The notes below the pieces were generated by a model. It ran no database searches, was not told where the DNA came from, and saw nothing but the letters and a program-made list of their open reading frames with translations. This document shows, piece after piece, positions 1 to 24,000 of a stretch of 24,000 nt of DNA. This DNA comes from Methanococcus maripaludis. Its GTDB lineage: Archaea > AGJL01 > Methanococci > Methanococcales > Methanococcaceae. Location: contig NZ_JACDUL010000002.1 of assembly GCF_013760955.1 (NCBI RefSeq), positions 108,719-132,718 of the forward strand. The letters are read 5' to 3'. The position numbers were made by a program, and so were the translations under genes. Position 1 is the first letter of the stretch. Every line of letters begins with the position of its first letter.

Positions 1-162
1 CGAAACAAGGATGATAAATTCGATCCAACTGCAGATAAGGATTTCGTTGAAAATAATATTCTTACAGAACAGGTAGATGAGATATTTATGAATGGAAATT
101 CACTCGTAACTAATGCAAAACCACTTGATGAAGTATTCAAAGCAAACATGTTCGGGGATTAA
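1..162 (+). CDS. 3' end of an upstream gene, function unknown; possibly the partner (Mod-like) of the following helicase-nuclease
   Basis: Frame 1 is open from base 1 and reads ...NGNSLVTNAKPLDEVFKANMFGD*, with TAA at 160-162. The stop lies 1 nt before the ATG at 164, an operon-like junction. The Mod assignment rests only on the usual mod-res gene order. Confidence 0.4.
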   Translation, partial: RNKDDKFDPTADKDFVENNILTEQVDEIFMNGNSLVTNAKPLDEVFKANMFGD

Positions 163-163
163 C

Positions 164-3100
164 ATGGCAAGAGCAAAACAACAACGAAAGCTACAAAATC
201 ACCTGCTATTGAACCGCTACATCAGCTCATTGTTCGGATTCAAAAAACTAGACGACTTTAGGCGAAAACTAGACGATATTCCGGAAGGAATAAACCAAAA
301 CGGTAAGTTTTACTTTACTGAAGTTTTACAGAATTTGAACATTAATGATGAACTAAGGCAAAAATTGGAACAATACGATGAAAATATTCAGGAGTACTTG
401 AACAAGATAAATGAAAAAAGAGAAACTCCAATCTTGTTGAAATATTACCAATATCTGGCAGTATTATTTACGGAATTGTACCTGGATAAGTATTACAACG
501 AATTTGATGTATTTTATGATGAATTAATCAATTATGCAGAACATATGCGGGAAGTGGAAAGGGATAAAAACGTTCCTTATCCAAAAGAAAATGGGTTAAA
601 TAAATTAGTTTATTGGGCTGCAACGGGTAGCGGTAAAACGATAATCATGCATATCAATTATTTGCAGATAATGCGGTACAATAAAACATCGTATGATAAT
701 ATACTGCTGATAACACCTAGTGAAAGCCTAACTGCGCAACATATGGCCGAATTAAGCATAAGTAATATTCGAAACCGATGTTTTAATTTCCAGCTGAATT
801 TAGATAATTTTGGAGTTCAGAACCCAATAATTGTAATCGATAACTACAAACTAAAACAGGATGTGAAAACTCAAGATGGTAAATCCGTACCTGTTGAATT
901 TTTCGGTGAGAATAATATTGTATTCGTTGATGAAGGTCACAAGGGTAGCGGGGGAAAAGAGTGGAAATCAAACCGGGAATCGCTTGTTGGTAAACACGGT
1001 TTCATTTTTGAATACAGTGCAACTTTTGGCGAATTAGCGGCTGATGATGACTTGTTTGAGGAATATGCAACATCTATAATTTTTGATTACCGATACAAGT
1101 ACTTTTATGAGGACGGTTTTGGAAAAGACTACAGTATACTGAATTTGAGGAATAAAAACGATTATGACAACGATGAATACCTCGTAGGCGCATTATTGTC
1201 ATTGTACGAACAGAAAAAATACATGAATGACAATTCAAGAGGGATTCGAAAATTCAAACTGGAAAATCCGCTCATGATATTTGTTGGAAGTAGTGTTAGT
1301 GGCAAAAAAACCGAGTCAGATGTATTGAATGTGGTTAAATTCATTGCAAAATTTGTAAATGAAGAAAACTCAATGAAAAAATGTATAAAAAACATATTTA
1401 CTAACAAATCATCTATTGTCGATGAACATGATCAGCCGATCTTTAACCGAAAATTCTCCTATTTACGGGAGCTTATACGAAACAACCAGTTAAATATCGA
1501 TGAAATATATGATAACGTCATATCTGATCTTTTTTACGTTAAATCATCAAAAATTCTGGAATTTGTAGATATAAAGAAAGCAGAAGGGGAAATAGGTCTT
1601 CGGTTTGGACACGATGCCGATTACTTTGGTGTGATAAATATTGGGGACACTGCATCGTTTATTAAGCTCGCCGAATCCGAAAATGAAAATGAATACTTCA
1701 AAACCGATATAAAATCCAATCTCGAAAAAACACTATTTGGAAAAATCGAAAATAAAAATTCCAAAATAAATTTCCTAATTGGCTCCAAGAAATTTATCGA
1801 AGGTTGGAACTCATACCGTGTATCCTCAATGTGTTTACTAAATATTGGTAAAAAAGAAGGGGCACAAATTATCCAGCTATTTGGTAGGGGGGTGCGTCTT
1901 AGAGGTTATGAAAACTCACTTAAACGTAGCCAATACCTAAAGGATCACAAAAGGTTAGATGATTCGATAATAGTGCCTGAAAAATTGGAAATACTCGAAA
2001 CATTGAACATATTTGGAATGAACGCAAATTACATGGAGGTATTCCGTGAAACTTTGAAAGGAGAGGGCATTTCAGAATACGAAACGTTCAAACTCAAAAT
2101 AAAACCAACATTACCGGGTTTTAATCTATATATTCCTAGAAAAAGTAAAGATGCAGGCGAATTCAAAGATGAAGTCCAAATAACAACATATAATAATTTC
2201 AAATCTACCGTGGGTCTTGATTTGAGATCAAAAATTGAACGGCTTGATTCAAAAGACAAAATAGCCGAAACACATGGCGATTCAACAATAAAAGAACTAC
2301 TGTTTACTGATGAAATCGTTTCTATGATGGATTTTGATAGAGTTTACCTTGAAATAATGAAATATAAGGGTTTAAAGAAATATAGTAATATGTATTTTAC
2401 AAAAAAAGACTTAATTGAGCTCATAAATAAAAAAGCCTACTATATTAGATGTAAGGAAGAAATACTCGAAATAACAAAAGATCATAATCTCGGAAAACTT
2501 CAAAAATTAGAAGATTATGCAATTCAACTTCTAAAATCAATGGTGGATAAAATATATGGTCAAGAAAAACAACGGTGGTATCAAAAGAACCTCAGTTATG
2601 AGGTCCTCGATGAACAAGATCACCGTATGATCCCTGAAGACTATATATTCACTATAAATTGTACAGAACGCGATCTAAAATGGGATATGAATGAATTCAC
2701 GGATACATTAATAAAATATGTCCGCAAAAACGCTTCATCCGACGACGATGTAATATATTCTGAAAATAGCTCGTTTGGATATGACGAAGCTACCATTTTG
2801 GAATTTTTTGCAAACGAAACGCATCTATTCCAACCGCTAATTTACAAAAACGAAGATGAACGTCTGAAATTTATCAAACTATCGCCCACAGCGCTTGTTG
2901 AAAGTGAAAGGAAATTTTTGAATTATCTGACCGAGTATATTGAACGAAATAAGGATAATTTACCATTTGATCGCGCATATCTTCTTAGAAATCCATCGAG
3001 GACAGGAATTGGATTCTTTGAAACAAAGGGATTTTATCCTGATTTCATACTATGGACTATCAATGGAAATAAACAAAGCATTGCGTTTATAGATCCAAAA

Positions 3101-3352
3101 GGACTTATGCTGATGAATCAGGATGATGAAAAATTAAGGCTTTATGAAGACATTAAGCAAATACAAGATAGTATTAATAAACGTGGGGATATCCAACTAA
3201 ATTTAGATGCCTTTATAACCTCGGTTACAAATTACAGGGATCTAAAAACCCAATGGGATGCGACCAAAGATGAATTGGAAAATAAAAACATATTATTCTT
3301 AGAAGACGGCCACGAATGTATACGCAAAATGTTCAATAAACTGTATGCGTAA
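164..3352 (+). CDS. SF2 (DEAD/DEAH-like) helicase fused to a C-terminal PD-(D/E)xK nuclease; Type III restriction Res-like
   Basis: Long ORF. The likely start is ATG 164 (MARAKQQ), directly after the upstream stop, not the track start at 113. Walker A is AATGSGKT (about nt 617-640) and motif II is VDEGH (about nt 927-941). The C-terminal nuclease motif is YPDF...FIDPKG (D at 3041-3043, DPK at 3092-3100). Size and helicase-then-nuclease order match Type III Res subunits. Confidence 0.7.
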   Translation: MARAKQQRKLQNHLLLNRYISSLFGFKKLDDFRRKLDDIPEGINQNGKFYFTEVLQNLNINDELRQKLEQYDENIQEYLNKINEKRETPILLKYYQYLAVLFTELYLDKYYNEFDVFYDELINYAEHMREVERDKNVPYPKENGLNKLVYWAATGSGKTIIMHINYLQIMRYNKTSYDNILLITPSESLTAQHMAELSISNIRNRCFNFQLNLDNFGVQNPIIVIDNYKLKQDVKTQDGKSVPVEFFGENNIVFVDEGHKGSGGKEWKSNRESLVGKHGFIFEYSATFGELAADDDLFEEYATSIIFDYRYKYFYEDGFGKDYSILNLRNKNDYDNDEYLVGALLSLYEQKKYMNDNSRGIRKFKLENPLMIFVGSSVSGKKTESDVLNVVKFIAKFVNEENSMKKCIKNIFTNKSSIVDEHDQPIFNRKFSYLRELIRNNQLNIDEIYDNVISDLFYVKSSKILEFVDIKKAEGEIGLRFGHDADYFGVINIGDTASFIKLAESENENEYFKTDIKSNLEKTLFGKIENKNSKINFLIGSKKFIEGWNSYRVSSMCLLNIGKKEGAQIIQLFGRGVRLRGYENSLKRSQYLKDHKRLDDSIIVPEKLEILETLNIFGMNANYMEVFRETLKGEGISEYETFKLKIKPTLPGFNLYIPRKSKDAGEFKDEVQITTYNNFKSTVGLDLRSKIERLDSKDKIAETHGDSTIKELLFTDEIVSMMDFDRVYLEIMKYKGLKKYSNMYFTKKDLIELINKKAYYIRCKEEILEITKDHNLGKLQKLEDYAIQLLKSMVDKIYGQEKQRWYQKNLSYEVLDEQDHRMIPEDYIFTINCTERDLKWDMNEFTDTLIKYVRKNASSDDDVIYSENSSFGYDEATILEFFANETHLFQPLIYKNEDERLKFIKLSPTALVESERKFLNYLTEYIERNKDNLPFDRAYLLRNPSRTGIGFFETKGFYPDFILWTINGNKQSIAFIDPKGLMLMNQDDEKLRLYEDIKQIQDSINKRGDIQLNLDAFITSVTNYRDLKTQWDATKDELENKNILFLEDGHECIRKMFNKLYA

Positions 3353-3390
3353 CTTTTCCTAACTTTTTTTATTTATTATCTTTTTTTAAC
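3353..3390 (+). terminator. Oligo-T archaeal-type terminator after the helicase-nuclease gene
   Basis: Two T7 runs (3364-3370 and 3381-3387) lie immediately after the stop codon. Confidence 0.4.
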
Positions 3391-3497
3391 CTCCGTATCG
3401 CAATTCTTTCTAACATTTAATCCATATATTCTAACACATCGATGAAGTATATATACCATCCAGAATGCGGTTCAATTACAAACGAAAGGAGGTGAGG

Positions 3498-3698
3498 ATG
3501 ATGGTAAATTTTTGTTATAATAACAGTCAGACGTTGGAACATGAGGTCAGACACCGAATAGATTATAAATTGAACAAAGCATTCGAGGAAAAAGAATATG
3601 GTTTTATATTGCATATACTGTCTCAGCTTGAACTACACGAACATAAAATGGAATGTACAAACAAACCTAAAGAAGTTATGTTCAATCAAGAAGAATAA
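3498..3698 (+). CDS. Small hypothetical protein (about 66 aa)
   Basis: A strong SD (aggaggtgagg, 3487-3497) sits directly before the tandem ATG ATG at 3498/3501. No family was recognised. Confidence 0.45.
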   Translation: MMVNFCYNNSQTLEHEVRHRIDYKLNKAFEEKEYGFILHILSQLELHEHKMECTNKPKEVMFNQEE

Positions 3699-3708
3699 AT
3701 AAAATGTG

Positions 3709-4131
3709 TTATTTACCGTTTCGAATGGTGTTAAAGTCTTTTTCGTTTAACGGAACCATCGCACGTCGCAATGAACCTGACCACTGTTTTTTATTTTTTA
3801 TAAACTCCAACTTTTCTACAAGCGGTTTGAACAGAATCGGCGATTCAAACACTTCTATTTCCTTTAATTTAACTCTCAAAGGGTACGTTTCATTTGGATT
3901 GCGAGGATGTGCTCCAAATATCTTTTTTCCATCACGATTAACGTCTGAAGTGACTTCATAAAGTCCACGAATGTATTGTGGTTTGGGTTCTTTTCCGGTT
4001 ATACCCATTTCGTAAATCAGCAACATATCGCCTTTTTCAACTTTCGCAATCGTGTTTTTGTACATTTCAGAAACGCCCCAGACTTTTTTGTCTTTTACAA
4101 CGTTCCAGTTTTCTTCGTTTGTGATACACAT
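3709..4131 (-). CDS. EVE / PUA-like domain protein (archaeal PH1033-type)
   Basis: The protein from the internal Met reads [20 protein letters not shown]...GDMLLIY...[10 protein letters not shown]...YPLRVKLK...[18 protein letters not shown]. This matches my recollection of the stand-alone archaeal EVE/PUA-like family (WICIT.ENW..., VWGV, YEVTS, YPYRVK, FIKNKK.WS). The first 24 codons of the track ORF are probably not translated. Confidence 0.7.
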
Positions 4132-4252
4132 GAAGTAATTTGTCAGAATAACCACCACCGATATAATATAATCAATTATTCTGTTACTATTGTAACTTAA
4201 CATTTTCGAAATTATTGCAACATGACTCTAAATGGTAGGGAAAATGTTCACA

Positions 4253-4506
4253 AACCACCATAGATTCAAAATCATACGAATACGCTAAGTAGCGACAGTT
4301 TCAATTTTATGAGCTTTTCAGTACTCGTCGATCGTGTAGTTTCGAATGTTTGATATTCAGTTCAGAATTACATCGGCAAGAAGGCAGTATTATTCAGTAA
4401 CCTGGTTAACGTTCAACAATTTAACATATTGGTGTAAACAGCCAGTCGATAAGATCACTGAACCACCATAGATTCAAAATCTTACACGAACGTACCGTAG
4501 CGACAG
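4253..4506 (+). repeat. Composite repeat locus L, with a period of about 208 bp
   Basis: The core aaccaccatagattcaaaatc...gtagcgacag occurs at 4253-4298 and 4461-4506. Between the cores lie tttcgaatgtttgatat (4340-4356) and attacatcggcaagaaggcagtattattcagtaa (4367-4400). Copy 2 has an extra 9-bp stem, ccgtagcga (4495-4503) pairing with tcgctacgg (4526-4534). Confidence 0.85.
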
Positions 4507-4579
4507 GAACACATATGCGAGAGTTTCGCTACGGGCGTTTCAGGTATTTTAGATATGGTGAAATAAGTTCCTAATCGTC

Positions 4580-6613
4580 TTAGATATCAAACACTGACTT
4601 CGAATTAAATAAATTTTTCAAGGGGTTATCCACTTTGATTGATAATGTGTATAACGCACACGCATCCTTAAAATCTCGCTCATTAACTTCAGTATCTAAC
4701 CTGGCTTTCGCAAATGCGGTTGAAAGCCTAATTATTGTTTCAACCAGACGCGTTGATGTATTTTGATTAGCTCTTCTGTTAACGTAATATTCAACAATCG
4801 AATCTTCAACCGATTTAGGAACTTTAACGGACAGTGTCCTTGTGTATTCAATGAAATCCAGTAAAAATTCTCGATTAACCGTATAATCTCCAATATCTAT
4901 GGTTTTATCCAATAAGCTATCGGGATTGACTGATCCGAGGTTATGGTTTCTAATCGTTTTTCGAGCAATTTCAGCATCAAGTTCCTTGTTTTGACCAATA
5001 CCCATGTCAAATATCAAGTCAAATCGATCTATAACTGGTTTAGTTAGCTCAATCTGTTCAATTAATCCTTTTGTATTGTCCCAACACCCATTTCGAGGGT
5101 TACATGCAGCAAGAATTGCAATTTCCGCAGGTAGGCATATGTTTAATCCTGCTTTTGAAATGTGGATTTCTTGAGATTCCATCGCCTCTAAAAGATGTGT
5201 TGACATCTCTTTATTTACCGTTAATTCATCAAGTGATGCAGTTCCACCGTTTTTACAGACGAGTAATCCCGGTTTAGTTACCCAGCCACTATCACCAACT
5301 GAAGTTCTTTCTTGTTCCACAGCTGCCGTTAATCCAACACCCGAGCTTCCTGTAATCGATCCGTATATGTTTTTTGGAAGTTTTGACACGGTACGAAGCA
5401 TTTCAGATTTACCTACTCCCGGATCTGCAACTAACAGGATATGTAAGTTATTACGGTTTAATCCAACGGCGCCTTTCAGCTGTTGAAGTAGCAGCGCTTT
5501 TTTTACGTCTTCGTGACTATGGATTGTCGGGATCAGTATTTCAGAGAGCTTATCGAGTAACTTGATATCGTTTTTGGAACAGTACTCAACAACCTGTTTT
5601 ATGTACGTTATTTTGTTTTCGTCCAATCTATCGACTATAATATCTTCGACAGCCGCAATACTTTTAGCGTAAATGTAAATATCGTAGATAAGTCCGTTTT
5701 TCTGTTTTCTCTTGAACGGGATTCCGATAACATTTAGTTTACCGCTAAAGAGTCCCGGTGAATTCTCAAAGAACACGGTAATGTATTTTGGAGGTTCCTG
5801 TGGGTTATCCATTGTTTCTAACGGTTGCTGTAACTTAATTTCCTGAATATCGATATAATCAGATTCCAATTCGTTCAACATCATTTCTTTTCCACATTTA
5901 CACCACACCTTTGAAATGTCCTCAAACATGTTGTCAAGTGTTTCTTCCCGATTATTGCCGCAACCACATGTGTAAGCACCTTTTTTTAGCATTACCTTTT
6001 TAGATGACGCAATTGATATGATACCTTCAAATTCTACGACTTTTCCGATTTTAGCAGAGTTTATGTCTTCGATATCACATTTGTATTTATCAGGTAGGTT
6101 CTGAATAACGATTCCATCACAATCGGGTTTTTCATTCTTCAATAACCTGTAAGCTTCAGTATACGCTTCCGAAAACATTTTGAAGACGTCATTGGGACTG
6201 CTATCGAGTTTATTCAGCAGAAATTTATCGGTACCAAACTCCTCTTGAAAGTCAACGATAACCGTTTTACCGCTTTCAATCTTTCTTTTGTGTTTATCCA
6301 GCAGGTATTTTACAATGTCAGATAATTCAGTTTCCGATTTATGTAAATAACCAGATTTATCTTCGTAAAGTATGTCGGCATCCATTAATTGGTTTATGTA
6401 TTTGCTATATGTGGACCGATGTAGTCCTGCACTGAGTAAGATCCCCTTTAGATCTTCAACGGCAATATTCACGTTGGAATGGGTATTGAATATGTAAAGG
6501 ATCGTGTCTCGAGCAGTAGGCTTTTCACCGTTATTTGTTTCTTTATACGATTTAACTGATTTTATAATCTGTTCTTGCAGTGTTTCTGTTAGTGCTATTT
6601 TTTCGTTGACCAT
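4580..6613 (-). CDS. mcm: MCM family replicative helicase with an N-terminal wHTH-like region
   Basis: Walker A is ADPGVGKSEML and Walker B is ASLDELT. Sensor/arginine-finger-like motifs are AILAACNP and IDRFDLIF. A Cys4 zinc motif reads CGCG...CKCG. The track start is a TTG; the ATG at 6613 (MVNEKIAL), preceded by gaagagg, is more likely. Confidence 0.85.
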   Translation of the reverse strand: MVNEKIALTETLQEQIIKSVKSYKETNNGEKPTARDTILYIFNTHSNVNIAVEDLKGILLSAGLHRSTYSKYINQLMDADILYEDKSGYLHKSETELSDIVKYLLDKHKRKIESGKTVIVDFQEEFGTDKFLLNKLDSSPNDVFKMFSEAYTEAYRLLKNEKPDCDGIVIQNLPDKYKCDIEDINSAKIGKVVEFEGIISIASSKKVMLKKGAYTCGCGNNREETLDNMFEDISKVWCKCGKEMMLNELESDYIDIQEIKLQQPLETMDNPQEPPKYITVFFENSPGLFSGKLNVIGIPFKRKQKNGLIYDIYIYAKSIAAVEDIIVDRLDENKITYIKQVVEYCSKNDIKLLDKLSEILIPTIHSHEDVKKALLLQQLKGAVGLNRNNLHILLVADPGVGKSEMLRTVSKLPKNIYGSITGSSGVGLTAAVEQERTSVGDSGWVTKPGLLVCKNGGTASLDELTVNKEMSTHLLEAMESQEIHISKAGLNICLPAEIAILAACNPRNGCWDNTKGLIEQIELTKPVIDRFDLIFDMGIGQNKELDAEIARKTIRNHNLGSVNPDSLLDKTIDIGDYTVNREFLLDFIEYTRTLSVKVPKSVEDSIVEYYVNRRANQNTSTRLVETIIRLSTAFAKARLDTEVNERDFKDACALYTLSIKVDNPLKNLFNSKSVFDI

Positions 6614-7673
6614 TTCATGCCTCTTCAACTGATTGGTAGTGTATTTGCAGTGTTTATTCTCAAAATACCACTGATGAAGATACTATATAAATACAACTAA
6701 CCAAAACGTTAGAAAAATTTGGCAGGGTGAATCAAAAACGAAAGTCATCGAAAGTAAAACAAGCGAGTATCACAGTCTAATGAACTAACAAAGTGATATA
6801 CCGCGTTACTCCTGAGCAGTAACACAAGAGTAACAATGATACAATGATGGTAACACAAAATAGACAGTATGAAAAAAGTAATTCGCAATCCAAAAAGAAG
6901 CCTGTAGCAACGTTACCTGACATAATAAGTGATAATAGAATAATTAGTATATGTATATATGTAAATGTTATAGTGGTTCTTAGGATATATACTTACCGGT
7001 TTTCGGTACCTAACGTTCCGGATAGATAAACATCGGATCTACAACAACGATAACTCTATTTTAGTAATTTTGAGTAAGCTGTATCGAGAAATTTACTGAT
7101 ATAGTGAGCTTTGGAAATTAAAGAAACGTGTTCACTCTAGAAATTTATGAAACACGATTTCGCGGGCTTTGACGAGTACCAAACTCACGCTGCTTCTCAA
7201 TCACATAATATATGATAGCGTAGGCTATAGGCGAAGTATTCACGTAGCGCTTCTGATTTAGAGATATAGCGAATACCAAACCGTACAAAATCAAACAACT
7301 AAAAGTGGTGATCTATGTGGATATTCAAACGCGTTTAACCCGATAATAATGAAAACATGTCAGCTGCGAGTATTTACGATACTCTAGGATTCTACATGAC
7401 GATTCCAAGAATGTGTGATCGAAATTCACGTTTTCAGCTGATTTCTCTCTACGTATTCCAAAACGCAGCGTTAATAGATGATATACTAGTGAATAACCAA
7501 TATCGAGGTGATATAATGACACGTTGAACAATATACCCTACTAATGAGCGTATATGTGGTAAATATCGATGTAAACCACACTATAACTCTAAACATACAC
7601 GATGACGCACATTAGTGAGTCAGAACTGATGAAATAACAAAATTTGATAAAACAAACAAAAAATGGTGAAACT

Positions 7674-8066
7674 ATGAAAACAACTGAATTAACTATACCG
7701 TCACTTGCGGCAACCGCATTATCACACAAAGGCTTATGCGGAAGGGGATACACAAAAATTAGAAACCAGATAGATTCCGAGTACTGGGAGATTGGTTCTA
7801 AACTTCTCGAGGAATGGGAATCAAACACGTCATTAAACATGTATTCGGTAACTGCTGAATTGTACCACGCTAAAGAGTTTAACTTTAAGGGTAAACACTA
7901 TGGTATAAACGTTATTGGAAACGGTAAGGTAAGAAAAATGTGTATGGACATTGCAGCGGTAGAAATGGATCTTAATCGGAAAATGGATAAAAAATACGAA
8001 TCGATGTTGAATGATATTATATGTAAATTACAGAAGTACGATTTCGAAACTCAAGAGATGTGTTAA
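7674..8066 (+). CDS. Hypothetical protein (130 aa)
   Basis: The ORF has an SD (tggtgaaact) before ATG 7674 (MKTTELT) and a TAA stop. No family was recognised. Confidence 0.5.
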   Translation: MKTTELTIPSLAATALSHKGLCGRGYTKIRNQIDSEYWEIGSKLLEEWESNTSLNMYSVTAELYHAKEFNFKGKHYGINVIGNGKVRKMCMDIAAVEMDLNRKMDKKYESMLNDIICKLQKYDFETQEMC

Positions 8067-8114
8067 CCAAGTAATTTGTGTATCAACACATTACTTTGGA
8101 TCCATCCGATCTGA

Positions 8115-8360
8115 TTACATCGTCAAGAAGGCGATGTATTATTCAGTAAATATATACAATGTTCATTAAGCGAATTTAGAAACGTAAACAGCCGGTCGAT
8201 ACGATTAACAAACCACCATAGATTCAAAATCTTACACGAGCGTACCGTAGCGACAGCTTCAGGTTCATCAGCTTCCTAGTATGTGTTGAACATGAGTTGG
8301 TTTCGATGTTTGACATCACATTATAATTACATCGTCAACATGGCGATGTATTGTCTGACA
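8115..8360 (+). repeat. Composite repeat locus R; same modules as locus L, in direct orientation, with a period of about 211 bp
   Basis: The hairpin module attacatcgtcaagaaggcgatgtattattcagtaa lies at 8115-8149 and recurs at 8326-8360. The 73-bp core at 8184-8256 is about 90% identical by eye to 4434-4506. tttcgatgtttgacatcac lies at 8301-8319. Confidence 0.85.
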
Positions 8361-8636
8361 CGAGTTTAACGATTTATACGAAACTCAATAATGTATGCTG
8401 AAATGTACAAGATTACGAAACTGTGTTCTAAACGTTGGGACGAAACAATCAATGAACCATCATGGATTAAAATGTTGGTATCAACGCTTCATAACAACTG
8501 TTTTAGAAATGCGAGCTTTCCCGTACATAACGTTCAGCGCCATGAACCACACAGACAATACGCGACAAATTCTCTCGATATCATAATTTATATGATGTAG
8601 TTCATAATCGGTATGTAATAAGAAGAGAGTGGTTAA

Positions 8637-9398
8637 ATGAAGATATTTTATTTTACAGGTACTGGTAACAGCCTGTACGTGGCTAAACGAATTGGTGGAG
8701 AACTTTATTCGATACCACAGGTGTTAAAAGACGGTAATCTCGAATTCGAAGATGAAACAATCGGTATCGTTTTTCCATGTTATGCTTTTGGTGTTCCACG
8801 ACTTGTTGCTGAATTCATCAAACGTGTAACGTTAAACGCTAATTACGTTTTTGCTGTAATGACGTACGGTAATATGAGTGGATCGGGACTAAAACAGCTC
8901 GAAGATCTCGGAAAACAGTCAGGTATCACATTTAACTATACTAACGAAATCTGTATGGTTGATAACTATCTGCCGCTTTATTCAGTTGAAGAACAGTTGA
9001 AACACGAAAATAAGAAGCTTATCGAAGCCCACGTAGAAAATATCGTTAATGATATACGCAATCAGAAAACGAAATGCAAACGAAAAGGAATAGTGATGGA
9101 CACCGTTTCCAAGTTAGTTTACCGATTCGTTTATGAAAATAAGCTCGATATGGCAGACAAGAAATTCATCGTTAACGAAAACTGCAACGCTTGTAAATTG
9201 TGTGAGAAGTTATGTCCTAAAAATAACATTTCAGTAACGGATAAACCGGAATTTTTACATCGCTGTGATATCTGTTATTCGTGTATCCACAACTGTCCGC
9301 AAAACGCGATTCACTTGAAAAACGAAAAAAGTAGTATGCGATTTATCAATCAACATGTAACCGTAAACGAGATAATCGATTCAAACGATCAAAGTTAA
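8637..9398 (+). CDS. EFR1-type protein: flavodoxin-like N-terminal domain fused to a 2x[4Fe-4S] ferredoxin domain
   Basis: The N-terminus is MKIFYFTGTGNS, a flavodoxin-like loop. Two CxxCxxCxxxCP motifs are present (CNACKLCEKLCP and CDICYSCIHNCP). An SD-like gagtggt precedes the ATG. Confidence 0.7.
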   Translation: MKIFYFTGTGNSLYVAKRIGGELYSIPQVLKDGNLEFEDETIGIVFPCYAFGVPRLVAEFIKRVTLNANYVFAVMTYGNMSGSGLKQLEDLGKQSGITFNYTNEICMVDNYLPLYSVEEQLKHENKKLIEAHVENIVNDIRNQKTKCKRKGIVMDTVSKLVYRFVYENKLDMADKKFIVNENCNACKLCEKLCPKNNISVTDKPEFLHRCDICYSCIHNCPQNAIHLKNEKSSMRFINQHVTVNEIIDSNDQS

Positions 9399-9406
9399 TG
9401 TTATAA

Positions 9407-10453
9407 CTATTCGGATTCTGTATTCTCGCTAGATAACTTTTCCATATACTTCTCACGAATCTTTGATAGTGTTTCACCAGTTTCCTTAAGCACTGCGAAG
9501 TTGTATGTCTGGATACTCGACCATCCGTAGACACTCTTTAGCCATGTTTGCATTGACATCTCGGTAGCGACAGCTGTTTGCATTGGTATTTTACGAACAT
9601 CAGCTGATCCAATTGACATTTCAGTAGGGATAACCGATACATTTCCGTTTTTCAACAGAATTGCTTCAGCGTTATGATCTTTCGCTTTTATCACGTCACC
9701 AGGTTTTACAACGCCCCATTCAAGCATGTCACTAATTTTAGGTAACGAACGTCGTGTGATGTCTTTAGTTTTCTTTGATACGTATTTTGCTTTATCCATC
9801 AGGTTAACGTAGTAATCTTCGTATCCTGAAACCGGTAGAATCTTTTCAGCGTTTATATAACATTCATTGTTGATTTTGTACGGTGTTAACTGAAAACAGT
9901 TCATATCAACGTTATTCTTGTTCAACCACGCTACCGCTGACAGTGTTTGTTCGTCGTATTCACCTGCAGCGAGAATGATTCTCTGTTTCTCGTTAAATTT
10001 GGTAACATCGTTCGCATCTAAAAATTCGTTAAGTTTACGAATTCCTAATTCATATGATGTGAGCTCACCGATTTCGTATTCATTGCGGTATTTCTCGATG
10101 TATGGTGCGTAGACCAGTTTAACTAACTCATCGGGACTTTCGACTTTCGCATAACTTGCAGCGTATCGAATTGCCTGAAACTCGAACGCTTCTTTACGGT
10201 TTTCGATGTCTTTCTTATCTCGCTTAATCTCGATTAACACAATGTTTCCGTTGTTGTCGACTGCTGTAAGATCACTTCGACCGTTTTTCTCGTTTTTAAC
10301 CTGTCGTCCAACAATCAACAGTGATTCTTCATCATCACACAGCATATCGATACTGCATCTCAAGATCTCTTCAATATCGTTTTCGTTCATCCCAAGTTGC
10401 GAAAACGTGGTAGCTTCGACTTTCGCTGCCTTTTTGTTAGTGATACTGTACAT
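9407..10453 (-). CDS. NucS/DUF91-like PD-(D/E)xK nuclease with an uncharacterised C-terminal domain
   Basis: The nuclease core reads GRSDLTAVDNNGNIVLIEIKRD...FQAIRYAASY (D...ExK plus Q..RY). The likely start is ATG 10453 (MYSITNKK), with ggggtg about 9 nt upstream. The C-terminal ~110 aa (...QTWLKSVYGWSSIQTYNFAVLKETGETLSKIRE) is unassigned. Confidence 0.6.
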   Translation of the reverse strand: MYSITNKKAAKVEATTFSQLGMNENDIEEILRCSIDMLCDDEESLLIVGRQVKNEKNGRSDLTAVDNNGNIVLIEIKRDKKDIENRKEAFEFQAIRYAASYAKVESPDELVKLVYAPYIEKYRNEYEIGELTSYELGIRKLNEFLDANDVTKFNEKQRIILAAGEYDEQTLSAVAWLNKNNVDMNCFQLTPYKINNECYINAEKILPVSGYEDYYVNLMDKAKYVSKKTKDITRRSLPKISDMLEWGVVKPGDVIKAKDHNAEAILLKNGNVSVIPTEMSIGSADVRKIPMQTAVATEMSMQTWLKSVYGWSSIQTYNFAVLKETGETLSKIREKYMEKLSSENTESE

Positions 10454-10761
10454 AATTACTGCACCCCGATCCCCGATAACCATTACGGTCGTTAAAATGA
10501 TTTGTAACTGTACAGTACTATTCGAATGGTTGTTATTTATGCGTTGTTAATTAACACAACTGATTATTGTGAAATGATTATACCGCATTCGTTAGCATTG
10601 CTACCGCAACCTGAAACGTGTTTACAATATCAAAAAAAAATTTATACTCCTGAGCAATTTGACGTCGTAGTGTTACGATACGTCACAAGTGAGAATTTAT
10701 TTTTCCTCCTCAACTATGACTCGTCGTAGTACCAAAGTGTTATATGTTGTCTCGTTGCGTT

Positions 10762-11293
10762 GCCCACTCGTTGTTCGTGTTACTCACAACTCGTTGCACT
10801 CGCATTGGGCGCTCCGCGCTATAATTATATATAATACGTAAAAAAAATATACTCCAATCTTATACGCTAATCGTATAAAACTGGTAGCTTACGTCTGGTT
10901 ATGTATTCGGTAAAGTGTTAACCAGTATTTTTACTCACCGTACGATATCACTTAATTCCCGGCTTTACTAACTCAGTACGTTGTCTTGTACCTTTACTCT
11001 ACACTTCAGAGTTTGTTAGTTTACGAATCGACAGTTCGAAACGACCGTAACCTCAAGCATGTCTACCGTTATCCAGTTATGCGGGTGTACTCTGATTGAA
11101 CCATTTAAACTCATCGGGTCCGCTTGTGTTCACGTAATCACCGACTTGAGGTGATTATCACTGAGGGTATACAGAGGGATGTTCAGACCTACACACATAT
11201 ACCATTGTACTACGTTAGTTTGTACAATGAGAGTTAATTTCCGTTTAGTTAAGTGAACAGAGTACCGTATTCTCTTGTCCCGCAAGTCCTTCT
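10762..11293 (+). ncRNA. Candidate structured RNA, paralog A. Strand is tentative and the family is not recognised.
   Basis: The unit aligns along its whole length with 12330-12825. It has no conserved ORF. Four hairpins are maintained by compensatory changes. A TATA-like box lies upstream. Confidence 0.4.
10811..10836 (+). promoter_or_regulatory. Conserved GC block plus TATA-like element upstream of unit A
   Basis: gctccgcgctataattatatataata. The block gggcgctccgcgctataattat is identical in unit B. Confidence 0.35.
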
Positions 11294-11513
11294 ACGTTTT
11301 GTTGTACTTTGTAATCTTATATGGGGAAGTCGTAGTGAGTATATATACTTTATCGAAGTATGTACATGAATTGATTGTCATCGTCACGATGTAATCCCAG
11401 CGTAGTTTGCAGAGCTAAAGCGTTATTATCGTAATTGTATGGCGAATTAACCAACTAATCATCTCAACACGTTTTTACATCCCTGTAGCTTACGGTTTAT
11501 CTGTATTGGTTAG

Positions 11514-12080
11514 CGTTCGTTATTCACAGTAGTTCATAACTCACTTTTAGCAGGGTATACTCAAGCTGATTAATTCACATTAACTTTTGAGATCACTAAC
11601 TGTAATTTTGCGTAATGCTAATGCTCGTTGTTCTATGCTATCGCAACTCGCATTTACCGAACGTACTGCTGATTCAACTGCTACGTACTATTTCCAGAGA
11701 GCATTTCATGTGATGGTACGGTAGTGATAGTTATTTGGTAATGTATGCTGTATTTCACTCACGTTTCAGCTTTCAGTACATTTACGGCAATTCTCGGCAT
11801 ATCATCGTTCGTTATTCACAGTAGTTCATAACTCACTTTTACCGAAAAATACTCAAGAGTTAATTACCTCGTGCTGATAACGCCGTTTAAATATTGTTGA
11901 TGTATTTGTGTGTTATTTCACGTTAAAAAACACATTAAATCTCGTAATGGTTTACAAAGCGGTTATGTTCGAGTATGTTATGGTTTAACCGTAATCAGCA
12001 GATATATCATGTATTTCACTTACCGTATTTTCTCTGATATCGTCGCTCGTTGTTCTCTGCTATCACAACTCACTTTTACC
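11514..12080 (+). repeat. Four dispersed copies of a 36-bp module (U1-U4)
   Basis: U1 (11514-11549) and U3 (11806-11841) are identical: cgttcgttattcacagtagttcataactcactttta. U2 (11623-11658) and U4 (12045-12080) differ at 4 of 36 positions: gctcgttgttct(a/c)tgctatc(g/a)caactc(g/a)c(a/t)tttacc. The two types are about 70% similar by eye. A related motif lies at the heads of units A and B. Confidence 0.85.
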
Positions 12081-12329
12081 CGGGATACCACACAGTTTAG
12101 TAACTACTGAGACGTTATTTGATTGTAACCGTATTGCATGACCTACAGTTATCTCGAAGTGGATTACCAATGTACCGTACCAGTCAAGCCTTCGGCTAAC
12201 CGATTCGTTAACGTGGTGAAAAGAGTATTCGTAAACATTACCTTAACACAGTGAGTTATGTTCAAAGTCGCGTTCGCTGTACGCTGTACGCTTTACGCTT
12301 TTTGAACTAACTCATCTACTCACTGCTTC

Positions 12330-12825
12330 GCCCACTCGGTGTTCGTCAACTCACACCTCATTACACTCGTATTGGGCGCTCCGCGCTATAATTATTATAT
12401 ATTACATATCAGTTGTTTATAGTCTAATCTTATGTACATTTTACATAAAATGACTTGCTTACGTCCGGTTAGTTAATCTGATAAGTGTTAACCGGTATTT
12501 TGTTCATCTGTATGATATCACCCAATTCCCGGCGTTATTAACACAACATTACACTTACATGTGTGTTAACTTACGAAATGAATCTGACCAAATCGACCAT
12601 AACCTTGAGCACGTTTACCATTTTTCAGTTATGGTTACATGACTCCTGATTGAACCATTTAAACTCTCATGTCCGCTTTTAACTTCACCAACCTACTGTC
12701 GGTGAGGGTATCTGAGGGATGTTCAGGCAGTACGTTATAACCACCATTGCACTTTTGTAGCGCAATGTGAACGTTTAATCCAATTTAATGGAATTTCATA
12801 TGTTCTCGTGTCCCGCACGTTCTTC
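12330..12825 (+). ncRNA. Candidate structured RNA, paralog B
   Basis: See paralog A. The same conserved blocks are present, including a perfect 21-mer ctgattgaaccatttaaactc (12646-12666, matching 11092-11112). Confidence 0.4.
12377..12405 (+). promoter_or_regulatory. Conserved GC block plus TATA-like element upstream of unit B
   Basis: gctccgcgctataattattatatattac. Confidence 0.35.
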
Positions 12826-13455
12826 CATATGTTAGTAGTAACTCTATCACAATCGTTGATACCATATATATGTTATTATTGTAATCGATTTAAACGCGTT
12901 TGATCTGATTTTTGAGTATTGTGATTGTATGATTTGGAAATACTGCAGTAATGAATATGTAAAAAACGTATCAGCGTTACATACACGGCTTATCAGATTT
13001 TTGTACCTTCCATAGGTTGACGCTCACGGTCAATCCATACTGTAATCGGTGATATGCAGTCGATAGGTAGGTGATGATTAACATAACCAGTGTTTGGTGA
13101 ATATACAAAAAAGTATCGCACCCTTTTTTACAAAAAACCGTTCAAAAGTATTACACAAAATGTGAACACATTACCACTTTGTGAGCGTGACTCACATCGT
13201 ACGTTCTGTATAGACCTGCAGCTTTTTTGTGAAATCTGTTAACTCGACACCCGCGTGTTAATTTTGGTCCGATTGCTCGGACCACTTGCCATTTAGGGTA
13301 AGTCGTATAAAAAAGTTAAAGCTAGCTAATAACTATGTATGATCATGACAATATATAAGTTTTTCGGTAATTGGCGGATATTCAGTGCTACATTTTATAT
13401 ACTAACCACTTGTACACTTGTGTATTGGTTACACGGTGCTATGTACGTACCGTTA

Positions 13456-13552
13456 ACACAGTGCCACTTGTATATGGTTCTACATGATATACATTGCTAC
13501 ATATGGCTGTAAAACACTTTGACACAGTGCCACTTGTATATGGTTCTACATG
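13456..13552 (+). repeat. Perfect 31-bp direct repeat with a 66-bp period
   Basis: acacagtgccacttgtatatggttctacatg occurs at 13456-13486 and 13522-13552. It contains the CACTTGTAT motif. Confidence 0.9.
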
Positions 13553-13636
13553 TTTTAGGTATTTTACAAAAAAGGTTCTTCTATCGATACTGGTGTTTTT
13601 ACGGGTTATCTCCACGTTACTAAGATCGATATACAG

Positions 13637-13683
13637 AATACTGGAAAAACGTAATGTTTGAAAAAAGAGTCATACCCTTTTTT
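13637..13683. repeat. 47-bp repeat ending in an A6...T6 terminator-like element (copy 1)
   Basis: aatactggaaaaacgtaatgtttgaaaaaagagtcataccctttttt. It is near-identical to 14258-14304. Shorter relatives lie at 13107-13129 and 14339-14353. Confidence 0.8.
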
Positions 13684-14257
13684 CACAAAACTGTAAAAAT
13701 ATCGTTAGTTTATGGGCTTCACTCACAGAGTATATCCCGCATATACTATAATCGTTTTTTGAGTTCGTGAAAACAGTTACATAACAATTTCTGTGGTTTG
13801 TAACCTGTCCATGTCAGAAACATGGACAAATTAAACCACTGGTGACGATTTAAACGAGTTTCCGTTGAAGCGGATAACGTAAAAATGATGAACTTACAAT
13901 GATATTCCCCCTACGAAGAAATCAAATCATCTTAGCCAACTCACGATAAACGCTGAAGTTACTAAATGTTTTGAAATTCGTCGATATCATTTAACGTAAC
14001 GCACAGCATCACCATTACCCGAGATTGCCCCCACTTAATGCAATCTCTTGGGCTTTAACATATATGGTGTTGCTACTATATAATTTCGATTATCGGATAA
14101 TTTTGTACTACAATTTACAAAATAATCGTGTATTTGTACATGTGTCGGATAATATTATATACTCGGTTTCCTTTTTCGAGTAGCGACTTGAAACATGTAG
14201 ATCGGTAAAACATTTCTGTACACGTTATCCTTCGGTTAACCTGGTCGATGTTACGTA

Positions 14258-14304
14258 AATACTGAAAAAACGTAATGTCTGAAAAAAGAGTCATACCCTT
14301 TTTT
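14258..14304. repeat. 47-bp repeat ending in an A6...T6 terminator-like element (copy 2)
   Basis: aatactgaaaaaacgtaatgtctgaaaaaagagtcataccctttttt. Confidence 0.8.
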
Positions 14305-14439
14305 GAATATTGTTCGTTGAACTTGGTGTGACAAAATTGGTCATACCCTTTTTCACGTGATGTGATCTAGTTTTGATATTATTATCGTATAGCGCTTAGT
14401 CACAGTTATCAGCGTTTCAAAAAAGCATTACCGTTATTA

Positions 14440-14736
14440 TTACTGCGGCATTTCAAATGGAAGTGGTGTACCTGTTTCTTCAATATACTGTTTTACCACG
14501 TGTTCTGCGACAGTGTCCCAGTCAATGAAGTCTACGATGTAGGATAACACCACAGGTCGTAGTGATCCGAGTTCTGTCATCGGGTGATGTATAAGTTCTG
14601 ATTTCAGAAGAACGATTAATTCAACGTATGATTTGCAGCAGTTAATTCGTTCGGTCCAGTTACCGTTGGTGTATACGTAAGTTTCCATCGCGGATATAAT
14701 CCTGTTTGTTAGTTCTGTTGAAATTGTAGGGTTCAT
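14440..14736 (-). CDS. Hypothetical protein (98 aa)
   Basis: The ORF has the SD aaggtgatatt directly before its ATG and a TAA stop. No family was recognised. Confidence 0.5.
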   Translation of the reverse strand: MNPTISTELTNRIISAMETYVYTNGNWTERINCCKSYVELIVLLKSELIHHPMTELGSLRPVVLSYIVDFIDWDTVAEHVVKQYIEETGTPLPFEMPQ

Positions 14737-14866
14737 AATATCACCTTGTGTTGGATTGGATTATTTTATCGTAATTACCGTGAGATAGTACGAGTACATA
14801 AAATCGTAGGTTCTAGAGTTTAGGGTATTACGATCGGAACTTTTGTAGTTTGCTAAATGGTATATA

Positions 14867-14965
14867 CGCTCACTACCGTAGCGTTCATATTTCTGAAACT
14901 CTTGTACTGAAACGCTCACAAACAATTCGTATTAGTTGGCTGTTCACGTGTTTGATACATAGGGT
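14867..14965 (+). repeat. ~100-bp unit C1
   Basis: C1 shares cgctcactaccgtagcgttcat, acgctcaca and gtgtttgatacataggg with C2. The anchor motifs accgtagcg and tgtttgatacat also occur in loci L and R. Confidence 0.7.
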
Positions 14966-15203
14966 AGAAAAGAGTTAGTTGGTAGAAAAATGAAAAACGT
15001 CGATACTTGGTGGGGTATGTACTCTGACTGAGTTATACATTAATTATTGGACAAGTGAAGTCGTTATTCATGTTTACACTTGTGCACGGGTATCATTTAC
15101 ATTAGTTGTAGGTTATAATCGTTGGCACGTCACCGATGTAAATCGAGGTAAGCGGTTCTGAATAAAATAGTAGTAATTCAAACATGATGATTACCCTTCA
15201 AAG

Positions 15204-15299
15204 CCACTCACCGTAGCGATCATCAAATTGTACAGTTCACAATGAGACGCTCATCACTGATTCATAGCTTTACCCAGTTCTTGTGTTTGATACATAGGG
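15204..15299 (+). repeat. ~100-bp unit C2
   Basis: ccactcaccgtagcgatcat ... acgctcatca ... gtgtttgatacataggg. Confidence 0.7.
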
Positions 15300-15363
15300 C
15301 GAAAGCATCGTACTTACTTGATTTCGCCATAATTACTTTCATCATGTAATGCGGATATGTTCG

Positions 15364-15573
15364 CACTTGTATACTCACTACACCTATACAAGTGTTCCAG
15401 TGGCCACATAGAAACGTTAACACAGTTTAACATGTCTATGGGTTTCACTTGTATGCCCACCGCACTTATCCACTTGTATACTCATTACAAGTGCACATGT
15501 GGTTCCATTATACACTTGTTACTGTGCATAGGTATTCCACGTGTACACTTACCCACATAGAAACGTTAACACA
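15364..15573. repeat. CACTTGTA(T) repeat and inverted-repeat field
   Basis: One inverted repeat is cacttgtata (15364-15373) pairing with tatacaagtg (15385-15394). A second is cacttgta (15471-15478) pairing with tacaagtg (15486-15493). The palindrome cacatgtg lies at 15494-15501. The 21-bp direct repeat ccacatagaaacgttaacaca occurs at 15404-15424 and 15553-15573. Confidence 0.85.
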
Positions 15574-15821
15574 TGCCACAGTGTATGCGTATATCACTTA
15601 TATTGCGATTAAAGTCTCACGGTATTCATTCCTGCGTTTACTCACTTATGGTACCACAGTACTCGTTTACCGTGTCTTCATTACCTGTATCCGCTTAATA
15701 CGCCTTAGACTGTGGGTACCATCACTTATGCTACTGTTTTTAGCATCTATCACTTATATCGGACCGTTTAATGTTGAATCGATAAAAAAAGCGCAGAACA
15801 TTATATAATCGTGATTCAGGA

Positions 15822-15867
15822 GTGTAGGGTCGTGTAACTGTGGTGTAAATTGGTGTAGGGGGGTGTA
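15822..15867 (+). promoter_or_regulatory. Five helically phased GTGTA iterons
   Basis: gtgta starts at 15822, 15832, 15843, 15853 and 15863, giving spacings of 10, 11, 10 and 10 bp. A GGGG-tgta-CCCC hairpin and the hairpin cgcgg-ttttt-ccgcg (about 15884-15898) follow. Confidence 0.6.
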
Positions 15868-16012
15868 CCCCTGCAAAAAATGTCGCGGTTTTTCCGCGCT
15901 TAATTACTCTATAGTGTAATATGGAGTGTTTTCCCGAAAATTTACAATTTTTCGAAAACTTCGGTTAATTAACATAAACGTCTGATTAATCGATAAAAAA
16001 GAGTAAGTGGTG

Positions 16013-16243
16013 TTATAAATTATGTGATGCGTGTTTACTTAAGTTTTCAACAGTTATTCGTGTAGTGTTAAACGCGATAGCTACAAAGTCCTCAACAGTC
16101 GTATGTTCTCTCAAGAGGTCGTTTTCGAGTAACTTTGGTAGGTTACTTTGTGTAATCATTTCGAATGCAGTTTCTAACGATAATCCAGGTAGTTCCTTAA
16201 CCATCGTTTCCGCAACATCGGTGATTATGTATTTGTATTTCAT
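16013..16243 (-). CDS. Small protein (76 aa), possibly the DUF3791-like partner of the upstream DUF3990-like gene
   Basis: The ORF has the SD ggtgatat before its ATG and a TAA stop. It lies immediately downstream of the DUF3990-like gene, the usual pairing. Resemblance to DUF3791 is weak and judged from memory only. Confidence 0.45.
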   Translation of the reverse strand: MKYKYIITDVAETMVKELPGLSLETAFEMITQSNLPKLLENDLLREHTTVEDFVAIAFNTTRITVENLSKHASHNL

Positions 16244-16305
16244 GATATCACCAAAAGGTTATAGCTTAAATTTTGGAGTTTTGTATTTCGTATATCCATC
16301 GTACC

Positions 16306-16824
16306 TCAAAGCCATAATACTTCTTTCGGTTTTGAACACGATCTGTTCATATGGGTACGCTTCAACATTGTTGATAAGGTTTTGTATTTCCTTATATCAT
16401 TTTCACTGAGTTTACCTGTAGCTATTAATCGACGTAATCTACTTGTACCTTCACTAATTCCTCTATCAATCACATAACCTTGTATAATATCGTAATGTTC
16501 TTCATCTAGTTTGTGTGGCCTTCCGATTCTACAGTAAACCGCATATTCGATTGCTTCGTGTTCCTTTAAGTGTCGGTATTTTAGTTCGCCTAACACTTCA
16601 TGGTTTATCAAATAATGTACAACTGCAGGTGGTCCGATAGAGTCTCTACCCATTTGCCGATTTAACTCGAACTTAATGTTTCCTCATTCGATAGCTTTTT
16701 CGAGGATATCTGTTGTGTAAAACCCTCGACCGAAATCTAATGCTGTTTTATCCTGTATCGTCGTTCCAAATCGTTCGATCGATACAGCATGTTTTTTACA
16801 GGTTCCGTGATGTAGGTTCTTCAT
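16306..16824 (-). pseudogene. DUF3990-like gene interrupted by a single in-frame TGA
   Basis: The minus-strand reading is MKNLHHGTCKKHAVSIERFGTTIQDKTALDFGRGFYTTDILEKAIE-TGA-GNIKFELNRQMGRDS..., continuing in the same frame into the track ORF 16306-16653. The TGA lies at 16684-16686. HHG and DFGxGFYxT are the DUF3990 signature. The stop falls where the family usually has Trp (..A..W.). Confidence 0.6.
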
Positions 16825-17239
16825 GTGTTTCATAAGTTACATCTCTATAATACCTCGGAATCCGCAATATATAAATAATTCGGTTTATTTTTCAAATTTA
16901 ACGTGTTATGGTATACGGGTAGAGAAATATCGCGATATAACTGTGATATGGGGTGACTTGGTAAGATATAACATATTACATAATTTTCCAGATGTTACGG
17001 TAAGTCACGCTCACGCGGTTCCAAATCTGGATCTGATATTTATAATTTTCCGAAAAGTTTATAAATGGGTCTTTAATGTGTTTGAAAAAAGTCACGTTTT
17101 GTCACGGTGCTTTGTGTTACATTACCAAGGTTAACAGGGTAGCTACAACGTCCTCAAAACGGCAATGTCTTAGGTGCATCACATTTTGCAGACTACGATA
17201 AGTGATTCCATTAATGACATACACCAGTGTAAAATGGTA

Positions 17240-17325
17240 ATGTATACACATTTTCACAGTTCTATGGTGACATGTATACAAGTTTTCACAGTTCTATGGT
17301 GACATGTATACAAGTTTTTATGTGG
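17240..17325 (+). repeat. 32-bp tandem repeat, about 2.7 copies
   Basis: atgtatacacattttcacagttctatggtgac lies at 17240-17271. atgtatacaagttttcacagttctatggtgac lies at 17272-17303. A partial copy lies at 17304-17325. Confidence 0.9.
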
Positions 17326-17644
17326 CTAATTGTATCATGTACCTAAATGAACATTGTACAACTTGGTATGGTTATCAGGAATGCGCCATGTATCAATCTC
17401 ATTAACATTTGGGGTAATTGTATCGTAAAACGTCCTGCGCGGTTTCGTAAAACTTGGAATGTGGTAGTCCTGCGCAATATGTCACGAAAAAAGAAATACA
17501 GTATGCGCAATATCTGTGTAAGTGTTAATCAGCTAATCCGCGCGCGTCCGAATATATAATCAATGACACGTTAATGATAACTGTGAGTTAAAATCGCTAA
17601 AATCGTTTTAATCATGCGAAATCGTCGTTAAAAAAGTCCGTCGA

Positions 17645-17687
17645 GATTTCAAGTCCGGCGCCTTTGGCCAAGCTCAACCACCTCTGC
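17645..17687 (-). tRNA. Truncated tRNA-Ser(UGA): the 5' half only, through the anticodon loop
   Basis: The minus strand reads GCAGAGG-TG-GTT-GAGCTTGGCCAAA-GGC-G-CCGGA-CTTGAAA-TC. This has archaeal class II tRNA-Ser layout, with a long D loop containing GG and the anticodon TGA. After TC the expected 3' anticodon-stem strand TCCGG is replaced by TCTCGACGGAC followed by T6. No variable arm or T arm is present. Confidence 0.6.
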
Positions 17688-17711
17688 TCGCACTTGTACT
17701 TAAGCGATTCA

Positions 17712-17724
17712 GCTATATATACTT
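17712..17724 (-). promoter_or_regulatory. TATA box for the tRNA-Ser fragment
   Basis: The minus strand reads aaagtatatatag and ends about 25 nt upstream of tRNA position 1. This is canonical archaeal spacing. Confidence 0.5.
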
Positions 17725-17828
17725 TTCTATTTTTCTTTACAATACTAGCAATAATTTTTATTTAAAGAACGTAACTAGCCATAAAAATTAATATTTAGGT
17801 TTAATTTTGAAATTTAAAAATTAAAGTA

Positions 17829-18050
17829 TTATAATTCAATTTCGCTTAAAATGCCTTTCAAAGCTTTTAATTCTTCTGCAGTTAATGTAATTCCCTTTCT
17901 CATTCTTTCATGTTCGGGGTTCCAGTCTCTTATATCATATTTTGGTTCTTTTTCGTTCCAGCTTACAAGGTTAAGTTCTTTTTTCCAGCCGTTTGGGTAT
18001 TCATAAAGTACGCCTATATGTTCGACTATTTCAAATGTAATTTCTGCCAT
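17829..18050 (-). CDS. YdbC / PC4-like ssDNA-binding family protein
   Basis: MAEITFEIVEHIGVLYEYPNGWKKELNLVSWNEKEPKYDIRDWNPEHERMRKGITLTAEE matches my recollection of the YdbC pattern (GW.KELNLVSWN...PKYD.RDW.P.H..M.KGITL). Confidence 0.7.
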   Translation of the reverse strand: MAEITFEIVEHIGVLYEYPNGWKKELNLVSWNEKEPKYDIRDWNPEHERMRKGITLTAEELKALKGILSEIEL

Positions 18051-18455
18051 ATGATAAAACCTCGTTTAAATTTGTAATTAAAAAAGATTTAATAAACATT
18101 TTTAAAATAAGTTTGGATATTTTTGAAAATTGGAATTAAACCATTATCAAAAATATATGAAAAAATAGGTGAGGTCAAAAATGTTAAAGATTTGTGGCTA
18201 TTAAATCTTTAATAATAGATAGATTTGATATTTAATCATGTTTTCCAAATGTTACGGCAATGGATAGATATTCTTAAACATCTCAGACGTTTACTTCTGA
18301 GATATTCTTAATTGTATGCGTTATATTATTTAAGTTTTCTGTATTTAAATTAAAGATTAATTTAATATATTAAGTTTAAGAAATTGTTGAAAAAAATAAT
18401 TTTCTAAAAAATATTTTTAAAATTTTAAAATAGTATTTTTGAATTTAAATTTAAT

Positions 18456-18779
18456 TTATTTGTATGGGCATCGTAGTTTTCTCGACTTTATTAGGGGATA
18501 TTTTTTATGTTCGTGTTTCTTTTTCGAATTTCTGTCTTCTCGTTTATCCAAAATTTCTTTGATAATGTCTTTTCCCTTTTCCGTTATTCTTGTGTAGTAG
18601 CTCATGCCGTAAGATGAGCTTTTCACCATTAAATAACCCTTAATTTCTAAAAAATGGATACAATATTTTAAATCATCTTTTTCAAGCCCAGAAATATTTA
18701 CAAGGTCTTTTCCTTTTACAAAGTCCCTTTTTTCATAAAGATACTCCAAAATATCTCTTCGAACTGCAACTTCATCCAT
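18456..18779 (-). CDS. Probable winged-helix DNA-binding protein with a basic C-terminal tail
   Basis: The 107-aa ORF contains ...ILEYLYEKRDFVKGKDLVNISGLEKDDLKYCIHFLEIKGYLMV..., which is wHTH-like. The assignment rests on pattern only. Confidence 0.45.
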   Translation of the reverse strand: MDEVAVRRDILEYLYEKRDFVKGKDLVNISGLEKDDLKYCIHFLEIKGYLMVKSSSYGMSYYTRITEKGKDIIKEILDKREDRNSKKKHEHKKYPLIKSRKLRCPYK

Positions 18780-18961
18780 GAGAATCCCTATCTGTGATGT
18801 ATTTAATTACTTTTAATTACATTTTTACTAAAAAGTTAATTAATAGTTATTACATAAACAGTATATATAATTAATGCATTCAAGATCTCAAAGATGATAT
18901 GGAACAACAGATTCCAATAGATGTCCAATTTCAAAAGAATGGTGAAACAATCTTTTTTAGT

Positions 18962-19309
18962 TTATTCAATAATTATTTTAAATCGAATATCGTCTTTTTT
19001 AGATTTTTCAACCATTATTCCAAAAAATTCAAATTCATTCAGCAAAACTGGGCCAGAAATTAATTTTCCAATTTTTTTATAAATTTCTTCTAAATCCATC
19101 TGATTTGTAATTCCAAAAGCTACAATCCAGAAACATTTTAGGGGGTATTTTTCATTAGAATACTTATCAAAAATAAAATATTTTGAACTTTTTGCACGAT
19201 TTCCACTGCAAATATCAGTATTTTCACTTAATTCAACAACTACCTTTTCAAAATCCATATATCCTGGTCTTTCAAACTTCTCGAAAAGTTTTTCAAATTT
19301 ACTACTCAA
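18962..19309 (-). CDS. Hypothetical protein (115 aa)
   Basis: The ORF has a TTG start preceded by the SD aaggtg. No family was recognised. Confidence 0.45.
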   Translation of the reverse strand: MSSKFEKLFEKFERPGYMDFEKVVVELSENTDICSGNRAKSSKYFIFDKYSNEKYPLKCFWIVAFGITNQMDLEEIYKKIGKLISGPVLLNEFEFFGIMVEKSKKDDIRFKIIIE

Positions 19310-19393
19310 AATAACACCTTAATTATTGTATCTATTCAAAACTGCTTTTATTTTGATTAAATATATTATTTACGTATATTTTTTCGATTTAAA

Positions 19394-19915
19394 TCATCTT
19401 TCGATTTCATACGATATCATGCTTTTTGGAAGCCATACGTTTTTATCTAATTCTTTTGAATAAAAACACATTCCTTTTTCCGATTCGAGCACAAATTTAA
19501 AGTGTATATAACAAAATTTCCCAATTTTTTCTCCAAAATGAAGTTTATTTTCATTTGCAAGCCATAGGGGTATTTTAACAAGCACATTTTTTTGAGTTAA
19601 TGTATTCTCATCATCATTTTTCAAATGTTTAGGCGCTTGATTTTCAAATGTTACATATTTTAATACGTCGTATCCGTCGGTTACAAATCCATCCGCTTTT
19701 TTAAGTATAAATTCAATTTTTTCGCTTAATTTATCAGCGTAAATTTTAAATTCCTGAAAATCATCAGTTTTTACAAAAAAGTAGGTTTTTCCAGACGGTG
19801 TTGTCCTAATATTCGAAACCCTTATTTTTCTGTTAAATGGCATTTCAAAAAGAATATTTTCATCAAAATTATCAAATTCATCCACTTTAAGGCTTGAAAT
19901 AGTTTTTTTAATCAT
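19394..19915 (-). CDS. Hypothetical protein (about 173 aa)
   Basis: The ATG at 19915 (MIKKTISS) lies 9 nt after ggtg, and the track GTG start is itself part of that SD-like sequence. No family was recognised. Confidence 0.5.
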   Translation of the reverse strand: MIKKTISSLKVDEFDNFDENILFEMPFNRKIRVSNIRTTPSGKTYFFVKTDDFQEFKIYADKLSEKIEFILKKADGFVTDGYDVLKYVTFENQAPKHLKNDDENTLTQKNVLVKIPLWLANENKLHFGEKIGKFCYIHFKFVLESEKGMCFYSKELDKNVWLPKSMISYEIER

Positions 19916-20148
19916 TTTTTTAGGCACCAGATTTAAATTTTAAACTTAATTATCCATTAGTCGACTTCCAATAAATTCTTTTTTAATTTTCGAAATTACG
20001 ATATTTTTTAAATTTGAGTAGTGATTAATAATTAGGTTTTTTAATAATCTTAATAATTATTAGTTTTATTTATGAAAACTATAAAATATATTAATGTATA
20101 TTTGTATTGTTAATTTACCTTTTAAATTTTAAACTCAAGAGGTCAAAA

Positions 20149-20808
20149 ATGAGTGAATTAAAAGAACGGCTAATACAAGAACTTTCCGACTCCGTTGTCG
20201 AAATGGATGAAGAAAAAACTGAAGAACTATCTAAAAAATATGTTGAAAATGGATTTGATGCATTCGAAGGAATTACAGAAGGGCTTGCAGATGGGATGAA
20301 TAGGGCAGGAGTACTTTATGAAGAAGGAGAATACTTTATACCTGAACTTCTAGTCTGTTCTGATGCAATGTACCTCGGTTTAGACATATTAAAACCTCAT
20401 TTGAAGTATGCAGATTCAGATAGCAAATTTAAGGCAGTTGTTGGTGTTGTTGAAGGGGATACTCACGATATTGGGAAAAACTTATTTAAAATCATGTTAG
20501 AAACACAAGGGTTTGAAGTTTATGATTTGGGTAGAGATGTTCCACCTGTAGAATTTGTAAAAAAAGCTAAAGAAATCAATGCAGACGTAGTAGGACTTTC
20601 AACGCTCATGACTACTACAATGGACAATATGAAAGTCGTTATTGACCTTTTGAAAGAAGAAGGAATGCGGGAAAAAACGATTGTAATGGTTGGGGGAGGT
20701 CCAATCTCACAAAGTTTCGCAGATAAAATCGGTGCAGACGGCTATGCACCTGAGGCTTCAAAATCTGCAAGAATTGCAAAAGAATTGGTTACAAAATTAA
20801 AAAATTAA
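20149..20808 (+). CDS. Corrinoid (B12-binding) methyltransferase-cognate protein, MtaC/MtbC-like
   Basis: The DxHxxG motif is GDTHDIGKN. SxL is GLSTLMT and GG is VGGGP. An N-terminal helical cap domain is present. The ATG at 20149 follows agaggt, whereas the track start is a TTG. Confidence 0.85.
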   Translation: MSELKERLIQELSDSVVEMDEEKTEELSKKYVENGFDAFEGITEGLADGMNRAGVLYEEGEYFIPELLVCSDAMYLGLDILKPHLKYADSDSKFKAVVGVVEGDTHDIGKNLFKIMLETQGFEVYDLGRDVPPVEFVKKAKEINADVVGLSTLMTTTMDNMKVVIDLLKEEGMREKTIVMVGGGPISQSFADKIGADGYAPEASKSARIAKELVTKLKN

Positions 20809-20832
20809 GTTAAATGTTACGGAGAGATTATT

Positions 20833-21924
20833 ATGGATTACCCAGACAAAATGACACCCGTTGAAAGAGCTACTGCTAAAGCGAAAGGGGAACCAATCGA
20901 TAGAATTGCATGTAACCCAAATATCGGAAACGGAATGGCAAGAATTGCAGGCTACAAAATTTCACAATTTAACACGGATCCAGAAGCATTAGCGGACGCA
21001 ATTATTAAAACATACAGAAGATTTGGATCAGACGGTGCAAGAGTTTTCACAGATTTGTTTTTGATTTCAGAAGCGATGGGTGCGAAAATTAACATGCCTT
21101 ATGACAATACTGCAGATTTGGAAGAACCTGCAATAAATGACATGTCAGAATTTGATAAATTAAAAGTTGTTAACCCATACACGGATGGTAGAATTCCTGT
21201 TCATTTAAGGGCCCTTGAAATTGTACGGGATGAAATAGCAAGTGAAGTTGGAGTTACTGCTTCAGTTGTTGGCCCATTTACAAACGCTTTCTTTTTAATC
21301 GGCGTAGAAAAAATGACAAAAATGCTTTTAAAAGACCCTGAATCAGTTCACAAACTATGCGAAATTTCACTCCAAAGCTGCATTGCATTAACCGATGCAG
21401 TTCTCGAAAAAGGGACGGGAGTTACAGTTTCAGAACCACTTTCTTCATGTACTGTTGTAAGTCCAAAACACTTCAGAGAATTTTCAGCACCTTATTTGAA
21501 AAGATTAATCGACCATATCAAAGCAAGAACTGGAAAATTAGTTATTCACATCTGTGGAAAGACCGATCCTATCTGGGAAGATCTTGTGGATATGGGTGTT
21601 GATGTTTTAAGTATTGATGATATTGCAGATCTGGAAAACTGTGCAGAAACTGTTGGTGACAGGATGGTTATTGCAGGAAATGTCGATCCTTCAGGAGTAT
21701 TGTATGCCGGTTCAAGAGAAGATGTTAGAAAAGCTACCTTAAAGTGTATTAAACAGGGAATTAAGGCTAAAAAAGGATATATGATAATGTCTGGATGTAG
21801 TCTTCCGGTAGAGGTTCCTGTTGAAAATATCGATGCAATGATGGATGCTGCAAGGGAAGCCGGATGGCCAATTACAGGAGAAAAATTAGATTATTTACTT
21901 AGTATTGATAAATACAAAGATTAA
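20833..21924 (+). CDS. URO-D family methyltransferase (MtaA/CmuA-like), paralog 1
   Basis: The fold signature matches uroporphyrinogen-decarboxylase-like proteins. Zn-ligand motifs are VIHICG and SGCSLP. The gene lies 24 nt after the corrinoid protein gene. Confidence 0.8.
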   Translation: MDYPDKMTPVERATAKAKGEPIDRIACNPNIGNGMARIAGYKISQFNTDPEALADAIIKTYRRFGSDGARVFTDLFLISEAMGAKINMPYDNTADLEEPAINDMSEFDKLKVVNPYTDGRIPVHLRALEIVRDEIASEVGVTASVVGPFTNAFFLIGVEKMTKMLLKDPESVHKLCEISLQSCIALTDAVLEKGTGVTVSEPLSSCTVVSPKHFREFSAPYLKRLIDHIKARTGKLVIHICGKTDPIWEDLVDMGVDVLSIDDIADLENCAETVGDRMVIAGNVDPSGVLYAGSREDVRKATLKCIKQGIKAKKGYMIMSGCSLPVEVPVENIDAMMDAAREAGWPITGEKLDYLLSIDKYKD

Positions 21925-22047
21925 ATATTCAGTTTATTACTTTATTCACCCAGATTTTATAATTTTTAAATTTTTAGTTTGATTTTTTTAGAATTTAGTT
22001 TAAAATGATACATTATATTTGACAATTTAAGTAAAAAGAGTGATTTA

Positions 22048-23076
22048 ATGATTAAGCCAAAAGAAAGGCTTTCAAAAGCCCTCAAAGGAGAAGAAGTTGA
22101 TAGAATTCCTTGCATATGTCCTGGCGGTATGATGAACATGATTACAAAAGACATTATGGATATTACGGGAGTATACTGGCCAGAAGCGCATACTGACGCT
22201 GAAAAAATGGTTAAACTCACGGTTGGAATGTATGAAAACGGAGGGTTTGAAAATTATGGGGTTCCATTTTGCATGACTGTTGAAGCTGAATCAATGGGTG
22301 CAGGAGTTAAAATGGGGACAGATATTACTGAACCAAGAGTTACAAACTATCCGATAGATTCTGTTACAGAATATGAAAAATTAAATCATATCAATATTGA
22401 TGAAGGGCGTGGAAAAACAGTTTTGGAAGCAATCGAACTTTTAAAAGATAAAAAGTCAGAAGTTCCAATTATTGCAAACCTCACAGGCCCAGTTAGCACT
22501 GCATCGTCCTTAATGGAACCTGTAACCTACTATAAGGAACTTAGGAGAAAACCTGACGCTGCAAAAGAATTCATGGATTTTGTGACTGAAAACTTAATTG
22601 AATTTGGAAAAGCACAGCTAAACGCAGGTGCAGATGTTTTAGCAATATCCGATCCAAGTGGAACAGGCGAGATATTAGGCCCAAAGATGTTCAAAGAATT
22701 TGCAATTCCATATTTAAATAAAATCATTGAAGAAACAAAAGATCTGGCAGAAACTGGAACTATAATCCATATTTGTGGTAGATTAAAGAGCGTATACGAA
22801 GAAATAAATTCATTAAAAAGTGATGCGATAAGTTTTGATTCAATTACTGACGTTGGACAGGTGGTCGAAAACGTGTCAAGAAAAGCAATTATGGGAAACG
22901 TTAGCACATTTACTCTTGAAAATGGAACTCCCGAATCTATTGAACGAATGAGTCGAGCTTGCATTAAATATGGGGTTGATATTTTATCTCCTGCATGTGG
23001 GATTGGTGTTAGAACAAAGTTGGAAAATATTCAAGCAATGGTTAATGTCTGCAAAAATTCCAAAAGGGGAGAATAA
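22048..23076 (+). CDS. URO-D family methyltransferase (MtaA/MtbA-like), paralog 2
   Basis: The sequence contains ...DRIPCICPGG..., IIHICGR and SPACGIG. Its stop overlaps the next start (taATG). Confidence 0.8.
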   Translation: MIKPKERLSKALKGEEVDRIPCICPGGMMNMITKDIMDITGVYWPEAHTDAEKMVKLTVGMYENGGFENYGVPFCMTVEAESMGAGVKMGTDITEPRVTNYPIDSVTEYEKLNHINIDEGRGKTVLEAIELLKDKKSEVPIIANLTGPVSTASSLMEPVTYYKELRRKPDAAKEFMDFVTENLIEFGKAQLNAGADVLAISDPSGTGEILGPKMFKEFAIPYLNKIIEETKDLAETGTIIHICGRLKSVYEEINSLKSDAISFDSITDVGQVVENVSRKAIMGNVSTFTLENGTPESIERMSRACIKYGVDILSPACGIGVRTKLENIQAMVNVCKNSKRGE

Positions 23077-24000
23077 TGGCAATAATGGATATAACTAACG
23101 ATAAAAATAAATTTGAATTCAAAGAGGGGGAATTTATTTTTAAAATTCTTCAAGAAAATGGAATTAAAATAGAGGTTCCCTGTGGAGGGGTTGGAACTTG
23201 CGGAAAATGTAAGGTAAGGGTTGTTAGTGGGGAAATCACGCAATTATCTTCTGAAGAGCTTGAACATTTGTCAAAAGATGAAATTGATGGGGGAATCCGC
23301 CTTAGTTGCCTCACAAAAGCATTAGGAAATGTAAAAATTGAATTATTAAATTTGGACGAAAATCACAAGATTTTAACTGACGGATACATGCCAAACTTAA
23401 AAATTAATCCTCCAATCACTAAGAAAATTATTAATTTATCTGAATGCGGAGTAAATAAAAATAATTATGAAGAAATTGTTAATTCTGAGTTAAATGCGGG
23501 TAAAATACAGGATATTGAAACTTTAAAAGCCCTGCAGAAATCATTTAAAACTGGAAATCTGACTTCGATTTTTTTAAATGGTGAATTAATCGGGATCGAA
23601 CCAGAAATAAATGAAAAAATATATGGGGTTGCTGTTGATATTGGAACTACAACAGTTGTAGCATCTTTAATCGATGTTTTAGCCGGAATAGAAATTGCAT
23701 CTGAAACTATGATAAATCCTCAAAAAGAATATGGGTCAGATGTACTTTCAAGGATTGATTTTGCAAACAAAAATGAAAATGGACTCGAATTATTACACAA
23801 TGCAATAATTGATGGGATAAACAGACTTATTTTTGATTTGGCTAGTAATAATAAAATTGCTGTTGAAAATATCTATGAAGTTTCAATTGCTGCGAATACA
23901 ACAATGATGCACTTTTTACTGAACATTGATGCGGAGTCAATTGGAAAATCTCCCTATTTGCCAGTATTTTTATCTGGAAAAAGTATCCCTTCAAAAGATA
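23076..24000 (+). CDS. Corrinoid reductive activase (RACo/RamA-like; ASKHA ATPase with an N-terminal [2Fe-2S] ferredoxin), truncated by the window end
   Basis: This open frame, from ATG 23076 to the window end, is absent from the ORF track. It reads MAIMDITNDK...VPCGGVGTCGKCKVRV...LSC (2Fe-2S motif) and later YGVAVDIGTTTVVASL (ASKHA phosphate-1 motif). Confidence 0.75.
   Translation, partial: MAIMDITNDKNKFEFKEGEFIFKILQENGIKIEVPCGGVGTCGKCKVRVVSGEITQLSSEELEHLSKDEIDGGIRLSCLTKALGNVKIELLNLDENHKILTDGYMPNLKINPPITKKIINLSECGVNKNNYEEIVNSELNAGKIQDIETLKALQKSFKTGNLTSIFLNGELIGIEPEINEKIYGVAVDIGTTTVVASLIDVLAGIEIASETMINPQKEYGSDVLSRIDFANKNENGLELLHNAIIDGINRLIFDLASNNKIAVENIYEVSIAANTTMMHFLLNIDAESIGKSPYLPVFLSGKSIPSKD

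Follow-up and report, generated by a model that had tools for sequence, protein, structure and literature searches.

The DNA analysed here (the window) is a stretch of 24,000 nucleotides from Methanococcus maripaludis and falls within a 25.4-kb mobile island that occupies a tRNA-Ser site and encodes a tyrosine integrase. The left end of the island has an intact tRNA-Ser gene together with the integrase gene, and a partial tRNA-Ser sequence forms the right arm of the attachment-site repeat. Inside the island, an MCM helicase gene and a divergent small gene, ORF130, are bracketed by two repeat loci, L and R, each composed of a hairpin (H), a core (C) and a T-box in repeating order. The features are as follows.

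4226..4340, plus strand: core C1 with its tail, the outer left unit (repeat search, nhmmer and profile model)
4339..4356, plus strand: T-box of the L locus, tttcgaatgtttgatat (read in the sequence)
4367..4393, plus strand: decayed H palindrome of the L locus, 78% identical to the R hairpin
4434..4548, plus strand: core C2, the inner left unit (repeat search and nhmmer)
4580..6628, minus strand: MCM helicase gene (Pfam MCM, MCM_OB and MCM_lid domains)
6629..7643, no strand: non-coding stretch that separates the divergent genes MCM and ORF130 (sequence read)
7674..8066, plus strand: ORF130, a small protein that always accompanies the repeats (homologs in Methanococcus only)
8067..8099, plus strand: hairpin directly 3' of the ORF130 stop codon (z = -4.0)
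8114..8140, plus strand: H palindrome copy 1, ATTACATCG-N9-CGATGTATT (DNA hairpin fold, z = -4.3)
8184..8299, plus strand: inner right unit, core C3 plus its tail (90% identity with C2 across 73 nt)
8300..8316, plus strand: T-box of the R locus, tttcga(a)tgtttgaNat (read in the sequence)
8326..8352, plus strand: H palindrome copy 2 (DNA hairpin fold, z = -4.7)
8428..8552, plus strand: core C4, the outer right unit and most diverged copy (repeat search, nhmmer and profile model)
14867..14965, plus strand: member 1 of a remote repeat pair, a candidate relative of the core tail (repeat search)
15204..15299, plus strand: member 2 of the remote pair (repeat search)
17645..17735, no strand: right arm of the 91-bp attachment-site repeat, partial tRNA-Ser (98.9% identical to the copy 25.4 kb upstream)

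Anatomy of the MCM-ORF130 cassette

A first-pass annotation of this DNA had described composite repeats that bracket MCM in direct orientation, and a repeat search of the window shows that these are real and larger than first reported. The 73-nt core family has four copies (4226-4298, 4434-4506, 8184-8256 and 8428-8500), whose start-to-start distances are 208, 3750 and 244 nt. Relative to the reference core at 4434-4506, the first copy is 62% identical, the last is 60% identical and the copy at 8184-8256 reaches the 90% that had been estimated by eye. Where 1.3-1.5 units per locus had been counted there are two cores in each (L at 4226 and 4434, R at 8184 and 8428), and the limits of the loci, previously drawn at 4253-4506 and 8115-8360, are corrected to approximately 4226-4548 for L and 8114-8552 for R. 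The 21-mer AACCACCATAGATTCAAAATC has three exact occurrences against 0.01 expected from shuffles, and C2 and C3 are identical over a 29-nt stretch. All four cores of the 1.76-Mb genome are found here, no further copy being recovered from it by BLAST, nhmmer or the profile model.

The repeat units measure approximately 210 bp, with a conserved core part of approximately 115 bp. The T-box motif described earlier is seen in both loci, and its L copy is 83-100% identical in orthologous islands. A hairpin module had likewise been assigned to both; the two R copies do fold, but the L copy has decayed and no longer does so (z = -0.8), while the island variant L044 keeps a nearly intact H at that position. 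The end of C2 is itself a 9-bp hairpin (4495-4534, z = -3.9), approximately 50 nt downstream of the MCM stop codon, and four orthologs, that of M. vannielii included, retain a hairpin there. A MITE or other non-autonomous transposon was considered as the source of the units and rejected, the copies being confined to the cassette, in tandem pairs and in a single orientation, with no terminal inverted repeats seen.

MCM and ORF130 are the only genes between L and R; no recombinase gene is present there, and the island integrase lies 12 kb from the cassette, at the tRNA-Ser end. In public gene calls MCM starts at 6613 (677 aa), and a canonical TATA box for it, TTTATATA, is found at 6684-6691 on the minus strand. 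The protein has an extra N-terminal region of approximately 100 aa with sub-threshold winged-helix matches only, and the predicted recognition helix of this domain varies among repeat-bearing islands; the allele in the window is only 58-62% identical to the MCMs of the other islands of this kind. Within the intergenic stretch, the block at 6910-6995 is 84% AT; this best candidate for AT-rich unwinding stands 1.1-2.4 kb from the repeats. An AF2 model of ORF130 (pLDDT 72) had no match in PDB or BFVD and contained no recognisable DNA-binding fold, and the protein is not basic (pI 4.6-9.0). In a different element, a family-B DNA polymerase gene is overlapped at its end by an ORF130 homolog of 38% identity, near which no cores were found. 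No Orc1/Cdc6 domain was found among the island proteins scanned; for this reason, and because the repeats are direct, not inverted, an archaeal Orc1/Cdc6-ORB origin was rejected.

Distribution and conservation of the cores

Three further M. maripaludis islands and M. vannielii have these repeats on both sides of MCM and the 130-aa ORF, with order and orientation unchanged. A profile search of 40 Methanococcales species genomes recovered cores in two, the genome containing the window and that of M. vannielii SB, and ORF130 and cores co-occur in the same genomes. Sister islands with an MCM of approximately 60% identity have neither cores nor ORF130. Islands of this sister lineage possess three 39-41-nt repeats between 33-nt hairpins upstream of MCM.

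A phylogenetic tree assigns C1, C2, C3 and C4 each to a cross-strain group and joins C4 to the last copy of M. vannielii (support 0.92). Such orthology is at odds with a recent local duplication with no conservation, the outcome on which the first-pass annotation would have abandoned its proposal. Across 19 copies, 11 core columns are invariant and 9 near-invariant, giving approximately 20 positions that are kept across paralogs and species, and other non-coding DNA of M. maripaludis and M. vannielii yields no alignment. In comparisons within M. maripaludis, identity is 83-93% for the R modules and approximately 80% at ORF130 third codon positions; constraint at this depth is therefore weak. 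M. vannielii has six cores, of which four have been homogenised with each other; the third pair is situated between MCM and the ORF. In this species MCM is broken by stop codons, yet all six cores persist. None of the M. vannielii units contains the H palindrome, which has also decayed at L in two variants and is therefore not essential.

The conservation of the core is one of sequence and not of fold. RNAalifold predicted no pairs on 19 plus-strand cores, a column-pair scan of the plus strand found no helix of at least 4 bp in at least 75% of copies, and 10 minus-strand copies gave only a weak 6-bp helix with RNAalifold. The repeats had no Rfam match, even at E = 1, and no consistent TATA box was found upstream of the cores. 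A structured non-coding RNA was rejected on these grounds, with neither a conserved fold nor covariation on either strand, and the first-pass suggestion of small RNA genes is disfavoured. The repeat units are probably sites in DNA to which a protein binds, and not RNA genes.

Breakpoints, unit number and cargo

Homology between island variants starts or stops at the outer edges of L and R. The window is homologous to variant L035 over 3418-8373, ending approximately 20 nt past H copy 2, and its homology to L044 begins at 4225; the homology between L035 and L044 starts shortly upstream of C1 and stops shortly past the second hairpin. The R locus is H-C4 in L049, H-C3-T-H-C4 in the window and H-C3-T-H-[58-aa gene]-H-C4 in L038, and the junctions between these three forms fall within H or next to it. 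Variants have between one and three units, with no apparent loss of the cassette. The 58-aa gene cassette of L038, with H on both sides, is the sole cargo bounded in this way; Fer4, NucS-like and RHS cargo do not have H at both ends. In L049, which has a single H, the flank is a hybrid that switches type just after H, and L044 differs from the window by three substitutions, all in one H spacer, inside a region of 96% identity. A sister island, G001, presents an 'empty' site: its EVE and NucS-like genes are 234 bp apart, and the gap contains one decayed core in the expected orientation (12.9 bits, E = 2.7e-5 in a 351-nt search).

As a description of how the loci behave in evolution, the earlier idea that they are recombination sites delimiting a module is sustained by the breakpoints, unit numbers, hairpin-bounded cargo and empty site; no recombinase is borne by the module, however, so homologous exchange is as good an account of these events as site-specific exchange. 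Around H the sequence is repeated over approximately 70 nt, a length sufficient for ordinary homologous exchange. Public assemblies of the same island yielded no contig that contains a circle junction.

Interpretation of the repeat units

We consider it possible, if somewhat short of probable, that L and R are DNA-level end repeats of the MCM-ORF130 cassette, with cores that are iteron-like binding sites and direct repeats that serve as crossover points for gain, loss and cargo exchange. On this reading, a replication cassette of approximately 4.3 kb (MCM, the AT-rich intergenic stretch and ORF130) would be nested in the 25.4-kb integrase-bearing island. The core of approximately 115 bp would work as DNA, not as folded RNA, most likely as a composite, iteron-like site to which a replication factor of the cassette or of the host binds; ORF130 is one candidate binder, and the additional winged-helix-like domain at the N terminus of MCMs in this clade is another. 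Cores are set in tandem pairs approximately 210 bp apart at both cassette ends. Exchange between units would add or remove units and swap neighbouring cargo, and could take out or bring in the cassette as a whole. H, a 27-bp palindrome, is the best-matched stretch of these direct repeats, so the units may also be places of recombination. Exchange between the palindromes at 4367 and 8114 would release a 3.75-kb circle carrying one H-C unit, MCM, ORF130 and the AT-rich stretch. It is a good deal less likely that the cassette is an excisable mini-replicon, on whose 3.75-kb circle MCM would rely on its extra N-terminal winged-helix-like domain to recognise the core, and would need no Orc1/Cdc6 for loading. 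Were this so, MCM here would be a self-loading archaeal helicase and the circle, to our knowledge, the smallest MCM-based replicon known.

Several known systems resemble this arrangement in part. In P1, F and related plasmids, iteron arrays bracket the initiator gene (incC/incA and ori2/incC), and classical iterons are direct repeats of 17-22 bp, regularly spaced by one or two helical turns. The present loci similarly place direct repeats on both sides of the replication gene(s), are specific to one replicon lineage (other repeats occurring in the sister lineage) and are conserved in sequence, not fold. They differ in their units of approximately 210 bp (208-244 bp apart) and core of approximately 115 bp, compared with 17-22 bp, in bracketing an MCM helicase and a 130-aa protein instead of a Rep initiator, in their archaeal host and in the putative nature of the binding. 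An attL/attR pair, or a solo repeat left after deletion, would also flank a discrete segment with direct repeats, and in the related island G001 the flanking genes are neighbours separated by one decayed copy; unlike such sites, the L-R segment contains no recombinase, and at its ends long units that have diverged (60-90% identical) stand in tandem pairs, in place of one short identical core. Integron attC and Xer pdif sites share with H an imperfect palindrome at cargo junctions, with conserved arms and a variable spacer, and one small gene cassette is palindrome-bounded on both sides. The palindrome here is 9-9-9 and not 11-6-11, however, most cargo indels are not bounded on both sides, and H is absent in M. 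vannielii. An integron attC or pdif cassette system was rejected, only the 58-aa gene cassette being H-bounded and no IntI-type integrase gene having been found.

The island as a whole can be likened to the pT26-2-family integrated plasmids of Methanococcales, which integrate at tRNA-Ser by means of a tyrosine integrase and use MCM as their replication protein (PMC6972569). The likeness is drawn from these features, the family itself being defined by seven core genes (PMC6972569), and the island in the window is smaller and filled with restriction-modification and nuclease cargo. Origins in the family were predicted from repeat-rich regions and GC skew; the portions of that account consulted here contain no description of these repeat units (PMC6972569).

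Purely replicative arrays seem to us somewhat unlikely. On that explanation the repeats would be origin or copy-control elements, to which a cassette protein binds and so loads MCM or pairs the arrays ('handcuffing'), and recombination would be incidental to their being repeats. The first-pass proposal of origin elements for an MCM-loading initiator is compatible with the strict tie to one MCM/ORF130 lineage, the sequence-only conservation of the core and the extra intergenic pair of M. vannielii; these speak also for purely replicative arrays, as do the different repeats beside the sister-lineage MCM, the four homogenised copies of M. vannielii and the adjacency of ORF130 relatives to a DNA polymerase gene. 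However, the units are some ten times the length of known iterons, ORF130 is without a detectable DNA-binding fold, the AT-rich block is far from the repeats, cores remain beside the broken M. vannielii MCM, and one to three units are tolerated without apparent cassette loss. Functionless relics, that is, old tandem duplications or integration scars kept alike by gene conversion and inter-island exchange, would fit an R-module divergence within M. maripaludis that is close to synonymous sites, a decaying H at L, a variable unit number and the signs of local homogenisation (CACTTTAG is common to C1 and C2 of L035, with CACCATAG in the window copies). We judge this improbable, given approximately 20 positions kept across paralogs of 50-65% identity and across two species otherwise unalignable in non-coding DNA, and the preservation of the 2+2 arrangement, with its order and orientation, in each of the five islands.

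The palindrome, written ATTACATCG-N9-CGATGTAAT, could instead serve a tyrosine recombinase, the island integrase or host XerA, as the core site at which cargo and the MCM cassette are inserted and excised. Conserved H arms around a variable 9-nt spacer, the doubly flanked gene cassette of L038, the switch just after H in L049, the confinement of the L044 substitutions to one spacer and the direct orientation needed for excision are all as such a system would have them. The chances of this explanation are nonetheless low: the cassette has no recombinase, the island integrase's own site in tRNA-Ser is unrelated in sequence to H, H is missing in M. vannielii and decayed at L, the Fer4 and NucS-like indels lack H on both sides, and the repeat of approximately 70 nt suffices for homologous exchange. 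Equally doubtful is the explanation that every unit is a small non-coding RNA gene or a transcribed regulatory leader, working by primary sequence and not by a stable fold. A TATA-like AAATATATAC stands at the right distance before C3 and is kept in three variants, and two TTT runs in the T-box offer a possible transcript end; this box is absent before C1, C2 and the M. vannielii copies, however, neither strand has a consensus structure or covariation, Rfam gave no match, and no complementary target was found elsewhere in the genome. L is, moreover, antisense to the MCM transcript and R sense to that of ORF130, so the transcript contexts are opposite.

The remote pair at 14867-14965 and 15204-15299 is a genuine direct-repeat pair and its link to the L and R cores is weak, as had been noted at the outset. 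A core-tail profile search did not recover either member, and the full core profile gave a single weak match at 14856-14927 (E = 0.002) on the opposite (minus) strand. The pair has CCGTAGCG(A/T) and TGTTTGATA in common with L and R, at similar spacing, which may hint at a distant relationship, and the member at 15204-15299 bears one of the genome's four CGTAGCGA 8-mers.

Direct repeats around the MCM gene

The two repeat loci that bracket the MCM helicase gene and a 130-aa open reading frame (ORF130), L on the left and R on the right, are read here as repeats that mark, at the level of DNA, the two ends of an MCM-ORF130 replication cassette, and their cores are most likely iteron-like binding sites. 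In P1/F-type plasmids, iteron arrays bracket the initiator genes, and the cassette cores are arranged like these arrays. MCM-bearing mobile elements are common in Archaea and, to our knowledge, their origins and helicase loading are essentially unmapped; lineage-specific repeats, kept in two species around MCM and a replication-linked ORF, constitute a concrete and testable candidate origin site.

A repeat search of the window, G000:C2:108719-132718, recovered a 73-nt family of four copies in one orientation (C1 to C4), which alternate with a palindrome module (H, ATTACATCG-N9-CGATGTATT, 27 nt) and a T-box (tttcga(a)tgtttgaNat):

4226-4298, core C1, 62% identical to the reference copy, C2
4339-4356, T-box
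4367-4393, H palindrome, 78% copy
4434-4506, core C2, reference copy
4580-6628, minus strand, MCM gene
6910-6995, AT-rich block between the divergent MCM and ORF130
8114-8140, H palindrome
8184-8256, core C3, 90% identical to C2
8300-8316, T-box
8326-8352, H palindrome
8428-8500, core C4, 60% identical to C2

The array is a repeating H-C-T with a period of 208-244 nt, ordered C1-T-H-C2 in L and H-C3-T-H-C4 in R. The first-pass annotation had this anatomy right, but its figure of 1.3-1.5 units per locus needs revision, since each locus contains two cores. The central 21-mer of the core occurs exactly three times against an expectation of 0.01, and BLAST, nhmmer and a profile model detected no further core copies in the 1.76-Mb genome. 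Two remote relatives proposed earlier (14867-14965 and 15204-15299) form a real repeat pair, but one with only a loose tie to L and R: they have two 9-mers in common with these loci at similar spacing, the core-tail profile does not match them, and the full core profile gives one weak match (14856-14927, E = 0.002) on the opposite strand. Both H copies in the R locus fold into hairpins (z = -4.3 and -4.7), the L-locus copy is decayed (z = -0.8), and C2 is closed by a 9-bp hairpin of its own (4495-4534, z = -3.9). An interrupted inverted copy of the T-box (atatcaaacactgacttcgaa) lies over the last MCM codons (4584-4604), possibly by chance. No other block of the cassette is as AT-rich as the one at 6910-6995, which reaches 84% AT, contains alternating TATATG-type runs and is a candidate site of unwinding. 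As a repeat-specific motif, AGATTCAAAAT was rejected, having 10 occurrences outside the island; CGTAGCGA, in this genome an island-only motif, also turned up within unrelated cargo of other islands and was set aside.

The cassette resides in a 25.4-kb integrated island, as indicated by a 91-bp direct repeat (98.9% identical), tRNA-Ser(tga) and an integrase. The left copy (G000:C2:100993-101083 in the source genome, 25.4 kb upstream of the right copy; L031 2275-2365) overlaps the intact tRNA-Ser(tga) and adjoins a 340-aa tyrosine integrase, while the right copy (17645-17735) is a partial tRNA with no ARAGORN call; no tRNA or tmRNA was found within the window. Island genes run in the order UvrD-nuclease fusion, DNA methylase, type III Res-like helicase, EVE-domain protein, L locus, MCM (minus strand), a 1-kb non-coding stretch, ORF130 (plus strand), R locus, flavodoxin/4Fe-4S protein, NucS/Shedu-like protein and a 7-kb gene-poor stretch. 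With four MCM genes, the genome is typical of Methanococcales. Integration at tRNA-Ser and the use of MCM are likewise features of the pT26-2-family plasmids of Methanococcales (PMC6972569); according to the passages of that paper that were searched, the origins of these plasmids were predicted solely from repeat-rich regions and GC skew, and no description of H-C-T units was found in the same passages.

The cassette in related islands

Profile searches, together with look-ups via ORF130 and MCM homologs, identified four further core-bearing islands.

Core-bearing loci from relatives
M. vannielii SB (L030): six cores in three tandem pairs, on the MCM 3' side, in the MCM-ORF intergenic region and after the ORF130 homolog
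M. maripaludis (L035): type I R-M, EVE, L, MCM, ORF131, R, 58-aa gene, 7-kb RHS region, NucS-like
M. maripaludis (L044): NucS-like, Fer4, R, ORF130, MCM, L, then unrelated cargo with a Barstar/RNase toxin pair
Two Logan contigs (L038, L049): R-locus variants

In all of these relatives the cores keep one constant orientation with respect to MCM and ORF130. Of 40 species genomes from the order, only the source genome and that of M. vannielii contain cores and ORF130. Across 60 relatives, BLAST with the R locus returned only its own genome, the M. vannielii copies being visible only with a profile, and a DNA similarity search of plasmids and phages with the R locus gave no match; back-translated searches recovered no relatives of MCM in species genomes and viral contigs, nor of ORF130 in species genomes and metagenome contigs. 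In a tree of cores, C1, C2, C3 and C4 each form a cross-strain group, so the 2+2 layout is old and the recent local duplication raised by the first-pass annotation is contradicted. C4 and the final M. vannielii copy fall together (support 0.92), and four M. vannielii copies are mutually homogenised. The syntenic MCM of M. vannielii SB (L030 8866-11013, annotated as 607 aa) is broken by two stop codons, and all six cores are kept around it.

Exchange at the repeats

The window is collinear with L035 over 3418-8373, ending approximately 20 nt past the second H, and its homology with L044 begins at 4225, one base before C1; the stretch common to L035 and L044 runs exactly from approximately 33 nt before C1 to just past the second H. 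Identity between the window and L044 is 72% up to 6375 and 96% over 6557-13458, the switch (approximately 6375-6557) falling within the N-terminal domain of MCM. The MCM body of the window (4580-6557) is a divergent allele between conserved flanks: it is 58-62% identical to the MCMs of other islands as protein and 54-58% at third codon positions, against 80-96% for the flanks, which suggests allelic replacement through recombination. The R locus exists in several versions:

L049: H-C4
Window and L044: H-C3-T-H-C4
L038: H-C3-T-H-[58-aa gene]-H-C4
L035: H-C3-T-H-[58-aa gene + 7 kb RHS]

Junctions between these versions fall within or beside H; in the single-H version, the flank is of the 'before C3' type until a few bases past H and of the 'before C4' type beyond; three substitutions, all within a single H spacer, separate L044 from the window in a region otherwise 96% identical. 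In a sister island from another genome (G001), the EVE and NucS-like genes are just 234 bp apart, and in the gap lies a single core, decayed and oriented as expected (12.9 bits, E = 2.7e-5 in a 351-nt search): an 'empty site' with a solo core copy. Breakpoints, R-locus variants, crossover points and the empty site together show that gain, loss and exchange of the cassette and its neighbours take place at the repeats. The flavodoxin/4Fe-4S gene (8537-9430; missing from L038 and L035) and the NucS/Shedu-like gene (9404-10587; missing from L049) behave as separate cargo cassettes.

The decayed L palindrome at 4367 and the first R palindrome at 8114 are 3747 bp apart, and exchange between them would release a circle of 3.75 kb; besides MCM, ORF130 and the AT-rich block, this inferred excision product would carry a single H-C unit. 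Public assemblies with identical MCM or ORF130 contain the integrated arrangement only and no circle junction. Were the unit to replicate by itself, it would offer Methanococcus genetics a second, very small vector backbone. From the five-island comparison, the replication functions of Methanococcus islands emerge as a discrete cassette open to swapping, deletion and re-flanking by different defence cargo, which helps to account for the uneven copy numbers of MCM genes among Methanococcales.

Nature of the cores and candidate binding proteins

Four rival explanations may be set beside this reading: that the loci are pure origin or copy-control arrays, that they belong to an H-based site-specific cassette system, that they encode unstructured small RNAs, or that they are functionless relics. 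Small RNA genes would be compatible with the TATA-like box that C3 alone has at a suitable distance, and that is absent for C1, C2 and the M. vannielii copies; MCM itself has a canonical TATA box (TTTATATA, 6684-6691, MCM strand). RNAalifold predicted no plus-strand pairs, and for the minus strand no more than a weak 6-bp helix rich in wobble pairs. A scan of all plus-strand column pairs found no helix of at least 4 bp kept in at least 75% of copies, and Rfam gave no match, whether at the gathering score or at E = 1. A coding role was rejected on inspection of the alignment, given indels among the copies that disrupt every frame and stop codons inside conserved blocks. An alignment of 19 cores has 11 invariant and 9 near-invariant columns across approximately 115 nt, in the blocks TAAAC, GTAG-CGA, AAC, TAGATTCAAAA, GTAGCGACAG and GAGCTTTCCAGTACG. 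Because these columns are conserved without a fold or Rfam match and with frames broken, the cores are under constraint at the level of primary sequence, for which DNA is the simplest reading. Their centre, GAA-N9/10-GATTCAAAA, has conserved flanks and a variable middle, which fits a two-part protein site. One caveat, which bears on the relic reading too, is that R modules within M. maripaludis are 83-93% identical against approximately 80% at ORF130 third codon positions; constraint is evident mainly at greater depth and across paralogs.

A site-specific system would draw on H, whose arms are conserved and whose spacer varies from one M. maripaludis variant to another; a palindrome scan found no H equivalent in the M. 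vannielii units. The sole recombinase is the island integrase, whose own site is unrelated to the repeats, and the approximately 70 nt repeated around H suffice for homologous exchange; the events are compatible with that route and do not show site-specificity. Pure origin or copy-control arrays would share the iteron-like arrangement of the cores; on our preferred reading, of cassette end repeats, being direct repeats also makes the loci the crossover sites through which cassette and cargo turn over.

Two proteins are candidates for binding the cores. ORF130 homologs occur in Methanococcus only and are not basic; ORF130 has no Pfam or PHROG family and no PDB sequence match, and its structure model (pLDDT 72) resembles no fold in PDB or BFVD. 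In another element (L047 6464-9411; M. maripaludis GCA_013761045, JACDUH010000003), a homolog of ORF130 with 38% identity and a family-B DNA polymerase gene overlap at the polymerase stop codon, which ties the ORF130 family to replication and not to DNA binding. That element, which lacks cores and may be a virus or large plasmid, has further genes for NrdD, the NrdD activase, a metallophosphatase and a 5735-aa protein. The island MCM clade has an extra N-terminal domain of approximately 100 residues with sub-threshold winged-helix matches (HTH_45, MCM_C), and cellular MCMs align only from about residue 100-130. This domain is also present in the core-less sister lineage, and its predicted recognition helix varies.

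Sister-MCM islands (approximately 60% identical; L029, L043, L046) are without cores and ORF130, and have three 39-41-nt repeats between two 33-nt hairpin repeats upstream of MCM. At L029 8275-8790 (G001), the 33-nt repeats contain a palindrome with 8-bp arms and are accompanied by two 22-nt repeats; this field, upstream of the sister MCM, looks like an origin in its layout.

What the first reader, a model, noticed from the sequence alone, without database searches (positions are those of the whole stretch)
10762..12825. Two diverged ~500-bp paralogous units with compensatory hairpin changes: candidate novel structured RNA
Units A (10762-11293) and B (12330-12825) lie in direct orientation. 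They align end to end at roughly two-thirds identity by eye. The alignment has many indels that are not multiples of 3, and stops occur in all frames, so the units are not coding.

Conservation is block-wise:
- gcccactcg
- attgggcgctccgcgctataattat (GC block plus TATA-like)
- gcttacgtc
- gtgttaacc
- gatatcac..aattcccggc
- a perfect 21-mer, ctgattgaaccatttaaactc (11092-11112 and 12646-12666)
- tgagggatgttcag
- tgtcccgca

Four hairpins persist although their sequences differ:
- H1: ttatacg/cgtataa (10860-10878) versus ttatgta/tacataa (12430-12448), with three compensatory pairs.
- H2: ctggtta/taaccag (10895-10925) versus ccggtta/taaccgg (12465-12495).
- H3: aatcacc/ggtgatt (11136-11156) versus cttcacc/ggtgagg (12683-12707). 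The local alignment is ambiguous. This helix contains a T:G pair that works only as G-U on the + strand.
- H4: cattgtac/gtacaatg (11203-11229) versus cattgc/gcaatg (12745-12767).

Compensatory change points to selection on RNA (or ssDNA) structure rather than on a protein-binding sequence. I do not recognise the motifs as RNase P, SRP, a group I/II intron, tRNA or any other family I know.
Basis: seen in the sequence. Interest (0 to 1): 0.85.

Follow-up and report, generated by a model that had tools for sequence, protein, structure and literature searches.

The report
Conserved structured noncoding units, Methanococcus element
Two ~0.55-kb noncoding sequence units on a mobile element of the methanogen Methanococcus keep the same set of hairpins through many paired mutations in two species, so they most likely encode a previously undescribed structured RNA, although whether they are transcribed, and from which strand, has not been shown.

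Summary
Units A (10761-11353) and B (12329-12876) are direct, diverged paralogs (~69% identity) with no conserved ORF and no 3-base periodicity.

They lie in a ~4-kb gene-free stretch of a tRNA-Ser-integrated, MCM-encoding element of Methanococcus maripaludis. I found both units, in the same order, in two more M. maripaludis strains and in M. vannielii SB, plus one A-type copy in a different mobile-element context.

Across these about six lineages (62-81% identity), seven local hairpins stay 98.8% paired. Sixteen of their 43 pairs changed on both sides (0/500 shuffles; slid controls 0-1). One hairpin varies from 9 to ~35 bp. Between species, the spacers around the units are not conserved. No Rfam family matches.

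The following favour the minus strand:
- a five-helix domain that pairs only there, through G-U pairs;
- lower consensus folding energy and stronger shuffle z-scores there;
- all T-runs of 6 or more near the units, including T7-8 directly after hairpin H1 in every A-type copy.

Transcription is untested. The local hairpins are purely Watson-Crick, so a cis-acting DNA role (for example a replication origin) or transcription of both strands remains possible. Function is unknown.

The parts
10761..11353 (-). Unit A, full extent of homology shared by all copies. The predicted minus-strand RNA runs from about 11315 to about 10840.
   Evidence: Alignments; nhmmer E = 1e-190 to 1e-91 in five loci; coordinates.
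12329..12876 (-). Unit B, the paralog of A. It is 96-99% identical between M. maripaludis strains and about 69% identical to the M. vannielii B copy.
11338..11350 (-). Right-end TATATATA box of unit A, invariant in all copies, with an A-rich ATAAAG just upstream on the minus strand. Candidate promoter of the minus-strand RNA. The equivalent box in B is at 12861-12873.
   Evidence: Invariant columns; coordinates. Promoter function is inferred, not shown.
11266..11296 (.). H5, a two-tier hairpin (outer CGTA/TACG, inner C[G/T/A]TG-TCCCG-CA[C/A/T]G). In B it is at 12799-12829.
   Evidence: Four outer pairs and one inner pair changed on both sides.
11203..11229 (.). H4 hairpin (CATTGTAC/GTACAATG). 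In B it is at 12745-12767.
   Evidence: Three pairs with double changes, 100% paired where present. Absent from the alternative middle module of the L006 and L019 A-copies.
11160..11186 (.). Conserved block GAGGGTAT(A)C(A/T)GAGGGATGTTCAG. On the minus strand this reads as two CCCUC motifs. In B it is at 12702-12726.
   Evidence: A CCUCCCUC motif also occurs in the otherwise different middle module of L006 and L019.
11136..11156 (.). H3, a variable-length hairpin at a fixed position: 9 bp in A, 8-10 bp in B (12683-12707), about 20 bp in M. vannielii A and about 35 bp (90 nt) in M. vannielii B.
   Evidence: Each homolog folded on its own.
11092..11112 (.). The perfect 21-mer CTGATTGAACCATTTAAACTC (B: 12646-12666). 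Its CTGA pairs with the TCAG of the GAGGG block, enclosing H3.
   Evidence: pairs 421-425/570-574, with a CG/UA covariation.
10938..11076 (-). P-domain, a nested multi-helix domain (P1-P6) that forms on the minus strand only. It includes the GATATCAC...ATTCCCGGC block. In B it is at 12508-12628.
   Evidence: The 24 pairs of P1-P5 are 100% paired in 7 sequences; 6 changed on both sides, 6 vary only through G-U, and 2 are invariant G-U. Consensus energy -18.0 (minus) against -1.6 kcal/mol (plus). Shuffle z -4.9 against -3.0.
10895..10925 (.). H2 hairpin, a 7-bp stem with a 17-nt loop. In B it is at 12465-12495.
   Evidence: Four stem variants, all Watson-Crick: CTGG/CCAG, CCTG/CAGG, CCGG/CCGG, CCAG/CTGG.
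10857..10881 (-). H1 hairpin. The 7-bp Watson-Crick core is 10860-10878. On the minus strand it extends to 10 bp through two G-U pairs, plus an outer 3-bp helix that covaries. In B it is at 12427-12451.
   Evidence: Stem variants ACG/CGT, GTG/CAC and GTA/TAC, with at least 5 independent double changes.
10840..10847 (-). T8 run on the minus strand directly after H1. Candidate terminator of the unit A RNA.
   Evidence: T7-8 at the same place in all five A-type copies (window, L006, L014, L016, L019) and absent from B-type copies.
10809..10836 (.). Invariant GC hairpin GGCGC-N3-5-GCGC(T) (10809-10819) next to the AT-rich TATA-like stretch (10820-10836). In B these are 12376-12386 and 12387-12405.
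   Evidence: The loop length varies (3 to 5 nt) while the stem is invariant.
10761..10798 (.). Left module: ACTC(R)-rich, with the small hairpin G-N-TGT...ACA-N'-C. In B it is at 12329-12365.
   Evidence: The N/N' pair takes four Watson-Crick states: T-A, A-T, G-C, C-G (pair 76-95). Related modules recur at 11514, 11623, 11806 and 12045.

Best explanation
Units A and B are two anciently duplicated genes for a previously undescribed structured noncoding RNA of about 0.45-0.5 kb. They are carried as backbone of a small tRNA-Ser-integrating, MCM-encoding mobile element of Methanococcus.

The RNA is most likely read from the window's minus strand, the strand of all neighbouring element genes. Transcription would start about 25 nt downstream of the invariant TATATATA box at the right end of each unit. 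In A-type copies it would end at hairpin H1 followed by U7-8.

The RNA would have two halves. The conserved 3' half is the multi-helix P-domain, then H2, then H1. The 5' half is modular and exchangeable. It holds H5, H4, a variable-length hairpin H3, and long conserved unpaired segments, including C-rich CCCUC motifs.

Shown:
- the paralogy of the two units;
- the absence of coding potential;
- conservation across two species while the surrounding spacers decay;
- extensive compensatory change in at least 8 helices;
- no match to any Rfam family.

Inferred:
- that the units are transcribed at all;
- the strand and the transcript ends;
- the function. My working guess is a trans-acting regulatory or scaffold RNA of the element that uses its conserved unpaired segments to bind RNA or protein. 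That specific guess has low confidence, about 0.15.
For: 1. Real paralogs: E = 1.5e-40.

2. Noncoding.

3. Homologs and synteny. Both units are present in the order g98 - B - A - (cargo) - p130 - MCM in M. maripaludis L006/L007 and L014 and in M. vannielii SB L016. There is also an A-type copy in IMG/VR contig L019.

4. Selective conservation. Between species, only the units are conserved within the 4-5 kb gene-free stretch, at 72-78% nt. That is at least as well conserved as MCM (69% nt, 59% aa), p130 and g98 (both 50% aa).

5. Both paralogs retained. A and B keep type-specific features in both species, so the duplication predates the split and both copies were kept.

6. Local hairpins. 43 pairs are 98.8% paired, and 16 pairs changed on both sides against 9.7 +/- 1.7 in shuffles (0/500). 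Slid controls give 0-1.

7. Alignment-level structure signal. Column-shuffle alifold z is -7.0 (plus) and -8.9 (minus) for the whole unit.

8. H3 is a variable-length stem at a fixed position, 9 to ~35 bp.

9. Strand evidence.
   - In the P-domain, 24 pairs are 100% paired in 7 sequences on the minus strand. Of these, 6 vary only through G-U and 2 are invariant G-U; all would be A.C mismatches on the plus strand.
   - Consensus energy of that domain is -18.0 against -1.6 kcal/mol.
   - Shuffle z is -4.9 against -3.0 for the P-domain and -6.5 against -4.3 for H1+H2.
   - Every homopolymer run of 6 or more between 10400 and 13100 is a T-run on the minus strand.
   - T7-8 directly follows H1 in all five A-type loci.
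   - Unpaired positions on the minus strand are A-rich and C-poor.

10. Held-out test. Covariance models built from M. maripaludis copies alone score the held-out M. vannielii and L019 copies 33-39 bits above a sequence-only model. This is a weak indicator because the two model types carry different information content per position.

11. No Rfam family, tRNA or tmRNA matches.
Against: - There is no expression data of any kind. The promoter and terminator calls rest on AT-rich near-palindromic boxes and on T-runs.
- The seven local hairpins vary almost only between Watson-Crick pairs (16 double changes against 2 one-sided changes). That is what a DNA hairpin, or a structure needed on both strands, would give.
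- Within helices shared by both strands, G-U counts show no strand bias: 11 against 13 cells.
- H3 and H5 fold slightly better on the plus strand.
- Single-sequence folding energies are unremarkable, z -0.6 to -2.0.
- The structure-bearing covariance models for the two strands score the held-out copies almost equally.
- B-type copies have no T-run after H1, so the 3' end of the B transcript is undefined.
- The P-domain was found by RNAalifold on these same sequences, so some over-fitting is possible.
- Only about six lineages exist, all in one genus.
Confidence: 0.5

Rival explanations
1. This is a cis-acting DNA element of the mobile element, not an RNA gene. Candidates are a replication origin or initiation zone for the MCM replicon, a single-strand initiation signal, or a control region between divergent promoters. 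The hairpins would act as DNA cruciforms or ssDNA hairpins, and the ACTC(R) repeats as iterons.
For: - The units lie within a few kb of the MCM and p130 genes in four loci.
- The left part has an origin-like layout: ACTC(R) repeats, a GC palindrome, a 20-40 bp pure AT stretch, then palindromes H1 and H2.
- ACTCAC is enriched 11-fold on one strand.
- The local hairpins covary almost exclusively between Watson-Crick pairs.
- For pT26-2-family integrated plasmids of Methanococcales, origins were predicted in intergenic, ORF-poor regions near the replication gene (PMC6972569).
Against: - Conservation covers about 550 bp, includes a hairpin that varies from 9 to ~35 bp, and includes a G-U-dependent, strand-specific multi-helix domain. 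Double-stranded protein-binding sites do not behave this way.
- Stems change sequence freely. One pair takes four states, which argues against base-specific protein recognition.
- The MCM gene has been swapped (58-62% aa identity) between strains whose units are 88-99% identical.
- The L019 copy sits among unrelated genes, with no MCM in the 9 kb seen.
- A separate repeat array brackets the MCM-p130 module and is a better origin candidate.
Confidence: 0.2
2. This is the first reader's version: a structured RNA of about 450 nt read from the plus strand. It would start downstream of the left TATA-like box (10820-10836 / 12387-12405) and end after H5.
For: - Sequence conservation begins right after the variable spacer that follows the left TATA-like stretch.
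- H5 is followed by T4-5 in A-type copies.
- H3 and H5 fold slightly better on the plus strand.
- The base of H3 has a conserved U.G on the plus strand (direct reading).
- The whole-unit alifold z on the plus strand is still -7.0.
Against: - The P-domain cannot form on the plus strand: -1.6 against -18.0 kcal/mol, and about 29 of 168 cells would be A.C mismatches.
- There is no T-run of 6 or more on the plus strand anywhere between 10400 and 13100.
- Every region except H5 scores better on the minus strand.
- Unpaired positions on the plus strand are U/C-rich and G-poor.
Confidence: 0.12
3. Both strands are transcribed from the TATA boxes at the two ends of each unit (convergent promoters). 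This would give fully complementary sense and antisense RNAs that both need the hairpins, as in antisense copy-number or maintenance control.
For: - Invariant near-palindromic TATA boxes sit at both ends of every unit.
- The local hairpins are kept strictly Watson-Crick, as expected if both strands must fold.
- Strand-specific wobble evidence exists for each strand in different helices.
Against: - This rests on inference from symmetry only.
- The T-runs lie on one strand only.
- The P-domain is one-sided.
Confidence: 0.1
4. The units are non-functional repeats: decaying pseudogenes, MITE- or IS-type remnants, or neutral duplications.
For: The region is ORF-poor, and a neighbouring gene (DUF3990) carries a frameshift in this window.
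Against: - There is no ORF remnant and no periodicity.
- There are only two syntenic copies per element, and I saw no terminal inverted repeats when reading the unit ends.
- The units are conserved between species while the flanking spacers are not.
- Hairpins are maintained through at least 20 double substitutions.
- Unit B is the best-conserved segment between strains.
Confidence: 0.02

Closest known systems
Large structured ncRNAs of unknown function associated with mobile elements or prophages (GOLLD, ROOL, HEARO, OLE; named from memory)
   Same: Several hundred nucleotides long, with many helices supported by covariation and long conserved unpaired segments. Carried on mobile DNA, narrowly distributed, and found by comparative sequence analysis before any function was known.
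   Different: These are bacterial families. There is no sequence or structure match to any Rfam model. This one is archaeal, occurs as two diverged paralogs per element, and has an exchangeable middle module.
ColE1-type replication control RNAs (RNA II primer and RNA I antisense; from memory)
   Same: A plasmid RNA of about 550 nt with a series of stem-loops, encoded close to the replication functions. Strictly Watson-Crick stems would suit sense/antisense pairs.
   Different: No homology. This is an MCM-based archaeal replicon. There is no evidence for an RNA-DNA hybrid origin or an antisense partner. The units persist unchanged while the MCM gene is swapped.
Single-strand origins and single-strand initiation signals of plasmids and phages (ssoA/ssoU, ssi; from memory)
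   Same: Noncoding segments of 150-300 nt whose hairpins, rather than their sequence, are conserved, and which are strand-specific.
   Different: Those belong to rolling-circle or conjugative ssDNA intermediates. No Rep, relaxase or other ssDNA-replication gene was seen in the window or in the related loci. The units are twice as long and carry their own TATA boxes and T-run.
Archaeal replication origins with ORB / mini-ORB repeats around an AT-rich unwinding element (from memory)
   Same: An AT-rich stretch flanked by dyad-symmetric elements and short direct repeats, next to a replication gene.
   Different: ORB elements are conserved in sequence and bound by Orc1/Cdc6. Here the stems covary freely, no Orc1/Cdc6 gene is present, and conservation extends about 400 bp beyond the AT-rich part.
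pT26-2-family integrated plasmids of Methanococcales (PMC6972569)
   Same: Integrated elements of M. maripaludis that carry an MCM-type replication gene, have ORF-poor intergenic regions, and integrate at tRNA genes.
   Different: I did not test whether this element carries the pT26-2 core genes. None was seen in the window. The paper passages retrieved by my term search did not mention a conserved structured noncoding unit.

Membership tests
Any Rfam 15 family (4227 covariance models) | Score at or above the family's gathering threshold | tested here: not met
   No hits in the window. In L016, L006 and L014 the only hit is the flanking tRNA-Ser. At E <= 10 over 10400-13400 there are only five weak hits of 15-17 bits, none inside the structured cores.
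tRNA / tmRNA | Cloverleaf detected by ARAGORN | tested here: not met
   None in the window.
Protein-coding gene or pseudogene | A conserved reading frame, 3-base periodicity of substitutions, and indels in multiples of 3 | tested here: not met
   Stops in all six frames of all copies. No code reassignment helps. Mismatch phase counts are flat. The alignments contain many indels that are not multiples of 3.
Structured noncoding RNA (generic) | Helices kept by compensatory base changes beyond what phylogeny and chance give | tested here: met
   0/500 shuffles reach the observed number of cells changed on both sides in either set, or the observed number of pairs changed on both sides in the local hairpins. 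For the P-domain, 46/500 shuffles reach the observed number of pairs changed on both sides. Slid controls give 0-2 against 16 and 7 pairs. Column-shuffle alifold z is -7 to -9.
Structured noncoding RNA (generic) | The locus is transcribed as a discrete RNA | not testable with these tools
   No expression data are accessible. There are only indirect signals: TATA boxes, and T-runs on the minus strand.
Structured noncoding RNA (generic) | Strand-specific pairing: G-U tolerated on one strand, where the other strand would have A.C | tested here: inconclusive
   Met for the P-domain and for the extension of H1 on the minus strand. Not seen in the local hairpins, where G-U counts are 11 against 13 cells. 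H3 and H5 lean slightly to the plus strand.
Archaeal replication origin | Repeated, sequence-conserved initiator-binding sites flanking an AT-rich unwinding element; supports replication in cis | tested here: inconclusive
   An AT-rich stretch and ACTC(R) repeats are present. However, the stems are not sequence-conserved. The cis-replication assay cannot be run here.
MITE / IS remnant | Terminal inverted repeats, target-site duplication, and multiple dispersed copies | tested here: not met
   There are only two syntenic copies per element. Reading the aligned ends shows no terminal inverted repeats.

The most novel reading that the evidence does not exclude
The units are the RNA part of the element's own replication or maintenance machinery. 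One version is a transcript that primes or licenses initiation for a replicon in which no primase or Orc1/Cdc6 gene was seen (MCM is the only recognisable replication gene in the window). Another is a sense/antisense pair from the convergent TATA boxes that sets copy number or incompatibility. Either would explain why the units stay constant while MCM and the cargo genes are swapped, why two diverged paralogs are retained, and why the stems are kept strictly Watson-Crick. It would be the first RNA-based replication control described for an archaeal mobile element.
Probability: 0.12. Interest if true: 0.85.

Novelty: new member of a known kind. Interest (0 to 1): 0.58.

Why it matters
To my knowledge, few large (over 300 nt) structured noncoding RNAs other than rRNA, RNase P RNA and SRP RNA have been described in archaea, and almost none on archaeal mobile elements.

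This candidate has unusually clean comparative support for its size. It also has a built-in paralog comparison (A against B), a variable stem and an exchangeable module.

It sits in genetically tractable organisms. M. maripaludis has good genetic tools, and M. vannielii SB is a cultured type strain with a complete genome. Transcription, strand, ends and phenotype can therefore be tested directly.

It also flags the 4-5 kb "gene-free" part of this family of MCM elements as functional backbone rather than junk. That matters for how such islands are annotated.

The limits are the narrow distribution (a handful of Methanococcus genomes) and the unknown function.

Tried and rejected
- **Alternative genetic codes.** Reading TGA, TAG or TAA as sense opens no long ORF in 10.5-18 kb.
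- **BLASTN of 10400-13400** against PLSDB plasmids and INPHARED phages found nothing.
- **Exact-pattern scans of IMG/VR** with the 21-mer and the GC/TATA block found nothing.
- **Genome-contig scans.** The scan with GATATCACNNNATTCCCGGCNTTA returned nothing. That null is not trustworthy: M. vannielii SB contains an exact match, so either it is not in that collection or the region is masked. The MCM-based scans of viral contigs and genome contigs also found nothing.
- **Metagenome scan.** It returned one chance hit on a 62% GC contig.
- **Second IMG/VR pattern.** It gave 24 loci, of which only L019 is real.
- **Single-sequence folding z-scores** are weak, -0.6 to -2.0.
- **Covariance-model test of the strand.** The minus- and plus-strand structure models score the held-out copies almost equally, so this test does not separate the strands.
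- **Conserved small ORF** from the GAGGGATG motif: rejected, because the ORFs are 5-25 aa and not conserved, and the M. vannielii B copy lacks the ATG (direct reading).
- **Neighbouring proteins g98 and p130.** Pfam, PHROGs and NCBIfam gave no hits. AlphaFold single-sequence models had pLDDT 47 and 38, too poor for fold search.
- **Targets for the conserved 21-mer.** There is no complementary site in the window at up to 3 mismatches.
- **Literature searches** found no description of these units.
Full report
**1. What is in the window**

The window is Methanococcus maripaludis DNA. The 358-aa protein at 9407-10483 (minus strand) is 100% identical to an M. maripaludis RAMA-domain protein. Two small neighbouring proteins are identical to RefSeq entries shared by three M. 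maripaludis genomes.

Positions 1 to about 17,736 (GC 33-41%) belong to an integrated mobile element. It carries:
- a ResIII-type helicase;
- an EVE-domain protein;
- an MCM helicase (4580-6628, minus strand);
- a 130-aa protein, here called p130;
- a ferredoxin;
- the RAMA / NucS-like protein.

Further right, on the minus strand, lie a 98-aa gene (g98, 14443-14736), a 76-aa gene and a frameshifted DUF3990 gene. The element ends at a 91-nt copy of the 5' half of tRNA-Ser(UGA) with its promoter, at 17645-17735. To its right are AT-rich host genes: PC4 and corrinoid / URO-D methyltransferases.

Between 10484 and 14440 there is no credible ORF in any genetic code. Units A and B lie in this gap.

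**2.

A and B are direct repeats at 69% identity, E = 1.5e-40. The window holds no third copy. All frames carry stops, no ORF is shared between copies, and mismatches show no codon phase.

The shared homology is slightly longer than reported: A = 10761-11353 and B = 12329-12876. Each unit ends on the right in an invariant TATATATA box.

**3. Homologs**

Database scans by exact pattern were mostly empty, and at least one empty result is unreliable (see "tried and rejected"). Walking out from neighbouring proteins worked better.

- M. maripaludis GCA_016907005.1 and GCA_017875815.1 (L006, L007) and GCA_014207325.1 (L014) carry both units in the same order.
- So does Methanococcus vannielii SB (L016). 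Its copies are at L016:6988-7541 and 4661-5340, with nhmmer E = 1e-91 and 1e-98.
- One more A-type copy sits in IMG/VR contig UViG_2860317346_000001 (L019). Its neighbours are unrelated genes: a histone-fold protein, a PD-(D/E)XK nuclease and an HTH_17 protein.

Pairwise identities among lineages are 62-81%.

In M. vannielii the layout is g98, then about 5 kb without genes holding B and then A, then p133, MCM, EVE, a type I R-M system, an integrase and tRNA-Ser. The units are therefore backbone of a small integrative element family.

Within the gene-free stretch, only the units are conserved between species, at 72-78% nt. The spacers between and beside them are not. The units are at least as well conserved as MCM (69% nt, 59% aa), and better than p130 and g98 (50% aa each).

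The MCM gene has been exchanged between strains (58-62% aa identity) whose units are 88-99% identical.

A-type and B-type copies keep type-specific features in both species. Examples are the P5 hairpin sequence and the T-run after H1. So the duplication is older than the split between the two species' elements, and both copies have been retained.

**4. Structure**

On a sequence-only MAFFT alignment of eight copies, seven local hairpins comprise 43 pairs. These are the left-module hairpin, the GC hairpin, H1, H2, a small hairpin inside the P-domain, H4 and H5.
- 98.8% of cells are paired.
- 16 pairs changed on both sides, against 9.7 +/- 1.7 after shuffling (0/500).
- With the partner columns slid by 1-3 positions, only 0-1 pairs changed on both sides.

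Specific cases:
- H1 occurs as ACG/CGT, GTG/CAC and GTA/TAC.
- H2 occurs as CTGG/CCAG, CCTG/CAGG, CCGG/CCGG and CCAG/CTGG.
- One pair of the left-module hairpin takes four Watson-Crick states.
- The inner stem of H5 occurs as CGTG/CACG, CTTG/CAAG and CATG/CATG.

Placing these changes on the obvious tree gives at least 20 independent double substitutions. This count is my own, made.

H3 is a hairpin of variable length at a fixed position: 9 bp, 8-10 bp, about 20 bp and about 35 bp.

The L006 and L019 A-copies carry a different middle module in place of the 21-mer, H3, GAGGG and H4 segment. They share the rest of the unit.

Consensus folding against column-shuffled alignments gives z = -7.0 (plus strand) and -8.9 (minus strand) for the whole unit. 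The signal is concentrated in 10741-11080. Single-sequence stabilities are ordinary.

**5. Which strand, and RNA or DNA?**

The local hairpins are almost purely Watson-Crick, so on their own they fit RNA from either strand or a DNA hairpin. Three lines of evidence point to the minus strand.

(i) *A strand-specific domain.* Between H2 and the 21-mer, the minus strand forms a nested multi-helix domain (A 10938-11076, B 12508-12628).
- Its 24 core pairs are paired in all seven sequences.
- Six pairs changed on both sides, six vary only through G-U, and two are invariant G-U.
- One position runs through A-U, G-U and G-C.
- On the plus strand, about 29 of 168 cells would be A.C mismatches.
- On an alignment of M. 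maripaludis copies only, the consensus energy is -18.0 kcal/mol on the minus strand and -1.6 on the plus strand.
- Shuffle z-scores are -4.9 and -3.0.

(ii) *H1 extends on the minus strand.* H1 grows from 7 to 10 bp through two G-U pairs on the minus strand only, and gains an outer 3-bp helix that covaries.

(iii) *T-runs.* Every run of six or more identical bases between 10400 and 13100 is a T-run on the minus strand. T7-8 directly follows H1 in all five A-type loci, including L019 and M. vannielii. A second T6-9 follows about 200 nt further along the same strand.

Softer points agree with the minus strand. All neighbouring element genes are on it. Its unpaired positions are A-rich and C-poor. 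An A-rich ATAAAG precedes the right-end TATA box on that strand.

Some evidence points the other way.
- H3 and H5 fold a little better on the plus strand.
- B-type copies have no T-run after H1.
- The covariance-model test on held-out copies did not separate the strands.
- The P-domain was predicted from these same sequences.

**6. Best model and rivals**

I put about 0.5 on minus-strand ncRNA genes of about 0.45-0.5 kb. The other readings are:
- 0.10 on both strands being transcribed from the convergent TATA boxes;
- 0.20 on a cis-acting DNA element, such as an origin or a control region;
- about 0.02 on non-functional repeats.

The DNA reading is helped by the origin-like left part (ACTC(R) repeats, GC palindrome, AT stretch, palindromes) and by published origin predictions in ORF-poor regions of related elements (PMC6972569). 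Four findings weaken it:
- the G-U-dependent domain;
- the variable stem;
- the swapped MCM;
- a separate repeat array that brackets MCM and p130 (4226-4506 and 8114-8500) and is also conserved in M. vannielii.

The function is unknown. The long conserved unpaired segments suggest binding to a protein or another RNA. These segments include the 21-mer, GGTCCGCTT, and the two CCCUC motifs on the minus strand, a motif type that persists even in the alternative middle module. That suggestion is only a guess.

**7. Comparison with known families, and novelty**

No Rfam family matches. In kind, the closest things are the large mobile-element-associated ncRNAs of bacteria (GOLLD, ROOL, HEARO, OLE) and plasmid replication-control RNAs. 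Membership of any of these was tested and not met.

I rate it a new member of a known kind: a structured ncRNA family carried on a mobile element. It has good comparative support, a narrow distribution and no known function. Interest is 0.58.

Noticed in passing
window 4226-4506 and 8114-8500; L016:8186-8257: A family of 73-nt repeats (core GAACCACCATAGATTCAAAATC) and 27-nt repeats occurs as two copies on each side of the MCM-p130 module. It is also conserved in M. vannielii. This is a plausible replication-origin or iteron array for the element.
   Followed up: partly
window 15638-15964; L016:1978-2304: A 327-nt block is 88% identical between M. maripaludis and M. vannielii, the best-conserved noncoding block of the element apart from the att site. 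It lies just downstream of a cluster of CACTTGTATAC-type repeats at 15364-15501. A 119-aa ORF called here has only 48-81% aa identity to the L006 gene call, so it may be a second conserved noncoding element.
   Followed up: no
window 17645-17735; L016:21333-21467: The right border of the element is a 91-nt copy (96% identical to M. vannielii) of the 5' half of tRNA-Ser(UGA) with its promoter. The tRNA is not reconstituted at this end. In M. vannielii the intact tRNA lies next to the integrase.
   Followed up: partly
window 10632-10760 (minus strand): Left of unit A, the M. maripaludis and L019 A-type loci share a further ~125 nt. It holds a hairpin (TGACGTCGTA...TACGATACGTCA) and ends in T9 on the minus strand (10632-10640). 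A T-run at the same distance occurs in all five A-type loci. This could be a short (~165-200 nt) minus-strand transcript starting at the left TATA box.
   Followed up: partly
window 11514-11565, 11623-11658, 11806-11857, 12045-12080: Four extra copies of the ACTC(R) left module (CTCGTTGTTC-N-AACTCAC-TTTTA) lie in the spacer between A and B, without the rest of a unit. Each has a small GTTG/CAAC or GTTA/TAAC hairpin. ACTCAC is enriched 11-fold on the plus strand of 10.5-14.4 kb.
   Followed up: partly
window 13108-13128, 13662-13682, 14283-14303, 14333-14353: There are four copies of AAAAAG-N9-CTTTTT (AAAAAGAGTCATACCCTTTTT). This is a short hairpin with an A-run on one side and a T-run on the other, so it looks like a bidirectional terminator.
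   Followed up: no
window 16262-16833 (minus strand): The DUF3990 gene is split by a frameshift near 16390 relative to the intact 192-aa gene in L006. The adjacent 76-aa gene is 100% identical.
   Followed up: no
window 4580-6628 compared with L006, L014, L013, L016: The element is mosaic. The MCM proteins of strains with nearly identical units, p130 and g98 are only 58-62% identical. Cargo between unit A and MCM differs by strain: RAMA plus ferredoxin here, RHS toxins in L006, nothing in M. vannielii.
   Followed up: partly
Genome-contig collection: The pattern GATATCACNNNATTCCCGGCNTTA occurs exactly in M. vannielii SB (L016, B copy), yet the scan of genome contigs returned nothing. Empty results from that scan should not be read as absence.
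   Followed up: no

Follow-up and report, generated by a model that had tools for sequence, protein, structure and literature searches.

A Promoter-Bearing 5' Half of tRNA-Ser(UGA) in Methanococcus as the Probable Host-Side att Site Left by a 25.3-kb Integrative Element

Introduction

Fragments of tRNA genes left behind as scars of attachment (att) sites are textbook knowledge. The locus described here raises the question of how a tRNA gene can end up as a 5' half that still carries its promoter and breaks off just behind the anticodon loop, and of what such a half gene delimits. It lies in the window, a stretch of 24,000 nucleotides (G000:C2:108719-132718) from a Methanococcus genome of 1.76 Mb and 33% GC, denoted G000; Methanococcus maripaludis, the species of the closest named relatives, is genetically tractable. 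In the original prediction, made from the sequence of the window, the half gene was taken for the scar of tRNA-targeted integration at an island/host junction, and the retention of the 5' half was called unusual. Rare it is, but an archaeal precedent exists in the pTN3/TKV4 type of the Thermococcales (PMC8371274, PMC5495485).

According to a review from 2021, targeting of the tRNA 5' half is confined, in archaea, to pTN3-like integrases, and in such a case the rebuilt tRNA is expressed from the integrase promoter (PMC8371274). In pTN3 the att site, 41 bp long, forms part of the integrase gene, and integration leaves the tRNA "separated from its original promoter" (PMC5495485). For the integrated plasmids of the Methanococcales, all described att sites overlap the tRNA 3' end (Badel et al. 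2019, PMC6972569). As far as the work of Williams (2002) is summarised in PMC8371274, nearly all bacterial islands and prophages with a crossover in the anticodon loop supply the 3' part of the gene, such that the original promoter is kept.

The truncated gene and its surroundings

The features of the locus are compiled in Table 1. On the minus strand, positions 17687-17645 read GCAGAGG...CTTGAAATC; the full tRNA part of the minus strand in window 17731-17645 is GCAGAGGTGGTTGAGCTTGGCCAAAGGCGCCGGACTTGAAATC, which follows a 44-bp upstream segment. The ARAGORN cloverleaf of these 43 nt places the acceptor 5' strand, the D arm, the 5' strand of the anticodon stem, the loop CTTGAAA (7 nt) and 2 nt of the 3' stem strand, much as had been proposed when the segment was read as the 5' part of a tRNA-Ser. 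Chance resemblance is ruled out, the segment being one copy of an 87-bp perfect repeat. When the window was scanned with ARAGORN, zero tRNA calls were obtained, at this site or elsewhere in it, and a permissive Rfam scan of window 17500-17850 gave no family match; the absence of calls is expected, since the half gene scores below threshold.

Table 1. Coordinates of the half gene, its flanks and the bracketed element, in window positions unless a locus (L001) or contig (C2) is named.
Feature	Location	Strand	Remarks
tRNA-Ser(UGA) 5' half, nt 1-43	17645..17687	-	43/43 identity to intact gene, G000:C2 101035..100993
Putative tRNA promoter segment, 44 bp, within direct repeat	17688..17731	-	identical to 44 bp upstream of intact tRNA
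Host-side copy of 87-bp perfect direct repeat (probable att junction)	17645..17731	-	whole-genome BLAST 87/87
First element bases past the crossover region, TCGACGGAC + T6	17630..17644	-	T6 = 17635-17630
Conserved terminal arm of the element, with GCGCA motif cluster	17433..17644	-	79% identity to matching G003 element end
Host flank, PC4-like gene (73 aa) upstream of tRNA promoter	17829..18050	-	Pfam PC4, E = 4.8e-13
Element portion within the window	1..17644	.	type III Res, EVE, MCM, Fe-S protein, PDC-S11-like protein, long ORF-poor tract
Tyrosine integrase P0001, 340 aa, uninterrupted	L001:5599-6621	-	Pfam Phage_integrase 5e-35 + SAM-like domain
UvrD helicase fused to PD-(D/E)XK nuclease	L001:6991-9831		GajB-like matches
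Type III restriction-modification Mod, 1022 aa	L001:9812-12880		
Type III restriction-modification Res, 1079 aa	113-3352		
EVE-domain protein	3709-4203		
MCM helicase	4580-6628		
Fe-S protein	8637-9398		
PDC-S11-like candidate defence protein	9407-10483		

Upstream of the half gene, GAAAAGTATATATAG (about 17726-17712) sits 25-39 nt ahead of the mature tRNA 5' end and comprises a TATA-like box, GTATATATA, at about 17722-17714, with a purine-rich stretch upstream of it. This box fits AAAGT(T/A)TATATA, the motif that precedes most other tRNA transcription units of the genome, so that the TATA box suggested at this position conforms to the genome's own tRNA box. From its sequence, promoter is a fair description of the 44-bp segment.

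At the other end, the half gene passes into element DNA via the junction sequence GAAATCTCGACGGAC, and the divergence into TCGACGGAC followed by T6 was found as described beforehand; the T6 run lies 11 nt past the crossover region. Archaeal RNA polymerase terminates at oligo-T, and T6 is likely to act as the stop for transcripts from the retained promoter, while the stretch of TCGACGGAC and T6 as a whole is likely the core-proximal arm of the element. The compositional change claimed for this point is likewise seen, with a GC content of about 0.37 to the left of the site against 0.24-0.27 to the right. Further to the right, beyond the PC4-like gene, an AT-rich stretch (window 18150-19950, 24-28% GC) is not syntenic with the tRNA locus in two related genomes, G001 and G002, and its pieces have their counterparts in these genomes at distances of 11 kb to 430 kb. 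The host flank beyond the PC4-like gene may itself be rearranged or foreign.

A direct repeat and the element it brackets

In the whole genome, ARAGORN finds a single intact tRNA-Ser(UGA), at G000:C2 c[100949,101035], on the same strand as the half copy, 25.3 kb apart from it and 7.7 kb to the left of the window; tRNA-SeC is encoded as well. The intact and the truncated gene share an 87-bp perfect direct repeat (C2 100993-101079, equal to L001:4993-5079, versus C2 126363-126449, equal to window 17645-17731), which consists of the 44 bp upstream of the gene and tRNA nt 1-43, and which extends to 91 bp at 98.9% with one mismatch. The second copy of the 43-nt segment looked for in the genome thus turned up within the only intact tRNA-Ser(UGA), and the direct repeat exists, but its extent is wider than the 17645-17687 first proposed and includes the promoter. 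The intact tRNA, the att partner and the integrase, which had been missing from the window, are located 7.7-6.1 kb to its left.

Between the repeats lies an island of 25.3 kb (G000:C2 101036-126362; left end at window -7683) that bears an integrase gene at its tRNA-proximal end. This integrase, P0001, is encoded in the same direction as the tRNA, with its stop codon about 520 bp from the repeat, and its catalytic residues R189, R290, H313 and Y322 are invariant in an alignment of 22 homologues. The element may still be mobile. Public contigs that carry the integrase break off inside the repeat and are uninformative on excision. From the last element gene to the junction extends an ORF-poor tract. 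In its gene content the island resembles a typical plasmid-like integrated element of archaea that carries defence genes. Much of the cargo is defence-related, namely the UvrD-nuclease, the type III Mod/Res pair and the PDC-S11-like protein.

Taken together with the relatives described below, the half tRNA is very probably the host-side attachment junction of this 25.3-kb integrative element at the only tRNA-Ser(UGA) of the host, made by a classical integrase. A quite different view would be that the half gene is functional in its own right, as a split-tRNA or tRNA-half RNA gene of the Nanoarchaeum type that works with a separate 3' half. The full promoter and the oligo-T run behind the half gene imply that it is probably transcribed, and stray 3'-half copies do occur at C2 101203-101261 and C6 22061-22116. 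Against this stand the intact tRNA-Ser(UGA) gene, the complement of the trailer TCTCGACGGAC, which occurs nowhere else in the genome such that there is no pairing leader, and the predicted transcript of the half gene, which folds no better than shuffled sequence (z = +1.0). The half gene is also absent from the relative G002. A split-tRNA gene was rejected on these grounds and is the least probable of the explanations weighed here.

The copy at C6:22061-22116 deserves a remark of its own. It comprises 56 nt, corresponds to tRNA-Ser(UGA) nt 32-87 with 100% identity, and resides on a separate contig of 24.7 kb whose ends repeat the ends of contigs C1 and C4. No integrase of the P0001 family is carried on this contig. 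Another 3'-type element, or its remnant, probably has its far att site here.

Empty and occupied sites in relatives

An island-free relative was available for comparison in G002, in which the PC4-like gene, the same promoter and an intact tRNA-Ser(UGA), rather than the truncated sequence, are contiguous and 91% identical to the right flank in G000. Judged by its sequence, this locus is the unoccupied site for the G000 element, and together with the repeats that bracket the integrase-bearing island it upholds the reading of the half gene as an integration scar. Among the integrase homologues, the one from G002 is labelled M. maripaludis C5; the homologues of P0001 in public sources are named Methanococcus maripaludis or M. 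vannielii.

A second occupied site is provided by G003 (M. vannielii SB-like), where a syntenic 27-kb element is flanked by an intact tRNA-Ser(UGA) (~303.5 kb) and a half copy (~330.6 kb). The integrase of this element shares 83% identity with P0001, and the EVE and MCM genes, the non-coding units and the terminal arms are homologous; the restriction-modification genes of the G000 element are not common to it. The G003 junction, GAAATC followed directly by TCGACGGACTTTTTT, matches that of G000 to the nucleotide, both genomes have the 17 nt TCTCGACGGACTTTTTT at this point, and T6 is kept. The terminal arm is conserved at 79% between the two although it is non-coding. Of the 40 species representatives compared across the order, G000 and G003 alone have the full junction, and a search for the exact junction pattern in metagenome and viral contig collections gave no match.

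Could the repeat stem from a segmental duplication or from homologous recombination of tRNA-linked sequences, with the nearby integrase being incidental? The site is recombinationally busy, as the rearranged or remnant versions of the locus in G001 and G003 suggest. In G001, about 55 bp of element-type sequence occur upstream of the promoter, and half copy and integrase are both absent from the tRNA locus; the 55-bp stretch is read as the scar of a decayed element copy. A duplication would nevertheless have to account for a nucleotide-exact junction in two species beside homologous integrases, and for an insertion that is clean relative to G002. It would also have to account for the arrangement in the integrase family, in which a tRNA gene or fragment lies just downstream of the integrase gene in 15 of 29 loci, that is, in all loci with one detected within 1.5 kb. 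Such an origin is therefore regarded as very improbable, and integration at the tRNA gene as the preferred explanation.

Several features of the relatives are worth recording in this context. The direct repeat in G003 is much longer than that in G000, comprising 426 bp at 99.5% identity (G003:C1 303509-303934 versus 330596-331021; L024, L025) and covering nearly all of the DNA between the anticodon loop and the stop codon of the integrase gene. Integration of a new copy beside the remnant of an earlier one, a scar like that in G001, is the simplest reading; homogenisation of the two copies is another, and in either case an extra step beyond the main model is needed. In G002, the 3' side of tRNA-Ser(UGA) is occupied by a tandem of two elements, one of about 36.5 kb and one of 17 kb (G002:C1 565945-619792; L016, L020, L058), each of which ends in a 3'-half copy; the 17-kb element carries MCM and a 67%-identical integrase. 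G001 carries an 18-kb element of the same 3'-half kind, and its intact tRNA is a mosaic, with a 5' half identical to that of G000 and a diverged 3' half.

Position of the crossover

On its downstream side, the repeat stops at tRNA nt 43, 2 nt past the anticodon loop, in G000 and G003 alike; the upstream edge differs, with repeats of 87 bp (91 bp with the mismatch) and 426 bp, respectively. In the classical elements of G001 and G002 at the same tRNA, the partial copies span the gene from the anticodon loop to the 3' end plus a few bases. The G002 partial copy starts exactly where the loop does, at nt 35, and lies 238 bp downstream of the integrase that is 67% identical to P0001. The identity blocks of the 5' type and of the 3' type overlap in CTTGAAATC only, from which strand exchange in the anticodon loop is inferred for both lineages. 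For SSV1 such an exchange has been documented, for other archaeal integrases it has been proposed, and tRNA-targeting tyrosine integrases characteristically exchange strands at the loop borders (PMC8371274). On the basis of these sequence comparisons, both lineages probably cross over in the loop, yet carry opposite halves of the gene.

It should be borne in mind that the two repeat copies of G000 are identical, so that sequence alone cannot assign the element-derived copy or the point of strand exchange. The same element could thus have exchanged strands at the promoter end of the repeat, in which case the tRNA was never split and the stranded copy is a decoy borne by the element. Any point inside the identical 87-bp block fits G000, and the 6 bp upstream of the element-side repeat (GGAATA) match the element-free G002 better than the host-side copy of G000. 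The upstream boundary, however, is the variable one (87/91 bp in G000 versus 426 bp in G003), whereas the boundary at the anticodon loop is identical in both species and abuts the boundary of the 3'-type repeat of the sister integrase; exchange at the loop border is, moreover, what characterises this class of integrases (PMC8371274). A crossover at the promoter end is accordingly considered unlikely, if somewhat less so than the duplication and split-tRNA alternatives, and the anticodon loop is preferred.

Proposed course of integration

In the free element, the order would be integrase gene, about 520 bp of intervening DNA, promoter, tRNA nt 1-43, TCGACGGAC-T6 and the far arm. The classical, non-split tyrosine integrase would recombine this site with the chromosomal tRNA gene, most likely in the 7-nt anticodon loop. 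As a result, the promoter and 5' half of the host would be stranded at the far end of the element (window 17645-17731), followed by the element DNA TCGACGGAC and T6, while the promoter and 5' half of the element would be fused to the 3' half of the host, such that the only functional tRNA-Ser(UGA) is rebuilt with an identical promoter. With tRNA-Ser(UGA) being single-copy, a working, transcribed gene has to be rebuilt, and it is the carried promoter by which the rebuilt tRNA would be transcribed. T6 would keep transcripts started at the stranded promoter from running on into the element. If this scheme is true, the only tRNA-Ser(UGA) of the host is transcribed from a promoter supplied by the element, and the stranded promoter drives a terminated RNA of about 60 nt.

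Polarity of the attachment site within the integrase lineage

A maximum-likelihood tree of 28 integrase homologues, midpoint-rooted, places the integrases of G000 and G003 as sisters (97/95) and the G002 integrase as sister to this pair (100/100). Wherever a tRNA gene or fragment was detected within 1.5 kb of an integrase of the family, it has its 3' end facing the integrase or is a 3' half downstream of it, with the distal repeat having been checked in a minority of the relatives. We lean, by a modest degree, towards a switch of halves within this classical, non-suicidal Methanococcus lineage, from the 3' half (the G002 sister) to promoter plus 5' half (G000, G003) at the same anticodon-loop crossover, with an inverted 3' relic as the abandoned ancestral attP. 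If this is true, targeting of the 5' half in archaea is not confined to pTN3-like integrases. Two related integrases that act on the same tRNA and the same loop and take opposite halves would make a compact system for the evolution of att-site polarity.

The relic itself is an inverted, degenerate 3' part of tRNA-Ser(UGA), nt 33-87, with 89% identity (L001:5203-5261; C2 101203-101261, plus strand), its loop mutated to CTTGATA. Convergent with the integrase gene, it occupies the stretch that separates this gene from the promoter copy, at the spot where many relatives have their tRNA, and the G003 element has the same relic. Based on this position and its sequence, it may be an abandoned ancestral attP of the 3' type. 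Attempts to derive the 5'-type site from the inverted relic via a single inversion or a wrong-orientation synapse were discarded, as no simple scheme gave the observed geometry.

Comparison with known systems

A close parallel is found in pTN3 and TKV4 of the Thermococcales, which employ SSV-type "suicidal" integrases. There, as in the G000 element, attB corresponds to the tRNA 5' half and spans about 41-43 bp, as far as the anticodon region; integration strands one 5' half, and the element supplies the 5' part of the rebuilt tRNA (PMC5495485, PMC8371274). In pTN3/TKV4, attP lies inside the integrase ORF, which is split into Int(N) and Int(C) upon integration, whereas the ORF in G000 is whole and about 520 bp away; the rebuilt tRNA of pTN3/TKV4 is cut off from its own promoter, whereas the G000 element duplicates an identical 44-bp promoter segment. 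P0001 belongs to the classical integrase family of the Methanococcales, unlike the pTN3-like integrases. As such, the G000 element would be a counter-example to the statement in PMC8371274, with an unsplit integrase and the promoter problem solved by carrying a promoter.

By host and integrase, the element is akin to the pT26-2 family (MMPV1, MMC6V1, MMC7V2 and others), which occurs in the same host order and prefers tRNA-Ser and tRNA-Leu as targets (PMC6972569). The type II integrases of that family are homologous to P0001 at 48-67% identity; MCM is shared as well, often as the replication protein, and G001 and G002 have att copies of the pT26-2 type, as 3' halves, at this very tRNA. The att sites of the family are at the tRNA 3' end, in contrast to the promoter and 5' half used in G000, in which the inverted 89% relic inside the element is the only 3' part. 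To bacterial tRNA islands the G000 element bears a resemblance in the anticodon stem-loop core, in the loop-bounded identity block that restores the gene and in the integrase adjoining att; it is nevertheless their mirror image, in that the 5' half with promoter is supplied and not the 3' part.

The exact boundaries are herewith fixed for a 25.3-kb island with defence genes and MCM, and its integrase and att partner are located. The combination of 5'-half targeting by a classical Methanococcales integrase, an unsplit integrase gene and a duplicated promoter may be new, while a prior description of the boundaries is possible. Krupovic et al. (2010, Mol Biol Evol) reportedly surveyed MCM-bearing elements of the Methanococcales, and the M. 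vannielii-like element may already be delimited there. Stranded 5' halves with live promoters are easily missed or misread in annotation.

Further sequence features of the element ends

The dyad symmetry of the attP core is no more than weak on the side of the element (CCGGA / TCTCG), which counts against the integration model. Tandem repeats of 32 bp lie deeper in the element, at about 17240-17325 (+326 to +385 from the core). The pentamer GCGCA has a density of 0.39 per kb on the contig, as compared to 5-6 copies per 500-bp stretch just inside each element end, where it is clustered at window 17382-17510 (C2 126100-126227) and at L001:5088-5258 (C2 101088-101258). The copies are mostly on the tRNA-sense strand, in the contexts TTGCGCA and CCGCGCA(GGAC); at the ends of the G003 element, GCGCA enrichment is absent. 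As a weak lead, the clusters are candidate arm-type binding sites. About 100 bp past the integrase stop codon, on the minus strand at L001:5492-5507, GCGCCGGACTTTTTTA resembles the att core minus the loop region, with the anticodon-stem sequence GCGCCGGACTT joined to CGGACTTTTTTA of the far arm. Going by this resemblance, GCGCCGGACTTTTTTA could be a terminator of the integrase gene, a secondary binding site or a coincidence.
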